Of a DNA stretch of 64,000 nucleotides, positions 1 to 64,000 are shown in pieces (positions within the stretch are counted from its first letter, which is position 1; each line of letters starts with the position of its first letter). Source of the stretch: Vicinamibacterales bacterium (GTDB taxonomy: Bacteria; Acidobacteriota; Vicinamibacteria; Vicinamibacterales; CAVVIG01); contig DASYQZ010000046.1 of assembly GCA_036004865.1 (NCBI GenBank), positions 11,473 through 75,472 of the forward strand, read 5' to 3'. Made by a program: the position numbers and the translations under genes. The notes under the pieces were generated by a model. It made no database searches. It worked only from the letters and a program-made list of their open reading frames with translations, and had not been told where the DNA came from.

Positions 1-587
1 CGCGCCTCACGTGGTTCGACAATCGCGTGAGGGATCCGATCTCCAATGTCACGCTGACCGCGACGCAAGCGCAGAAGCAGAACCTCGGCCGGACTCGCAT
101 CCGGGGCATCCAGAGCGATGTCGAGTACCGCATCGGCACCGCGTGGAGATTCTCGGGCGCGTATATGTTCGACGACGCGAAAGTGACCGACGGCGGCGTG
201 GCGAACGCCGCGCTCGTCGGGAAGTTCGTGCAGCAGGTGCCGAGGCACCGCGGGTCGCTGCAGGCGGCCTACTCGAGCTCGAAGTACGCGAGCGTGGCCG
301 TCGGCGTGCAATTCGTCGGCTTGCAGTACAACGACGATCTCAACATTAATTTCATTCCGCCCGCGACGCTCACCGAGGCGGGGTACGACGCCTCCTTCGG
401 CGCGGGGCTGCCCGGTTACGGCGTGGTCGATCTGACGGCGTCGCGCGCCCTCGGGCGCAACCTGCAGGTCTTCTTCGGCGTGCAGAATGTGTTCGACAAG
501 GAGTACTTCGTCCAGACGAATCCGTCGACGATCGGCACGCCGCGGCTCGTGAACGGCGGGGTGCGCGTGCGATTCGCAGGCCGGTGA
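1..587 (+). CDS. TonB-dependent receptor, C-terminal fragment (5' end outside window)
   Basis: The frame is open from the window edge. It ends in beta-barrel-like strands (FGVQNVFDKEYF ... GGVRVRFAGR) typical of TonB-dependent receptor C-termini. Confidence 0.8.
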   Translation, partial: RLTWFDNRVRDPISNVTLTATQAQKQNLGRTRIRGIQSDVEYRIGTAWRFSGAYMFDDAKVTDGGVANAALVGKFVQQVPRHRGSLQAAYSSSKYASVAVGVQFVGLQYNDDLNINFIPPATLTEAGYDASFGAGLPGYGVVDLTASRALGRNLQVFFGVQNVFDKEYFVQTNPSTIGTPRLVNGGVRVRFAGR

Positions 588-664
588 GCCGCAAAGGCTG
601 ACGCGAACTCTTCGTGACGCTTGGTGATGACCCGACGGAGCGCCAGAGCTTGACGCGGCCGAGT

Positions 665-679
665 TGGCGAGCAACTTGC
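665..679 (+). promoter_or_regulatory. sigma-54-like -24/-12 box (TGGCGAGCAACTTGC)
   Basis: GG-N10-GC geometry with TTGC at -12. There are 14 nt between the -12 C and ATG 694. The -24 half is imperfect (TGGCGA). Confidence 0.35.
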
Positions 680-693
680 TGGCGCTCAGATTG

Positions 694-1611
694 ATGAAGC
701 TCATCGTTCAGCCGGATGCCGGCATCACGCCCGTCGTCACCGCGATCAAGCAGGCGAAGAAGACGATCGACGTCGTGATCTTCCGGCTCGACCGCTACGA
801 AATCGCGCGCGCGCTCGGTGAAGCCGTGGCGCGCGGCGTCCACGTGCGCGCCCTGACGGCGCACCAGAACCGCGGCGGAACGAAGAGTCTGCGCAAGCTC
901 GAGATGCGGTTGCTCGAGGCCGGCGTCACCGTCTCCCGGACGGCCGACGACCTGGTCAGGTATCACGGCAAGATGATGATTGTCGACAGCCGTGTCTTGC
1001 ACGTGTACGGCTTCAATTTCACCAGCCTCGACATCCAGAAGAGCCGCAGCTTCGGCCTCGTCACAAGCAACCCCAAGCTAATCAAGGAAGCGATGAAGCT
1101 CTTCGAGGCCGATTTCGAGCGCCAGCCGTACGTCCCCGGCAGCGACCGGTTCCTCGTCAGCCCCGAGAACGCGCGCGAGGGCCTGGCGAAATTCATCAAA
1201 TCGGCGCGCAGGCAGCTGCTGATTTACGACCCGCAGGTGACCGACGATGCGATGCTGCGGCTGATCACCGAACGGATCAAGGCGGGCGTCGACGTGAAGA
1301 TCATCGGCAAGGTCGAAGCGAAATGGAACATCAAGGGTGAGAAGTATCAGGGCAAGCGCCTGCACATCCGCGCGATGATTCGTGACGGCAAGCGCGCGTT
1401 CGTCGGCAGCCAGAGCCTGCGGCGCCTCGAGCTCGAGAAGCGGCGCGAGGTGGGCGTCGTCATCACCGACGAAAGCGTCATCCGCGACATGCAGGCGATC
1501 TTCGAGAGCGACTGGGCGCAGACCGAGTCGGGACAGAAGAAAGCAAAGAAAGCGAAGAAGGTAGAGAAGAAGGCGCGGAAGGAAGAGAAAGTGCTGGCGA
1601 AAGCGTCGTAA
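694..1611 (+). CDS. Phospholipase D-like (HKD) family protein with Lys-rich C-terminal tail
   Basis: HGKMMIVD matches HxKxxxxD, and a second degenerate motif HIRAMIRD gives two PLD-like halves. The tail is KKAKKAKKVEKKARKEEK. ATG 694 (MKLIVQPD) is preferred over the track start TTG 664. Confidence 0.7.
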   Translation: MKLIVQPDAGITPVVTAIKQAKKTIDVVIFRLDRYEIARALGEAVARGVHVRALTAHQNRGGTKSLRKLEMRLLEAGVTVSRTADDLVRYHGKMMIVDSRVLHVYGFNFTSLDIQKSRSFGLVTSNPKLIKEAMKLFEADFERQPYVPGSDRFLVSPENAREGLAKFIKSARRQLLIYDPQVTDDAMLRLITERIKAGVDVKIIGKVEAKWNIKGEKYQGKRLHIRAMIRDGKRAFVGSQSLRRLELEKRREVGVVITDESVIRDMQAIFESDWAQTESGQKKAKKAKKVEKKARKEEKVLAKAS

Positions 1612-1640
1612 TCAGGTGGGGCTCTGCCCCACACCCCGGC

Positions 1641-1685
1641 TCGGTCGCTCGCGGGGCCCCTTCGCCCCGCTCGACTCCCTCGCAG
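1641..1685. repeat. GC-rich short repeat GCTCGCGGGGC..TTCGCC..GCTCG..CTCGC, copy 1
   Basis: Shares about 40 nt of similarity with 40529-40570 and partial similarity with 18603-18632. It lies between convergent stops at 1611 and 1701, next to the small hairpin GTGGGGC-TCT-GCCCCAC. Confidence 0.45.
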
Positions 1686-1700
1686 GCGCGCTGTGCGCGC

Positions 1701-2720
1701 CTAAGCAGTCTTTGGCGCGCGAGTCTTCAGACGGGCGTCCTGCGGCGATCTCCAGAAGTCCATTGTCGACACGCGATGGACGCAGCCCACGGTGCAATAC
1801 GGCGCGCACGGCTTGGGCGTCGCGAACTCGCGGCGGATGTCGTCGATCGTGTAGGTCTCGAGCGGCACGGCGGGATAGCCGCGCTGCTGCGAGCAGTAGT
1901 GGACCAGGCCGTCCTCGCACACGTACAAGTAGCGCGCCCCCGCCCGGCATCGCCAGTCGTTCGGCTTGCCGTCCGCCAGGTGGTCCTGAAAGCTGCGAAT
2001 CCCCGAGTAGAGATTTTTCAGCACCTGCCCCGCGCCGTTGATCGCCGCGGACACGTCGTCGTACACCTTGCGCTCGACCGGCCCGAGCGGCTTGAGCCGT
2101 CCCGATCCGTCGTGGATGATGCCGATTGACGTCGAGAACCCGAGCGCGCGCGCGCGCGTGTTGATCGTGCGGGCGTCCTCGGGATTTTTGATCCCGCCGC
2201 CGAGAACCGAGTTGATGTTGACGTCGAACGCCGCGTACGTCTTGAGGTCCTGCAGCTTCCTGTCCAGCAGGCGCAGGCTCTTCTTCGACACGTCGTCGGG
2301 CTCGACGTTGTCGATGCTGATTTGCAGGAAATCGAGGCCGGCGCCGTTCAGTTCCTTGATCCGCTTCGGCACCAGGAAGTAGCCGTTGGTGATGAGCCCT
2401 GCCATCATGCCGCGCGCGCGAATGTGGCGGATGAGATCGTCGAGATCGGGGTGCAGCATCGGCTCGCCGCCGCTGAACGCGACGACCGAGGTGCCGAGCT
2501 CGGCGAGCTTGTCGATCCGCCGCTTCAGCATGCCGGCTGCGACCGGCGGCGACACCTTGTCGTACTCGTTGCAATAGCCGCAGTCGATGTTGCAGCGGCG
2601 AATCGGGATGATCTGCACGAGCAGAGGGTGCGCCGTGTGGACGAGCCCGCGGACGAACTCCCGTACCGATCGCGCTTTGCGGCTGGCGGTGGTGAGCAAG
2701 CCGGGAATTATAGCATTCAC
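1701..2720 (-). CDS. Radical SAM protein with Cys-rich (SPASM/twitch-like) C-terminus
   Basis: CNIDCGYCNEY is a CxxxCxxC motif. C-terminal Cys clusters are present (CRAG..VCEDG..YCSQ..CAPYCTVGC). GTG 2720 overlaps the upstream stop (GTGA). Confidence 0.8.
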   Translation of the reverse strand: MNAIIPGLLTTASRKARSVREFVRGLVHTAHPLLVQIIPIRRCNIDCGYCNEYDKVSPPVAAGMLKRRIDKLAELGTSVVAFSGGEPMLHPDLDDLIRHIRARGMMAGLITNGYFLVPKRIKELNGAGLDFLQISIDNVEPDDVSKKSLRLLDRKLQDLKTYAAFDVNINSVLGGGIKNPEDARTINTRARALGFSTSIGIIHDGSGRLKPLGPVERKVYDDVSAAINGAGQVLKNLYSGIRSFQDHLADGKPNDWRCRAGARYLYVCEDGLVHYCSQQRGYPAVPLETYTIDDIRREFATPKPCAPYCTVGCVHRVSTMDFWRSPQDARLKTRAPKTA

Positions 2721-3700
2721 GCAGCCGGCGACTCGGCCGGACGCAGCCGCTTCACGCGCTCGCCAATTTTCATAGAGCTCGTGAAGAGCGATCCGACCGG
2801 AATGAATCCCCACAACTGATGCCGCGCCATCGCCGCGAGTCCGGCCGACGCGATGCAGCCGCACTGGTTGCAATCGGGCGCGCCGCCGTACTGACAGGGC
2901 GTGATCCGCGTCTCGAGATCGGCCGAGATGCACTTGGTGGTTTTCGCGAACACGCACTCGTCCGGCGACTTCGGCGGGCGGGCGTACACCTCGAGCAGCC
3001 CCTTCGGCGCGAAGAGCTTCGGGTATCGCAGCCGCAGCGCCATCAGATCCTCGACGACCTGCTCACGGTCCGCGGGGCTCAAACGCTCCGCCGACACCTC
3101 GCCGATCTGCGGGGTGTACAGGCTCATCCAAATCTTCTCCACTTCAGGGCGCGCCGACCAGATGCGGAGGAACTCTTCGAGGTATCCGGGGCGATTGACT
3201 TGTTGCCGCGTCACGGTGCAATGAACCGTGATTTTGTGACCTTCGATGTGCTTCAGGATGCGCTCGTAGGTGGCCGGCTTTCGGCGCTCGTCGTGCTCCG
3301 GCTGGAGCCCGTCGATCGACACCACGATCGAGAGGCGAAAGAGTCCGCGCCATTCTTCCGGGATCTCGCGGACCGCGCTCGTCACGAGCTGCGCGTGGAT
3401 GCCGCGCTTCGAGAGCTCAGGCAGGATCGCCTTCAGCTCGCGATACCGCACGAGCGGCTCGCCGCCGACGATCGACACGTGCAGCGGACGGTGGCTGTCG
3501 ACGACGTCGATGAAACGGTCGACGAGCTCCTGTCCCTTGAAGTCGCGCAGTTGCCGGAGTGTGACGCCGCCGCCGAGATGTTCGTCGCCGTACGCGTAGC
3601 AACCTGGACAACGGAGCGGACATTCGCGGGTGATTTCAATCGAAAGTGCCGGGATGTACCCCGTGAGAATTCGCCCCCACGCCGCCAAAATCGCTTCCAT
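2717..3700 (-). CDS. Radical SAM protein with SPASM-like C-terminus
   Basis: CPLRCPGCYAY is a CxxxCxxC motif. The C-terminus has CISADL..TPCQYGGAPDCNQCGC. Confidence 0.8.
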   Translation of the reverse strand: MEAILAAWGRILTGYIPALSIEITRECPLRCPGCYAYGDEHLGGGVTLRQLRDFKGQELVDRFIDVVDSHRPLHVSIVGGEPLVRYRELKAILPELSKRGIHAQLVTSAVREIPEEWRGLFRLSIVVSIDGLQPEHDERRKPATYERILKHIEGHKITVHCTVTRQQVNRPGYLEEFLRIWSARPEVEKIWMSLYTPQIGEVSAERLSPADREQVVEDLMALRLRYPKLFAPKGLLEVYARPPKSPDECVFAKTTKCISADLETRITPCQYGGAPDCNQCGCIASAGLAAMARHQLWGFIPVGSLFTSSMKIGERVKRLRPAESPAA

Positions 3701-3731
3701 AGACCGACAACTATAGCATTAGGATTCGAGC

Positions 3732-4301
3732 ATGCAACGACGCACGATCCTCCAGTGGATCGCATCGACCGCCGCGATCCTTCCCTTCCAGCGCCTGCGC
3801 GTGCTGGCGCAGCCGCGCGAGCTGACGCCGGCCGCGATCGCGATGCTTCACGAAATCTCGCCGACCGTGCTGCCCGCGTCGCTCGGCGTCGAGCGCCTGC
3901 GCGGGACCGTCGACAAGTTCGTGCAGTGGACGCGCGGCTACCGCGAAGGCGTCGCGCTGTCGCACGGGTACGGCCATCCGCGGCTGCAGAAGACCGGCGC
4001 GTCGCCAGTGCCGATGTATGTGTCCCAGCTTGCCGCGCTCGAGGCCGGCGCCCGCGCGAAAGGCGGGACGTGGTCGACGCTCGATCTCGAGACGAGGCGT
4101 GCGCTGCTGGATGCCGCGTTCACCAAGGCAGGCGTACGCGCCCTGCCGCCGCGTCCGATCGGCCAGCACGTCGTCGCCGACCTGATGGCGTTCTACTTCA
4201 GGAGCAGCGAAGCGAACGACGTCTGCTATAGCGCGATGATCCAGCGCGAGGTCTGCCGGCCGATTGCGATCACCGTTCGCAAGCCGCAGCCGCTGCCATG
4301 A
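3732..4301 (+). CDS. Gluconate 2-dehydrogenase subunit 3-like small subunit (Tat signal)
   Basis: Twin-arginine leader MQRRTILQWIASTAAILPF. It is 189 aa and ATGA-coupled to the downstream GMC oxidoreductase, as in that family. Confidence 0.65.
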   Translation: MQRRTILQWIASTAAILPFQRLRVLAQPRELTPAAIAMLHEISPTVLPASLGVERLRGTVDKFVQWTRGYREGVALSHGYGHPRLQKTGASPVPMYVSQLAALEAGARAKGGTWSTLDLETRRALLDAAFTKAGVRALPPRPIGQHVVADLMAFYFRSSEANDVCYSAMIQREVCRPIAITVRKPQPLP

Positions 4302-5890
4302 CACACGAAACAGATATCTGCATCATCGGCGGCGGGATCACCTCCGCGATGCTCGCGCAGAAGCTCTCCGAGCTGCGGCCGGGCGTCCACATCACCGTCG
4401 TCGAGGCCGGCCGATCGATCTTCGACGTCCAGAATCGCGGCCGCTATCGCGAGCGCGCCAACGACTACGGCGAGCATCCATGGCACGACGACTACATCGA
4501 GGATCAGCAGGCATCCGGCATCATCTCCATGACGATGGCGGTCGGCGGGCTCGCGCTGCATTGGGGCGGCGCGTGCAACCGGTTTTCGGAAGAGGACCTG
4601 CGGCTGAAAGCGATGTACGGGCTCGCCGTCGACTGGCCGATCGCGTTCAAAGAGCTCGAGCGCTACTACTGCGAGGCGGAGCGGCGCCTGAACGTGAGCG
4701 GCGCACCGAGTCAGTACTCCGAGGATTGGCGGTCGCAGCCCTATCCGCAGCCGCCGATTCCGCTGTCGTACAACCTGCAGATACTGAAAGCGTGGGCGGA
4801 GAACAGCGGCCTGAAATTCGACGGGCTGCCGATGGCGCGCAATCTGACGCCGTACGGCGGCCGGGGCGCCTGCTGCGTCTACGACACGTGCGGCGAAGTC
4901 TGTCCGTCGGGCGCGCGCTACTCGCCCGACTTCACGTTCCGCCAGTTGATGGAGCCACAAAAGATCGTCCTGCACGATCGCACGCTCGTGCGGCGGCTCG
5001 TGCTCGACGAGCGGCGTCCCGACGTGGTCGCGGCGCAAGGCGTTCATCAGGATCGGCCGGCCGATCCGGTCGAATACCGCGCGAAGACGTTCGTCGTCGC
5101 CTCGGGATACTGCTGGAGCTCGCACTTGCTTCTGCTGTCGTCGAGCTCGCGGTTCCCGAACGGACTCGCGAACAGTTCGGGTCTCGTGGGCCGGTACATG
5201 AACGGCCATTCGTTCATCTCGGCGACCGCGAACATCGACGACCAGACGTTTCCCGGTCAGAACATGACGCACAGCCTGATCTCGCGGCAGTACTTCAGGT
5301 GCGCGACCGACAAACCGTTCGTGCGTCACGACACGCGCGTGTGGGAAAGCTCCGCCGGACGGGATCCTCGACTCCGGACGCCGGAGGGCAAGCTGCTGCT
5401 CGGCGACGAGCTGATGGCGGACTGGCGATCGCGGACGAAGGGCAGCTCCGTGCGTCTGCGCGCGTACGTCGACGTGCATCCGTCGGCTGACAGCCGACTG
5501 ACGCTCGACGCGTCGAAGAAGAATCGCTACGGCGATCCGATGCCGAAGATCGAGCATCGCTTCGATGACGCGACGCGCGCGCGGCAGGCGGCGACGACGG
5601 CGCACGTGCTGAACGTATTCGGCACGCTGGCGAAGGCGAGCAACGGACGAATCGCCAATTCGAGCGAGAGCGACTACCTCGATCATCCGGGCGGTGGGTG
5701 CCGCATGGGCGCCGATGCCGCGACGAGCGTGTGCGACAGCTACGGCCGCACGCACGATCACGCGAACCTGTTCGTCGTCGGCGCGCCGACGACGCCGACC
5801 GGCGGCTGCACGAACGGCACGCTGACCTTCGTCGCGCTGACGCTGCGGTCCGCGGACGAAATCGCGAGCGAATTTCCGACACGACGTTGA
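4298..5890 (+). CDS. GMC family FAD oxidoreductase
   Basis: N-terminal FAD fold DICIIGGGITSAMLA. C-terminal GMC-like region HPGGGCRMG...NLFVVGAP. Confidence 0.85.
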   Translation: MTHETDICIIGGGITSAMLAQKLSELRPGVHITVVEAGRSIFDVQNRGRYRERANDYGEHPWHDDYIEDQQASGIISMTMAVGGLALHWGGACNRFSEEDLRLKAMYGLAVDWPIAFKELERYYCEAERRLNVSGAPSQYSEDWRSQPYPQPPIPLSYNLQILKAWAENSGLKFDGLPMARNLTPYGGRGACCVYDTCGEVCPSGARYSPDFTFRQLMEPQKIVLHDRTLVRRLVLDERRPDVVAAQGVHQDRPADPVEYRAKTFVVASGYCWSSHLLLLSSSSRFPNGLANSSGLVGRYMNGHSFISATANIDDQTFPGQNMTHSLISRQYFRCATDKPFVRHDTRVWESSAGRDPRLRTPEGKLLLGDELMADWRSRTKGSSVRLRAYVDVHPSADSRLTLDASKKNRYGDPMPKIEHRFDDATRARQAATTAHVLNVFGTLAKASNGRIANSSESDYLDHPGGGCRMGADAATSVCDSYGRTHDHANLFVVGAPTTPTGGCTNGTLTFVALTLRSADEIASEFPTRR

Positions 5891-5959
5891 ACGCAGAACA
5901 CGCGGAATCCGCAGAAAAGACGGCTCTGCGAGTTCTGCGGTTTCTGCGTTGATCGTCGT
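5881..5959. repeat. Palindromic periodic-unit element, CGCAGAA(n) family, copy 1
   Basis: The arms ACGACGTTGAACGCAGAACACGCGGAATCCGCAGAA and CTCTGCGAGTTCTGCGGTTTCTGCGTTGATCGTCGT are near reverse complements. It lies between convergent stops (5890, 5968) and is near-identical in design to 33500-33581. Confidence 0.85.
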
Positions 5960-5967
5960 CGGCCAGA

Positions 5968-6603
5968 TTACGAGCGGACGACTTGCAGATGAATCCCGCA
6001 TTCGAGCTTCTGGCCCTGCCAGCGTCCCGATCGCGGATTCGCCGGATCGATCGGCAGCGACGTGCATGGCTCGCAGCCGATGCTCGTGTAGCCGAGCTCG
6101 TACAACGGCAACAGCGGGATGTCGTGCGCCTTCGCGTACTGCCAGACGTCTCGCATCGTCCACGCCGCGAGCGGACTGACTTTGCGGAGCACCTTCGCCG
6201 TCGGCAGCGTGAACGGCTCGACCTCGGCGAGGTTCGCGCGTGACGGCGACTGCTCGCGCCGGAGCGCCGTGAACCACGTGTCGTAGCCCTCGAGCGCCGC
6301 GAACAGCGGCCCTACCTTGTGACGCGCGCAGCACGCGTGCGTGTCGGTTTGCCACAATCCTCGCTGAGGTTCGACGGCGCGCAGATTCACGAGATTGAGG
6401 CGCCAGCGCGCCGTCAGCTCGTCGCGATACGTGTAGGTCTCGGTGAAATGATGCACGGTGTCCAGAAAGAGCACGGGGATGTCGGGCCGCACTTCGCGGA
6501 GCATGTGCACGAGCACGACGCAATCCGCCTGAAAGCTGGCGGTGACGCACGCCGCGTCCGCCCGCGCGAGCTCTGCCGCCACGATCGAATGAACGTCGCT
6601 CAC
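5968..6603 (-). CDS. cysH: Adenylyl-/phosphoadenylyl-sulfate reductase (thioredoxin-dependent), Fe-S type
   Basis: PAPS_reduct fold with LFLDTVHHFTETY. The CC pair (THACCARHK) and C-terminal SIGCEPCT match the CC...CxxC cluster motif. GTG 6603 overlaps the cysN stop (GTGA). Confidence 0.85.
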   Translation of the reverse strand: MSDVHSIVAAELARADAACVTASFQADCVVLVHMLREVRPDIPVLFLDTVHHFTETYTYRDELTARWRLNLVNLRAVEPQRGLWQTDTHACCARHKVGPLFAALEGYDTWFTALRREQSPSRANLAEVEPFTLPTAKVLRKVSPLAAWTMRDVWQYAKAHDIPLLPLYELGYTSIGCEPCTSLPIDPANPRSGRWQGQKLECGIHLQVVRS

Positions 6604-7919
6604 GTCAGCACCTCCTCGAGCACGTGGCGGACCGCCTCGATGGCATCGCCCTCGGTCAAAGCTGCACGTGCGGCCATGGCGATCCGCTCGGCGACGCCGC
6701 GATGCCCCGTAATCGGCGTCGCGGCGGGCGTCTGTCGTACCGCCGCAGTCATCATGCCGGCCCCGGCCGTGAAATGCGTCGCCGGGTCGATGACGATGAA
6801 GCTGCCCGTCGCGCGATTGACGGCGTACGCATCGAAGGTCAGCGGCCGAGCCGTCGAAACGGTCACCGATCCGATCTGATTGAGGACGAGACCGCGATCG
6901 ATCTCCGCGGTGACCGTCCGCGTGCCGTGCTTGAGCAAATAGACCCGCGACGGATCCAGCGGACGCTCGTCCATCCAGACCATCTGCGCGCCGAAGCGCG
7001 CCGACACCTGGATGTCGCTGCCAGGGCCGGCGGCGAGGACGTCGCCGCGGCTCACGTCGATCTCGTCGTCGAGGACGATCGCGATCGACATCGGCGCGAT
7101 CGCCTGCTCGAGATCGCCGTCCCACGTGACGATGCGACGCACCGTCGTGGAGCGGCCGGTGGGCCACGCGGCGATCGCGTCGCCGACGCGCACCGTGCCC
7201 GACACGATCTGGCCGGCGTACCCTCTGAACTCCTGATCGGGCCGCAGCACGAGCTGCACAGGCATCCTGAACGCACCGCCTGCGGCATCGCCGTCGACAT
7301 GCACGGTTTCGAGATAGTCGAGCAGCGGCGGGCCGTCGTACCACGGCAGGCGATCGCTCGGCGTCGTCACGTTGTCGCCGTGGAGTGCGCTGATGGGAAT
7401 CGCCTGCAGCGAAACGTCGCCTGACAGCTCGGCGAAGGAGTCGCGGATGTCGTCGAAGACCTCGCGATCGTAATCGACGAGATCCATCTTGTTGACCGCG
7501 AGGACGAACGTCGAGATGCCGAGCAGCCGGGCGATGCGCGCGTGCCGCTTCGACTGGACCCGTATGCCGTGGCGGGCGTCGACCAGCAGCACCGCGACGT
7601 CGGCGGTCGAGGCGCCTGTGGCCATGTTCCGCGTGTACTGCTCGTGGCCGGGCGTGTCGGCGAGGATGAACTTGCGGCGGGCGGTCGCGAAATACCGGTA
7701 CGCGACGTCGATCGTGATGCCCTGCTCGCGCTCGGCGCGGAGCCCGTCGGTGAAGAGCGAGAAGTCGATCGGCCCCGCGGTGCGATTTCGCGACGCGCGC
7801 TCGACGGACCGCACCTGATCCTCGTAAACGCCGCGCGAGTCGTACAGCAGCCGTCCGATCAGCGTGCTCTTCCCATCGTCGACGCTGCCGGCGGTACAGA
7901 TGCGCAGCAACTCCTTCAT
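6600..7919 (-). CDS. cysN: Sulfate adenylyltransferase subunit 1 (GTPase), no APS-kinase domain
   Basis: G1 motif GSVDDGKST and DTPGHEQY. About 439 aa, with no C-terminal CysC extension. ATGA overlap with cysD. Confidence 0.9.
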   Translation of the reverse strand: MKELLRICTAGSVDDGKSTLIGRLLYDSRGVYEDQVRSVERASRNRTAGPIDFSLFTDGLRAEREQGITIDVAYRYFATARRKFILADTPGHEQYTRNMATGASTADVAVLLVDARHGIRVQSKRHARIARLLGISTFVLAVNKMDLVDYDREVFDDIRDSFAELSGDVSLQAIPISALHGDNVTTPSDRLPWYDGPPLLDYLETVHVDGDAAGGAFRMPVQLVLRPDQEFRGYAGQIVSGTVRVGDAIAAWPTGRSTTVRRIVTWDGDLEQAIAPMSIAIVLDDEIDVSRGDVLAAGPGSDIQVSARFGAQMVWMDERPLDPSRVYLLKHGTRTVTAEIDRGLVLNQIGSVTVSTARPLTFDAYAVNRATGSFIVIDPATHFTAGAGMMTAAVRQTPAATPITGHRGVAERIAMAARAALTEGDAIEAVRHVLEEVLT

Positions 7920-8818
7920 CAGAAGTACCCCTCCCGTTTCTTGAGCTCCATCGACCCGTCCCGATCGTGATCGATGATGCGAAGCTGCCGTTCCGAGTGG
8001 CGCGCGCCAATCAGCTCGTCGATGATCTTCGGCACGGTGTCGGCCTCGGAGCGCACTGCGCCGGTGCACGGCGAGCAGCCGAGCGACCGCATGCGGCACA
8101 CCACGCGCACGGGCCGCTCGCCCGGCAGCAACGGCACGAACGGCTGTTCGACCAGGATGAGCGCGTCGCCGCGCACGACGACCTCGCGTTCGCGCGCGAA
8201 GTACAGCGGGACCACCGGAATCCGCTCGGCGTGGATGTAGTGCCACACGTCGATCTCCGTCCAGTTCGACAGCGGAAACACGCGGATGCTCTCGCCCGGC
8301 TGGACGCGGCCGTTCAACAGGTGCCACAGCTCGGGACGCTGCCGCTTCGGATCCCACTGACCTCGCGCGTCGCGCAGCGAGAAGATCCGTTCCTTCGCCC
8401 GCGAGCGTTCCTCGTCCCGCCGCGCGCCGCCGAACGCGGCGTCGAAGCCGCCGGCCTCGAGCGCATCGAGCAGCGCGCGCGTCTTGAGCAGCCCGCAGCA
8501 TCGCTCGGTGCCGACCAGAAACGGCTGGGTGCCCTGCGCGATGGCTTCTTCGTTGGTGTGCACGATCAGCCGTGCGCCGATCTCGGCCGCATGGCGATCG
8601 CGGAACTCGATCATCTCGCGGAACTTGTAGGTCGTGTCGACGTGCAGCAGCGGAAACGGAATCGGTCCGGGATGAAAGGCCTTCTGCGCCAGCCGCAGCA
8701 GCACGGACGAATCCTTGCCGATCGAGTAGAGCATGACCGGCCGCTCGAATTCGGCGACCACCTCGCGGATGATGTGGATGCTCTCCGCTTCGAGCGCGCG
8801 CAGATGATCAAGCGGCAT
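7919..8818 (-). CDS. cysD: Sulfate adenylyltransferase subunit 2
   Basis: [15 protein letters not shown]-loop region. Colinear with CysD along its 299 aa and directly upstream of cysN. Confidence 0.9.
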
Positions 8819-9665
8819 GCTTCACCAACTGCCCGCGATCGACCGTGAAGAATCGGTAGAGCAGACACGCGTCCGTGGCGATGACGGCGGCCATCACCAG
8901 ATAGGCGGCGCCGCCGTCGACCAGATGGAGATCGCGCAGCAGCGTCGAGACGCCGAACGAAACGACCCAGGCGTCGAAGCTCATACAGACGCGGCGAAAT
9001 GTTTCGGGCGAAATGTGTTGGATGAGGAGCGCGCCAATGGGCACGCCGATGGCGACGCTCGGCAGAATCCACGGGACGAGCGCGAGGCTCTCGCGCGCGA
9101 ACAGACCGGCGGCAAGATACGCCGCCGCCGTCATCGTCGATTCGGCGAGGCGGACGAAGCCGAGCGCGGCGCGGAATTCCTGTTTCGAGAACCCCTGGTT
9201 GTTGAGCGCCACGGCGAGCGGCGGACCGGAGATGGTCGTGACCGCATACAACACGCCGATGCCGGTGCCGAAGGCGAGGCCCGCGGATCGCTCCGCCCGG
9301 ATCGGCCGGCGGTAGCCGGCGGCCTGCACGAGAATCAGCGGCAGCAGCGCGGCGAACGTCGCCAGCTTGAGCCAGCCCGGATGCACGAGCGAGAGGATGG
9401 CCGTGCCCGCCGCGACGCCGGGCGCGAGCCCGATGACGATCGGCAGCACGCGACGCCACACGTGCGGCAGCGCCGCGCGATTCACCCACAGCACGTACGC
9501 GTTCAGCGCCACCTCGATGAGGACGAGCGCCGGGTTGAGGACGCGGTTCGTGAGGAAGAGGAGCGCGAGCGGAACGGTCAGCGACGAAAAGCCGTATCCG
9601 AGCGCGCCGTTGACCACGGCGGCGCCGAATGTGATGAACGCAAGGGCAACGCTGCTGAATGACAT
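8808..9665 (-). CDS. TauE/SafE family sulfite/anion exporter-like membrane protein
   Basis: About 8 TM helices, Gly-rich repeats ([16 protein letters not shown]). First gene of the cys operon. ATG 9665 ([10 protein letters not shown]) is preferred over the track start 9701. Confidence 0.7.
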
Positions 9666-9898
9666 GTGCGCTTCTCCGCCCGCGCAACGTTGAGCGCGCA
9701 AGGGCGATTCACTGCCGCTGATCGGGAATTTGAACGGGGCCGACCGATCAGCGAGGGGAGAAGCGTGAAAGTCGGAAAACTATGAAAGGCTTCTCACCGG
9801 GCGATCGCCGGCCGCATACACGCGCATCGACAGATCGATGCGGCGCCGGGACGACAACAACAGGTGAGGGAGGAGGACATCGAAACTACAGACCAGAG

Positions 9899-9928
9899 AG
9901 ATAACACGGAAGCCCCGCGTCCTGTCAA
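9899..9928 (-). promoter_or_regulatory. Possible sigma-70-type promoter TTGACA-18-TTATCT for the tauE-cysDNH operon
   Basis: On the minus strand, TTGACA lies at 9928-9923 and TTATCT at 9904-9899. This would give a 5' leader of about 225 nt. Confidence 0.3.
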
Positions 9929-10014
9929 GCGCTCATTCACGCCGTTCCACGTCCCGTTCGTGCCAAACCGCTAGGCCGGTCACAGACTTCACCGCATGCT
10001 GATCGCAGGGAGGG

Positions 10015-10410
10015 ATGCGCATGCGCATCATCAAAGTCATCGGGATGTGGACGCTGCAGATTCTGCTCGGCGCGTTGTTCGTCGTGGTGGGCGCGGCGAA
10101 GTTCGGCGATCCGGGCTGGGCGCGGAAGTTCGCCGCCTGGGGATATGCCGACAGTTTTCGAATCGTCGTCGGCGTGCTCGAGATCGCAGGCGGGCTGATG
10201 GTGCTCGTCCCGCGTGTGGCGCCGTACGGATCACTGCTAATCATGACGATTATGGTCGGCGCCGCCATCACGCATCTCCAACACGGCGAAATGCAGCGGC
10301 TCGCCGCGCCGCTGGTCTATCTCGCCGTCGCCGCTGCGGTCGGTTGGCTTCGGCGCTCGTCCGCCATCTCGCCGTCACGCGGCCGGGGACCTGAGCGGGC
10401 AGTGGTATAA
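10015..10410 (+). CDS. DoxX family membrane protein
   Basis: 131 aa with four hydrophobic helices and WTLQILLGALFVVVGAAKF. AGGGAGGG lies upstream of the start. Confidence 0.7.
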   Translation: MRMRIIKVIGMWTLQILLGALFVVVGAAKFGDPGWARKFAAWGYADSFRIVVGVLEIAGGLMVLVPRVAPYGSLLIMTIMVGAAITHLQHGEMQRLAAPLVYLAVAAAVGWLRRSSAISPSRGRGPERAVV

Positions 10411-10418
10411 CCCTGCGC

Positions 10419-11465
10419 GTGGCGTGGTGGCCCATCCTCGGTGTCTATACGGTCCTGGGCCTGCTGTTCACCGGACAGGTCGTCATCGACTACGCGTACG
10501 CGGGACATCCGCTCGCATGGTGGCGCGCGATGGCGCTCGCGTTGATCGAGTGGTACCTGTGGGCGCTCGCGACGCCGATCGTCGTGTGGCTCGCGCGGCG
10601 GTTTCGTCTCGATCGGCGCCATTGGCTCGGCTCGCTCGCCGTGCACATGCCGGCGAGCGTGGTGTGCACCGTCGCGAAGCAGATTGCCGACACGGTGGCC
10701 GCCTCCACGATTACCGGCATCGCGCGCGGACCCTTCTCGTTCATCACAATCAACATGGCGTTTCTGACGTACTGGGTGATCGTGGGCGCCACGTACGCCG
10801 CCGAGCACTATCAGAAGTACCGCGAACGGGAGCTGGAGGCGGCGCGTCTGGAAACCGCGCTCGCGCGATCGGAGCTGCAGTCGCTGCGCATGCAACTCCA
10901 TCCGCACTTTCTGTTCAACACGCTCAACACGATCGCCGCGCTCATGCGCGAAGATGTCGAGGCCGCCGACGTCATGATGGCGCGGCTCGGCGATCTGCTG
11001 CGCGTGACGCTCGCGTCGGCCGACGTCCCGGAGGTGCCGCTCAGACGCGAGCTGGAGCTCGTCGAGATGTACCTGGAGATTCAGCGCGCGCGGATGGGCG
11101 AACGCCTGACGGCCCGCATCGATGCGGCGCCCGACACGCTCGATGCGGCGGTGCCGACACTCCTGCTGCAGCCGATCGTCGAGAACGCCGTGCGGCATGG
11201 GGCGGGGGCGAGGCCGGGCGCGGCGCGCATCGACGTCTCCGCTGTTCGCGAGGGCGACACGTTGATTCTCGACGTGCGGGACGATGGGCCGGGGCCAGCG
11301 CCGGCGGCAGCATTTCGACACGGTCTCGAGAACACGCGCGCGAGACTGGCCGCCGCGCACGGCCCGGCGGCATCGTTCGAGTTGAGCCGCGCGGCCGGCG
11401 GCGGCGCGCTCGCGCGCCTGCGGATGCCGATTCGACCGGTCGAGTTGGCGGGGACCGGCACATGA
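10419..11465 (+). CDS. LytS/YehU-type sensor histidine kinase
   Basis: N-terminal TM helices. H-box LHPHFLFNTLNTI. HATPase boxes QPIVENAVRHG and DDGPG. Confidence 0.8.
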   Translation: MAWWPILGVYTVLGLLFTGQVVIDYAYAGHPLAWWRAMALALIEWYLWALATPIVVWLARRFRLDRRHWLGSLAVHMPASVVCTVAKQIADTVAASTITGIARGPFSFITINMAFLTYWVIVGATYAAEHYQKYRERELEAARLETALARSELQSLRMQLHPHFLFNTLNTIAALMREDVEAADVMMARLGDLLRVTLASADVPEVPLRRELELVEMYLEIQRARMGERLTARIDAAPDTLDAAVPTLLLQPIVENAVRHGAGARPGAARIDVSAVREGDTLILDVRDDGPGPAPAAAFRHGLENTRARLAAAHGPAASFELSRAAGGGALARLRMPIRPVELAGTGT

Positions 11466-12219
11466 CGCTACGCGCGCTCATCGTCGACGACGAGCCGCTC
11501 GCGCGGCGCCGGTTGAGGACGCTGTTGAAGGCCGAAGCAGATCTCGACATCGTCGGCGAGTGCGAAGATGGCGTGTCGGCGATCGCGGAGACCCGGCGAT
11601 TGGCGCCCGACGTGCTGTTCCTCGACGTGCAGATGCCCGGCCTGGACGGCTTCGACGTCATCGAAGCGCTCGGGCCGTCGGCGCGCGCCGCGGTCATCTT
11701 CGTGACCGCGTACGACCAGCATGCGCTGCGGGCGTTCGAGGTCCATGCGGTCGACTATCTGTTGAAGCCGTTCGATCGGGCCCGACTGCGGCAGGCGGTG
11801 GCGCGCGTCCGCGCGCTCCGTGTGGACGCCGCCGAATTGGGCCGGCGCCTGCTCGCGTTGGTCGGCGACGTGACGGCCAATCGGCCGCTCGATCGGGTGG
11901 TCGTGAAGTGCGCGGCCGCGTGTACTTCGTCCGCGCCGACGAGATTGATTGGATCGAGGCCGCCGGACATTACGTGGTCTTGCACATCGCGCGCGAGGAA
12001 CATGTCATTCGCGAGTCGATCAAAACGCTTGCAGAGCGGCTGGACGCCGATCGGTTCGTCCGGATTCACCGATCGATCATCGTGAACATCGATCGCGTGA
12101 AAGCGCTCGCGCCGACGTTCCACGGCGAGTACGAACTGGAGCTGCGCGACGGTACGCGCCTGGCGTCGGCCCGGGGTTATTCGGACCGACTCCAGGCGCT
12201 CGCCAGGGGACACTTCTAA
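11462..12219 (+). pseudogene. LytR/AlgR (LytTR) response regulator, apparent -1 frame break near 11906-11914
   Basis: The receiver domain (MTLRALIVDDEPLAR..FLDVQMPGLDG..LLKPF) is in the frame of ATG 11462. The LytTR domain (RVYFVRADEIDWIEAAGHYVVLH..FVRIHRSIIVN) is in the frame of ORF 11560-12219. The switch lies between AAG (11906) and GGCCGC. Confidence 0.7.
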
Positions 12220-12328
12220 TTGCAGATTGCAGATTGCAGATTGCTGATTCAAATTGCTGATTTGCTGATTGCTGAATGCGTTTGAATTCAATCTGCAATC
12301 TGCAATCTGCAATCTGCAATCTGCAATG
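12219..12328. repeat. Palindromic periodic-unit element, CAGATTG family
   Basis: The left arm is (ATTGCAG)x3 plus ATTGCTG variants. The right arm is (ATCTGCA)x4 ending CTGCAATG. It lies between convergent stops 12219 and 12337. Confidence 0.85.
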
Positions 12329-12336
12329 TCGCGAGG

Positions 12337-13533
12337 CTATTTCGCCGCCGTCAGCATGATCTCGACAAGGCCGTCGGCGCCCATCAGGCCGCTGCCGACG
12401 GTGGCGCGAGCGGGGAAATCCTTCTTGAACGTCTCGCGGTAGCCGGCATTCATACTCTGGTAGTTCGCCATGTTCGTCAGATAGACGACGCCGTCCACGA
12501 CGTGATCCCACTCGAAGCCGGCCGCCTTCAGTGTGCGGCCGATCCGCGCCAGCGCCTCGACGGTCTGTGCTTTCGCGTCGCCCTTGTTGGTCTCGGTGTT
12601 GCCGAGGATCCCCGCGACGTACAGCCGATTGCCGACGCGGATCGCCGAGCTCAGATTCGGATTCGGCTTGCCGGGTGATCCGTCGGCGGCCGGAGTCGTG
12701 ATGGCCGTCCGGCCTGGATCCTTCACTGCGACCATGGTGATCTCGACGACATAGTCGGGGCCCGCCAGTCCGGTTTTCACCGTCGCACGTGCCGGTGGAG
12801 ACGACGGGAAGTACGTCCGGTATGCCGCGTTCATCGCCTGGAACGTGGTGTCGTCGGTCAGATAGACACGCGAGCTCACGACGTCCGCGAAGGTCATGCC
12901 GGCCTGTTTGAGAATCGCCCCCGCGTTGTCGAGCACCGTCTTCGTCTGCGCCGTGATGTCACCCTTCACGACGGAGTTGTCCTTGCCGTTCCGGCTCACG
13001 AGCCCGGCAAGGAACAGCGTGTTGCCGCTCTTGATCCCGTAGCTGTAGGGGCTCGGCGACTTGATCCAGTCGCTCGGGTGCACGACCACGCGCTCGGCGC
13101 CATTCGGCACGGCGACCATCGAGATCTCAATCAGCCCGTCGGGGTTCGCAAACGGCTGCGGGACGATGACGGTCGTGCGCGTTGGCGGATCCTTCGGCCA
13201 GTAGGTCGAGTACACCTCGTTCATCGCGGCGAAGTCGCCCGCGTTCTGCAGGTAGACCATGACGCTCGCGGCATTGGCGAAGCTCGAGCCTGCCGCCTTC
13301 AGCGTCGCGCCGATGTTGTCGAGCGTCTGTCTGGTCTGTGCCTTGATGTCGCCCTTGGCGACCGGGCCGCTGGCGGGACCGATGGTCCCGGCCACGTAGA
13401 TGAGCCCGCCCGCCTTGACCGCGCCACTGAACGGCCGCGTGGCGTCGGGCTTGAAGATTTGTTTCGACGATGACTGAGCGAGCGTCATGGTGATGGCGAG
13501 GCTCGCAAAGGCGAGCACGAGAAACAGGCGCAT
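12337..13533 (-). CDS. Secreted protein with three tandem RidA/YjgF/L-PSP domains
   Basis: Signal peptide MRLFLVLAFASLAITMTLAQ. Three repeats of about 125 aa each end in ..AR(A/T)TV..(V/I)EI(S/T/M).. . AGGAG lies 7 nt before the ATG. Confidence 0.75.
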   Translation of the reverse strand: MRLFLVLAFASLAITMTLAQSSSKQIFKPDATRPFSGAVKAGGLIYVAGTIGPASGPVAKGDIKAQTRQTLDNIGATLKAAGSSFANAASVMVYLQNAGDFAAMNEVYSTYWPKDPPTRTTVIVPQPFANPDGLIEISMVAVPNGAERVVVHPSDWIKSPSPYSYGIKSGNTLFLAGLVSRNGKDNSVVKGDITAQTKTVLDNAGAILKQAGMTFADVVSSRVYLTDDTTFQAMNAAYRTYFPSSPPARATVKTGLAGPDYVVEITMVAVKDPGRTAITTPAADGSPGKPNPNLSSAIRVGNRLYVAGILGNTETNKGDAKAQTVEALARIGRTLKAAGFEWDHVVDGVVYLTNMANYQSMNAGYRETFKKDFPARATVGSGLMGADGLVEIMLTAAK

Positions 13534-13563
13534 GTGTAGCTCCTGAAAAAAGAGAGGGTCATT

Positions 13564-13989
13564 CTACACGTTGTTTCCCTCCGTCGGCCGGCTTTCGCCG
13601 TCCGCCGTGAGCTGCACTTTTGGCGCGAGCGACCAGTCGAACTCCTGCAGGCGTCCGGGTCCCAGGCGCTCGACCTCGTGCAGTGCCGCCGCCGCCGCGT
13701 CGACGAGCGCCTGGACATCGACGCGCTGGCACCGCGGCAGAAACGGCGCGAGATATCGCGGACCGCGCGTCAGGAGGTACACCGTCCCGTGGTGATTCAG
13801 CCGGCGAAGCTGGTAGAACGCGACGCCGATCTGCAGGATGCCCTGGTAGAGGTAGCGGATGTCGCGTCGCTCCGCGATCCAGAGCCGCTCGAGCGTCTCG
13901 TGCTGCTCGAAGTACTCGCCGCGATTGAACTGCGCGATGCCCTCGAGAAGCAGCGGCGGCGGCGGTTCGTCGCATGGTCTGGGCGTCAG
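13564..13989 (-). CDS. DUF309-like protein, start codon unresolved
   Basis: The frame reads LLLEGIAQFNRGEYFEQHETLERLWIAERR...YQGILQIGVAFY. There is no in-frame ATG/GTG/TTG upstream of 13782. ATG 13975 is in another frame just before a (CCG)4 tract, and CTG 13989 is the only in-frame candidate. Confidence 0.5.
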   Translation of the reverse strand: MTPRPCDEPPPPLLLEGIAQFNRGEYFEQHETLERLWIAERRDIRYLYQGILQIGVAFYQLRRLNHHGTVYLLTRGPRYLAPFLPRCQRVDVQALVDAAAAALHEVERLGPGRLQEFDWSLAPKVQLTADGESRPTEGNNV

Positions 13990-14008
13990 GCGCTGTATCT
14001 TAATAGAG

Positions 14009-14401
14009 ATGATCGAGAAGCGGCGATCGAAGATCCATGGATGGGGCGTCTACGCGACCAAACGGATTCCAAGGAACAAGCGCATCATCGACTACGCCGG
14101 CGAGAAGATCTCGAACCAGGAGAGCCTCAGGCGCGAGCGGCGGTACATTCAGCGGGGCCACATCTGGTGTTTCAAGCTGACGAACCGCACCGTCATCGAC
14201 GCCGGCATCGGCGGCAACAACGCGCGCTTCATCAATCATTCCTGCCGCCCCAACTGCTACGTGCACATCGTCGGCGGAATCATCTGGATTCGCGCGGCGC
14301 GGACCATTCGAAAGGGCGAGGAGCTGACCTACAACTACAACACGGACGGTGACGGCCTGATCAAATGCCGATGCCGCCCCGGCTGCCAGAAACTGTTGTG
14401 A
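14009..14401 (+). CDS. SET domain protein (putative protein-lysine methyltransferase)
   Basis: IHGWGVYATKRI, ARFINHSCRPNC, ELTYNY and a C-terminal CRCRPGC post-SET-like motif. Confidence 0.8.
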   Translation: MIEKRRSKIHGWGVYATKRIPRNKRIIDYAGEKISNQESLRRERRYIQRGHIWCFKLTNRTVIDAGIGGNNARFINHSCRPNCYVHIVGGIIWIRAARTIRKGEELTYNYNTDGDGLIKCRCRPGCQKLL

Positions 14402-15072
14402 AGGCCCTTCGACCGGCTCAGGGCAGGCCGCGCGTCGTCTACCTCCACGGCTTCGCCTCGTCTTCTCGTTCGACGAAGGCGGCCTATTTCGGCGACCGGC
14501 TCCGGGAGCACGGGGTCGCGTTCGAATGTCCCGACTTCAACGAGCCGGACTTCGAGACGATGACCGTGACGCGGATGCTCGATCAGCTCGGGACGGCCCT
14601 CGCTCGCGGCGGCGACGGCCCCGTGGCGCTCATGGGATCGAGCCTCGGCGGCACGCTGGCGATTCTCGCGGCCGCGAAATTTCAATCGTCGATCGATCGC
14701 GTCGTACTGCTCGCGCCGGCGGTCATGTTCGCCAAGCCCGGGGATCACGTGTTGCCACCAGAGCGCATCCAGGAGTGGCGGCTGCGGGGCGCGATGCCGT
14801 TTTTTCACCACGGGTACAACGAGGAGCGCCTCCTGAACGTCTCGTTCTACGAGGACAGCCTCGAGTACGATGCGTTCCACACAGCCGTCGAGCAACCGAC
14901 GCTCGTCTTTCAAGGTCTGCGCGACGCGTCGGTGGACTACCGCACGGTCGAAGCGTTCGCGCGCACACGACCGAACGTCACGTTGTCGCTGCTGGACGAT
15001 GATCATCAATTGATGACGAGCCTGCCGCGCATCTGGGAGGGCGTCGCGGATTTCCTGGAGCTCGTCGAGTGA
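14398..15072 (+). CDS. YqiA/UPF0227-like alpha/beta hydrolase (esterase)
   Basis: VVYLHGFASS and the nucleophile elbow GSSLGG. GTG 14398 overlaps the SET stop (GTGA). The track start ATG 14365 is an alternative. Confidence 0.65.
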   Translation: MKALRPAQGRPRVVYLHGFASSSRSTKAAYFGDRLREHGVAFECPDFNEPDFETMTVTRMLDQLGTALARGGDGPVALMGSSLGGTLAILAAAKFQSSIDRVVLLAPAVMFAKPGDHVLPPERIQEWRLRGAMPFFHHGYNEERLLNVSFYEDSLEYDAFHTAVEQPTLVFQGLRDASVDYRTVEAFARTRPNVTLSLLDDDHQLMTSLPRIWEGVADFLELVE

Positions 15073-15095
15073 TTCGCAATCGCCACAGCCGCGAC

Positions 15096-15197
15096 ACACG
15101 GAAACGCAACCACGAAAGCACGAAAGCACGAAAAAGATTTTCTTGTACAAGAATGCGTTCGTGGTTTCGTGGTTTCGTGGTTGCACTTTTCGTCGTG
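15096..15197. repeat. Palindromic periodic-unit element, CACGAAA(G) family
   Basis: Left arm GCAACCACGAAAGCACGAAAGCACGAAAAAG. Centre ATTTTCTTGTACAAGAAT. Right arm CGTTCGTGGTTTCGTGGTTTCGTGGTTGC. It overlaps the start and signal peptide of the SpoIID gene. Confidence 0.85.
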
Positions 15198-16739
15198 GGT
15201 TCACTCGCGAGTGCGATCCAGGAGTCACCCATCCAACTCCGCGTGGGCCTCGCGAGACCCGGCGGCGGATACGCCATCGCGACGCTGCCGCTGGAGACGT
15301 ATGTCGCGCGCGTGCTGGCGGGCGAAGCGGCGCGTGACAGTCAGCCGGCGGCGCTCGAAGCGCTGGCGATCACGATTCGCACGTTCGCGCTCGCGAATCG
15401 CGGGCGGCACCGCGCCGATGGATTCGACCTCTGCGATCAGACGCACTGTCAGGTCGTGCGGACCGCGACATCGTCGACCGAGCGCGCGGCGCAGGCGACT
15501 GCGGGCCGCATCCTGCTGCGTGGACGTGACGTGGCGAGTGTGTACTACACAGCATCGTGCGGAGGACGGACGGAGATTCCATCGGCCGTCTGGCCCGGTC
15601 ACGACGATCCGCCGTACTTGCCGTCGCACGACGACGATGCCTGCGGAGGCACGCCGGCCTGGGTCGCGGAGATTCAGAACGCGGATGTGTTTCGTGCGCT
15701 GCGCGCGGCCGGATTCCGCGGCGAGCGTCTGCGCGACATGCGCGTCGTGTCGCGGAACGGATCGGATCGCGTCGCGCGGCTGCGGGTCGAGGGTCTGCAG
15801 CCGGATCAGATTTCAGGACAGGACCTGCGCGTCGCCGTCGGCCGCACGCTCGGATGGCAGCACATCAAGAGCACCGCGTTCGAGCTGCGCAAGCAGGGCG
15901 ATGCGTACCGGTTCAGCGGTCACGGGTCAGGGCACGGCGTCGGCCTGTGCGTCATCGGATCGGCGCGCCTCGCCGCGGACGGCCGTGACACCAACTACAT
16001 CTTGGGCCGCTATTTCCCCGGCCTCAACATCTCGACGCCGCCAATCATTACAAGTCGGAGTGAAGTCGGAGTGAAGTCGGAGTCCAGTCCGACTGCAGTC
16101 GGAGTGAAGCCGGAGTCCAGTCCGGCCGGAGTCGGGGTGAAGTCGGAGTCAAGTCCGACTGGAGTCGGAGTGAAGTCGGACTCGAGTCGGAGTGGAGACA
16201 TTTGGGTGGCGCTGCCGGATGACGATGGGGGGGAGCAGGCGGCGATCGTCAGGCTGACGCTGCGCGCCCGCGACGAGCTCGCGCGGACGCTTGGCGTTGC
16301 GCCGCCGCCGCGCGTGACGCTGCGGTTCCACCCGACTACCGACGACTACGAGCGCGCCACCGGCCAGCCGTGGTTCACCTCCGCGGCGATCGTCAACGGC
16401 GAGCTGCACTTTCTTCCGCTCGCGGTGCTCCGCGAACGGGGAGTCCTCGATCGCACGATCCGCCACGAGCTGGTGCACGCGATGACCGACGCCGCGCTCG
16501 CGCGCCGGCCGCTGTGGGTCCGGGAAGGCGCGGCGATCCACTTCGCGGGCGAGCCGCCGATTCCGGGCGAGCCGCAGCAGCGGCCCGCGTTCATGCCGGA
16601 GCCGCGCGCCTCATGCCCCGACGACCACGAGCTGCGGCGCCCCGTCTCGGTCGGCGCGCTGACGAACGCCTACGCGCGCGCGCGCGCGTGTTTTGCGAAG
16701 CAGATCCAGGGCGGTAAACCGTGGCGGGATGTGAAGTGA
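15153..16739 (+). CDS. SpoIID/LytB domain protein fused to a C-terminal HExxH domain
   Basis: YYTASCGGRTE and GHGVGLC are SpoIID motifs. The C-terminal part carries HELVHAM. An 11-aa x4 repeat linker joins the two. ATG 15153 (MRSWFRGFVVALFVV) is preferred over 15069. Confidence 0.75.
   Translation: MRSWFRGFVVALFVVGSLASAIQESPIQLRVGLARPGGGYAIATLPLETYVARVLAGEAARDSQPAALEALAITIRTFALANRGRHRADGFDLCDQTHCQVVRTATSSTERAAQATAGRILLRGRDVASVYYTASCGGRTEIPSAVWPGHDDPPYLPSHDDDACGGTPAWVAEIQNADVFRALRAAGFRGERLRDMRVVSRNGSDRVARLRVEGLQPDQISGQDLRVAVGRTLGWQHIKSTAFELRKQGDAYRFSGHGSGHGVGLCVIGSARLAADGRDTNYILGRYFPGLNISTPPIITSRSEVGVKSESSPTAVGVKPESSPAGVGVKSESSPTGVGVKSDSSRSGDIWVALPDDDGGEQAAIVRLTLRARDELARTLGVAPPPRVTLRFHPTTDDYERATGQPWFTSAAIVNGELHFLPLAVLRERGVLDRTIRHELVHAMTDAALARRPLWVREGAAIHFAGEPPIPGEPQQRPAFMPEPRASCPDDHELRRPVSVGALTNAYARARACFAKQIQGGKPWRDVK
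16053..16195 (+). repeat. In-frame tandem array, 13 x 11 nt (AGTCGGAGTGA variants)
   Basis: 143 nt. Three units make a 33-nt super-period, read as VGVKSESSPTA x4 inside the SpoIID ORF. Units alternate AGTCGGAGT and AGTCCGACT, giving local palindromes. Confidence 0.85.
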
Positions 16740-16744
16740 CATGA

Positions 16745-16922
16745 CATTGCGGATTGCGGATTGCGGATTGCGGATTTATTGACGATTGCCGGATTGTGGA
16801 TTGTTGATTCGATCGGGGTTACGAGCGGCGATTCGGTTGGGGGACTCGCGAATGACGAATGCCCAAATCATCGATGACAAATCAACAATGAATCCGCATT
16901 CCGCAGTCCTCAATCCGCAATG
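16745..16922. repeat. CGGATTG-family palindromic element, long form
   Basis: Termini are CATTGCGGATTGCGGATTGCGGATTGCGGATTTATTGACG and CCGCAGTCCTCAATCCGCAATG. The internal module is shared with 63484-63677. It lies between convergent stops 16739 and 16930. Confidence 0.9.
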
Positions 16923-16929
16923 ACACGAT

Positions 16930-17697
16930 TCACCGATCTCCCCACCGCACTTCGCTGCCGTGCCCGAGCAGGATCTTGCGCAGCTGCAGGTAGCGTTCGC
17001 CGCCGACGCGCTTGCTGATCTTCTTCGCGTTCCACACCACCGCCTGCCGCGCGCACGGGAGCCACTCGCCGGCGGCGAGCCGGGCGGCCGTGTCCGCCGC
17101 GGTCCAGCGTGTGATCGTGAAGCGGCCGAGGAGCGTGAGACCGAACGCATGGCGCACGTGGCGCGTCGGCTCGGACGTGAAGAGGCGCGTGAATCCCGCT
17201 CTGGCCGCTGCCTCGGCGACCTGCGGCGCGAAATCGCCGCCGGGGACCGAGGCGACCTGGACGTCCTCGCCCAGGACGTCGGCGAGCATCGATCGGCTGC
17301 GCGTCCATTCGTCCAGCAACTGCGGCCACGAACAGTGACCCATGCGCAGTGGATGCGAGCACGAATGACTGCCGACCACGTGGCCGCGCGCGCGCAGCTC
17401 GCGCAGGTCGCGGTCAGCGACGAATCCGCGCGTGCCGATGTACTTCGTGGTGATGAAGAAGTGCCCGATGAAACCGTGCCGCTCGAGCGCATCGGCCGCG
17501 ACCATTGCGCTGATGCCCCCGTCGTCGAAGGTGATCACAGGGTCGGGTAGGTCGAGTGGGTCGCTCGCGATTGCCTCGAGATGCGCCTCGAATTGCTCCG
17601 GCGTCACCTTGTACAACGCCGCATCGCGACCGGGGAATCCGCTCGCCTCCGCATCGTCTGCGGCGACGACGTCGTGATACATCAGCGCGGTCGTCAC
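16930..17697 (-). CDS. Polysaccharide deacetylase (NodB homology) family protein
   Basis: MYHDV, ITFDDGG and GSHSCSHP motifs. The GTG start overlaps the upstream stop (GTGA). Confidence 0.75.
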   Translation of the reverse strand: MTTALMYHDVVAADDAEASGFPGRDAALYKVTPEQFEAHLEAIASDPLDLPDPVITFDDGGISAMVAADALERHGFIGHFFITTKYIGTRGFVADRDLRELRARGHVVGSHSCSHPLRMGHCSWPQLLDEWTRSRSMLADVLGEDVQVASVPGGDFAPQVAEAAARAGFTRLFTSEPTRHVRHAFGLTLLGRFTITRWTAADTAARLAAGEWLPCARQAVVWNAKKISKRVGGERYLQLRKILLGHGSEVRWGDR

Positions 17698-18596
17698 GGC
17701 TGTGACTTGAAAGTCTGAAGTCTTAGGTCTGAAGTCTGAGCTGTCGAAAGGATCCCGGCTCCGTCAGACTTCAGACTTCCGACTGCAGACTTACGAGTGC
17801 GTCGTCGCATCGTCAGATAAGCGGACAGCCACGGTTGTCCCCACGTGGCCGAGTGGCGGCCCGCAGTGTCGATGCGTTCGGCGGTGCCGGCCTCGATCTC
17901 CAGCAGTTTGTCGCGGATGGCGTCGAGATGTTCGAGCACGACGCGGTGCTGCGTGATGACGTGCGATTCGGCGTTGTCGGCCCCGTCGGCCCCGTCGGCC
18001 CCGTCGGCCCCGTCGGCGTTGACGCGGAAATAGCCGTACACCGGACCCGTGTCGACACCCGTGTCGATGCGCAGCAGCGTCATGCCGACGTTCCGGTCGT
18101 CGCCGGTCGCGCGCGCCCAGAAACAGCCGTGCGCGTTGCGGTACTCAGGACAGATACCTGGATGCATCACGTACGTCCCGAGCTGCGGGATCGTGAAGAT
18201 CCGCTCCTTGAGCAGCGTTTTGCAACGCGCGAGCACGAGTTCAGGCTGATGCTCGCGGATGAACGCCTCAGCCTCGGGCGAGTTCGGCGACGACACGATC
18301 AATTCCGGCGTGTCGGGCCGTTCGGGAAACCAGGTGCGCAGCCGCGCCAGCTCGCGTTGCTCCCACACGCGGTCGCCGCGCGCATGCGCGAGCCGGTAGT
18401 ACAGACGAAACGCCAACACGTCGAAAAATCGCCAGAAGCCGACGCGCGACATCTCGCGTTTGATCCGGTTCTTCAGCCGGCCGCCCGGTTCGCGGATCAC
18501 GACGGTGCCGGTGAAGGTCGAAAACGAGGCGAGCCATCGCACGAGCCCCTCGCGATCGAGCGCGGCGTCGTCATGGCAAATGAGCAGTGTCTTCAT
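17694..18596 (-). CDS. Formyltransferase-like protein (Fmt/PurN N-terminal fold)
   Basis: YVMHPGICPEYRNAHGCFWA..GMTLLRIDTGVDTGPVY resembles the formyl_trans_N core. It contains a (GAD)4 insert, and its last 30 aa or so are encoded by a GAAGTCT palindromic element. Confidence 0.6.
   Translation of the reverse strand: MKTLLICHDDAALDREGLVRWLASFSTFTGTVVIREPGGRLKNRIKREMSRVGFWRFFDVLAFRLYYRLAHARGDRVWEQRELARLRTWFPERPDTPELIVSSPNSPEAEAFIREHQPELVLARCKTLLKERIFTIPQLGTYVMHPGICPEYRNAHGCFWARATGDDRNVGMTLLRIDTGVDTGPVYGYFRVNADGADGADGADGADNAESHVITQHRVVLEHLDAIRDKLLEIEAGTAERIDTAGRHSATWGQPWLSAYLTMRRRTRKSAVGSLKSDGAGILSTAQTSDLRLQTFKSQP
17706..17797. repeat. Palindromic periodic-unit element, GAAGTCT family, copy 1
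   Basis: The arms CTTGAAAGTCTGAAGTCTTAGGTCTGAAGTCTGAG and GTCAGACTTCAGACTTCCGACTGCAGACTTACGAG are near reverse complements. It lies inside the 3' end of ORF 17694-18596. Confidence 0.85.
17976..18018 (-). repeat. 9-nt tandem repeat (GTCGGCCCC x4 plus partial) encoding GADGADGADGAD
   Basis: Perfect direct repeats, in frame, inside the formyltransferase-like ORF. Confidence 0.9.
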
Positions 18597-18602
18597 TTTT
18601 GA

Positions 18603-18632
18603 TGCTCGCGGGGCCCCGCCCCCACTCGCTAC
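18603..18632. repeat. GC-rich short repeat GCTCGCGGGGC.., partial copy
   Basis: GCTCGCGGGGCCCCGCCCCCACTCGCTACC in the 32-nt spacer between stop 18629 and start 18596. Confidence 0.35.
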
Positions 18633-19945
18633 CAGCAGATACCGCGATAGTCTGCCTTCACGAGCGAGCCGTCGAACGGCAGCCGCACGAGGTCGATGAC
18701 GATCTGATCCGGCCGCGTGCGGGTGAGCGCGTCGACGAACTCCGGCGACTGGTTGCCGACGACGATGACCTCGGACTTCTCGATGATTTCGTCGATGGTC
18801 GTGCAGAGCAGCGACGAAAGATGCGGAATCTGCTTCTCGATGTATTCCTTGTTCGCGCCGACCAGCTTCGCGAGCGACACGTTCTTGTCGTAGATGCAGA
18901 GCGATCGGCCCTTGCCGAGCAGCTGCTCCGCGAGGATGACGATCGGGCTCTCGCGCAAATCGTCGGTGCCCGCTTTGAAGCTGAAGCCGAGCAATCCGAT
19001 CTTCTGCTTGCCCGTGTCCATGACCTCGTCGAACGCGCGCTGAATCTGCAGCTTGTTGCTCGGCAGAATCTGCGAGATGACGGGGAGCTCGACGTCCATC
19101 TCCTTCGCGCGGTACTGCAGCGCGCGAACGTCTTTCGGCAGGCACGAGCCGCCGAACGCGAACCCCGGCTTCAGGTAGTACGGCGACAGGTTCAGCTTCT
19201 CGTCACGGCAGAAGATGTCCATCACCTCGTGGCTGTCGACGCCGACGCGCTTGCACAGGTTGCCGATCTCGTTCGCGAAGCACACCTTCAGCGCGTGCCA
19301 GGCGTTGCTCGTGTACTTCATCATCTCGGCGACGCAGATGCTGGTGCTGACGAGCGGCGCGTCGATCGCCTGATACAGCGCGATCGTCCCGCTCGCGTCC
19401 GCCGCATGGTTGTGGCCGACGAGCGTCAGCGGCGGCTTGCGGAAGTCCTTGAGCGCCGTGCCTTCGCGGAGGAACTCGGGATTGACCGAGACGCCGAAGC
19501 CGTCGCCGTACTTCTTGCCCGACTCGCGCTCGAGCGCGGGAATCACCATCTCGTGCGTCGTGCCGGGCAGCACGGTGCTGCGGACGACGACGACGTGATA
19601 GGACGACTTGTTCTTCAGGGCGACGCCGATCTGCTCGGCGACGCGCTCCAGATAGGTCAGATCGAGGCTGCCGTTCTTCCGGCTCGGCGTGCCGACGCAC
19701 AGCAGCGAGACGTCCGAGTCGGCAATCGCGTCGGCCGTGTTCGTCGTCGCGCGCAGGCGTCCGTCCGCCACCGCGCGCGCGAGCAGGCCGTCGAGCCCGG
19801 GTTCGACAATCGGGCTGCGGCCGGCATTGACCGTCGCGACCTTGTCGGCGTTGACGTCGACGCCGATCACTTCATGACCATCAGCGGCGAACGAGGCCGC
19901 CGAGACGCTTCCAACGTAACCGAGACCGAACACTGAGACTCTCAT
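18629..19945 (-). CDS. GDP-mannose 6-dehydrogenase-like nucleotide-sugar dehydrogenase (AlgD type)
   Basis: MRVSVFGLGYVGSVSAASFAADGHEVIGVDVN Rossmann start, SPIVEPGL and LCVGTPS. About 438 aa and colinear with AlgD as recalled from memory. Confidence 0.8.
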   Translation of the reverse strand: MRVSVFGLGYVGSVSAASFAADGHEVIGVDVNADKVATVNAGRSPIVEPGLDGLLARAVADGRLRATTNTADAIADSDVSLLCVGTPSRKNGSLDLTYLERVAEQIGVALKNKSSYHVVVVRSTVLPGTTHEMVIPALERESGKKYGDGFGVSVNPEFLREGTALKDFRKPPLTLVGHNHAADASGTIALYQAIDAPLVSTSICVAEMMKYTSNAWHALKVCFANEIGNLCKRVGVDSHEVMDIFCRDEKLNLSPYYLKPGFAFGGSCLPKDVRALQYRAKEMDVELPVISQILPSNKLQIQRAFDEVMDTGKQKIGLLGFSFKAGTDDLRESPIVILAEQLLGKGRSLCIYDKNVSLAKLVGANKEYIEKQIPHLSSLLCTTIDEIIEKSEVIVVGNQSPEFVDALTRTRPDQIVIDLVRLPFDGSLVKADYRGICW

Positions 19946-19958
19946 AGGGCGGACCTTT

Positions 19959-20065
19959 GTATTGCGGATTGAGGATTGCGGATTGCGGATTTATTGGGGA
20001 TTGACAGGTGAGCGGCTTGCGAATCGCGCAAAGAATCCGCATTCCGCATTCCGCAATCCGCAATG
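19959..20065. repeat. CGGATTG-family palindromic element, short form
   Basis: GTATTGCGGATTGAGGATTGCGGATTGCGGATTTATTGG ... AATCCGCATTCCGCATTCCGCAATCCGCAATG. It lies within the 3' end of ORF 19942-21282. Confidence 0.9.
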
Positions 20066-21238
20066 ACTTGGAGCGCGCTTTCCAGCGCTCCGGCAACGGC
20101 AGACCAGTCGTACTTCTCGACTACGAGCGAGCGGGCGGCGGCTTCGAGCTGGCGCCGGCGATCGATGTCGCGCAACAGGTGCACCACCGCGCGCGCGAAT
20201 GTGTTCGGCTCGTCGGCCAGCAGCACGTGCTCGCCGTTGGTGACGGGCAGCCCCTCGGCGCCGATCGTCGTCGACACGACCGCCTTGCCCATGGCCATCG
20301 CTTCGAAGATCTTCAGGCGAGTGCCGCCGCCGATGCGCAGCGGCACGATGTACACCGCTGCATCCCGCATGTACGGCCGCACGTCGTCGACGCGACCGGT
20401 GACGCGGACGTTCGCGTGGTCGGCGAGCTGTTTGACCGCAGGCGTCGGCGCGCGGCCGACGATCGAGAGACGCACATCCGGCTCTTCGGCGCGAATGAGC
20501 GGCAGCACGTCGCGGCAGAAGAACAGCATCGCGTCTTCGTTCGGCAGCCAATCCATCGATCCGGTGAACACGATCTCGCGCGAGACCGCCTCGCTCGCTG
20601 ACGCGGTGAAGTAATCCGTGTCCACGCCGGTCGGCACGACATGCGCCGGATTGCGGACCGCACCGGGATAGATCCGTGCGAACGTGTCGCGATCCGCGTC
20701 CGAGACGGCGAGGACGCCGTCGAAGCGGGCGAGCGTGTTCCCTTCGTAGCGCAGCATCCGCCGATACTGCATGCCGTACAGCCATTTCGAGAGCGCGCTG
20801 GTCTTCGTTTCCGCATGCCGCCGCCAGATCTCCGCCTCGACGTTGTGCGTGAAGATGACGGCGGGGCAGGGGAGCCGCTTCGGCAGATTGACGGCCGGGA
20901 AGAGGAAGTCGCAGACGATCAGATCGAAGTTGCCGTTGGCGAGCAGCGCGTCGAGCCGCTGCCTGAATGCGGCCGAGCGGTATTTGCCGACGGCGTACGG
21001 CAGCGGATCCACGAGGTGCTTGGCGGCGTCGGCGTAGAACTCCCACGTGCCTTTTGTCGGCTCCGATCGCGTGATGGTCTCAACCCGCGCGGCGACCTCG
21101 CGCATCGCATTGCCGCTCGGGCTGGCGCCCACGCCATGTCCAGAGGTGTCGCCAGGCTCCGCGAACGCGAGATACGTGATCTCGTGATGCTTCGCGAGGT
21201 GGCGCATCAGGTGCCACGTGCGGAGCTTGCCGCCCTTG

Positions 21239-23200
<1,962 letters not shown>

Positions 23201-23202
23201 GA

Positions 23203-25128
23203 CTACGCTGCCTCGCTCGACCGCGCCGCCGCCGGCGTCGCATCGACGAATTGCCGGAACCAGAGCTCCAGCATCACCAGGCTCCAGAGACGATGACGGT
23301 GGTCGGCGGCCTGCGTGCGATGCTCGCGCCAGAGGCGCGCCACCTCGCGGTCGTCGAAGATGCCGCGGCCCCGCAGCCGGCCGTCGAGCAGCAGGTCGTC
23401 GACCATCGGGGCGAGCGGTCCGCGCAGCCATTCGCCGGTCGGCGCCTCGAAGCCGTGCTTCGGCCGATCGACGATGGATTTCGGCACGCGCCGCTCGAGC
23501 AGCCGGCGCAGCAGGTATTTGCTGCGGCCGTTCTTCAGCTTGAGCGCGCTCGGCACCTTCGCCGCGAACTCGAGCAGCGTGTGATCGAGCAGCGGCTCGC
23601 GCGACTCGAGCGACACCGCCATGCTCATCCTGTCGACCTTGGTCATGATGTCGTCGACGAGGTACGTCTTGACGTCGACGTACAGCGCGCGATCGACCGG
23701 GTCGGGCGACGCGCACGAGTCGTAGGCGAGGCGGAAGCCGATGAACGGATCGGCGTCGCGCACTTCGGTCGCGAAGTCGCGCGAGTAGAGCGCCTCGCGC
23801 GCGTCCGATTCGAAGAGGCCATACGCGTGCTTGCGCGCGCACGCGTCGGCAGGCGAGAGCGCGAGATGCCGCAGCGATCGCGCCCCTTTGAGGCCGAGCG
23901 GCAGGCGATTCGCGAGCCGGCCCACGAGATTCGTGCTGCCGCCGAGCCACTGCCGCGCCGACGCCTCCCATCGCTCGACACGATGACGCGCGTAGCCGGC
24001 CCACAGCTCGTCGCCGCCGTCGCCCGACAGCGCCACCGTCACGTGTTCGCGCGCCGCTTTCGAGACGTAGTACGTCGGCACCGCCGAGGAGTCGGCGAAC
24101 GGTTCGTCCAGGTGCCATGCGAGCGCGGGCAGCAGATTGACGATGGCCTGGCCGCCGGGCTTGACGATGGTCTCGTGCTGCTCGGTGCCGAGATGCTGCG
24201 CGACCACGCGCGCGTGTTCGAGCTCGTTGAACGCGTCCTCGTCGAAGCCGACCGACGTCGTGACGACGCGGCCGGCGCTCGTCGCGACCATCGCCGCCAC
24301 GACGGCGCTCGAGTCGATGCCGCCCGAGAGGAACGCGCCGAGCGGGACGTCGCTGATCAGGCGCAGGCGCACCGACTCGGTGACGAGCGCGTCGAGCCGA
24401 TCGAGGTATTCGTCTTCGTCCTGCTTGTCGATCGCGCGATCGGCCTCGCCGGTGAACGCGAGATCCCAGTACCGTCGAATCGAAACGCGGCCGTTCTCGG
24501 CGACGAGGAGATGCGCGGGCGGCAGCTTCCAAATCGCGCGATAGATCGTCTGCGGACACGGTACGTACTGCAGCGTGAGGTACGCGTCGAGCGCCTCGGG
24601 ACTCCAGTCGCGCGTGACGGCCGGATCCTCGAGCAGCGACTTGATCTCCGATCCGAACGTCACGCCATGAGGCGTCACGGCGTAGTGGAGCGGTTTGACG
24701 CCGAGGCGGTCGCGCACGAGCACCAGCCGGCGCCGGCGCTCGTCCCAGAGCGCGTACGCGAACATGCCGCGGAAGCGCTCGACCGCGCTATCGCCCCACT
24801 GCTCGTGCGCGTGCACGATGACCTCGGTGTCGCTGTTCGTACGGAACCGGTGGCCCGACGCGACGAGCTCCGCGCGAACGTCCGCGAAGTTGTAGATCTC
24901 GCCGTTGAAGACGACCCACACCGTGCCGTCCTCGTTCGACATCGGCTGATCGCCGGTCGAGAGATCGATGATGCTGAGCCGCCGGTGGCCGAGGCCGATG
25001 CCCGGCCCGACGTGGAAGCCGTCGGCGTCGGGACCGCGATGCGCGACGGCGGAGGTCATCGCCGTCAGACGCTCGGTGTCGATGGGCTGCGTCGGATCGA
25101 AATTGAATTTTCCCGCGATACCACACAT
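23203..25128 (-). CDS. Asparagine synthase-like amidotransferase, paralog 2
   Basis: MCGIAGKF, RRLSIIDLSTGDQP and SGGIDSS. The start at 25128 lies 1 nt after the upstream stop. Confidence 0.9.
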   Translation of the reverse strand: MCGIAGKFNFDPTQPIDTERLTAMTSAVAHRGPDADGFHVGPGIGLGHRRLSIIDLSTGDQPMSNEDGTVWVVFNGEIYNFADVRAELVASGHRFRTNSDTEVIVHAHEQWGDSAVERFRGMFAYALWDERRRRLVLVRDRLGVKPLHYAVTPHGVTFGSEIKSLLEDPAVTRDWSPEALDAYLTLQYVPCPQTIYRAIWKLPPAHLLVAENGRVSIRRYWDLAFTGEADRAIDKQDEDEYLDRLDALVTESVRLRLISDVPLGAFLSGGIDSSAVVAAMVATSAGRVVTTSVGFDEDAFNELEHARVVAQHLGTEQHETIVKPGGQAIVNLLPALAWHLDEPFADSSAVPTYYVSKAAREHVTVALSGDGGDELWAGYARHRVERWEASARQWLGGSTNLVGRLANRLPLGLKGARSLRHLALSPADACARKHAYGLFESDAREALYSRDFATEVRDADPFIGFRLAYDSCASPDPVDRALYVDVKTYLVDDIMTKVDRMSMAVSLESREPLLDHTLLEFAAKVPSALKLKNGRSKYLLRRLLERRVPKSIVDRPKHGFEAPTGEWLRGPLAPMVDDLLLDGRLRGRGIFDDREVARLWREHRTQAADHRHRLWSLVMLELWFRQFVDATPAAARSSEAA

Positions 25129-25129
25129 G

Positions 25130-26260
25130 TTAGGAAGCTGCCCAGACAGGTTGGTCCGCCGCGACAATGCCGCGGCGGGTGAGCTCGGTGACGTAGACGA
25201 ATTCGAAGGCGGCGACCATGCGGTCGAATGAAAAGCGCGCGCACACGTCGGCGCGGGCCGCATCGCCAAGACGGCTCGCCAGAGGCGGATCGGCCATCAG
25301 CCGGCACAGTCGATCGGCGAGCGACGCCGAATCGCCTGCGGGCGCCAGCAGTCCCGTGCGCTCGTGGTCGATCAGCTCGAGGATGCCGCCGACGCCCGAT
25401 GCGACGATCGGCAGCCCGGACGCCATCGCTTCGAGCACCGCATTCGGGAACGCCTCCGATCGCGACGGCAGGACGAACACATCCGCTTCCGCCAGCTTCG
25501 CCGGCACATCGTCGTGATGCCCGACGAACGTGAAGGCGTGCAGCACGCCGCGCGTCTCGGCGCGCGCCACGAGCGTTTGAAGCTCTGGTCCGCCGCCCAC
25601 GCATTCGAAGTGCGCGTCGGGGAAGCGGCGCAGGACGTCGACGGCCGCGTCGATCAGGACGTCGTGACCTTTTTCGCGCCGGAGGTTCGCGACGCAGACG
25701 ATGTTGCGGAGCCGCGCGGCGGGCCGCCGCGCCTGGAATCGCTGAACGTCGAGACCATTCGGCACGACGGCGATCCTGCGCGGTGGGATGCGCTCGGCGA
25801 TCAGCCGATCGGCTGCCGCGTGAGAGTTCGCGATGATCTTGTGGGCGAAGCTGTAGGCGCCGCGCTGCATGGCGATTTGCGCCGCCGACTTGTCCGGGTT
25901 GATTTCGCGCCGGTTGCCGATTCGCACCGGCACGCCCGCGAGCGCCGCGCCCGGCAATCCGAAGATGTTCGAGTAGAGCTCGGTTGTATGGACAACTGCA
26001 ATGCGCTGCGCGCGGCACCAGTGAGCGAAGGACCAGAGGTGCCGCAGCGTCTTCGGCGAGCTGAAGCTCGTGACCGGAAAGACCGCGACCGATGAGGCGG
26101 CTTCCCGCACGCGTTCGAACCACGCACCGCGAGTGTGAAAGCAGGCGACGTGTACGTCCCAGCGCCTCGGATCGAGACGGCGCACCAGCTCGATCATTTG
26201 GCGCTCGGTTCCACCAGGATCGAAGCTGGTCATCACGATCGCGATCGGGAGCGTGCTCAT
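25130..26260 (-). CDS. Glycosyltransferase family 4 (resembles stp2 type)
   Basis: IAIVMTSFDPGGTERQMIELVRRL and EAFPNAVLEAMASGLPIVAS. ATG 26260 is preferred because ATG 26275 lies inside the sigma-54 box. Confidence 0.8.
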   Translation of the reverse strand: MSTLPIAIVMTSFDPGGTERQMIELVRRLDPRRWDVHVACFHTRGAWFERVREAASSVAVFPVTSFSSPKTLRHLWSFAHWCRAQRIAVVHTTELYSNIFGLPGAALAGVPVRIGNRREINPDKSAAQIAMQRGAYSFAHKIIANSHAAADRLIAERIPPRRIAVVPNGLDVQRFQARRPAARLRNIVCVANLRREKGHDVLIDAAVDVLRRFPDAHFECVGGGPELQTLVARAETRGVLHAFTFVGHHDDVPAKLAEADVFVLPSRSEAFPNAVLEAMASGLPIVASGVGGILELIDHERTGLLAPAGDSASLADRLCRLMADPPLASRLGDAARADVCARFSFDRMVAAFEFVYVTELTRRGIVAADQPVWAAS

Positions 26261-26279
26261 CGGCACGCCAGCCATCTGA

Positions 26280-26294
26280 GCAAGGCAGGTGCCA
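26280..26294 (-). promoter_or_regulatory. sigma-54 promoter, perfect core TGGCACCTGCCTTGC
   Basis: Matches TGGCAC-N5-TTGC on the minus strand, in the 51-nt spacer after the AsnB paralog 3 stop. There are 19 nt from the -12 C to ATG 26260. Confidence 0.6.
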
Positions 26295-26326
26295 GCAGAG
26301 TTCAGGAAAAGCGGCCGTTTTTACCG

Positions 26327-28264
26327 TCAGCGCGACCGTACCGCCGCGCTGGAGGGAACCGCTGGTGCGGAGAGTGGAAAGCGTTTGCTGTCCACATACT
26401 CCTGATGCCAACGCTCGAACACGACGAGTTGCCAGAGGCGCAGCGTGTGGTCGCGCTTGCCCGCGACGTGCTCGTCGACGAGCTGACGGACGAAGAGCGG
26501 CTGGAAGTAGCCGCGCTGCAGGCTCGCCGGCGAGAGCAGCGTGTCGGCGAACAGCTCGCGCAGATTGCCTCTGAACCACGTGCCGAGGGGCACGCCGAAG
26601 CCCTGCTTGCGGCGGTTCAGAATCTCCGGCGGCAGCAGTGTCGCCGCCACCGCTTTCAGCACGTGCTTGCGGCGGCCGTCTTTGATTTTCAGTGAAGCCG
26701 GCAGCGTCGACGCGAGCTCGATGACCTCGTTGTCGAGGAGCGGCACGCGCGATTCGATCGAGTGCGCCATGCTCATGCGATCGACTTTCGTCAGCACGTC
26801 CTCGGGGAGATACGTCTCGGCGTCGAAGCGCATCATCTGACTCGGCCACGGCAGATGCGCGTACCGCTCGAAATGCGACGCGAGCCGCGTCTCGGGATCC
26901 TGACCGTCGAGCCGCTGCCGGACGTCGCCGGCGAGCAGCGCCGGCTTCTCGTCGGCGCTGAAGAAGCGGATCGAGTCGAGATAGCGTCCCTGCTCGTCGC
27001 GCGCGACGTGGCGCAGGAAGTTCTTGCCGCGCGCGCCGTGCGGCAGCTTCGCGGCGGCAATCGCGGCCACGCGGCGAAACGCGCGCGGGCTGTAGCGATC
27101 GAACGCGACGACGCGCGGATGCGGGACGTAGCGATCGTAGCCGCCGAACAGCTCGTCGCCGCCGTCGCCGGAGAGCACGACGGTGACGTGCCGGCGCGCC
27201 ATCTCGGAGACGTACCACGTCGGGATCGCGGACGAATCGGCGAACGGCTCGTCGAAATGCCAGACGAGGCGATCGAGGATGGCGACGCCGTCCGGCTTCA
27301 CCACGAACTCGTGATGATCGGTGCCGAAGTGCCGCGCGACGCGCCGCGCGTGCTCGAGCTCGTCGAACGCCGGCTCGTCGAAGCCGATGGAGAACGTCTT
27401 CACGCGCGCGCCCGACGTCTCGGTCATCAGCCCGACGACGAGGCTCGAATCGATGCCGCCCGAGAGAAACGCGCCGAGCGGCACGTCGCTGACCAGGTGC
27501 GATCGCACGGCGTCCGCCAGCACCTGCCGCAGATCGCGGATCGCGTCGGCCTCCGATCCGGTGTACGTCTCGGCGGCCGGGAGCTGCCAGTACCGCTCGA
27601 TCGCGAGGTGGCCGTCGTGCCAGGTCATCAGATGTCCGGGCGGCAGTTTCCGGACGCTCTTGAAGATGGATCCGTCGCGAGGCGTGTACAGGAACGACAG
27701 GTAATGGTCGAGCGCGTCGAGATCGAGATCGCGCGGCAGATCCGGCGCCTCGAGCAGCGACTTCAGCTCCGAGCCGAAGTACAGGCGGCCGTTTTCTTCC
27801 GCGTAGTAGATCGGCTTGATGCCGATGCGATCGCGCGCGACGAGCAGCGATTTCGACCGGTCGTCCCAGATCGCCAGGCCGAACATCCCGCGCAGCCGCG
27901 CGATCGCGTTCGCGCCCCACTGCTCGTAGGCGTGCACGATGACTTCGGTGTCCGTGGCCGTGTAGAAGCGGTGCCCCTCCGCCTCGAGCCGGGCGCGGAG
28001 CTCGCGGAAATTGTAGATCTCGCCGTTGAACACGATCCAGATCGTGCGGTCCTCGTTGTGAATCGGCTGGTGGCCGGTCGACAGATCGATGATGCTCAGG
28101 CGCCGCATCCCGAGCGCGACGCCTTCGGCGACGAACATACCCTCATCGTCCGGACCGCGATGCCGGATGACGTCGCACATGCGATGAATCAGATCGTGCG
28201 CCTCGTCGGGGCCGAACGGAGCGTGCGCGCCGGAAGACTCTACGAAACCTGCGATACCGCACAT
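26327..28264 (-). CDS. Asparagine synthase-like amidotransferase, paralog 3
   Basis: MCGIAGFV, RRLSIIDLSTGHQP and SGGIDSS. Confidence 0.9.
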   Translation of the reverse strand: MCGIAGFVESSGAHAPFGPDEAHDLIHRMCDVIRHRGPDDEGMFVAEGVALGMRRLSIIDLSTGHQPIHNEDRTIWIVFNGEIYNFRELRARLEAEGHRFYTATDTEVIVHAYEQWGANAIARLRGMFGLAIWDDRSKSLLVARDRIGIKPIYYAEENGRLYFGSELKSLLEAPDLPRDLDLDALDHYLSFLYTPRDGSIFKSVRKLPPGHLMTWHDGHLAIERYWQLPAAETYTGSEADAIRDLRQVLADAVRSHLVSDVPLGAFLSGGIDSSLVVGLMTETSGARVKTFSIGFDEPAFDELEHARRVARHFGTDHHEFVVKPDGVAILDRLVWHFDEPFADSSAIPTWYVSEMARRHVTVVLSGDGGDELFGGYDRYVPHPRVVAFDRYSPRAFRRVAAIAAAKLPHGARGKNFLRHVARDEQGRYLDSIRFFSADEKPALLAGDVRQRLDGQDPETRLASHFERYAHLPWPSQMMRFDAETYLPEDVLTKVDRMSMAHSIESRVPLLDNEVIELASTLPASLKIKDGRRKHVLKAVAATLLPPEILNRRKQGFGVPLGTWFRGNLRELFADTLLSPASLQRGYFQPLFVRQLVDEHVAGKRDHTLRLWQLVVFERWHQEYVDSKRFPLSAPAVPSSAAVRSR

Positions 28265-30528
28265 ACATAGTCCTTGGTCGTTGGTCGTGGGTCGTGGGTC
28301 CGACGGCGAAACAGCTTGCGAACGTCTGATTCGGCAAACGCCACGTCGTCTATCGAACGCGCGCGAGTGATGCGGAGCGTGGTGTCGGCGAGCCATGCCA
28401 CGTCGGAGATTGGATTCGCGGCGTCGAGGCCGAACACGGTCGCGATCGAGAACGGCCCGTCCGCCTCGCGCCTCACGCGTACGGTGGTGGTCGGCTCCAC
28501 GCGTCCGTAGGCGGGCGAATACCAGCCGAGGCCGGACGGCTCGCCGTGGAAGACCTCGACGACGCCCTCCGGAACGATGAGCGACACGGCACAAGGCGTT
28601 GAGCGCGAAGAACCCTTCTTCAACGAGCACGTGACACGCCGTCCGCTGACGTCGACGATCCACCGCGGATCGAAATGCCAGTGGACGGCCGCCGCGTGCC
28701 GGCCTTCCGCGTCGACGAAATCGGCGACCACGAGCAGATCGCCATGTCGCGCGAGAACGCGGCGGCGATGCTCGATCGGCGCGTAACCGTCGTGCGCGCC
28801 GTCGAAATAGTCGAAGCCGTCGACATTTTCGACATTGTCCCCAGGCGCCCACCGATTCATGCGCGCCCGGGCGATATGCGTCCAGTGAAACGGCCCGTTC
28901 GGCACCGACTGCGAGCGGCCGTCAACGGTCAGCGTGTTGTGCATCGCCGAGGAACGCAGGCGATCGCGCAGCTCGGGGTCGGTCGTGTAGGAGGCGGTGC
29001 CGGGATCGATCAGCAGCGGAACGCCGCGCATCGTGAAGGTGAGCGACAAGGCATCTGCGTGCGCGTGGCCGCCGTTCTGATACCCGTGAGGGCCCGCGTC
29101 GATGACGAGATGATCGCCGTTGGTCGATCGCGAGACGTAGTAGCCGGTCTCGGGCAGAGCGTTCGAAGGAATGTGGAATTCGGAATTTGGAATTTGGAAT
29201 GCGTTCTCGGCGCCGAACCAAAGTGTCTCTTCGGCGGCTCCGCCAGTCTGGAGATCGGGCCGGTTGAGCAGCGCCGCCGCGATGGCGAGGCTGTCGCGGG
29301 CATCGTCCGGCTCCCGGCCCGTGAGCGGCAGCAGCGCGCCGCCATCGTCGTCGCCGAAATGCGGCAGACGCCCGGCGTCATCCGCGAGCAATCGCGCGGC
29401 CGATGACAGACGGCCGGCCGCGCGCTCGAAGTCGGCGGCCATCGAATCGCCGGTCGCGCGCGCGACGGCGAGCGCGAGGAGATAGAAATCGAGCGCGTAG
29501 CGATGGTAATGCGCCGAGCGCTCACAGTGACCGCCGTCCGCGGCGATTTGCCGATCCATCTCCACCGCGAGAATGCGCCGGCCGGTCGCGGCGCGGCGCG
29601 CGCTGGCCGCGAGCTCAGGGAGCGCGCACCCCGCGACGTACAGCGCGAGCGCTTCCCCGAGCAGATGCGTGTTCGGGCTGAAGTAGTACGAAAGATTCCG
29701 CTCGACGTGTGCGAGCTGACGATCGAGGCCGAGCAGCAGATCGACCGTCCACGGGTGGTCGTCGGCCACCTCGGGCTCGACGAAGAACTGCAGCGCCCAC
29801 AGCCACGAGAGCGATCGAAAGGCGAGCTCGAGCATGCTCGCCCAGTTGATGCCGGTCAGCGGCGGGTTCGCCTGCATCCAGCTCGTGAGCTCGGCGATGA
29901 CGCGCGCGCGGTACTTCGCATCGCCGGTCAGCCAGTACGCGCGGCCAAGCGAAAGCCAGTGCTGATGCCGATTGAGCTCCCAGATGATCTTGTGATCGCC
30001 GCACACCGGATCCAGGTAAGGGATGGAGGACCAGAACGCCTGCGGAGCGCGGCGGTCGTGGACGGGATCTCTGTGCCAGTCTGGTAGGTCCGGTAGGCCT
30101 GCCAGGACGGGTGGGGCTGGTGGGGCAAAACGCAGACCTCGATAACCCAGCAGGTCGTACTCGCCGGCGAGGATTCGATTGGCGCGGACGGAGGCGTCGT
30201 GTGCGCTGTCCGGAAATTCGCCGCGGATGCGATCGGCGAGCGCATCTTTCATCGCTCGACGGATCACGAAACGCTGTGGCGTCGAGATCGTTGCGAAGTG
30301 ACGCGAGAGCTCGCGGTGCGCATCGCGCCATCGTCCGGCGGCGAGTGCCGTCCGCACAGCGGCAAGCTCGGGAAGCGGCGCGAGCGCCGCATGCAGGTCG
30401 TACCGGTCCCAACGCGGAGGAGTGACGGCGGCTCGCATGCGATCGCCGGCGATTCGCGCCGCGGCAGCGCCGCGCCACGCCAGTTCCGCGCGATCCATGC
30501 GCGCGACCCGCGACAGGAGGCGGCGCAT
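28240..30528 (-). CDS. Heparinase II/III-like family protein (no signal peptide)
   Basis: GDHKIIWELNRHQHW and GHAHADALS motifs. About 762 aa. ATG 30528 (MRRLLSRV) is preferred. It carries two in-frame heptamer arrays. Confidence 0.75.
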   Translation of the reverse strand: MRRLLSRVARMDRAELAWRGAAAARIAGDRMRAAVTPPRWDRYDLHAALAPLPELAAVRTALAAGRWRDAHRELSRHFATISTPQRFVIRRAMKDALADRIRGEFPDSAHDASVRANRILAGEYDLLGYRGLRFAPPAPPVLAGLPDLPDWHRDPVHDRRAPQAFWSSIPYLDPVCGDHKIIWELNRHQHWLSLGRAYWLTGDAKYRARVIAELTSWMQANPPLTGINWASMLELAFRSLSWLWALQFFVEPEVADDHPWTVDLLLGLDRQLAHVERNLSYYFSPNTHLLGEALALYVAGCALPELAASARRAATGRRILAVEMDRQIAADGGHCERSAHYHRYALDFYLLALAVARATGDSMAADFERAAGRLSSAARLLADDAGRLPHFGDDDGGALLPLTGREPDDARDSLAIAAALLNRPDLQTGGAAEETLWFGAENAFQIPNSEFHIPSNALPETGYYVSRSTNGDHLVIDAGPHGYQNGGHAHADALSLTFTMRGVPLLIDPGTASYTTDPELRDRLRSSAMHNTLTVDGRSQSVPNGPFHWTHIARARMNRWAPGDNVENVDGFDYFDGAHDGYAPIEHRRRVLARHGDLLVVADFVDAEGRHAAAVHWHFDPRWIVDVSGRRVTCSLKKGSSRSTPCAVSLIVPEGVVEVFHGEPSGLGWYSPAYGRVEPTTTVRVRREADGPFSIATVFGLDAANPISDVAWLADTTLRITRARSIDDVAFAESDVRKLFRRRTHDPRPTTKDYVCAVSQVS
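28274..28301. repeat. Half-array of heptamers (TTGGTCG TTGGTCG TGGGTCG TGGGTCC)
   Basis: Direct repeats only, with no partner arm. Located in the overlap between the heparinase-like 3' end and the region just upstream of the AsnB paralog 3 start. Confidence 0.7.
29168..29202. repeat. Half-array of heptamers (GGAATGT GGAATTC GGAATTT GGAATTT GGAATGC) inside the CDS
   Basis: Five direct 7-nt units read as FQIPNSEFHIPSN on the minus strand, within the heparinase-like ORF. Confidence 0.8.
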
Positions 30529-30536
30529 AAGCAAAA

Positions 30537-31721
30537 TCAGCTCTCCACCACAGAGGACACGGAGGACACGGAGGTTAAATCGGTTTTGTCCTCCGCGTCC
30601 TCCGTGTCCTCTGCGGTGGAGATGTCGCGGATATCCGCACTCGAACCAAGCACGTCGCGATATGCCGCTAACCACTGCTCCCGGACCGACGACCACGTGC
30701 ACGATTGCACACGCGCGCATGCCGCGCGGATGAGACGGTCGGCGTACGGCTGGTCATCGAGCAATCGCAGGACGTGCGCGGCGAGGCGCTCGTGATCGTT
30801 GAGCGGTGCGAGCAGTCCGCGCTCGCCGTGCGTGAGAATCGCCGGTACGCCTCCGGCTTCGGTCGAGACCACCGGCAGGCCGCTCGCGAACGCCTCGAGC
30901 ACGGAGGTCGGCATGTTGTCGATGTTCGGCGACTGAACGTAGATGTCGTTGGCGGCGTAGTAGTCCGCGATCCGATCCGGCGGCACGCGGCCGGTGAACT
31001 CGACCCCCGTCACACCCAGCTCGGTGACGAGGGCGCGGAGTGCGGCCTCCTCACTGCCGGCGCCCACCAGTGTCAGCGTCGCGTGGGGATGCCGATCCTG
31101 CACGAGCCGGAACGCGCGAATCGTGCAGGCGACGTTGTAGAGCTCGTCGAAGTTTCTCGTCGAAACCAGCCGCGGGCGAAGCGGGGCGCGCGCGCGAAAC
31201 GCGAATCGATCGAGGTCCACGATGTTCGGGATGACGCTGGCCTGGATGCCGAATTCGCGGAACACGTCGACCAGGAACTGCGACGGGACGATGTTCGCGT
31301 CGGCCTCGGCGACGGTCTTCCGCGCGATGGCCGATCGGCTGAGGTGATCGGGCGCCTCGCCGCTCCGGTAGTTCAGGATGACCGGCTTGCCCAGCGCCCG
31401 GCCGATGAGCATGGCCGGCAGCGGGGCGAGCAGATACGAGGCGTACGACGCGGAGAACACGTGCACGACGTCCGCGCGTGCGAGCTCGCGCACCAGCAGC
31501 GGCAGGTAGGTGAGCTCGTTGATCACCGTGCGCAGGTACTTGATGCCGAGCGCGAACCGCAGGCCCCTGGGCGGTAGAGGATTCACGGGCACGAGCCACG
31601 CGTCGACGTCCGGATCGTTCTCCCATGCCCGCAGCAATCGATCCGCCTGCACGGCCTGCCCGCCAAGAATCCGCAGCGAGGGCGCCACCACCGCGACCTT
31701 CAATCGCCGTCCGCCATCCAT
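30537..31721 (-). CDS. Glycosyltransferase family 4
   Basis: KVAVVAPSLRILGGQAV and NMPTSVLEAFASGLPVVSTEAGG. ATG 31721 is preferred. The C-terminal tail (STAEDTEDAEDKTDLTSVSSVSSVVES) is encoded by a palindromic element. Confidence 0.8.
   Translation of the reverse strand: MDGGRRLKVAVVAPSLRILGGQAVQADRLLRAWENDPDVDAWLVPVNPLPPRGLRFALGIKYLRTVINELTYLPLLVRELARADVVHVFSASYASYLLAPLPAMLIGRALGKPVILNYRSGEAPDHLSRSAIARKTVAEADANIVPSQFLVDVFREFGIQASVIPNIVDLDRFAFRARAPLRPRLVSTRNFDELYNVACTIRAFRLVQDRHPHATLTLVGAGSEEAALRALVTELGVTGVEFTGRVPPDRIADYYAANDIYVQSPNIDNMPTSVLEAFASGLPVVSTEAGGVPAILTHGERGLLAPLNDHERLAAHVLRLLDDQPYADRLIRAACARVQSCTWSSVREQWLAAYRDVLGSSADIRDISTAEDTEDAEDKTDLTSVSSVSSVVES
30543..30621. repeat. Palindromic periodic-unit element, GGAGGACAC (9-nt) family
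   Basis: The arms CTCCACCACAGAGGACACGGAGGACACGGAGG and CCTCCGCGTCCTCCGTGTCCTCTGCGGTGGAG are near reverse complements. It lies inside the 3' end of ORF 30537-31721. Confidence 0.85.
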
Positions 31722-31735
31722 CGATCCACCATTAC

Positions 31736-31750
31736 GCAAGAGCCGCGCCG
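31736..31750 (-). promoter_or_regulatory. sigma-54-like box CGGCGCGGCTCTTGC
   Basis: GG-N10-GC with TTGC at -12. There are 14 nt to ATG 31721. The -24 half is weak. Confidence 0.35.
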
Positions 31751-31998
31751 CAGCTCGTGTGTGTCGTCTGTCAAGACAGTTTTCTGCCGCGCTCACACCT
31801 GATTGATCGCAGTGTTTCTGATCACGACGCGACCGTTTCGGCACTCCAGCTTGAATCGGCTATTTTCCGAGCGAATTTGCATGCCCGCTCAAGCACCGTG
31901 TAGAAGAGGTCGAACGGCCGAGTCCGCATTCGCAACGCAGCGATCGCTTCGATCTGAACATCTCGAGAATTCCTCGGATTTCCAGCCAATGCCGGGAT

Positions 31999-32013
31999 TG
32001 GTCACGGCTTTGC
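31999..32013 (+). promoter_or_regulatory. sigma-54-like box TGGTCACGGCTTTGC
   Basis: GG-N10-GC with TTGC at -12. There are 52 nt to ATG 32066, which has a GGAGG Shine-Dalgarno sequence. Confidence 0.45.
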
Positions 32014-32065
32014 CCTGACGCGCGCGGTTCCCTACAACTGATCAAACGGCTGACCTGGAGGCTCA

Positions 32066-33490
32066 ATGCGGAAGGACGTGTCTCGTGTGTGCGCTCGCGC
32101 GATGTTCGGAGTGGTTGTGTTCGCGGCGTCGGTGTCGGCGGTGGCCGCCCAGACGACGGTCACGTTGAACCAATCGAGGCCGCAGGTGGTTTACGCGACG
32201 CTTCGCGCCGGAGCGTATGCCAACACGAACTATCCGACCGTGCTGACGACGCGCGCAGCCGACACGGCCGACAACCACCGCCGAGCGCTCCTGAAGTTCG
32301 ACACGCAGAACACGATTCCCGCCGGGAGCGCTGTCACCTCCGCGCTGCTGACGGTGACGGTCAAGAGCGGTGGCGCGACGACGCCACGAACCATCGGTGC
32401 CTATCAGGTCACGACTTCGTGGGCCGAGACCGAGACAACCTGGAACCGCCGCCGCACGACCGCCGAATGGATGACCCACGGCGGCGATCTCGGCTCGCTC
32501 ATCGCCCAGTGGGACGTCTCGAACGTCGCCGGCACCAAGGTGACCTTCGACGTCACGCCGCTGGTCAAACAGGCCGTCTCCGGCGCGCTCGGCAGCTCGC
32601 GCTACACGCGCATGGCGCTCGTCGATCTCGATCCGGCGAGTGGCGATTCGACGCGGAATTTCTACACGCCCGATGAATCGAACTCGGCGCTGCGCCCGAC
32701 ACTGAAAGTCGTCTACGGCGGGACGACGACGACCGCTGGAAGCACGACGACGCTGCGCGTGCTCGACTGGAACACGCATCATGGTGGCGTCGGCACCGAT
32801 GGCAAGCTCGACGCGGATCGCCTCATCAAGAAGGCGGCGAGCTTCAAACCCGACATCGTGTCGTTCAACGAAGTGGAGCGCTATACCGGCTGGGGAAATT
32901 ACGACGGACCTGCGGTCATGGCTGCCCTGATGAAGAAGTACACCGGTCTGACCTGGTACTACAAGTTCGCGACCGCCACCGGCGCGGCTACGGGCAACGG
33001 CAACCTGATCCTTTCGCGCTTTCCGTTCGCTGCGACCGACGTTCAACTGCTCAGCCACAATCGGTCCGCCGTGAACGCCACGATCAACGTCAACGGCCGG
33101 TCGATCAACTTCTTCTCGACACATCTCGACGCCGATTCGACGAGCTACAGGCTGCAGGAGATCGGAGAGCTGACCTCGTGGGCGAAAGGCATTGCGGAGC
33201 AACGCATCATCGCCGGCGATTTCAACGCGTGGCCCGGGTCGACCGAGAACAAGACAATGACGATCACCTACGTCGACTCGTGGGCGCAGGCGCAGACCGA
33301 CGGCACGGCGGTCGCGTATTCCGCCAACACCGCGGGCAACACGCGCAACAGCCGCATCGACTACATCTACTACTCGAAGGGCGCGACGGCCCTGAAGCTC
33401 GTGTCGTCGCAAGTGTTCGACGTCCGCGACGCGAACGGCGTGATGCCGTCGGATCACCGTCCGGTGCTGTCCGTCTTCACGGTGAAATAA
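32066..33490 (+). CDS. Secreted DNRLRE-like domain plus endonuclease/exonuclease/phosphatase (EEP) family protein
   Basis: Signal peptide, then DNHRRALLKFD...TSWAETETTWNRR. The EEP motifs are LRVLDWNTHHG, SFNEVE and SDHRPVLSVF. Confidence 0.75.
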   Translation: MRKDVSRVCARAMFGVVVFAASVSAVAAQTTVTLNQSRPQVVYATLRAGAYANTNYPTVLTTRAADTADNHRRALLKFDTQNTIPAGSAVTSALLTVTVKSGGATTPRTIGAYQVTTSWAETETTWNRRRTTAEWMTHGGDLGSLIAQWDVSNVAGTKVTFDVTPLVKQAVSGALGSSRYTRMALVDLDPASGDSTRNFYTPDESNSALRPTLKVVYGGTTTTAGSTTTLRVLDWNTHHGGVGTDGKLDADRLIKKAASFKPDIVSFNEVERYTGWGNYDGPAVMAALMKKYTGLTWYYKFATATGAATGNGNLILSRFPFAATDVQLLSHNRSAVNATINVNGRSINFFSTHLDADSTSYRLQEIGELTSWAKGIAEQRIIAGDFNAWPGSTENKTMTITYVDSWAQAQTDGTAVAYSANTAGNTRNSRIDYIYYSKGATALKLVSSQVFDVRDANGVMPSDHRPVLSVFTVK

Positions 33491-33499
33491 GTCAGGACT

Positions 33500-33581
33500 C
33501 ACGACGTTCAACGCAGCACTCGCAGAAACCGCAGAGCCAACTTTTTCTGCGAGTTCTGCGAGTTCTGCGTTGCATGTCGTG
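33500..33581. repeat. Palindromic periodic-unit element, CGCAGAA(n) family, copy 2
   Basis: CACGACGTTCAACGCAGCACTCGCAGAAACCGCAGAG ... CTGCGAGTTCTGCGAGTTCTGCGTTGCATGTCGTG, between convergent stops 33490 and 33583. Confidence 0.85.
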
Positions 33582-33582
33582 T

Positions 33583-36192
33583 TCAGGATCCCGGGTTCTC
33601 AGTCAGGATCGTCGCGTCGTTCTGACGAGGACCCGGCGGCGTGCTCAGATACGTGTTCGGGCTGAGCACGATTTGATCGACGATGGCGCCGTCCTCGCGT
33701 TGCTGAATCCGCAGCGTGTGCGTCCCTGTCGCGGCGAAGAACACGTCGACGCCGGCCGCGCCCCATCCATTGTCGGCCCAGCCCCAACCCTGATCCGCCG
33801 TACCGCTCGGACCATTCTGCAGGATGACCTCCGCGGAGCTCGTGGATCCGATCTGCATGGTCGACCCGCCGGATGAATTGACCGAGTCGCTGAACTGCAC
33901 GTGCACCGAGTCGTTCGAGAACGAATCGTTCTGCGCGCGCAATCGCACCCAGAGGTGATACGGGATGCCGGCGGTGGCGCTGAACGTCAGCTCGACGTAG
34001 CTCGCCGGATTCGCGATCGCGGGTGAAATCTTCGGCTGCGCCGCATCGGGATTCCAGGTGGCTGATCCGCTCGCGGCGGACGCGTCCGTCAGCAGTTGCC
34101 ACGCCGTGCCGACCATGCCCGACGGCGGCGCATGCGCCGTCCACAGGACGATCGTCGGATCGCCCGGCGGTGGAGGCGGCGGGGGCGGGGGTGGCGGCGG
34201 CGAGCTCGATCCGTCGTTCTCGGGCAAGATCGTCGAATCGTTGTCGCGCGGCCCCGGCGCGTTCGAGAGGTACGTGTCGGGACTCAGGACGATCTCGTCG
34301 ACGATCGCGCCGTCCTCGCGTTGCTGCACGCGAACCGTCTGCTCGCCGTCGGCAGCAAAGTAGATGTTCGAGCCGGGCGCGCCCCATCCGTTGTCCGCCC
34401 ATCCCCATCCGTTGTCCGATGGATCGCTCGTACCGTTCTGCAGCACGACCTCGGCCGAGCTCGTCGTGCCGATGCGCCACGTCGCCGTGCCGAGCGAGTC
34501 TACCGATCCGCTGAACTGGAGATGGACCGAGTCGTTGCCGAGCGAGTTGCTCTGCGCGCGCAGACGCACCCACACGTGATACGCGACACCGTGGAACGCG
34601 ACGAACGTCCGCTCGAAGTAATTCGTGGGATTCGCCAGCGCGGGCGAAATCTTCGATTGCCCCTGGTCTGGATTGTGGAGCGCGGCGCCGCCGGATGCGC
34701 TCGCGTCGGAGAGCAGCATCCAGTTGCCGTGCAGGTTGCCGGCCGACGTGTTCGACGACCAGAGAACGATCGTCGTCGCGCCCGACGGCGGCGGTGGCGG
34801 CGGCGGCGGCTCGCCGGTGGTGGTGAAGCTCCAGATGTCGCCGGTCTTCGTGAGGTTCGCGGCGGTTCGCGACACGATCTTCCAGTAGTACGTCGCACCC
34901 GACGTCAGCGTGGGCAGCGCGAAGGTCTGATTCTCCGACGTCGTTTCGCTGGGCCCGAGCGGCTGATTCGCCGCGAAGAGCGGCGGATTGGGATTGGTGC
35001 CGAAGTAAATGTCGTACGTGTGCGCCCACGGTCCGCCGGACCACGTCAGGGTCTGCCCGGTGGTCGGGACGCCGACCGCGCCGTTCGCGATCGAGATGTT
35101 CGACGGCTTGTCGGGCGGCAGCGGCACGAACGGCTGCGATTCGACGAAGCCGCCCGGCGCCGTGTTGTTCCACTTCCGCTCGAACTGATCCACGAACCAG
35201 GTGAAGATCCAGCTCTTGGTCGTGAAGTAGTTGTGCTCCTGCTGAGAGTTCGCCGACGGCGACGTCCAGTTCGACGACCCGAAGATCGTGAGGCCTTGCG
35301 AGTAGAGCAGAACCACCTTCTCGTGATTCTGGCCGTCGCTGGCGCGTACCCGCATCGGGATGCCGGCCGCGTACATCCGATCCATGTTCCACGAGACCCA
35401 GAGCCGATCGACGTCGCGGTACTCGACGGTCTCGCCCAGGTAGCGGACCGGAATGCCGCGCGCCTGGGCCGCAATCATCGCGTCGCTGTGCCGCTTGTCG
35501 GTGATGCGGTACATGATCACGTCGATCTTCTGCGTCTCGGCGTTGTATTTCTTCACCGCGCGGGTCGCGTAGTCCTGCCCCGGCGGGAAATTCATGTCGG
35601 CGCTGATCGTGAACGTCGGATAGACGCGCACGCGCGAGGTGACGTTCGCGTACGGGCTGTAGTTGACCGTGTCGGTCCACAGATCGTCGAATTTGGTCTT
35701 GAAGCTGTCGACGATCGCCGGATCGTCCTCGAAGAAAATCGTCTCCGACACGTAATTGCTGTACGGCGCGACGGGCACGAATGCGTTGTCGCTGTAGTTG
35801 GCCGATCCGAACTCGACGACGTTCTGGCCGGCGAACAGCATCGTCTTCCAGTGCATGATGCCGCCGGCGGTCTTCTTCATCATCGGAATGCCGGCGTTCT
35901 GCAACTCGTTGAGGCTCGTGGCATTCAACGGATACGTCGGATTGGCTCTCGGGTCGACGATGAGCCGCACGGGGACGCCGGCCCGCTTGCGCGCGATGAG
36001 CTCGTTGACGTAGCGCTGGTCCTCCATGAACCAGAAGCCGACGTCGATGCCGGCGGTTTCGGCGCGGATGAGATTGATGAGCGGCGTCCGGCAATCCTGG
36101 AACGATGAATCGCAGAGGCTTTCCGCGGCGTGTGCAGGCGCCGCGACGGCCAACACGAACGCGAAAACAATCGATAAATTGAGCTTTTGCAC
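33583..36192 (-). CDS. Secreted PLD-like (two HKD) enzyme with an Fn3-like domain and two tandem C-terminal modules of about 195 aa
   Basis: Signal peptide MQKLNLSIVFAFVLAVAAPAHA. HKD-like motifs HWKTMLF and HEKVVLLYS..GSSNW. YYWKI..WSFTT is Fn3-like. Two poly-Pro linkers are each followed by a homologous module (..WVRLRAQ..NDSVH.QFS..GWGWADNGWGA..QQREDGAIVD.IVLSP). Confidence 0.75.
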   Translation of the reverse strand: MQKLNLSIVFAFVLAVAAPAHAAESLCDSSFQDCRTPLINLIRAETAGIDVGFWFMEDQRYVNELIARKRAGVPVRLIVDPRANPTYPLNATSLNELQNAGIPMMKKTAGGIMHWKTMLFAGQNVVEFGSANYSDNAFVPVAPYSNYVSETIFFEDDPAIVDSFKTKFDDLWTDTVNYSPYANVTSRVRVYPTFTISADMNFPPGQDYATRAVKKYNAETQKIDVIMYRITDKRHSDAMIAAQARGIPVRYLGETVEYRDVDRLWVSWNMDRMYAAGIPMRVRASDGQNHEKVVLLYSQGLTIFGSSNWTSPSANSQQEHNYFTTKSWIFTWFVDQFERKWNNTAPGGFVESQPFVPLPPDKPSNISIANGAVGVPTTGQTLTWSGGPWAHTYDIYFGTNPNPPLFAANQPLGPSETTSENQTFALPTLTSGATYYWKIVSRTAANLTKTGDIWSFTTTGEPPPPPPPPSGATTIVLWSSNTSAGNLHGNWMLLSDASASGGAALHNPDQGQSKISPALANPTNYFERTFVAFHGVAYHVWVRLRAQSNSLGNDSVHLQFSGSVDSLGTATWRIGTTSSAEVVLQNGTSDPSDNGWGWADNGWGAPGSNIYFAADGEQTVRVQQREDGAIVDEIVLSPDTYLSNAPGPRDNDSTILPENDGSSSPPPPPPPPPPPPGDPTIVLWTAHAPPSGMVGTAWQLLTDASAASGSATWNPDAAQPKISPAIANPASYVELTFSATAGIPYHLWVRLRAQNDSFSNDSVHVQFSDSVNSSGGSTMQIGSTSSAEVILQNGPSGTADQGWGWADNGWGAAGVDVFFAATGTHTLRIQQREDGAIVDQIVLSPNTYLSTPPGPRQNDATILTENPGS

Positions 36193-36204
36193 GCTGTCGG
36201 GATT

Positions 36205-36219
36205 GCCAGATGAGTGCCA
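36205..36219 (-). promoter_or_regulatory. sigma-54-like box TGGCACTCATCTGGC
   Basis: The -24 half is a perfect TGGCAC. The -12 half is TGGC, one mismatch from TTGC. There are 12 nt to GTG 36192. Confidence 0.35.
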
Positions 36220-36336
36220 CGGATTCGCGTGGCGCGCGAAACCGTGAGGCGTCAGATGCTTGCGACGAGTGAGAAAACGGTGTGACAGACGAGCGCGGAA
36301 ACGTATTTCCGCTTCTGGGTTGTTGCGCGGCCCAGA

Positions 36337-37374
36337 TTAGGTCGGCGCATAAGGCCCGAGGTTGACTTTTATTTCAGATTGCAACGGGCTCGACCGATGA
36401 GCCCGGCTGCCGCGCGCATACCCGGCGAAATAGCAGAGCATGGCTTCGTGACGCATGCGGCGCACGGCGTCGCGCGCCAGCCACGCGCTCAGCCAGCCGG
36501 ACAGGTCGCGGATCGCGGAGCCGACCATGAAGCGCGGCACGCCGGCGATTCGCGGCACGGTCGCCAGGTCGACGCCGAGCTCGGTGACCGGATGATGCCG
36601 ATCGAGCCGCGATCGCGCCACGCCTTTCCAGTACCACCACCTTCGAAAATAGTCGCGCGTCAGCCGCCGCGCGGGCACGTGGTGGTGCAGCGACATCCCG
36701 GGCACGTAGAGTCCGCGAGCGCCGATCGCGCGCGAACGGCAGAAGAACTCTGCCTGCTCCTGCCCGAGCAGGGAATTGCCGCGGCGGCCCAGCCCGGGAT
36801 CGAAACCGCCGATGCGATCGATCAGCTCGCGCCGCACCGCCATGTTCGCCCCAAGCGGGACGCGGCGGCGATCCTCGAACACGAACGGCTCGGGCCCGTA
36901 ATCCAGAATCGCGAGCGTGCCCCAGAGATCCGAGCGCGTTTCATCAAGCCAGGGCGGACATGGCCGTTCCCAGATCGGGCGAACTGGTCCGCCTGTGTAG
37001 TCGACACTCGCGTCGCCGGTCGCCGCCAGCATCGGCCGGCAGCCCGCTTCCAGCCAGTCCTCGTTCACGCGCACATCGTCGTCGGTGAACACGATGATCG
37101 CCGCGTCGCTTTCCGCGATCCCGGTGTTCAGCGCGTGCGACTTGCCCTGACGCGGCTCGAACACATACCGGAGCTCGACCGGATACCCGGCGATGCGCGA
37201 TTTGACGACGGCGGCCGTGTGATCCGTCGAGTTGTTGTCGACAACGATGACGTTCCAGCGCAAGCCGCCGCTGGTGCGGCTGAGCGCGAGGCTGTCGAGC
37301 GTCTCCGCGAGGAGATCGCCGCGGTTATAGGTGCAAATCAGGACGGTCGCGTCAAGCGGTCGAGCTACGGACAT
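36337..37374 (-). CDS. Glycosyltransferase family 2 (paralog a)
   Basis: VLICTYNRGDLL, VVDNNSTD and FTDDDV. About 45 percent identical by eye to 38213-39208. ATG 37374 is preferred over 37419. Confidence 0.8.
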   Translation of the reverse strand: MSVARPLDATVLICTYNRGDLLAETLDSLALSRTSGGLRWNVIVVDNNSTDHTAAVVKSRIAGYPVELRYVFEPRQGKSHALNTGIAESDAAIIVFTDDDVRVNEDWLEAGCRPMLAATGDASVDYTGGPVRPIWERPCPPWLDETRSDLWGTLAILDYGPEPFVFEDRRRVPLGANMAVRRELIDRIGGFDPGLGRRGNSLLGQEQAEFFCRSRAIGARGLYVPGMSLHHHVPARRLTRDYFRRWWYWKGVARSRLDRHHPVTELGVDLATVPRIAGVPRFMVGSAIRDLSGWLSAWLARDAVRRMRHEAMLCYFAGYARGSRAHRSSPLQSEIKVNLGPYAPT

Positions 37375-37389
37375 CGGCTGAGTAACGTT

Positions 37390-37404
37390 GCAAACGGCCT
37401 GCCT
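37390..37404 (-). promoter_or_regulatory. sigma-54-like box AGGCAGGCCGTTTGC
   Basis: GG-N10-GC with TTTGCA at -12. There are 15 nt to ATG 37374. The -24 half is imperfect. Confidence 0.35.
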
Positions 37405-37551
37405 GATGGGGACGGGCAATCATTGTGCTCAGGCAGCTATCGTGAGCGTCAGACCCACACATTTCGGCAGGCACGATGAGGGCGCGATTCTTCTTTTTCA
37501 CTCTGCGCGGGGGCCCACCCGGCCGAAGCCTTCGCGCTCGAACGACTCGAA

Positions 37552-37938
37552 CTACCAGACGCGCTTCACGCCGTACTTTTCGAAGAGCGGATCGGCAGAG
37601 ACGACCGTCAGCTCCCGTTCGAGTGCCTGTGCGGCCATCATTCGGTCGAACGGGTCGCGGTGATGAAACGGCATCTTCTCGACGCGGGCGAGATCGCCGA
37701 AACCGACTGGCAGCAATTCGATACGGTTGGCCGGGAGGTGTTCCTGGATGAAGCGACCAATCGGGAGGGGCAACTTGAGACTGCCGATCGAGCTCTTGAT
37801 CGCCATTTCCCAAGCGGCGGCGATGCTCAGGAACTGATCGTATTCGGCCTTGGCGAGGACTCGACGGGCCGATGCGGGCAGTCGCTTGTCATCGTTGAGC
37901 CACCAGAGTGCGGCATGGGTATCCAGCAACAGTCGCAC
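37552..37938 (-). CDS. vapC: Type II toxin, PIN-domain VapC family
   Basis: MRLLLDTHAALWW N-terminus, 128 aa, acidic PIN residues. It immediately follows the antitoxin gene. Confidence 0.85.
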   Translation of the reverse strand: MRLLLDTHAALWWLNDDKRLPASARRVLAKAEYDQFLSIAAAWEMAIKSSIGSLKLPLPIGRFIQEHLPANRIELLPVGFGDLARVEKMPFHHRDPFDRMMAAQALERELTVVSADPLFEKYGVKRVW

Positions 37939-38166
37939 TCACATGTACTCCTTAAAATCCTCCAGGGATTCGTCGAAATCGTCTGACATCCAGATTTGAC
38001 CCTTGGCGGAGCCAGGTTTTCGTGGCTGCTTCTTCCTATCCTGATACGGGACGAGCTTGAGCAGCGGCTTGTGATGGCGAGCGATGATCACTTCCTCGCC
38101 GGCCATCGCTTTGTCCACGAGCTCCGAGAACTTCGTTTTGGCCTGGGCGATATTGTATCGAGCCAT
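37939..38166 (-). CDS. Type II antitoxin, Phd/YefM-like
   Basis: 75 aa, MARYNIAQAKTKFSELVDKAMAGEEVIIARHHKPLLKLVP. Its stop abuts the vapC start. Confidence 0.75.
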   Translation of the reverse strand: MARYNIAQAKTKFSELVDKAMAGEEVIIARHHKPLLKLVPYQDRKKQPRKPGSAKGQIWMSDDFDESLEDFKEYM

Positions 38167-38212
38167 ATGGTCATTTTAGATGACCATCCTGGCGGGACGC
38201 AACCGACGCCGA

Positions 38213-39208
38213 TCAACCGGCTGCCAGACGCGTCGTCGGCGCGATGGCGCGCTGGCGATCGCGCCAGCGCTGCTTCACGACGCCGGCGAAGAAGCAGAGC
38301 CACAGCTCGCGATCGAAGCTGGCGATCGGATCGCCTTTGATCGCGGCGGCGATGGACTCCTTCAGCGCCTTCACGGCGCTGCGGAACATGTAGCGCGGGA
38401 CGCCGGCGATGTGCGGCACCGCGGAGAAATCGAGCGTCGTCTGTTCCGGCTTCTCCATGTCGAGGCCGGTCTCGGCGTAGAGCATCGCCCGGCTGATGCC
38501 GCGCCAGTAGAACCAGCGCCGGAAGTACTGCTTCGTCAGCCGATCGGCCGGAATGATGTGCTGCACGACGAGGTCGGGAATGTAGAAGCCGGTGAGGCCC
38601 GCGGCGTGCGCGCGCAGGCACCACTCGCGCACTTCCTGACCGAGCAGCGTCCCGGCCTTGCGTCCGATGCGAGGATCGAACCCGCCGACGCGATCGATCG
38701 CCGACTTCCGCATCGCCATGTTGACGCCGAGCGGCACGCGCTTGCCGAACTGGAGGGGCGCCCGTCCGTAGTCGAGCAGCGCGATGACCGCCCAGAGCTG
38801 ACCGTTGGTCTTCGGCAGCCAGCGCGGCGGCTCGGCGCCCCACAGCGGCAGCACGCGGCCGCCGACGTAGTCGCACTGCTCGGACGCGAGACCGGCCTCG
38901 ATCCGGTTCAACCAATCCGGCTCGACGCGGACGTCGTCGTCGGTCGTCACGATGATGTCGCCCTGTGCGAGGCGGAAGCCGCAGTTGAGCGCCGCGCTGC
39001 GTCCCTGTTCGCGCTCGAAGGCATATCGCAGCGGGACCGGAAATGCCGGCATGGCGCGTTCGACGATCTCACGCGTGCTGTCCGGCGAGTTGTTGTCGAT
39101 GACGATCACTTCCCACGGCGCGCGCGGCTGCAGACGAGCGAGACTGGCGAGCGTGTCGCCGAGCATCGCCGCGCGGTTGTAGGTCGCGATGAGGATCGAG
39201 AAGGTCAT
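38213..39208 (-). CDS. Glycosyltransferase family 2 (paralog b)
   Basis: FSILIATYNRAAML, VIDNNSPD and TTDDDV. The track ORF has a spurious N-terminal extension to 39550. Confidence 0.8.
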   Translation of the reverse strand: MTFSILIATYNRAAMLGDTLASLARLQPRAPWEVIVIDNNSPDSTREIVERAMPAFPVPLRYAFEREQGRSAALNCGFRLAQGDIIVTTDDDVRVEPDWLNRIEAGLASEQCDYVGGRVLPLWGAEPPRWLPKTNGQLWAVIALLDYGRAPLQFGKRVPLGVNMAMRKSAIDRVGGFDPRIGRKAGTLLGQEVREWCLRAHAAGLTGFYIPDLVVQHIIPADRLTKQYFRRWFYWRGISRAMLYAETGLDMEKPEQTTLDFSAVPHIAGVPRYMFRSAVKALKESIAAAIKGDPIASFDRELWLCFFAGVVKQRWRDRQRAIAPTTRLAAG

Positions 39209-39215
39209 GCTGGCC

Positions 39216-40469
39216 TCACGTGTGGCGCAGCCGCCTGCGCGCGGCTTCGGCGTGCCTCGCCGTAGCTCGCCCGGACCGCGAGCGAGCGGAGGCGGGCGCC
39301 CTGCGTCGTGCGCCGGACGCGGCCGTGAAGGGCTGCGCCGCATCCGCCCGGAGATCGAGCAGCTCGTACACCATGGTGAGCGCGCGCTCGGTCGCGGTGC
39401 CCGGCTCGTAGAACATGTCGCGGACGACAGCATGGCGCGCGGCCGAGAGGCGCTCGCGGTGATCGATCTCGTCGAGCGCGGCCGGACCCGCGTCCTCGGC
39501 GGTGCGCACGACGCGCGCGGCGCTGCGGAGCAGCGCGATTTTGTCGGCACTGATCCGCGCGACGCGCGCGAGATCGGGTGCGTCGAATACGACGAGCGGC
39601 CGATCGAGCAGGCAGAACTCGAAGCCGATGGAGCTGTGGTCGGTCACCATGACGTCGCTGGCGGCGAGGAGCGGCGACGAGTCGGCCCACTCGACGAACG
39701 CGATGCGGCCCGGCCGGTGGAGCTGCGCGAAGCGGGCGCGCCAGTCGATGCCGCCGCTGAACTTCTCGTCCGACAGGTCGAGCGACCGGTCGTGCAGCTT
39801 CACGATGACGTTGAAGCCGGCGTTCACGAGGCTGGTGACGATGGCTTCGCCGGCGAGATGCAGCGATGAGGCCGGCGACCACGTCGGCGCGTAGATCGCC
39901 GTCGGCCGGTGCATTTCGAGCTGCAGCCGCGAATGGACCGCGGCCGCATCGTATCGACCGTTCACCAGCGAATCCACCTTCGGATAGCCGACGAGGACCG
40001 CGGCGTCGCGCCGCACGATGCCGGCGTCGACGTAGCGCCGCAGGCGGTCCGCGTTGACGAATGCGACGCGATCGTAGAGGTCGAAGCCAATCGGCAGGTG
40101 CGACGGCGAGTCGAGATCGTACTTGCCCGCCATGCCGTGGAAGAAGTTCGCGCGGCGGCGGCACCGCCGCAGCCGAATGGGATCCCACGGATCGGCCGAC
40201 AGGCAGAGATCGATTCGCCGCCAGGCCATCGCGGCTCTCGAATGGATCTTCGCCTGAATGCCGGACGCCGCCGCCGCCTCGCCGAGGGCGGCGGGGCGAT
40301 CGGCGCAAAAGACCACGTCGATCCGCGGATCGCGCTGCAGACGTTCGACGATCGGGCCGAGAATCGCGAAGTTCATCGCCGTCCGGGCATCGACCACCAC
40401 GCGGCGGCGGCCGCTGAGCCGCGCGAGCGCGGCATCGACGCGGCGAAACCCGGTGCCGATCCAACTCAT
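39216..40469 (-). CDS. CDP-alcohol (glycerol/ribitol) phosphotransferase, TagB/TagF family, paralog 1
   Basis: FFHGMAGKY (catalytic His region), IYAPTWSP and VMVTDHSSIGFEFCLLDRPLVVF. Confidence 0.75.
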   Translation of the reverse strand: MSWIGTGFRRVDAALARLSGRRRVVVDARTAMNFAILGPIVERLQRDPRIDVVFCADRPAALGEAAAASGIQAKIHSRAAMAWRRIDLCLSADPWDPIRLRRCRRRANFFHGMAGKYDLDSPSHLPIGFDLYDRVAFVNADRLRRYVDAGIVRRDAAVLVGYPKVDSLVNGRYDAAAVHSRLQLEMHRPTAIYAPTWSPASSLHLAGEAIVTSLVNAGFNVIVKLHDRSLDLSDEKFSGGIDWRARFAQLHRPGRIAFVEWADSSPLLAASDVMVTDHSSIGFEFCLLDRPLVVFDAPDLARVARISADKIALLRSAARVVRTAEDAGPAALDEIDHRERLSAARHAVVRDMFYEPGTATERALTMVYELLDLRADAAQPFTAASGARRRAPASARSRSGRATARHAEAARRRLRHT

Positions 40470-40482
40470 GGGTGACTGTGTC

Positions 40483-41478
40483 TCACTGCGTGGGGCCCCA
40501 CCGCCACGCCGACGTCCTCGCGACGCGCTCCGGCGCTCGCGGGGCTTCGCCTTCGCTCGCCTCGCTCACCGGTTCGCGCTCATGTGATTCACGGGCGCTG
40601 CGCTCGGACGCATCGAGCACAGAACGCCGCAGGGTCCGCCGCAGCCGGAGCAGCGCATCTCCCAGGACGGGCGCGCGCATCAGCAGGCGCTGTTTGCGTT
40701 CGATCGCCGCGATCTCCGCCTCGAACCGCGCGACCTGGCGATCGAGAATCGCGCGCTCGGGCAATCCGGCGGGCCCCGAACGCAACATCGGACGCGTCTT
40801 CGCATACACCCGCAGGATGCCGGTCAGCATGCGCGTGTCGCTCGACGACAGGCTGTCGGGACGGCAGGTGTACCAGCCGAGCGGCTTCGTGTGCCGAGTG
40901 AACCTGAATCCGGCCAGCGCGGCGCGGATCCACATCTCGTACTCCTCGTTCGTCAGCAGCGTCGGATCGAAACCGCCGACCGCGTCGACGACCTCGCGGC
41001 GGAACACGGTCATGATGAAGAGGCACGTCTCGTCGGCCAGGATCTCGGCGAGCGTGATCGGCAGCCCTTCGCCGCGTACGGGCCGCGACGGCAGGCCGTC
41101 GCGCGGTCCGCCGCGATTGCGCGCGTTGCCGATGACGACGTCGACGTCCGGTCGCGCGTCGAGGACGGCGACCTGTTCGGCCAGGAACGTGTCGTCCCAC
41201 TGATCGTCGCTGTCGAGGAACGCGAAGTAGCGTCCGGCGGCCGCGCGAAAGCCGGCGTTCCGCGCCGGACCGGGCCCGGCGTTGTTCTGCCGCAGCACCC
41301 GCACGCGCGGGTCGCGATCCGCGTACCACTCGCCAATCGCGACCGTCTCGTCCATCGATCCGTCGTCCACGATGAGCAGCTCGAGGTCGGCGAACGTCTG
41401 CCGCAGCACCGAGTCGATGGCCAGGTGCAGATACCGTTCCGCGTTGTACGCCGGCATGATGACGGAAACGGTCGGCAT
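40483..41478 (-). CDS. Glycosyltransferase family 2 (type c)
   Basis: VSVIMPAYNAERYL, LIVDDGSMD and LDSDD. The C-terminal tail is encoded by the GC-rich short repeat. Confidence 0.85.
   Translation of the reverse strand: MPTVSVIMPAYNAERYLHLAIDSVLRQTFADLELLIVDDGSMDETVAIGEWYADRDPRVRVLRQNNAGPGPARNAGFRAAAGRYFAFLDSDDQWDDTFLAEQVAVLDARPDVDVVIGNARNRGGPRDGLPSRPVRGEGLPITLAEILADETCLFIMTVFRREVVDAVGGFDPTLLTNEEYEMWIRAALAGFRFTRHTKPLGWYTCRPDSLSSSDTRMLTGILRVYAKTRPMLRSGPAGLPERAILDRQVARFEAEIAAIERKQRLLMRAPVLGDALLRLRRTLRRSVLDASERSARESHEREPVSEASEGEAPRAPERVARTSAWRWGPTQ
40529..40570. repeat. GC-rich short repeat GCTCGCGGGGC..TTCGCC..CGCTCG..CTCGCTCAC, copy 2
   Basis: About 40 nt similar to 1641-1685. It lies inside the 3' end of ORF 40483-41478 and reads VSEASEGEAPRAP. 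Confidence 0.45.
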
Positions 41479-41479
41479 A

Positions 41480-42631
41480 TCAGCGGCCGCCCGCCACGGG
41501 CTGAAGACCGTGCCTGACCTGTCGCGTGACGCCAGGGCTCGCAGGCCTGACGGGCTGCGCCAGATGCGCGGGTTGCAGGCCGATCGCCTCGTACAGCGCC
41601 GCGGCGCAGCGTGCGGTCGCCGTGCCGGGCTCGTGAAACAAGTCGGCGGCAATGGCGCGGCGCGTGGACGAAAGCGCGTCCGGATTCGCGAGCGCGCGCT
41701 CGACCGCAGCGATGGTGTCCTCGACGTCGCTCGTCGATTCCGAGACGCTGGCGAGCAGGCGGACGTAGTCGTCGTGGATGTTCGCCAGATCGATCAGTTC
41801 GGGCACATGGATGCGGACGAGCGGGCGATCGCGGAGCAGGTACTCGAATCCCGCCGAGCTGTGATCGGTGATCATCGCGTCGGCGGCGACGAGATACGGA
41901 CAGATGTCCGCACCGGGCGCCAGAATGGCGGAGCCCTTTTGCAGATGCGGGACCAGGGCCGCGCGCCAGTCGATGCCCCCGGAGTACTGCGGGCGCCGAT
42001 CGCACGAACGATCATGCAGCTTGACGATGATGTTGATCGGCAGTTGGCGCAGCCGTTCCACGAGATCGATGCCGACGCGGTTGAGCGACGAAGCGGGCGA
42101 CCAGGTTGGCGCGTAGAGGACGGTCGGCCGCTCGGGCGGCAGACCGATCGATCGCAGCACCGCATCGCGATCGAGGGAGCCGTCGACGAGGCAGTCGACC
42201 TTCGGCATGCCGATGAGCCGAATCGCGGGGCTGCCGGCGTCGACCGCGCCGGCGGCGACGCAGTTGTTCAGCCGCCGCGCGTTGACGAAGAAGAGGCGGT
42301 CCCACGCGCGCAGCGAGTCGGTCGGCGCATCGAAGCCGTACTTGCCGCCGACGCCGTGAAACATCTGGATGCGGCACGTCTCGAGGAGCAGCCGCGCCCA
42401 CATGAAGTCGGAGGTCAGATACGCGTCGAACTTCGTGACGGCCGCGCGCGCCGGTCCGATGACGCGCGCGCCGGGTCCCGCGTCGCGGAAGATGCGGCCG
42501 GCGTTCGACGGTTCCTCGCTCGCGACGAAGAAGAACCGCACGCGGTCGTCCTCGTCCATCGCCGCGTGCACGGGCGCGAACATCGTGTAGTGCACCGGCG
42601 TCCGCGCATCGACCAATACTCGTTTCATCAT
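41480..42631 (-). CDS. CDP-alcohol phosphotransferase, TagB/TagF family, paralog 2
   Basis: MFHGVGGKY, LYAPTWSP and AMITDHSSAGFEYLLRDRPLV. Confidence 0.75.
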   Translation of the reverse strand: MMKRVLVDARTPVHYTMFAPVHAAMDEDDRVRFFFVASEEPSNAGRIFRDAGPGARVIGPARAAVTKFDAYLTSDFMWARLLLETCRIQMFHGVGGKYGFDAPTDSLRAWDRLFFVNARRLNNCVAAGAVDAGSPAIRLIGMPKVDCLVDGSLDRDAVLRSIGLPPERPTVLYAPTWSPASSLNRVGIDLVERLRQLPINIIVKLHDRSCDRRPQYSGGIDWRAALVPHLQKGSAILAPGADICPYLVAADAMITDHSSAGFEYLLRDRPLVRIHVPELIDLANIHDDYVRLLASVSESTSDVEDTIAAVERALANPDALSSTRRAIAADLFHEPGTATARCAAALYEAIGLQPAHLAQPVRPASPGVTRQVRHGLQPVAGGR

Positions 42632-42648
42632 GTCACCGGCCGCAGGCG

Positions 42649-44148
42649 CTACGCATGAACTCGAATCAGCGTCGGCACGGTCTTCGATTCCGATTCGACC
42701 GCGTCTTCTGCCGCCGCCGCCGCCTCGGCCCGGCGGCTCGCGACGATTTCGCGTCCCGCCACTGCGAGCGCGAGCACGTAATAGAAGGTCCAGTTGAAGG
42801 CGACCGACGCGAAGAACGAGCAGACGGTCCAGCCGACGATCGCCGCCATCATCCCCTTCGCGTTCATGTCGAGGATGACGCGCTCGGTGTCGGTCATCAT
42901 CAGAGGGTCGGCCTCCGCCTCGGTGTCGGCCTTCGCCGCCCGCGAGGGCCCTGCGGTGCGCTTCTTCCTTGGCAGTCTGAGCATGCGCAAGGCCCGGAAG
43001 CTCGCCGAGTACGCGCGGACGACGAGGAACGAAAACACGATCAACCCGAAGATGCCGAGCTCGGCGGCGACCTGAAGCCACACGTTGTGCGTCACGCGCC
43101 ACTTCTCGATGACGCCCGGCGCGTTGTAGTTCTGGAACTGACCCGCGCCGATGCCGGTCACCGGGTTGTCCGCGAAGACCTCCATGCCCTGATTCAGCAG
43201 CCGCACGCGCGCGGCGCGCGATCCGGTCGGATCGGTGTCGGCGTTCGTGATGCTGTCCATGCGGTTCCAGAACGAATCGGGCATCACGGGCAGCGCCAGC
43301 AGGCCGGCGACGACGATGGCGAGAATGACGCCGGGCTTCACCCGCGCGGTGTAGTAGACGACCACGAGGCCCATCGCCACGAGGCCGAGGAAGCCGCTGC
43401 GCGATTTGGTCGCCACGGTCGCGGCGAGCATCAGCGCGGCGAGCAGGGAGGCGAACAGCCGCCTCGAGGTCTTGCCGTCCTGGATGATGATGAACAGCGT
43501 CGGCGCGAGGAACGTGACGAGGTTCAGCGCGAGATCGTTCGGGTTCTCGAACATGCCGCCGACCGCGCCGCGCAGGCGATCGCCCTCGACGAGGTTCACG
43601 CCCCGGAGATAGTCGAAGACGCCGCGGCCGGCGATGTAGCCCGAGGCGATGATCATGATCCACGTCATCTGCCGCACGCGGCGCGGCGAGGTGATCGTGC
43701 TGATCATCAGCGCGAAGATCAGGATGATTTTCACGTAGATGTCGCTGAACACCTTCAGCGATCCGCTGGGCCAGATCGACAACGGGATCGTCAGCACGAT
43801 GACGCCGCCCAGCAGAATCACGCCGATGACTTCGGCGTTGACCTTCGCGACCGTCTGCCCTGCGCGCAGACGCCGCACCGCCATCGCGGCGAGGCCGGCG
43901 ATGGCCGTCAATTCGGCGAGATGCAGCGATTCGAGCGCCTGCAGGTGATCCTGCGGGCGGAAGAAGAGCAGCGTGGTGAACGCCAGCATCCAGAGGTAGT
44001 CCCAGTCGTAGCGCTCGCGCGTCGCCGCGAGGTGCTTCTTGATCCGCGCGAGCCGCGAAACCGGCCCCGCTGCCTTCGGCATCGTTCTGCCGGAGACGAC
44101 AACCGGGCCGCTGCGCGGCGATCCGACGTTGAAGGTTAGGCGCTCCAT
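42649..44148 (-). CDS. O-antigen ligase/Wzy-like polysaccharide polymerase (multi-pass membrane)
   Basis: At least 10 hydrophobic helices. THNVWLQVAAELGIFG resembles the Wzy_C/O-antigen-ligase loop. The start is uncertain (44148 or 44082). Confidence 0.7.
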   Translation of the reverse strand: MERLTFNVGSPRSGPVVVSGRTMPKAAGPVSRLARIKKHLAATRERYDWDYLWMLAFTTLLFFRPQDHLQALESLHLAELTAIAGLAAMAVRRLRAGQTVAKVNAEVIGVILLGGVIVLTIPLSIWPSGSLKVFSDIYVKIILIFALMISTITSPRRVRQMTWIMIIASGYIAGRGVFDYLRGVNLVEGDRLRGAVGGMFENPNDLALNLVTFLAPTLFIIIQDGKTSRRLFASLLAALMLAATVATKSRSGFLGLVAMGLVVVYYTARVKPGVILAIVVAGLLALPVMPDSFWNRMDSITNADTDPTGSRAARVRLLNQGMEVFADNPVTGIGAGQFQNYNAPGVIEKWRVTHNVWLQVAAELGIFGLIVFSFLVVRAYSASFRALRMLRLPRKKRTAGPSRAAKADTEAEADPLMMTDTERVILDMNAKGMMAAIVGWTVCSFFASVAFNWTFYYVLALAVAGREIVASRRAEAAAAAEDAVESESKTVPTLIRVHA

Positions 44149-44158
44149 GACCTGGTCC

Positions 44159-44272
44159 TCATCTCCACACTCTGCGGCCGCGCGCGGCGGCGAACAGCCC
44201 CGCGACCGCGGCGTAGTTCATGAGCACGAACGTGTACGCGACCTTCGCGAGGCGCACGAAGCAGCGCGACAT
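44159..44272 (-). CDS. 37-aa hydrophobic ORF resembling the detached C-terminal helix of the upstream GT2
   Basis: MSRCFVRLAKVAYTFVLMNYAAVAGLFAAARGRRVWR. Its ATG overlaps the GT2 stop (TGATG). From memory, homologous membrane GT2 proteins end with ..YF.LMN.AA..G......VW. Confidence 0.4.
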   Translation of the reverse strand: MSRCFVRLAKVAYTFVLMNYAAVAGLFAAARGRRVWR

Positions 44273-45456
44273 CACGCCACCCTCTGCGCCGGCACCGGCA
44301 GCGCGGCGAATTTCCCATCGGCGATGCGTCCGCGGTATTCGATGAGCGCGCCGCACCCCGCCAGCAGGAAGAGGCCGACCTGTCCGCCCAGCACGAGGGC
44401 GTAGAACAGGTGATCGACGGCGAGCACGACGCTCGCGCAGAACATCGTGAGCATCGCGTAGGGCACCACGAGACGGCCAATCTTGTGCGACAGGTACTGC
44501 AGCCAGACGCGGTTGCGCCACGGCAGCAGCAGCCGCGGCTCGAGCGCGAGAATCTGATAGTTGCCGGCGAGCGTCCGCACCTTGCGCCGCGCCTCGGCGT
44601 CGGCGTCGACCGCCGCGCGATCGAAGGCGCGCGCGCGCTCGTTGAACACGACGCGAAATCCCGCCAGCACCACGCGCATCGGCGTCATGACGTCGTCCAG
44701 CACCGTGTCGGCCGGCAGCGGCTGAAACAGCGAGCGGCGCATCGCGTAAATGGCGCCCGTGGCGCCCAGCGTCGAGTCGATCGCGCTCTCGAGCCGCCGA
44801 ATCTGCTTCTCGTATTTCCAGTACAGCCCGACGCCGTCGGCGATGGTGGATCGCACGGTCCGGCGCCGATCGTCGATCCGGCGATCGCTGCCATCATCGC
44901 GCGCCACCTGCCGCCGCTCGAACGCCCGGCGGTCGCGGCCGGCGCGGCGGCAGGGCGACTCGGCGTCGAGCAACAGCTCGCCGGTGACCGCGCCCACGGC
45001 CGGATCGCTGAGCGGCGCGACGAGCTCGACGAGCGCGTCGGACGCGAACACCTGCCGCGCGTCCGCGAAGACGATCACGCCGAATCTGGCCCGCGCGACG
45101 CCGGCGTTCAACGCGAGCGCTTTGCCGCTCGCCGGAATCGTCACGGCGTCGACCAGGCCGTCATAGCGCGCGAGCACGTCGACCGTGTTGTCCGTCGATC
45201 CGTCGGAGACGACGACGATCTGCCGGCGGTCGGCCGGATAGTCGAGCGCCAGGAGATTCTCGATGCGGGCGGAGAGCCGCGAACCTTCGTTGCGCGCCGC
45301 GATGACAATCGACACGCCGGGCCAATCGTCAATCAATCCGCAATCCGCAATCCGCAATCCGCAGTGTCGCGCTCGTGCCCAAACGCGGAGCATCAACGGA
45401 TACCCCGCGTAGACGTAGGCGACCACCGCGATCGAGAGCCAGAACAGCAGTGTCAT
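44272..45456 (-). CDS. Membrane-anchored glycosyltransferase family 2
   Basis: N-terminal TM helix, VSIVIAARNEGSRL, VVSDGSTDNT and C-terminal TM helices. A CGGATTG half-array (HCGLRIADCGLIDDWP) sits between the TM helix and the GT domain. Confidence 0.8.
   Translation of the reverse strand: MTLLFWLSIAVVAYVYAGYPLMLRVWARARHCGLRIADCGLIDDWPGVSIVIAARNEGSRLSARIENLLALDYPADRRQIVVVSDGSTDNTVDVLARYDGLVDAVTIPASGKALALNAGVARARFGVIVFADARQVFASDALVELVAPLSDPAVGAVTGELLLDAESPCRRAGRDRRAFERRQVARDDGSDRRIDDRRRTVRSTIADGVGLYWKYEKQIRRLESAIDSTLGATGAIYAMRRSLFQPLPADTVLDDVMTPMRVVLAGFRVVFNERARAFDRAAVDADAEARRKVRTLAGNYQILALEPRLLLPWRNRVWLQYLSHKIGRLVVPYAMLTMFCASVVLAVDHLFYALVLGGQVGLFLLAGCGALIEYRGRIADGKFAALPVPAQRVA
45323..45366. 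repeat. CGGATTG-family half-element inside a CDS
   Basis: CAATCGTCAATCAATCCGCAATCCGCAATCCGCAATCCGCAGTG. No partner arm lies nearby. It is in frame in the GT2 ORF. Confidence 0.8.
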
Positions 45457-45462
45457 CGTCCT

Positions 45463-46851
45463 TCACACCACCGCATGTTCGGCGTCGGACGCCGGATGTT
45501 TCCGCTTCGACCCGTCGCCCGCCGGCGCCGGCGCGCCGAGCTTCAGCACGTGCGGGTGATGACCCGCAATCGCGTTGCGCGTGTCGACGATGAGCTTCGC
45601 CGACTTGACGACCATCGCGTAGTCGACGGTCTTGTGCTCGGTGAGAATCGCGACGCAGTCGGCGGCGGCGAGTGCCGCCGCGGTCAGCGGCTCGCTCTTC
45701 AACTCGAACGCGCCGGGCCAGGCGCGCGCGGCGAGCACCGGCACGTACGGATCGGCGTAGCGGACGTCCGCGCCTTTCTTGTGCAGCAGCGTCATCACGT
45801 CGAGCGACGGCGATTCGCGGATGTCGTCGATGTCGCGCTTGTACGCGAGGCCGAGGACGAGCACCGTCGATCCGTTCACCGCCTTGTGATGCCCGTTCAG
45901 CGCGTCGCCGATCTTGTCGACGACAAAATGCGGCATCGCGCCGTTCACCTGACCGGCGAGCTCGATGAAGCGCGGATCGAAACCGAACTGCTTCGCTTTC
46001 CACGAGAGGTAGAACGGATCGATGGGGATGCAGTGCCCGCCGAGGCCGGGGCCGGGATAGAACGGCATGAACCCGAACGGCTTGGTCGCGGCGGCCTTGA
46101 CGACTTCCCACACGTCGATCCCGAGGCGATCGCACATGAGCGCGATTTCGTTCACCAGACCGATGTTCACCATGCGGAACGTGTTTTCGAGCAGCTTCAC
46201 CATCTCGGCCGACTGCGTCGAGCTGACGGGCACGATGGTGTCAATCGCCGCGCCGTAGAGCATCGAGGCGAGCACGGTCGATTGGGCGCCGACGCCGCCG
46301 ACGACCTTCGGCACGTTGCGCGTGTTGAACGTCGGGTTGCCGGGGTCGACGCGCTCCGGCGAGAAGGCGAGGAAGAAATCGGAGTCGGCCTGCAGGCCAG
46401 TGGCTTCGAGCATCGGCCTCACGACTTCTTCGGTCGTGCCCGGATACGTCGTGGACTCCAGGATGACGAGCGTGCCGGGATGCAGGTACTTCGCGATCTG
46501 CTCGACCGCCGACACGATGTACGACATGTCGGGGTCCTTCGTCTTGCGGAGCGGTGTCGGGACGCAGATGTTGATCGTGTCGAGTTCGGCGACGGCGGCG
46601 AAATCGGTCGTCGCGCGCAGCCGCTCGTCGCCGACGAGCCGCGCGACGTCTCCCGCCGGCACGTCGGGGATGTACGACGTGCCGCGATTCACCGCGTCGA
46701 CCTTCCGCACATCGAGATCGATGCCGGTCGTCGCAAAGCCGGCTCGCGCGAATTCCACGGCGAGCGGCAGGCCGACGTAGCCGAGGCCGACGACGCCGAC
46801 GCGCGCGGATCGATTCGCGATCCGATCGCGCAGGGACCCCACATCACTCAC
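45463..46851 (-). CDS. Nucleotide-sugar 6-dehydrogenase (UDP-GlcNAc/UDP-ManNAc dehydrogenase-like)
   Basis: VGVVGLGYVGLPLAVEFARAGF, ICVPTPL and GGHCIPIDP. GTG 46851 overlaps the upstream stop (GTGA). Confidence 0.85.
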   Translation of the reverse strand: MSDVGSLRDRIANRSARVGVVGLGYVGLPLAVEFARAGFATTGIDLDVRKVDAVNRGTSYIPDVPAGDVARLVGDERLRATTDFAAVAELDTINICVPTPLRKTKDPDMSYIVSAVEQIAKYLHPGTLVILESTTYPGTTEEVVRPMLEATGLQADSDFFLAFSPERVDPGNPTFNTRNVPKVVGGVGAQSTVLASMLYGAAIDTIVPVSSTQSAEMVKLLENTFRMVNIGLVNEIALMCDRLGIDVWEVVKAAATKPFGFMPFYPGPGLGGHCIPIDPFYLSWKAKQFGFDPRFIELAGQVNGAMPHFVVDKIGDALNGHHKAVNGSTVLVLGLAYKRDIDDIRESPSLDVMTLLHKKGADVRYADPYVPVLAARAWPGAFELKSEPLTAAALAAADCVAILTEHKTVDYAMVVKSAKLIVDTRNAIAGHHPHVLKLGAPAPAGDGSKRKHPASDAEHAVV

Positions 46852-48158
46852 AGCGAATCCTCCAGAATGGGCTCGGGCGTGCCCAGCAGGGTTTGTTTGA
46901 CGCGCCGCCAGAAGCTGCTGCGGCGGCGCGGTTGGAACATGTAGCTCGGAGCCTGTGGCCGCGGCGCCGGCGGCCACGCGGCCGCGCCGCCGGAGGATGT
47001 CCCCGGGGCCGCTCCGGTCGCCGCGGCTGCGGGCTTGCCTTCGAGCGGATGACTGCGCAGCAGCCGGTACTGTTCGGCGAGCACGCGCCGCTGTTCCGCC
47101 AGCTCGCGCTCGCGGCCGGCGATGTCGGCCTCGCGCGCCCGCATCTGACTTTCCCGGTCGGCGAGCTCACGCGCCCGCTTCTCGTCCTCCGCGGTCCGCG
47201 CCATGACCGCAGCCGCTGTAGCCGCCGCGGCAAGCTGCGCCCCGTTCGGATCGATGACCGCGCCGACGCCTTGCATCGCCACGGCCGCGGCCGCCGGATC
47301 GGCGGGCACCACCGACGCGTGGCGATTCGGATTGGATCGCGGGCCGAGCACGCCGGTCGCATCGAGATCGGCGATGACGTCGTCGATCAGCGCCGCGTCG
47401 ATTTCGCTCCGCTCCTCGCCGTACCCGAACACGAGCGTCGCGTCGGCGATGACGTTGATCAGCCGCGGCACGCCGCCGCTGCGGGCGTGAATGCGATCGG
47501 TGCCGGCGCGCTCGAACTCCATCGGCGCGCCGACCGCGGCGCGCTGGAGCCGGTGATTGATGTAGCGCGACGTCTCCTCGGCGTCGAGCGCCTCGAGGTG
47601 ATAGCTGACCGTGATGCGCTGGCGGAGCTGCTCGAGCTCCGGCCGATCGAGCTTGTCTCGCAGATCCGGCTGCCCGATCAGGATGATCTGCAGCAGCTTC
47701 GACTTCTCGGTTTCGAGGTTCGACAGCATCCGGATTTCCTCGAGCGCCGGCAGCGTCAGGTTCTGGGCTTCGTCGATGACGAGCAGCACGAGCCGTCCGG
47801 CCGCACGCTCGTTGACGAGGAACTCGCCGAACTCCTTCAGCATGATCGGCTTCGATTTGCCCGTCGGATCGAGGCCGACGTCGATCATCGCGGCTTCGAG
47901 CAGCTCTCGCGGATCGAGCAGCGTGTTCATCACGCGCGCGACCGTCGTCTGGCTGTCGAGGCCGCGAACCAGCGTCTGCAACAGCGTCGTCTTGCCGGAT
48001 CCGATCGCCCCGGTGATGACCACGAATCCGGCGTGGCTCTCGATGCCGTACCGGAGATAACTGAGCGCCTCTTTGTGAACCCGGCTCGGATAGAGGTAGT
48101 CGGGGTCGGGCGTCAGAGCGAAGGGCCGTTCGCGGAGGCGATAGAAGCGTTCGTACAT
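46848..48158 (-). CDS. ExeA/GspA-like AAA ATPase (PEP-CTERM-locus secretion ATPase type) with coiled-coil tail
   Basis: FALTPDPDYLYPS, Walker A GAIGSGKTT and Walker B LLVIDEAQ. GGAGAG lies before the ATG. Confidence 0.85.
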   Translation of the reverse strand: MYERFYRLRERPFALTPDPDYLYPSRVHKEALSYLRYGIESHAGFVVITGAIGSGKTTLLQTLVRGLDSQTTVARVMNTLLDPRELLEAAMIDVGLDPTGKSKPIMLKEFGEFLVNERAAGRLVLLVIDEAQNLTLPALEEIRMLSNLETEKSKLLQIILIGQPDLRDKLDRPELEQLRQRITVSYHLEALDAEETSRYINHRLQRAAVGAPMEFERAGTDRIHARSGGVPRLINVIADATLVFGYGEERSEIDAALIDDVIADLDATGVLGPRSNPNRHASVVPADPAAAAVAMQGVGAVIDPNGAQLAAAATAAAVMARTAEDEKRARELADRESQMRAREADIAGRERELAEQRRVLAEQYRLLRSHPLEGKPAAAATGAAPGTSSGGAAAWPPAPRPQAPSYMFQPRRRSSFWRRVKQTLLGTPEPILEDSL

Positions 48159-48170
48159 GGGTTCTCTCCG

Positions 48171-49010
48171 TTACTCGCCGGCTGCGCGAGGCAACGCGGC
48201 AACGTCGCCGGCGAGGGGCGGACACGCGGGTCCGCCCCTACCAAACAGCGCGTTGTCTGCGACTCTTGTAGGGGCCGACCCACGTGTCGGCCCTTCGAAT
48301 TCCTCGATCGCGGGCAAGACGTCGTGGATCGCGCGCTCGTAATCCTCGGGGAAGTCAATTTCCGTCCAGGGATATCCGCGCGTGCCAATCACGTGCAGCG
48401 GCCGCCGCTGCGCGAAGTCGCCGAACGCTCTCGGCGCCCAGTCCCGCAGGTGGCCGCCGGCGACCCGCTCGTCCAGCAGCCGGCTCAGCAGCCGGGCGCC
48501 GTCGCCGCCGAACTTGACGATGCCGAGGTTCTCGCCGTCGGTGTCCTCGGGCGCGAGCGTCTTCGCGATGTCGACGACGCAGCCGCGCCGGACTTTGATC
48601 TTCATTTCCTCATCCGTGAACGGGCCGTCGCTGTACGCCATCAGCAGCGCGTCGGCGTGCCGCGCGGTCACCAGGTCCTCGAGCAGCTGCGGATGGAAGA
48701 GCACGTCACAGTTCATCACGACGAAACCGTCGAGCAGCAGAGGCCGTGCCAGCCAGAGCGAATACAGACTGTTCGTCTGCGCGAACCGCGTGTTCTCGAC
48801 GTAGGTGAGCCCGTGCCCACACGTGCGCCGTACGCGCTCGGCCTGGCAGCCGACGACGACGGCGATGTCGTCGATGCCTACCGCGCGCAAGGAATCGATT
48901 TGCCGTTCCACCAAGGTGCGATCGCCGACACGCAGCAGGCATTTGGGCTTGTCGCCAAGCGTCCCGTTCAAGCGCGACCCTTTGCCCGCCGCGAGAATGA
49001 TCCCGCGCAT
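48171..49010 (-). CDS. Nucleotidyltransferase (LicC/MobA-like, probable cytidylyltransferase)
   Basis: GIILAAGKGSRL signature with a GGAGG Shine-Dalgarno sequence. The last 45 aa or so run through two REP-like hairpins. Confidence 0.7.
   Translation of the reverse strand: MRGIILAAGKGSRLNGTLGDKPKCLLRVGDRTLVERQIDSLRAVGIDDIAVVVGCQAERVRRTCGHGLTYVENTRFAQTNSLYSLWLARPLLLDGFVVMNCDVLFHPQLLEDLVTARHADALLMAYSDGPFTDEEMKIKVRRGCVVDIAKTLAPEDTDGENLGIVKFGGDGARLLSRLLDERVAGGHLRDWAPRAFGDFAQRRPLHVIGTRGYPWTEIDFPEDYERAIHDVLPAIEEFEGPTRGSAPTRVADNALFGRGGPACPPLAGDVAALPRAAGE
48214..48239. repeat. REP-like hairpin (GTAGGGGCGGACCCGCGTGTCCGCCCC on the minus strand)
   Basis: The stem AGGGGCGGAC / GTCCGCCCCT has a 6-nt loop. 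It is inverted relative to the 48271-48293 copy. Confidence 0.7.
48271..48293. repeat. REP-like hairpin (GTAGGGGCCGACCCACGTGTCGGCCC on the plus strand)
   Basis: Stem GGGGCCGAC / GTCGGCCC. It pairs with 48214-48239 as an inverted doublet. Confidence 0.7.
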
Positions 49011-49023
49011 CTGTCCTCCGACC

Positions 49024-49043
49024 GGACGGCCTGAAGGCCGTCC
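49024..49043. repeat. Hairpin GGACGGCC-TGAA-GGCCGTCC (ATAGGG-prefixed on the minus strand)
   Basis: Perfect 8-bp stem in the 64-nt spacer between the flippase stop and the nucleotidyltransferase start. No U-tract follows it. Confidence 0.6.
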
Positions 49044-49074
49044 CTATCGTGTTGTTCGTCCCAACGCGGCGCGC

Positions 49075-50652
49075 TTATGCCGCCGCGACGATGTTTCTCC
49101 GTGCCCGCATCAACTCCATCGCCTTCGCGATGTACGTCCGCCGCTCATCTCTCTTCACAGCGAATGCCAGAAACGTGACGGCATAGCAGATGCCGCCGAC
49201 GGCCGCGACGAATCCGACGCTGACCAGCCCCATCGGCAGCGCCTCGCGCAGCGGGACGACGACCAGCGCCATCACCGCAATCGGCCACAACGCCGGCCAC
49301 ACCGCCTCGAGAAACGCACTCGCGGCGTTGACGCCGACGCGGCGGCATGCCGCAGGCCACAGCACGAAGATCGAGGTGAGCGCCACCGGCACGAGCGTTC
49401 CCATGGCCTGACCGACGAGGCCGTAGCGACGAATCCACAGCAGGCTCAGCGCGAGGTTCGCGAGCGCCGCGCCCGCGTTGGTGAACGCGAGCAGCCGGTG
49501 CCGTCCCGCGCCTTTCAGTAGCGTCGTCGCGGTCGCGCTGCCGACGCGAATGGCGACCACCCCGACGAGAATCTGCGCGACGAGGACGCTCTCGTCGAAC
49601 CGCGGGCCGACCCAGGCGTGAATGAGGGGCGCCGCCAGCATCACGAGCGCCGCCGCGATCGGCACCACGCTGACGAGCGAGAGCCGGGTCCCTTCGATGA
49701 AAATCGCGCGCAGCCGCTCCGGCTTTTGCCCGGCGTCGCTGTCGACGACGACGGGGAAGAGGACGCCGTTCAACTGATTCGTGAGCCGCTGCAGCATCTC
49801 GGCGAGGCGCTGCGGCACGGTCCACAGCGTGACGGCGGCGGCCGACATGAAGGCGCCGATCACGATCGCGTCGATCGAGTAGTTCAGCTTGTTCGACCAG
49901 TCGATGATCGAGACGTAGACGCTGAAGCCGGTCAGCTCGCGTACGCGCGACCAGAGAAACAGCGACGGCCGCAGCGACAGTGCCGGAAATACTCGATACG
50001 CATTGAGGCGGTACACGAAGTAGGTGAGCAGACGTACGGTCGTCGTCACCAGCACGAGCTGCACGAGACCGAAGCCCATCATCAGCATGGCGACGTTCAC
50101 AGCCGCGACAATCAGGCTGCTCACGACGCCGACGAGGTTGTTCAGGTCGTAGCGCTGGAAGCCGTTGATGATGCCGCCGAAGACGCTGAACGGGAACCCG
50201 AGCGAGACGTAGACGCCGATGATGAGCATCAGCGAGCGCGCCGTCGCTTCCTGCTCCGGCGTGATATTGACGATGCGGCCAACGTAGAAGCTCAGCGTGA
50301 CGAAGACGAGATACGCGAGCGTGCCCGTCACCGCGAAGATGCCGAAGAGCGTGCTGGCGATTTCGTTCAGACTGCGGACGTCCCGCTTCGCGCGATAGTG
50401 CGCGACGAACTTCACGATCGATCCGCCGAAGCCGAGATCGAGGACCGAGAAATACGTCGTCATCGATGCCGTCAGCATCCACAGCCCGTACGCCGAGGGC
50501 CCGAGATGGCTGATGTTGAAAGGGAGCAGCATCAACCCGATCACCGCGTCGACGCCGATGGCGAGATAGCGAGTCGACACGTTGCGCGCGACGGTCACGA
50601 GCCGACGGTCGTCGTCGCCCCACGGATCGGTGCGCACCTGGCCGCCGATCAC
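49075..50652 (-). CDS. MOP-superfamily polysaccharide flippase (Wzx-like)
   Basis: About 12-14 hydrophobic helices. GTG 50652 overlaps the upstream stop (GTGA). Confidence 0.8.
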   Translation of the reverse strand: MIGGQVRTDPWGDDDRRLVTVARNVSTRYLAIGVDAVIGLMLLPFNISHLGPSAYGLWMLTASMTTYFSVLDLGFGGSIVKFVAHYRAKRDVRSLNEIASTLFGIFAVTGTLAYLVFVTLSFYVGRIVNITPEQEATARSLMLIIGVYVSLGFPFSVFGGIINGFQRYDLNNLVGVVSSLIVAAVNVAMLMMGFGLVQLVLVTTTVRLLTYFVYRLNAYRVFPALSLRPSLFLWSRVRELTGFSVYVSIIDWSNKLNYSIDAIVIGAFMSAAAVTLWTVPQRLAEMLQRLTNQLNGVLFPVVVDSDAGQKPERLRAIFIEGTRLSLVSVVPIAAALVMLAAPLIHAWVGPRFDESVLVAQILVGVVAIRVGSATATTLLKGAGRHRLLAFTNAGAALANLALSLLWIRRYGLVGQAMGTLVPVALTSIFVLWPAACRRVGVNAASAFLEAVWPALWPIAVMALVVVPLREALPMGLVSVGFVAAVGGICYAVTFLAFAVKRDERRTYIAKAMELMRARRNIVAAA

Positions 50653-52022
50653 TTCGCGCCCTTTCCGAAGAGGATGACTTTCACCGTGTCGAGCACGATC
50701 GTCAGGTCGAAGAAAATCGACAGGTGCTTGATGTAGTAGAGGTCGTAGCGGAGCTTCTCCATCGCATCTTCGATGCTGGAGCCGTAGCGGTACTTGACCT
50801 GGGCCCATCCGGTCACGCCCGGCTTCACCGCGTGGCGCTGCATGTAGAAGGGAATCTCCTGCGCGAGCTGCGCGACGAAGAACGGGCGCTCGGGCCGCGG
50901 ACCGACGAAGCTCATGTCGCCGTTCAGCACGTTCCAGAGCTGCGGCAGCTCGTCGAGCCGCGTCAGGCGGATGAACCGGCCGACGCGCGTCACGCGCGGA
51001 TCCCGATCGGTCGCCCAGATCGGCGCCCCCGCCAGCTCGGCGTCGGTGCGCATCGAACGGAACTTGTAGATCTTGAAGACGCAGCCGTTCTCGCCGACGC
51101 GCTCCTGGCTGTAGAGCGCGGGACCGGCGGAGTCGAGCTTCACGGCAATCGCCGTCAGCAGCATCAACGGCGACGCCAGGATGAAGCCGATGAGCGAGAG
51201 CGAGAGATCGAGCATGCGCTTGACGAACCGCGTCCAGCGCGACGCGCGGAACCCGTCCGAGAAAATCAGCCAGCTTGGCTTCAGGTCGTCGATCAGAATC
51301 TTGCCCGTGAGCCGCTCGTAGGTCGTCGTCGCGTCCTCGACGCGGACGCCCGACAGCTTCGCGCGCAGCAGCGGCTCGATCGGCAGCCGGCCGCGCCGGT
51401 CCGACAGCCCGACGACGATGCGATCGACGCGGCGTTGAGCGACGAGACGGTCGATGTCGTCGACGCCGCCGAGGACATCGTGCCGGCGGACGACGGAGCG
51501 GGCTTCGCGATCGTCCCGGTCGGAAATGAAGCCGACGAGGCGATACGCGAAGTCCTGCTGCGTGCCGATTTGCTGCGCGACTCGCTGCGCCGTGTGGCCG
51601 GTGCCCAGAATCAGCACGCGCTCCTCGAGATGCGGATCGCGCGCGAAGTAGTTGAAGGTGACGCGCCAGGTGAGCACGGCGACGACGAAGACACCGAGCG
51701 CCGTGACGAACGTGCCGGGATCCAGCGCCAGCGAGGGGGTGACGAACGCGGCGAACGCGAGCACGATGGCCGCGGCCCCCGCCGCCTGCAAGAGACGGAC
51801 GACCAGCTCACGATTCGAATGGACGACGGTGAGGTCGTAGAGATCGTTGTAGTAGAAGCACAACTGGCAGAGCGCCGTGACGACGGCGATCTGCCACAAC
51901 GTGGTCCCGAGCGCCGCGCCGTGAAGACTCGTCGCCAGCGCCATTGAACCCGAGATGAGAATCACCTCGAAGCCGAAAACGGTCAGGCCTCTGACCGACA
52001 CGTTGCGATTGAAGACCTGCAT
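50649..52022 (-). CDS. Polyprenyl-phosphate glycosyl-phosphotransferase (priming sugar transferase, PEP-CTERM-associated type)
   Basis: N-terminal TM block, then [26 protein letters not shown]. Confidence 0.85.
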
Positions 52023-52038
52023 CTCCGTGGATCCCTGT

Positions 52039-52155
52039 CATTGCGGATTGAGGATTGCGGATTGCGGATTTATTGGTGATTCATTGCGGATTCATGTGTC
52101 GAGTCAATCCCAAATCCCCAATAAATCCGCAATCCGCAATCCGAGATCCGCAATG
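52039..52155. repeat. CGGATTG-family palindromic element, short form
   Basis: CATTGCGGATTGAGGATTGCGGATTGCGGATTTATTGG ... CCAATAAATCCGCAATCCGCAATCCGAGATCCGCAATGG. It fills the spacer between stop 52157 and start 52022. Confidence 0.9.
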
Positions 52156-52156
52156 G

Positions 52157-53146
52157 CTAATGCCGCGTGGCCTCGTATCGATAATCGTCTTCGAGACCCG
52201 ACTCGTTCAGCACGATGCCGATCAGGCGGGATGAATCGAAGCCGCGCAGCGCGTTCTCGATCGCCGGCTTCGGCGTGACGCCGGCGCGGACGACGAGCAG
52301 CGCGCCGTCGACCATCGGCGCCAGCACGGCGACGTCGGCGAGCGGCAGGACCGGCGGCGTGTCGAGAATGACGCGATCGAACCGCGTGCGGAGCTGATCG
52401 AGCACGCGCCGCATCGCCGTCGAGCCGAGGAGCTCCGCCGGATTGGTCGGCGTCGCGCCGGCCGGAATCACCGTGAGGTTGTAATCCGGCAGGAACTTCA
52501 TCACGTCTTTCAGCTCCGCGGCGCCCGCGAGGAACTCGGCGAGACCGGGACCCGGCGGCAGTCCGAACAGATACTGCAGCGACGGCTTCCGCAGATCGGC
52601 TTCGAGAACCACCACACGCCGCTGCAGCTCCTGCGCCATCGTCAGCGCGAGGTTGGCGGCCGTGATCGATTTGCCCTCGCCCTTCTGCGGGCTGGTGACG
52701 AGCACCGAGCGCAACGCGTGCGCGTTTTCGGCGTGCGCGAGGCGCGTCCGGAGCTGGCGGTACTGTTCCGCCGCGAGCGACTTCGGCGCGAGGCCCGCGA
52801 CGAGCAGCGGGTTCAAGCGCGTCGTGAAGCTGTCAATCTCGGTCGCGGCCAGTGAGGCCGCGCTCGTGACTGCCGCCGGCGCCGCGGCCGTGGCCCCGGC
52901 GTAAGCGGTCTGATTCGGGACCGGCGTGCCCGGAACGATCAGCGCCGGCGCTTCGAGGACCGCGGGCGGCGTCGGAATCTCAATCGTCACGGGAACGGCG
53001 GCCGTCGTAATCGGTGCGATCGGAGCGGCCGGCGGCGGCGGAGCCGGCGCCGGCGCCGGAGTCGACACGTGACTGGCCAGACGGCTCGTCCGCAGGGCGG
53101 TGCCCTCGCGTTCTGCCTTCTCCAAAATATTCTGAATGCGACTCAT
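52157..53146 (-). CDS. CapB/CpsD-like P-loop ATPase (EPS tyrosine autokinase type)
   Basis: MSRIQNILEKAERE start, Pro/Ala-rich linker, Walker A SPQKGEGKS and DTPPVLP. Confidence 0.8.
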   Translation of the reverse strand: MSRIQNILEKAEREGTALRTSRLASHVSTPAPAPAPPPPAAPIAPITTAAVPVTIEIPTPPAVLEAPALIVPGTPVPNQTAYAGATAAAPAAVTSAASLAATEIDSFTTRLNPLLVAGLAPKSLAAEQYRQLRTRLAHAENAHALRSVLVTSPQKGEGKSITAANLALTMAQELQRRVVVLEADLRKPSLQYLFGLPPGPGLAEFLAGAAELKDVMKFLPDYNLTVIPAGATPTNPAELLGSTAMRRVLDQLRTRFDRVILDTPPVLPLADVAVLAPMVDGALLVVRAGVTPKPAIENALRGFDSSRLIGIVLNESGLEDDYRYEATRH

Positions 53147-53162
53147 CTTCGTATCCTCTCGT

Positions 53163-53271
53163 CATTGCGGATTGCGGATTGCGGAGTGCGGATTCATTTC
53201 GGATTGAATTGACCAATCGGCAATCGTCAATCGGCAATCAATCCGCATTCCGCAATCCTCAATCCGCAATG
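53163..53271. repeat. CGGATTG-family palindromic element, short form
   Basis: CATTGCGGATTGCGGATTGCGGAGTGCGGATTC ... AATCCGCATTCCGCAATCCTCAATCCGCAATG. It fills the spacer between stop 53278 and start 53146. Confidence 0.9.
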
Positions 53272-53277
53272 TCGCTG

Positions 53278-54750
53278 TCACACAGCCGGTTCGATGCGTG
53301 GGATTTCTGCGAGCACCGGCAGCTCGAACTCATCACGCAGACCGCGTGCGTCGTGCACCGAGCGATCCATATATTCGCGGCCGACCATCGCGGCGCCGCC
53401 GAGGACGAAGCCCGCCGCCAGCGCCATCAACATCACGCGAAACGGCTTCGGCTTGAACGGCTCGCTCGGCAGGCCGGCGGGCACCAGCACGGCGAACTGC
53501 TCGCCGCCCTGCTTGCGCTGCAGCTCTTCGTTCAGCAGCGACGCCTGCTTCTTCTGCGTCAGATCGTTGTAGGCGTTGCGCTCGAGGTCGTACTCGCGCT
53601 GCACCGCCACCATCTGCTGCTCGACGCGGGGGGCCGATTCGACGCGCGCCTGATAGCCGCCGATCTGCGAGTTGATGGCGGCGGTCTGCCGCTGCAGCTC
53701 GGTGATGCGCATCCTGGTCGTGTCGCGATCCTTCACGAGCTGGCGGTACTCAGGGTTCGAATTGAGGATCGCCATGCGATCGGCGGCGGGACGCGTCCGC
53801 TCGGCGGCCGCCGTTTTCTCGGCGGTGGCGAGCTCGTCCTTCAGCCGGATCACCTCGGGGTGCTTGTCGGTGTAGGCGAGCTGCGCGGTGGCGAGCTCGT
53901 GGCGCAGCGCGATGAGGCGCGTGGCCGCGGTCTCGCCGGGCGTGCCCTTCGCCATCGCGACGGCATCGTCCGCGCCCTGCTGCATCGATTCGATCTGCCG
54001 CTCGATCATCGACAGGCGATCCTGCTCGCCGCGCGTCGCCGTCGCGTTCGACTCGAGCTGCCGCTGCAGCGCCGAGACCATCGCGAGGTTCGCGTTGGTC
54101 TGCTCGGGCAGGCGTCCCATGTTGGACTCTTTCGTCTGCCGCAGACGCGCTTCGAGCGAACCCAGACGCGTCTCGCTCGCGCGCAGCTGGCCCTCGATGA
54201 ACTGCGAGGTGTCCTGCGCGCGAATCTCGCGCGACTTGCTGTTCTCGTCGGCGAACACCTGCGCGAGGCGGTTGACGATGCGCTGCGCGTCTTCCGGCGT
54301 GTCGTCGGTGTACGACACGATGTAGGTGTCGAGCGACGCCTTCTGATCGGCTGAGAGCTGCGTGCCCGGACCGCTCGAACCCGGCGTGATCGAGTCGGGC
54401 ATCGACACGGAGACCCCGCCGCGCAGCTGGGCGATCGCCGAATCGATCGAGCCCTGCTTGTCGAGGTGCTCGAGGCGCGCGGTGCGCTCGAGGACGGGCC
54501 GGCTCAGGAGCTGCTGCGACACGGCGCGCATGCGCTCCTGTTTGTCGATTTCAATCGGCTGGCCCACCAGATTCGGCGCGACGCGCGCCAGGCCGACCGC
54601 AATCGTGGTGGTCGCCTGGTAGGAGCGGGGCAGCGTCCACACGAGCGCCGTGCCGATGATGATCGCCAGCACGACCGGGACGATGAACCACCATTTGCGC
54701 CGATTGAATACCGAGATGTAGTCGAGCGGATCGAAACGAGGTTCTTCCAT
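53278..54750 (-). CDS. Polysaccharide chain-length determinant (Wzz/GumC-like)
   Basis: N-terminal TM helix (WWFIVPVVLAIIIG), a long coiled-coil periplasmic region and a C-terminal TM helix (VMLMALAAGFVLGGAAMV). ATGA overlap with the upstream gene. Confidence 0.8.
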   Translation of the reverse strand: MEEPRFDPLDYISVFNRRKWWFIVPVVLAIIIGTALVWTLPRSYQATTTIAVGLARVAPNLVGQPIEIDKQERMRAVSQQLLSRPVLERTARLEHLDKQGSIDSAIAQLRGGVSVSMPDSITPGSSGPGTQLSADQKASLDTYIVSYTDDTPEDAQRIVNRLAQVFADENSKSREIRAQDTSQFIEGQLRASETRLGSLEARLRQTKESNMGRLPEQTNANLAMVSALQRQLESNATATRGEQDRLSMIERQIESMQQGADDAVAMAKGTPGETAATRLIALRHELATAQLAYTDKHPEVIRLKDELATAEKTAAAERTRPAADRMAILNSNPEYRQLVKDRDTTRMRITELQRQTAAINSQIGGYQARVESAPRVEQQMVAVQREYDLERNAYNDLTQKKQASLLNEELQRKQGGEQFAVLVPAGLPSEPFKPKPFRVMLMALAAGFVLGGAAMVGREYMDRSVHDARGLRDEFELPVLAEIPRIEPAV

Positions 54751-55958
54751 CACTGCACCCTCACAGGCTTGGACGTCACGATCTGAATTCCCACGCGATT
54801 GCGATACAACTGGCCGCCCGCGCGCAGGCTGGTCTGCTGCACGCGCGCGTAGAACCCTTCGAATCGCACCCATCGCTGCGGCTCCCAGCCGACGACCGAA
54901 TAGGTGCGCAACGACCGCAACGGGAGCTGCTGCACCAGATCGGTGAGCGGCTGGTTGTCGCGGTAGACAATGGAGTTGTCGGTGTAGAAATGGCGGCTGC
55001 CGAAGAGCGGCGCGTGGAATCCGAGGCCGACCTCGTCGTTCTGAATCGTGCCGCCGAAGCCGAACGAGGGGATGTACGAACGCGAATAGCCGACGTGGAA
55101 TGCGGACGCGCCGCGATGCCGCTCGAGCGAGATGCGCCAGGCGGGCCCGGTTCGCGCCGACGTCACCGCCGTGCTTTCGAGGTAGACCGCGCCGCCGCCG
55201 CCGCTGAACGACCAGCTCGGCGAGAGCTCGTAGTCGACGGCGCCTTCGGCCGTGTGGATGTTGAACGTTTCCAGATCGCCGACGACGTGCGCGCGGCGGA
55301 ACGAGTAGTCGGTGCCGAACGCCAGGCGCGAGTCGATCCTGTGGCGCCAGATGTTCAGCGACTCGAGGACGTCGCCGCCGCGCAGGATCGCGCGCACATC
55401 GGGCGGGCGATCGAACTCGACGTGCTGAAAGTTCACCGAGCTCGTCAACGAATCGCGCGCGCCGAACGTGTATTCGACACCGCCGCGGCCGTCAGCCGTC
55501 TTCGCGCCGGTGTGGCGATACGGGAGGCCGCCGAGCTCGACGAGGTCGGTCGACGGCAGCATCGACGCGGCGGCGCGCGCGAACCAGTTCACCCGGGCCG
55601 TCTCCTGCCGCCGGAGCTCGATCCTCATGCGCTGGTCCCAGCGATTCAGCAGGGAGAACGTCCGGTAGTTGAGAAAGCTGCCGCTGTACGAGGAGCCGAA
55701 CCGCGTGTGCTTGCCCGAGTAGTGCAGATCCAACGCGGGAAAGAACGTCGTGATGTAGTCGTCGTTCTGATTCTCCGCCGTGTTCTGACCGAACAACGAG
55801 ATGTTGTCGTCATAGGTCTCGGCGAAGCCCAGCGTCGGCGTGATCGTCCACCCTGCGCGGTAGGTCTGCGGCCTGTTGCTCGATCCGACCCGCTCCTGCG
55901 CATGCGCAGTCGCGGCGACCAGCAGCGCGGCCAGCACGACGGTTATGCGTTTCGTCAT
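54750..55958 (-). CDS. Putative outer-membrane beta-barrel protein (PEP-CTERM-locus associated type)
   Basis: Signal peptide MTKRITVVLAALLVAATAHA. The composition is Tyr/Arg/Gly/Ser-rich and alternating. It lies between the exporter and the chain-length genes. Confidence 0.55.
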   Translation of the reverse strand: MTKRITVVLAALLVAATAHAQERVGSSNRPQTYRAGWTITPTLGFAETYDDNISLFGQNTAENQNDDYITTFFPALDLHYSGKHTRFGSSYSGSFLNYRTFSLLNRWDQRMRIELRRQETARVNWFARAAASMLPSTDLVELGGLPYRHTGAKTADGRGGVEYTFGARDSLTSSVNFQHVEFDRPPDVRAILRGGDVLESLNIWRHRIDSRLAFGTDYSFRRAHVVGDLETFNIHTAEGAVDYELSPSWSFSGGGGAVYLESTAVTSARTGPAWRISLERHRGASAFHVGYSRSYIPSFGFGGTIQNDEVGLGFHAPLFGSRHFYTDNSIVYRDNQPLTDLVQQLPLRSLRTYSVVGWEPQRWVRFEGFYARVQQTSLRAGGQLYRNRVGIQIVTSKPVRVQ

Positions 55959-55960
55959 AC

Positions 55961-55994
55961 GAATCCCAATCCCAAATCCCAAATCCCGAATCCC
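55961..55994. repeat. Half-array GAATCCC AATCCC AAATCCC AAATCCC GAATCCC
   Basis: Direct 6-7 nt units fill the spacer between the Wza-like stop (55995) and start 55958. Confidence 0.75.
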
Positions 55995-56597
55995 TTACGG
56001 AACGATCACCGTATCGCCCGACCGCAGGTAAAACGGCTTCGCATCGCCGTTGATCACGTCCTTGTAGTTGAACCGGATCGTGTCGATGCCGCCGCGGTTC
56101 GGCCGCAGCACCTTCACGTCCTTCGTGTTCGCGAACTCCTTGAAGCCGCCGGCCATCGCGAGTGCCTGGAGAATCGTGGTCGGCCCGTGGAGCTGCATCG
56201 TGCCGGGGTGCGTCACCTCGCCCATCACGAACACCTGCGACGCGAGCGCTTCGACGACGATGACCGTGACCGTCGGGTTGTTGATGTAGTCCTTCAGCGA
56301 CTTCGCGATGGTGTCGCGGAGTTCGATTGGCGTCCGGCCGGTCGCTTCCATGTCGCCGACGAGCGGCAGCGTGATCTTGCCGTCGGGGCGCACCTGCACC
56401 GACTGTGAGAGCTGCGCATCCTTGTAGACCTCGATGCGCAGCTTGTCGCCGGGGCCGACCTTGTACTCGTCGTTGACCGGGGCGAGCGCCTGCGCCTTGG
56501 CTTTCTTGTCGGCGTCCTTGTCGTCCTTGGCGGCGAGCGGCGCCGCGGCGAGGCACGCCGCGAACAGGGCGGTGGAGAACGTGAGCGTCTGCTTCAT
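55995..56597 (-). CDS. Polysaccharide export protein (Wza-like, Poly_export plus SLBB)
   Basis: Signal peptide, then YKVGPGDKLRIEVY..VRPDGKITLPLVGD. Confidence 0.85.
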   Translation of the reverse strand: MKQTLTFSTALFAACLAAAPLAAKDDKDADKKAKAQALAPVNDEYKVGPGDKLRIEVYKDAQLSQSVQVRPDGKITLPLVGDMEATGRTPIELRDTIAKSLKDYINNPTVTVIVVEALASQVFVMGEVTHPGTMQLHGPTTILQALAMAGGFKEFANTKDVKVLRPNRGGIDTIRFNYKDVINGDAKPFYLRSGDTVIVP

Positions 56598-56609
56598 GGC
56601 TGTTCTACC

Positions 56610-57089
56610 TCAGTTATTTTCCATGGGCGTTTTGATGCCGCCGCGCCAGTTCACGAGCGGGCGCGACATGGCGGTGCGCTTCAGCGAATCGGCGTCGACC
56701 GCGTGGGTCGGGTAGCAGGCGGCGCCGACCGCGATCCGCATCTGCGTGGCGAACTCGTAGTTCTCGATCCGCGAGACCAGGCGATCGATGACGCGCGTCG
56801 AGTGCTCGAAGTCGGCGTCGAGCAGCACGACGGCGAGCGTCCCTTTGTCGGTGTGGCCGATCAGGTCCGTGTCGCGGACCTCCTTGCCGATGATCTCGGC
56901 CACCTCGTGCACCGTGCCGTCGTCGGCGGTCACCAGCACGCCGTCCCACTCGCGCGCCGCCTCCACGGTCACCAGCGTCAGAAAGTTCTGGGACCGGACC
57001 GCGCGCTTGAGCTCGGAGTCCAGCACGAATTCGAAGGCGCCGGGCGTGAGGAGCTTCGACCCCTCTTCGTAAAAGGAACTGCTCGTCAT
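56610..57089 (-). CDS. Degenerate GGDEF-like domain protein (GGDEF replaced by DKGTL)
   Basis: Colinear with a GGDEF fold (F..VLDSELKRAVRSQNFLTLVTVE ... VRDTDLIGHTDKGTLAVVLLDAD ... IAVGAACYP), but the catalytic motif is absent. Confidence 0.6.
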   Translation of the reverse strand: MTSSSFYEEGSKLLTPGAFEFVLDSELKRAVRSQNFLTLVTVEAAREWDGVLVTADDGTVHEVAEIIGKEVRDTDLIGHTDKGTLAVVLLDADFEHSTRVIDRLVSRIENYEFATQMRIAVGAACYPTHAVDADSLKRTAMSRPLVNWRGGIKTPMENN

Positions 57090-57103
57090 TGTTTCCAGGG
57101 CCT

Positions 57104-58672
<1,569 letters not shown>

Positions 58673-58685
58673 GCGGGCCTGTTGA

Positions 58686-58700
58686 GCAATGCCAGTGCCA
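58686..58700 (-). promoter_or_regulatory. sigma-54 promoter, perfect core TGGCACTGGCATTGC
   Basis: Matches TGGCAC-N5-TTGC on the minus strand. There are 13 nt from the -12 C to GTG 58672 and 16 nt to ATG 58669. Confidence 0.6.
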
Positions 58701-58866
58701 GAAGTGTAAAAAATTGGCGATGTTGGCGAAACCGGAGGGTTTATTCGACGGACAGCGCGCTCAGCGGGAGGAAATTCGGAGGACGCGAGGAAGGAAAGTT
58801 CTCAGAGTAGAACGGCGGCGGGTTCTTTACAGTCCCGCCACTGCTTACTCAGCGTGACATCCACCT

Positions 58867-60378
<1,512 letters not shown>

Positions 60379-60384
60379 GTCTGA

Positions 60385-61107
60385 CTACTCCGTAACCGGC
60401 AGGGAGATGATAGCGGACCCGCGCGCCAGCGCGTCGCGCGGTTCACTGCCGTCGGCCGCGCCGTCGGCGGCAGCAGGCGACCAGACGCGGCCGCCGTGAC
60501 CTTCGATGACCCGCCGCGCGAGCGGCAGCGCCAGCCCGAGGCCGCCCCGCTTTTCATCGAACGGTCCGGGGACGCGCTCGTATGCCGCCTGTACGCTCGA
60601 TTCGTCGGCGATGACGACCACCGCGGCCATGACGCCGCCGCGCGCGTCGAGGCGGCGCTCCGCGATGACGGTGGCAGGGCCGGGCTTTTCCCGCAGAATT
60701 GCCCGAAAAATCGCATCGAATGCGCTGCGCAGCCGGGTCGCGTCGCCTGACACCCGCGCGCCCGCACGTTCGCCGCGCACCTCGAGCCGCACATCGCGAT
60801 CCCTCGCCTCTTGCACGAGCTCGGCCACTTCGCCGACCAGCGTGAAGACGTCGACCGGCTGGCGCACGAAGACGATCAGCCCCGCATCGAGCTTCGAGAT
60901 GTCGCTCAGTTCGCCGATCAGCGCAACGAGCCGGCCGCACGATTTCTCGGCCTCGTCGATCATCTTGCGCTGGCGCTCGGTCAGGTTCGCCTCAGGATCC
61001 CGCTGCAGCATGCGGAGATATCCACCCACGACGCTGGCCGGCGTCCGGAATTCGTGGACGGCGAGCGAGAGGAGTTGGGGATACCCGTGTTTGGACGCGG
61101 TCGACAT
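60385..61107 (-). CDS. Soluble histidine kinase (HisKA plus HATPase_c only, no sensor domain)
   Basis: H-box LAVHEFRTP and G-box GGLGLALPLARR. 240 aa with no TM helices. Confidence 0.8.
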   Translation of the reverse strand: MSTASKHGYPQLLSLAVHEFRTPASVVGGYLRMLQRDPEANLTERQRKMIDEAEKSCGRLVALIGELSDISKLDAGLIVFVRQPVDVFTLVGEVAELVQEARDRDVRLEVRGERAGARVSGDATRLRSAFDAIFRAILREKPGPATVIAERRLDARGGVMAAVVVIADESSVQAAYERVPGPFDEKRGGLGLALPLARRVIEGHGGRVWSPAAADGAADGSEPRDALARGSAIISLPVTE

Positions 61108-61480
61108 AGGGAACCCGGCGTCGGCGGATGAGCTGCTTCCGCGTCGCCGACCAGCGCACGCGCCTCGATACATCTCATCGGCGGAGCGCGCACGGTTGAG
61201 CGTAGCACAACGGCGGTGCGCCACCCGCGGCGTCGCCAACTTGTGAAAACTCGTTCCGCGCAATGCCTCGCGCCGGCCGCCGCCACGGCGGCGGCGGCGG
61301 CGCGTACGGGGCACGAACTCGCGTCTTTTTCATTGAGATCTGCGCGGCGCGCGCATGCGCGTGGCCAATCGACCACCGTGGCATCTTGCTTGTAAATCTG
61401 TTCGTGAGCGGGCGATACGGTCGACCTGACGATCGTCCGCGGAGCACGAATCCAGGTCGTCGTGGTTAGAGTGCGGGGAA

Positions 61481-61789
61481 ATGCGTAAACGAACCAGAGT
61501 TCTGCTGCTCGCGGCCGTCGTCGCCGCGTTCGTCGTGCCGGTCAGCTTCGCGTGGTCGATCGATTCCGGCAACGTACAAAGTCCAGTCGGTCATCTTCCA
61601 GCGGCCGCAGTCGCCGCCTCGACTGCCGCCAGCGTGACCTCGTCGGTCGTCATCGCCGCGCCGGCGCCAACCAACATCGCCGGCCCGCGGTCCGGCGCCG
61701 GCTCGCTGCACGTACCCGATTCTGCGAAGCTGCTGCTCGTGGGGACGGTGCTGTTCGGGCTCGCGGCATTCGTGCGCAGAGCCATTTGA
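61481..61789 (+). CDS. Small secreted protein with a PEP-CTERM-like C-terminal sorting signal (VPDS variant)
   Basis: Signal peptide MRKRTRVLLLAAVVAAFVVPVSFA. Ala/Ser/Val-rich middle region. C-terminus VPDSAKLLLVGTVLFGLAAFVRRAI, read as motif, TM helix and basic cluster. Confidence 0.5.
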   Translation: MRKRTRVLLLAAVVAAFVVPVSFAWSIDSGNVQSPVGHLPAAAVAASTAASVTSSVVIAAPAPTNIAGPRSGAGSLHVPDSAKLLLVGTVLFGLAAFVRRAI

Positions 61790-61835
61790 AAGTCTGAAGT
61801 CTGAAGTCTAAAGTCTGAAGTTCAGACTTCAGACG
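61786..61835. repeat. Palindromic periodic-unit element, GAAGTCT family, copy 2 (asymmetric arms)
   Basis: TTGAAAGTCTGAAGTCTGAAGTCTAAAGTCTGAAG / TTCAGACTTCAGACG. It starts inside the stop codon region of ORF 61481-61789. Confidence 0.85.
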
Positions 61836-61838
61836 TTC

Positions 61839-62519
61839 GTGATCTCCGTCATCATTCCGGTCTATCGGGATACCGACGCGCTGGCACGCACACTTCAGAA
61901 AACTGACTTTGGCGGCGCCGAGGTCGCCGAGGTCATCGTGGCCTCGACGCGCGAGGATGCGGAGTCGCTCGCGCCGCTGCGCGCCGCGCATCCCGGCGTT
62001 CTCTGGATCGACGCGCCGCGGGGACGCGCGTCGCAGATGAACGCGGGCGCGGCGAAGGCCTCCGGATCGTGGCTTCTGTTCCTGCATGCCGACACACGAT
62101 TGCCCGGCGGCTGGCCGTCGGCCATCGCCGATGCGGAGCGGCGCGCCGGCGTCGTGTTCGGCTGTTTCCGCTTTGCGCTCGATTCGCCGCGGGCCATCGC
62201 GCGCGCGATCGAAATCGGCGTTCGCGTGCGCGTCGCGTTGTTCGGCCTGCCCTACGGCGATCAGGCGATTTTCGTGCGGCGCGAGACCTTCGACGCGATC
62301 GGCGGCTATTCGGCGCTGCCGATTATGGAAGATGTGGACCTGGTGAGGCGCCTCGGTGCAACCGGGCGGCTGTGGCCGGCATCCTACGTAGCGGTCATTT
62401 CAGCGCGGCGCTGGGAGCGTCTCGGCTGGTTCCGGGTTACCGCTCAGCATCTGCGTCTGATCGTCTTGTATTTCCTCGGCGTCGCGCCCGAACGGTTAAA
62501 ATGTTCCCATGCTGATTAA
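61839..62519 (+). CDS. Glycosyltransferase family 2, rSAM/selenodomain-associated (arsenosugar-type) subfamily-like
   Basis: [21 protein letters not shown] and [32 protein letters not shown] start. Confidence 0.7.
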
Positions 62520-63483
62520 GCCCGCGTCGGACATCCGGAGCTCGGAAATCACCGACAAAAAGCTCTATCTGAACCGGCGCGAGTTCATCCGTGCCGGCGC
62601 AATCACGGGCGCCACCGCCGCGGCTGCTGCGAGCGGGATTCTCGGAGCGGGAGCGTTGCTCGAGGCCAAGGGCGCGCCGCACGGGCGCAAGGTGCCGAAC
62701 ATCAAGAAGGGCTTCGCGCTCAACGCGACCGACAAGCTGAACGCGTGGGAAGACATCACCAGCTACAACAACTACTACGAGTTCGGCATCGACAAATCCG
62801 ACCCCGCCGAGTACGCGAAAAACTTCAAGACCGAGCCGTGGAAAGTGACGGTCGAGGGAGAGTGCGCGAAGAAAGGCGTGATGGACCTCGAGGACGTGCT
62901 CAAGGGGGAAACGCTCGAGGAGCGCGTCTACCGTCACCGCTGCGTCGAAGCGTGGTCGATGATCATTCCGTGGGTCGGCTTCCCGCTGGCCAACTTCATC
63001 ACGCGCTGCGAGCCGACGTCGAAGGCGAAATACGTCGAGTTCTACACGTTGTACGACCCGAAGCAGATGCCGGGCACGCGCTCGCCAGTGCTGCGCTGGC
63101 CGTACGTCGAAGGGCTGCGGATGGACGAAGCGATGCATCCGCTGACGATCCTCGTCGCGGGTCTCTATGACGAGGTGCTGCCGAACCAGGACGGCGCGCC
63201 GCTGCGGCTCGCGGTCCCCTGGAAGTACGGGTTCAAGCACATCAAGTCGATCGTCAAGGTGCGGTTCGTCGAGAAGCAGCCGCTGAACTCCTGGCAGTTG
63301 CAGGCGCCGGACGAATACGGCTTTTACGCGAATGTGAACCCCGGCGTCGATCATCCGCGCTGGAGTCAGAGCACCGAGCGACGCATCGGCGAGTTCCTCC
63401 GCCGCAGGACGCTGATGTTCAACGGCTACGGCGATCAGGTCGCCTCACTTTACACTGGACTCGATCTTCGGCGGAATTACTGA
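62509..63483 (+). CDS. msrP: Protein-methionine-sulfoxide reductase catalytic subunit
   Basis: Tat leader [22 protein letters not shown]. Colinear with YedY/MsrP ([30 protein letters not shown]). Confidence 0.9.
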
Positions 63484-63677
63484 CATTGAGGATTGCGGAT
63501 TGCGGATTGCGGATTTATTGACGATTGCGCGATTGTTGATTGTCGATTCGATCGGGGTTTTGCGGTGCGTTTGGTCGGGGATGACCTCGGCGACGTCGTC
63601 AATCAACAATGAGCAATCGCAATCATCAATGACAAATCGACAATAAATCCGCAATCCGCAATCCTCAATCCGCAATG
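63484..63677. repeat. CGGATTG-family palindromic element, long form
   Basis: CATTGAGGATTGCGGATTGCGGATTGCGGATTTATTGACGATTGCGCGATTGTTGATTGTCGATTCGATCGGGG ... CAATAAATCCGCAATCCGCAATCCTCAATCCGCAATG. Its last ATG is the msrQ start. Confidence 0.9.
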
Positions 63678-64000
63678 ACGATTCGTTTTCTCAAGGTTGT
63701 CGTCTTTGTAGCAGCCCTCGGTCCCGTCGCGTGGCTCGTGTGGGCCGCGCTCACGAATAATCTCAGCGCGAACCCGCTCGAAGACATCACCCACGAAACC
63801 GGCGTCTGGGCGCTGCGCCTCCTCTGCGCCACGCTCGCGATGACGCCGCTGCGGCGGCTCACCGGCTGGAATGCGATCATCAGGTTCCGGCGTATGAGCG
63901 GGTTATTCGCGTTCTTCTACGGCGTGGTGCACTTCCTCATCTACGTCATCGCCGACCGCTTCGCCGGCCTCGACTTTCCCGGCGGCGAAGTCACGTGGTC
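63675..64000 (+). CDS. msrQ: Protein-methionine-sulfoxide reductase heme-binding subunit (3' end outside window)
   Basis: Not in the ORF track because the frame stays open to the window end. My translation reads MTIRFLKVVVFVAALGPVAWLVW...NPLEDITHETGVWALRLLCATLAMTPLRR...GLFAFFYGVVHFLIY, which is YedZ-like. Confidence 0.8.
   Translation, partial: MTIRFLKVVVFVAALGPVAWLVWAALTNNLSANPLEDITHETGVWALRLLCATLAMTPLRRLTGWNAIIRFRRMSGLFAFFYGVVHFLIYVIADRFAGLDFPGGEVTW

What the first reader, a model, noticed from the sequence alone, without database searches (positions are those of the whole stretch)
52039..53271. Dispersed palindromic elements built from tandem CGGATTG heptamers with a conserved terminal inverted repeat of about 37 nt
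Five full copies are present at 16745-16922, 19959-20065, 52039-52155, 53163-53271 and 63484-63677. A half copy lies at 45323-45366. All share the termini CATTGCGG ATTG(A/C)GG ATTGCGG ATTGCGG ATTTATTG ... CAATAAAT CCGCAAT CC(T/G)CAAT CCGCAATG.

The two arms are each periodic with a 7-nt unit and are reverse complements of each other. They could therefore form long, register-slippable stem-loops. The variant unit ATTGAGG recurs at different unit positions in different arms, which suggests unit-level slippage.

Two copies exactly bracket the CapB-like kinase gene. I do not recognise this element from any described repeat family (REP/BIME, ERIC, Correia, MITE classes), but I cannot search.
Basis: seen in the sequence. 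Interest (0 to 1): 0.75.

Follow-up and report, generated by a model that had tools for sequence, protein, structure and literature searches.

The report
Palindromic heptamer-repeat elements between genes
The window, from a soil Acidobacterium, is peppered with short DNA elements made of a 7-base unit (ATTGCGG) repeated a few times and then repeated again as its mirror image, so that they fold into very strong hairpins filling the gaps between genes; they are real and widespread, belong to a poorly understood but already noticed class of bacterial repeats, and show an unusual pattern: the hairpin stays at the same spot across species while its 7-base unit changes.

Summary
Five full ATTGCGG/CCGCAAT palindromic elements and one single arm lie at the stated coordinates (26 matches against 0.04 expected). 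They fold into hairpins of -54 to -103 kcal/mol.

They are not specific to this locus or lineage.
- The window, from a Vicinamibacterales-like Acidobacterium, holds at least eight further elements of the same build with other units.
- ATTGCGG arrays occur in MAGs of many phyla and in viral contigs.

The closest described relatives are the inverted pairs of heptameric simple-sequence repeats in Xanthomonas (GGGAATC) and Nostoc (Rehm 2015). No function is known for them.

New findings:
- The capB-to-next-gene spacer holds a 7-nt-periodic hairpin in about 47 of 53 related lineages. The unit switches (ATTGCGG, ATTCGGG, CGGGGCT, ATGGCTG and others) even between lineages with 94-97% identical CapB.
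- The G-rich arm came first in 32 of 32 strict inverted pairs.
- The 'half copy' and the 19959 copy lie inside glycosyltransferase ORFs and are translated. A GT2 linker hosts such elements in dozens of homologues.
- The Wzz-to-capB copy is absent in most relatives.

Most likely they are slippage-generated, arm-templated hairpin elements, tolerated or used as RNA hairpins that loop out intercistronic spacers. That function is inferred, not shown.

The parts
52039..52155 (.). Full ATTGCGG/CCGCAAT palindromic element. It fills the spacer between the capB stop (52157-52159) and the RBS/ATG of the Bac_transf gene (ATG at 52022).
   Evidence: RNA fold -69.8 kcal/mol (sense) and -77.4 kcal/mol (antisense), z about -12. 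An orthologous hairpin is present in about 47 of 53 related lineages.
53163..53271 (.). Full ATTGCGG/CCGCAAT palindromic element in the Wzz-to-capB spacer. It starts 6 nt after the Wzz stop and ends 16 nt before the capB ATG.
   Evidence: This spacer is short and empty in most relatives, including the closest ones (L125/L126, 92% CapB), so presence is polymorphic.
52157..53146 (-). CapB-like P-loop gene (BY-kinase-type ATPase domain) bracketed by the two elements.
   Evidence: Pfam AAA_31/ParA hits. Operon context Wzz - CapB - Bac_transf.
16745..16922 (.). Full element, long form (178 nt), between convergent genes: SpoIID-like 15069-16739(+) and polysaccharide deacetylase 16930-17697(-).
   Evidence: Fold -91.9 kcal/mol. 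It shares internal, non-heptamer sequence with the 63484 copy.
63484..63677 (.). Full element, long form (194 nt). It starts 1 nt after the stop of 62509-63483(+). Its terminal CAATG supplies the ATG of the next ORF (63675..).
   Evidence: Fold -102.9 kcal/mol. Paralogue of the 16745 copy. The ORF N-terminus MTIRFLKVVVFVAAL is read directly from the sequence.
19959..20065 (.). Full element lying inside the 3' end of the GT4/GT1 glycosyltransferase ORF 19942-21282(-). It is translated as a C-terminal tail.
   Evidence: Tail reads ...QVIADCGMRNADSLRDSQAAHLSIPNKSAIRNPQSAIQRSAL*. The stop overlaps the ATG of the next gene. Pfam domains end near residue 400 of 446. Fold -53.8 kcal/mol (sense) and -64.5 kcal/mol (antisense).
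45323..45366 (-). Single G-rich arm (ATTGCGG x4.3 on the minus strand) inside the GT2 ORF 44272-45456(-). It encodes ...HCGLRIADCGLID... in the linker between TM helix 1 and the catalytic domain.
   Evidence: The orthologue in L103 has a full palindrome in frame at the same spot. 48 of 120 homologues carry ATTGCGG-derived peptides there.
12219..12327 (.). Same architecture with unit ATTGCAG/ATTGCTG, between convergent genes: LytTR regulator 11560-12219(+) and 12337-13533(-).
   Evidence: Fold -55.8 kcal/mol, z -6.8.
17711..17800 (.). Same architecture with unit AAGTCTG/CAGACTT.
   Evidence: Fold -41 kcal/mol, z -4.2.
61790..61835 (.). Short AAGTCTG/CAGACTT palindrome filling the 49-nt spacer between co-directional ORFs 61481-61789(+) and 61839-62519(+).
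30549..30615 (.). Nonamer palindrome (CACGGAGGA / GTCCTCCGC) inside the last 26 codons of the GT1 ORF 30537-31844(-).
15111..15182 (.). Octamer palindrome (CACGAAAG / TTCGTGGT). Its right arm encodes the start of the signal peptide (MRSWFRGFVV...) of the SpoIID-like protein.
33520..33569 (.). Nonamer (TTCTGCGAG) palindromic element between convergent genes. A similar one lies at 5900-5948.
55962..55994 (-). Single-arm array GGGATTY x4.9 (minus strand) between a stop codon and the ATG of the next co-directional gene of the EPS operon.

Best explanation
These are simple-sequence-repeat-derived hairpin elements. A 7-nt unit is amplified a few times by replication slippage. The array is mirrored into an inverted partner, so the pair forms a long hairpin. 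The G-rich arm is always the 5' arm on either strand.

They are the acidobacterial (Vicinamibacterales) counterpart of the convergent inverted heptameric SSR pairs of Xanthomonas and Nostoc. They are one unit family (ATTGCGG) among many interchangeable ones.

Once at a site they persist and are remodelled in place. Units mutate, and the variant spreads along an arm by slippage. The two arms stay complementary, either through arm-to-arm templating (intrastrand template switching) or through selection for pairing. Occasionally whole elements are copied to new sites, including permissive protein linkers and gene ends.

They occupy transcribed spacers at 3' ends of genes and between cistrons. There the RNA hairpin begins about 1 nt after the upstream stop codon and ends just before the downstream ribosome-binding site. 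The spacer is thereby looped out, which brings stop and start together. The effect would be that of a REP-like mRNA hairpin: a 3'-end barrier or processing site that preserves translational coupling.

Shown: the anatomy, the abundance, the phylogenetic spread, positional persistence with unit turnover, the polarity, the presence/absence polymorphism and the translation inside ORFs. Inferred: slippage and templating as the generating mechanism, and any RNA-level role.
For: - Reality and structure: 26 hits against 0.04 expected. Hairpins of -54 to -103 kcal/mol, z -7.8 to -12.4.
- Period 7 dominates tandem arrays. There were 47 non-ascertained period-7 arrays against 4-9 for each of periods 5, 6, 8 and 9 in 0.85 Mb. 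TRF on the capB loci gave the same picture.
- Spread: ATTGCGG x3 occurs in more than 118 stretches of MAGs from Acidobacteriota, Planctomycetota, Verrucomicrobiota, Gemmatimonadota, Chloroflexota, Bacteroidota and others. It also occurs in 60 viral-contig stretches.
- Positional persistence: 46 of 53 distinct capB-downstream spacers have 7 as their best period. Most are strongly structured.
- Geometry: the hairpin starts a median 1 nt after the stop and ends a median 13 nt before the ATG, in 47 lineages.
- Unit turnover: the unit differs between lineages whose CapB domains are 94-97% identical. Intermediate units lie one step apart.
- Orthology within the ATTGCGG class: a shared variant unit, ATCTCGG, sits at position 2 in six lineages.
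- Polarity: the G-rich arm came first in 32 of 32 strict pairs across four data sets. 'Always convergent' is reported for Xanthomonas too.
- Copying: the 16745 and 63484 copies share internal sequence. The Wzz-to-capB spacer is filled in some lineages and empty in others.
- Context: the window's elements sit in co-directional or convergent spacers. None sits in a clearly divergent spacer. Rehm et al. report the same bias, and that the repeats are transcribed.
Against: - There is no direct evidence of transcription, processing or any effect on expression in this organism.
- Sense and antisense RNA folds are about equally stable. There is therefore no G-U signature of selection at the RNA level.
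- Within the ATTGCGG class only 1 of 18 consensus pairs shows a compensatory change. Covariation evidence exists only between unit classes, where wholesale replacement cannot be excluded.
- Elements inside ORFs and overlapping start codons fit tolerance as well as they fit function.
- Slippage and template switching were not observed. Near-identical strains (99.9%) show no copy-number difference.
Confidence: 0.55

Rival explanations
1. They are functionless mutational by-products, a kind of genomic weed. In these lineages 7-nt slippage and hairpin-templated copying are frequent. Palindromic arrays therefore arise and turn over wherever they do no harm: spacers, protein linkers and gene tails. 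Their position and polarity reflect only purifying selection against harmful configurations.
For: - Elements are translated inside ORFs, in flexible linkers and C-terminal tails.
- Presence or absence differs between relatives.
- Many interchangeable units exist.
- There is no RNA-specific stability bias.
- They are also present in viral contigs.
- No function was found in Xanthomonas or Nostoc despite tests.
Against: - A hairpin is retained at the capB-downstream spacer in about 47 of 53 lineages, while only a minority of spacers carry one overall.
- The geometry is tight: stop+1 to ATG-13.
- Polarity is 32 of 32.
- The GCGG/CCGC cores are invariant across lineages whose flanking genes have diverged.
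Confidence: 0.3
2. They are non-autonomous mobile elements of the MITE, REPIN or RPE type. A trans-acting enzyme, for example an IS200/IS605-type or RAYT-like single-strand transposase that recognises the hairpin, copies them. Different unit families at one site would then reflect repeated insertion into a hotspot.
For: - There are paralogous copies with shared internal sequence.
- The filled and empty Wzz-to-capB site has clean boundaries.
- In-frame insertion in a GT2 gene resembles Rickettsia RPEs.
- Wholesale unit replacement occurs between close relatives.
- Short-read contigs break at the repeats.
Against: - No target-site duplication longer than 1 nt at any of the 5 full copies.
- No GTAG or CGTC tag (with definitions from PMC3733652).
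- No transposase among about 40 window ORFs scanned, although 64 kb is a small sample.
- The shared variant unit ATCTCGG across six lineages shows in-situ persistence rather than re-insertion.
- The same architecture with dozens of units and periods of 7, 8 and 9 would need many specificities.
Confidence: 0.25
3. They act at the DNA level, in one of two ways. They could be non-B DNA (G-quadruplex, i-motif or cruciform) or protein-binding arrays that influence replication, supercoiling or transcription. Or they could be contingency loci, where a 7-nt slip in ORF-embedded arrays switches glycosyltransferases of the EPS cluster on and off.
For: - G-rich heptamer repeats of Xanthomonas and Nostoc form G4 in vitro.
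- Arrays sit inside three glycosyltransferase ORFs of a polysaccharide cluster. Seven is not a multiple of three, so a one-unit slip would shift the frame.
Against: - ATTGCGG has only GG runs, so canonical three-tetrad G4 is impossible. Yet it behaves like the G4-capable units.
- No out-of-frame alleles and no copy-number differences were seen among the strains and homologues retrieved.
- Most copies are intergenic and next to ordinary metabolic genes.
Confidence: 0.08

Closest known systems
Inverted pairs of heptameric SSRs in Xanthomonas (GGGAATC) and Nostoc PCC 7120 (GGGGA(C/T)T), Rehm et al. 2015, PMC4692102
   Same: - 7-nt units with typically about 4 copies per arm.
- 70-75 pairs per genome, 'always' in convergent orientation, which equals G-rich arm first.
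- About 90% intergenic, close to the end of the upstream ORF, and rare between divergent genes.
[quoted passage not shown]
- Transcribed. Function unknown.
   Different: - The unit here (ATTGCGG) cannot form a canonical G4, so G4 cannot be the common denominator.
- The hosts are Acidobacteriota and other soil phyla.
- Several unit families and periods (7, 8, 9) coexist in one genome.
- Also documented here: unit switching at an orthologous site between close relatives, persistent translated copies inside ORFs, and conserved element-specific inner boundaries (ATTTATTG).
STRR (short tandemly repeated repetitive) heptanucleotides of heterocystous cyanobacteria (Calothrix/Nostoc; Mazel et al. 1990, from my own knowledge, and as cited in PMC4692102)
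   Same: Tandem heptanucleotide arrays, dispersed in about 100 or more copies, mainly intergenic, function unknown.
   Different: STRRs were defined as direct arrays with the units CCCCAGT, TTGGTCA and CAACAGT. Palindromic pairing with fixed polarity is not part of their definition. I recalled the units from memory and did not test them here.
REP/BIME and REPIN elements (Enterobacteria, Pseudomonas)
   Same: Abundant hairpin-forming extragenic elements in 3' UTRs and intercistronic spacers. REPINs are inverted doublets of about 100 nt. Proposed roles include mRNA 3'-end stabilisation and attenuation. These elements probably work like them.
   Different: - REPs are 20-40 bp imperfect palindromes with a GTAG (or CGTC) tag, and are linked to RAYT transposases (PMC3733652).
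- The elements here have no tag.
- They are built of tandem 7-nt units.
- No RAYT is found in the window.
Rickettsia palindromic elements (RPE; Ogata et al. 2000, from my own knowledge; mentioned in PMC3733652)
   Same: Palindromic repeats that are found in frame inside protein-coding genes and are translated.
   Different: RPEs are 100-150 bp non-periodic elements restricted to Rickettsia. Here the inserts are heptamer arrays, and the same linker site hosts different units in different lineages.
TAACTGA direct heptamer repeats of Beggiatoaceae, cyanobacteria and Bacteroidetes (MacGregor 2015, PMC4679880)
   Same: A specific heptamer amplified 2-6 times in intergenic regions. Patchy distribution across distant phyla. 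Position tightly linked to start codons.
   Different: TAACTGA sets are direct repeats: 169 direct sets against 1 inverted. They sit just upstream of start codons and do not form hairpins.
MITEs / Correia (NEMIS) elements
   Same: Short, with terminal inverted repeats, dispersed, and able to be co-transcribed and form hairpins.
   Different: MITEs have target-site duplications and non-periodic arms derived from IS ends. Neither is seen here.

Membership tests
Heptameric SSR inverted pairs (Xanthomonas/Nostoc type, Rehm 2015) | Tandem arrays of a 7-nt unit, at least 2 units, typically about 4 | tested here: met
   TRF gives period 7 with 4.3-4.4 copies in each arm.
Heptameric SSR inverted pairs (Xanthomonas/Nostoc type, Rehm 2015) | Two arrays close together on opposite strands in convergent orientation (G-rich arm first) | tested here: met
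   All 5 full copies in the window, and 32 of 32 strict pairs in all held DNA. Definition taken.
Heptameric SSR inverted pairs (Xanthomonas/Nostoc type, Rehm 2015) | Mostly intergenic, close to the upstream ORF end, rare between divergent genes | tested here: met
   Window contexts. The hairpin starts a median 1 nt after the stop in 47 lineages.
Heptameric SSR inverted pairs (Xanthomonas/Nostoc type, Rehm 2015) | G-tracts of at least 3 G able to form G-quadruplexes (unit GGGNATC or GGGGAYT) | tested here: not met
   The unit ATTGCGG has only GG. Some sister units in relatives (ATTCGGG, CGGGGCT) do have GGG.
REP / REPIN | GTAG (or CGTC) tetranucleotide tag at one end of a 20-40 bp palindrome | tested here: not met
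   Ends read CATTGCGG...CCGCAATG with no tag. Definition from PMC3733652.
REP / REPIN | Associated RAYT (IS200/IS605-like Y1 transposase) in the genome | tested here: inconclusive
   None among about 40 ORFs of the 64-kb window. The rest of the genome is not available.
MITE (including Correia) | Target-site duplication flanking terminal inverted repeats | tested here: not met
   Flanks of the 5 copies share at most 1 nt. Comparison of filled and empty sites shows a clean insertion.
Intrinsic (Rho-independent) terminator | GC-rich hairpin followed by a U-tract | tested here: not met
   No terminator-like site in 51900-53400. The flanks contain no T-run.
Any Rfam RNA family | Match at or above the gathering score | tested here: not met
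   0 hits at gathering on the whole window. Only sub-threshold hits to plant miRNA precursors at E<=1.
Contingency (phase-variation) locus | Repeat-number polymorphism between strains that shifts a reading frame or promoter spacing | tested here: inconclusive
   Six contigs of the same strain (99.8-100% identical) have identical copy numbers. Homologues retrieved as proteins are in frame by ascertainment.

The most novel reading that the evidence does not exclude
'Heptad hairpins' would be a widespread, functionally selected class of operon RNA element in soil phyla (Acidobacteriota, Planctomycetota, Verrucomicrobiota, Gemmatimonadota and others). The element is a stem made of repeating 4 G-C plus 3 A-U blocks with an obligatory G-rich 5' arm. 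It loops out the intercistronic spacer to couple or meter translation and to protect or process the upstream cistron. When embedded after a first transmembrane helix, as in the GT2 linker, it would programme a translational pause. Its sequence would be free to turn over because only the periodic pairing and the polarity are selected.
Probability: 0.12. Interest if true: 0.85.

Novelty: new variant of a known kind. Interest (0 to 1): 0.58.

Why it matters
Heptameric repeats have been reported as over-represented in bacterial genomes since 2007, and nobody knows why. Here the same architecture occurs with a unit that cannot make G-quadruplexes. It occurs in abundant but barely cultured soil phyla, and it comes with three constraints that any explanation must satisfy.
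- The hairpin persists at an orthologous operon junction while its unit is replaced.
- The polarity is strict, with the G-rich arm 5'.
- The geometry is tight, running from the stop codon to the ribosome-binding site.

This points to the hairpin, not G4 formation, as the common denominator. It also gives concrete, testable handles: polarity inversion, deletion in an EPS operon, and copies inside ORFs.

There is a practical side too. These elements break short-read assemblies. They also create spurious or extended ORFs and odd peptide motifs (CGLRIADCG..., NPQSAIRNPQ...) in predicted proteins of MAGs.

Tried and rejected
- Rfam, at gathering on the whole window and at E<=1 on 51.9-53.4 kb: nothing except sub-threshold hits to miRNA-precursor models, which is generic for long hairpins.
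- Exact-sequence literature search for the 14-mers: 0 papers.
- The idea that ATTGCGG is special because it has no stop codon in any of the six frames: true, but so are 50% of all heptamers, so I dropped it.
- RNA-level selection through G-U pairs: sense and antisense folds are equally stable across 53 spacers.
- Classical covariation within the ATTGCGG class: 1 of 18 pairs is compensatory and the arms are simply conserved.
- Target-site duplications: none.
- Sigma-70 promoters and intrinsic terminators in or next to the elements: none.
- Transposase or RAYT in the window: none among about 40 ORFs.
- Lineage-specific family: rejected, because the unit is found in many phyla.
- 'Any heptamer would give as many hits': partly rejected. 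Three composition-matched shuffled units gave 5, 9 and 13 viral-contig stretches, against 60 for ATTGCGG. ATTGCGG is a favoured unit but not unique.
- My crude GC3-based gene map is imperfect in several gaps. I used contexts only where Pfam or the JGI gene calls agree with it.
Full report
**1. Observation**

The sequence at 51950-53350 shows the two elements as described. The 14-mer CGGATTGCGGATTG, with at most 1 mismatch, occurs 26 times in the 64-kb window. All hits fall in the six reported places. Dinucleotide-preserving shuffles give 0.04 expected, maximum 1. Tandem Repeats Finder reports period-7 arrays of 4.3-4.4 copies (ATTGCGG or AATCCGC) in every arm. The window is 66% G+C.

As RNA, the five full copies fold into almost uninterrupted hairpins:
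- 19959 copy: -64.5 kcal/mol on the + strand and -53.8 on the - strand.
- 52039 copy: -77.4 and -69.8.
- 53163 copy: -72.5 and -68.8.
- 16745 copy: -91.9.
- 63484 copy: -102.9.

The z-scores run from -7.8 to -12.4, and no shuffle does as well. The two copies do bracket the CapB-like gene 52157-53146(-). One ends 1 nt from its stop codon, the other 16 nt from its ATG.

Three corrections to the finding:
- CAATAAAT is present in only two of five right arms, and ATTTATTG in four of five left arms.
- The 'half copy' lies inside an ORF.
- The 19959 copy also lies inside an ORF (see section 6).

**2. The same architecture recurs in the window with other units**

and direct reading show the following:
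- ATTGCAG/ATTGCTG palindrome at 12219-12327.
- AAGTCTG/CAGACTT palindromes at 17711-17800 and 61790-61835.
- An octamer palindrome at 15111-15182.
- Nonamer palindromes at 30549-30615, 33520-33569 and 5900-5948.
- Single-arm arrays, for example GGGATTY at 55962-55994.

ATTGCGG is therefore the commonest of several unit families in this genome. It is not a unique element.

**3. Whose genome, and how widespread**

The CapB protein is encoded, identically, on six metagenome contigs (JGI and Logan). They are 99.8-100% identical to the window and show no indels or copy-number differences. The short Logan contigs end inside the repeats.

All but one of the records are labelled as MAGs. They come from Acidobacteriota (Vicinamibacterales, Pyrinomonadaceae, Blastocatellia), Planctomycetota, Verrucomicrobiota, Gemmatimonadota, Chloroflexota, Bacteroidota (Saprospiraceae), Binatia, Armatimonadota, Hydrogenedentota and a few proteobacteria.

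One of them, L103, is a Vicinamibacterales MAG. It is syntenic with window 38943-47402 at about 75% nucleotide identity, which places the window's organism.

Many of these loci show the same layout: ATTGCGG x3-5, a spacer, then CCGCAAT xN. Others pair ATTGCGG arrays with arrays of related units.

In these 0.85 Mb, perfect arrays of at least 3 copies number 179 for period 7, against 4-15 for periods 4-6, 8 and 9. After removing the ascertained unit class, 47 period-7 arrays of 37 unit classes remain.

The pattern also occurs in 60 stretches of IMG/VR viral contigs. Three composition-matched shuffled units gave 5, 9 and 13 stretches, and GGGATTC gave 15. ATTGCGG is thus a favoured unit, but heptamer arrays in general are common.

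**4. Comparative anatomy of the capB junctions**

A protein-anchored scan of metagenome contigs returned 80 loci with CapB relatives of 43-92% identity.

*Downstream spacer (capB stop to next gene; window 52023-52156).* Of 53 distinct spacer sequences:
- 46 have 7 as their best autocorrelation period.
- Most fold far better than shuffles.
- Nearly all have a G-rich 5' half and a C-rich 3' half.
- In the 47 spacers with a substantial hairpin, the stem starts a median 1 nt after the stop codon (IQR 0-4.5). It ends a median 13 nt before the ATG (IQR 4.5-18.5). It spans a median 90 nt with 37 pairs.

The unit differs between lineages. Observed units include ATTGCGG, AATGCGG, AGTGCGG, ATTCGGG, ATTTGGG, ATGGCTG, CGGGGCT, GGGGACT, AAGGGCT and CGGTGCT. 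Switches occur between lineages whose CapB C-terminal 220 residues are 94-97% identical:
- L139 (ATTCGGG) against L142/L185 (CGGGGCT): 97%.
- L157 (AATGCGG) against L154 (ATTGCGG): 97%.
- L131 (ATGGCTG) against L133 (ATTGCGG): 94.5%.

Units are linked by one-step intermediates. For example, GGGATTC, GGGACTC and GGGGCTC are each one step apart, and L142 carries two of them side by side.

Within the ATTGCGG class the elements are orthologous. A derived variant unit, ATCTCGG, sits at position 2 of the left arm in the window, L125, L150, L156, L160 and L172. In that class the GCGG/CCGC cores are invariant, and only 1 of 18 consensus pairs shows a compensatory change.

*Upstream spacer (Wzz stop to capB ATG; window 53147-53277).* This spacer is short and empty in most relatives. 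An example is TAG-CGACGAGAGGATATTGAG-ATG in L145. The closest relatives, L125/L126 at 92%, also lack the element. The spacer carries elements of various units in the window, L133, L135/L142, L165, L136, L147, L148, L168 and L175.

Comparing filled with empty sites shows a clean insertion with at most 1 nt of ambiguity. No target-site duplication is present.

**5. Polarity**

I examined every strict inverted pair of perfect heptamer arrays (at least 17 nt per arm, at most 250 nt apart) in four independently ascertained data sets. The G-rich arm came first in 32 of 32 pairs, with one further G=C tie and none C-first (the earlier pooled count was 28 of 28). The pattern searches covered both strands, so ascertainment did not impose this arrangement.

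**6. Elements inside coding sequence**

- *GT2 linker.* The 'half copy' 45323-45366 lies in the GT2 ORF 44272-45456(-). It encodes ...RHCGLRIADCGLIDDW..., between the N-terminal hydrophobic segment and the catalytic domain (Pfam from residue 46).
- *Orthologue in L103.* It has a full palindrome in frame at the same place...YCGLRNADCELNPSINPQSAIRNPQY....
- *Homologues.* Among the best 120 homologues, the linker between GYPLLL and VSIVIAARNE ranges from 19 to 58 residues among the 103 in which both motifs could be located. Forty-eight carry exact tetrapeptides of the ATTGCGG translation (IADCGLR / NPQSAIR). Fifteen have both arms, always G-arm first. Other linkers are translations of other units: RLQTSDF from CAGACTT, GMRNAECG...SAFRIPHSA from AATGCGG.
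- *19959-20065.* This copy forms the last 40 or so codons of the GT4/GT1 ORF 19942-21282(-). Pfam domains end near residue 400 of 446, and the stop overlaps the next gene's ATG.
- *30549-30615.* The nonamer palindrome forms the C-terminal tail of the GT1 ORF 30537-31844(-).
- *15111-15182.* The right arm of the octamer palindrome encodes the signal-peptide start of the SpoIID-like protein.
- *63484-63677.* The terminal CAATG of this copy supplies the ATG of the next ORF.

**7. What it is not**

- No Rfam family matches.
- No sigma-70 promoter or hairpin-plus-U terminator pattern is present.
- There is no GTAG or CGTC tag as in REPs.
- There is no target-site duplication as in MITEs.
- No transposase appears among about 40 ORFs scanned. 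The window is a large polysaccharide-biosynthesis cluster with sigma-54 regulators.
- Copies 16745 and 63484 do share non-heptamer internal sequence. Whole elements have therefore been copied at least once.

**8. What is known**

Full-text search found no paper containing the repeat sequence. The kind, however, has been described.
- Heptameric SSRs are reported to be over-represented in many bacteria. Polymerase slippage over a 7-nt contact was proposed as the cause. This is work of 2007 by Mrazek and colleagues, as summarised in PMC4679880 and PMC4692102.
- Rehm et al. 2015 found 183-186 GGGAATC-type arrays in each of two Xanthomonas genomes. Typically they have four units, and about 90% are intergenic.
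- Their arrays lie on average 28 nt from the upstream ORF and are rare between divergent genes.
[quoted passage not shown] They are transcribed. No function was found.
- MacGregor 2015 described TAACTGA direct repeats with a patchy cross-phylum distribution.

The present elements match the Xanthomonas/Nostoc type in every tested feature except G4 capacity, since ATTGCGG has only GG runs.

**9. Mechanism: most likely reading and its status**

*Shown:*
- Periodic palindromes with strict polarity.
- Long persistence at an operon junction, with rapid unit turnover.
- Occasional gain at new sites.
- Tolerance inside permissive coding segments.
- A geometry that leaves only the ribosome-binding site outside the stem.

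*Inferred:*
- Arrays grow and shrink by 7-nt slippage.
- The arms are kept complementary by intrastrand templating or by selection for pairing. This is needed to explain how both arms change unit together.
- On the mRNA the hairpin loops out the spacer, so the upstream stop codon and the downstream RBS are juxtaposed. An insertion of 100-190 nt is therefore harmless to, or useful for, translational coupling.
- The stable stem can act as a REP-like 3' barrier or processing site.

The polarity might reflect avoidance of exposing a C-rich, Rho-loading 5' arm. This is speculation.

*Against a selected RNA role:*
- Sense and antisense stabilities are equal.
- Compensatory change within a unit class is nearly absent.

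The main rivals are pure mutational by-products and transposase-driven mobile elements. They are not mutually exclusive with the reading above.

**10. Verdict**

The feature is real and striking, and abundant in under-studied phyla. It is a new variant, in unit, hosts and behaviour, of a known but unexplained kind of bacterial repeat.

What the literature held here does not report:
- Positional persistence with unit switching.
- The generality of the polarity rule.
- The persistent translated copies.

The function remains untested.

Noticed in passing
window 16052-16194: Inside the SpoIID-like ORF 15069-16739(+) there is a 143-nt array. Its period is 11 (AAGTCGGAGTG) with a 33-nt super-period, and it is itself partly palindromic (AGTCCGACT/AGTCGGACT). 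It looks like an in-frame 11-residue repeat built from the same kind of hairpin-forming short units.
   Followed up: partly
window 17976-18017: A perfect 9-nt array, GTCGGCCCC x4.7, lies in a region whose coding status I could not resolve. The competing ORFs are 17694-19145(-), with a weak Formyl_trans_N hit, and 17835-18602(+).
   Followed up: no
window 21239-28852: Three asparagine-synthase (AsnB-like) paralogues lie in this stretch on the minus strand, the first two adjacent and the third about 1 kb further on, followed by a heparinase II/III-like gene. Heptamer arrays sit at or near their boundaries. TGATGGC at 22491-22519 appears to lie in the inter-domain region of the first AsnB. GGTCGTG at 28276-28300 lies at the heparinase end, near the AsnB start.
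   Followed up: partly
window 63675-63998 and 15153-15200: Two genes seem to start inside the 3' arm of a palindromic element. In one, the ATG lies within the terminal CAATG. In the other, the signal peptide is encoded by TTCGTGGT repeats. Their initiation regions would be buried in hairpins of about -100 kcal/mol unless an upstream ribosome opens them.
   Followed up: partly
L004-L006 (Logan contigs), window 52126-53264: Short-read assemblies of the same strain break exactly inside the heptamer arms. These elements are therefore a systematic cause of contig fragmentation in soil metagenomes.
   Followed up: partly
L240, L244 (IMG/VR contigs): Some contigs classed as viral carry 6-7 ATTGCGG arrays within 9-13 kb. 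I did not check whether these are genuine phages of the same hosts, proviruses or misclassified chromosomal DNA.
   Followed up: no
L125/L126 upstream spacer of capB (about 47 nt before the ATG): Where the window has the 53163 element, the closest relative has a different small hairpin, GTAGCTGCAGGCC...GGCCAGGAGCTAC. The spacer differs entirely at 92% CapB identity.
   Followed up: no
P0001-P0120 (GT2 homologues): Predicted proteins of many soil MAGs contain peptide motifs that are simply translated heptamer arrays: CGLRIADCG, NPQSAIRNPQ, RLQTSDF, GMRNAECG. Such motifs could mislead clustering or motif discovery in protein databases.
   Followed up: partly
window 42157-61314: The elements sit in a large polysaccharide locus. 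It includes Poly_export, Wzz, a CapB-like gene, Bac_transf, Wzx-like and Wzy_C genes, several GT2 and GT4 genes and UDP-glucose dehydrogenase. Two sigma-54 response regulators and a histidine kinase flank it.
   Followed up: partly
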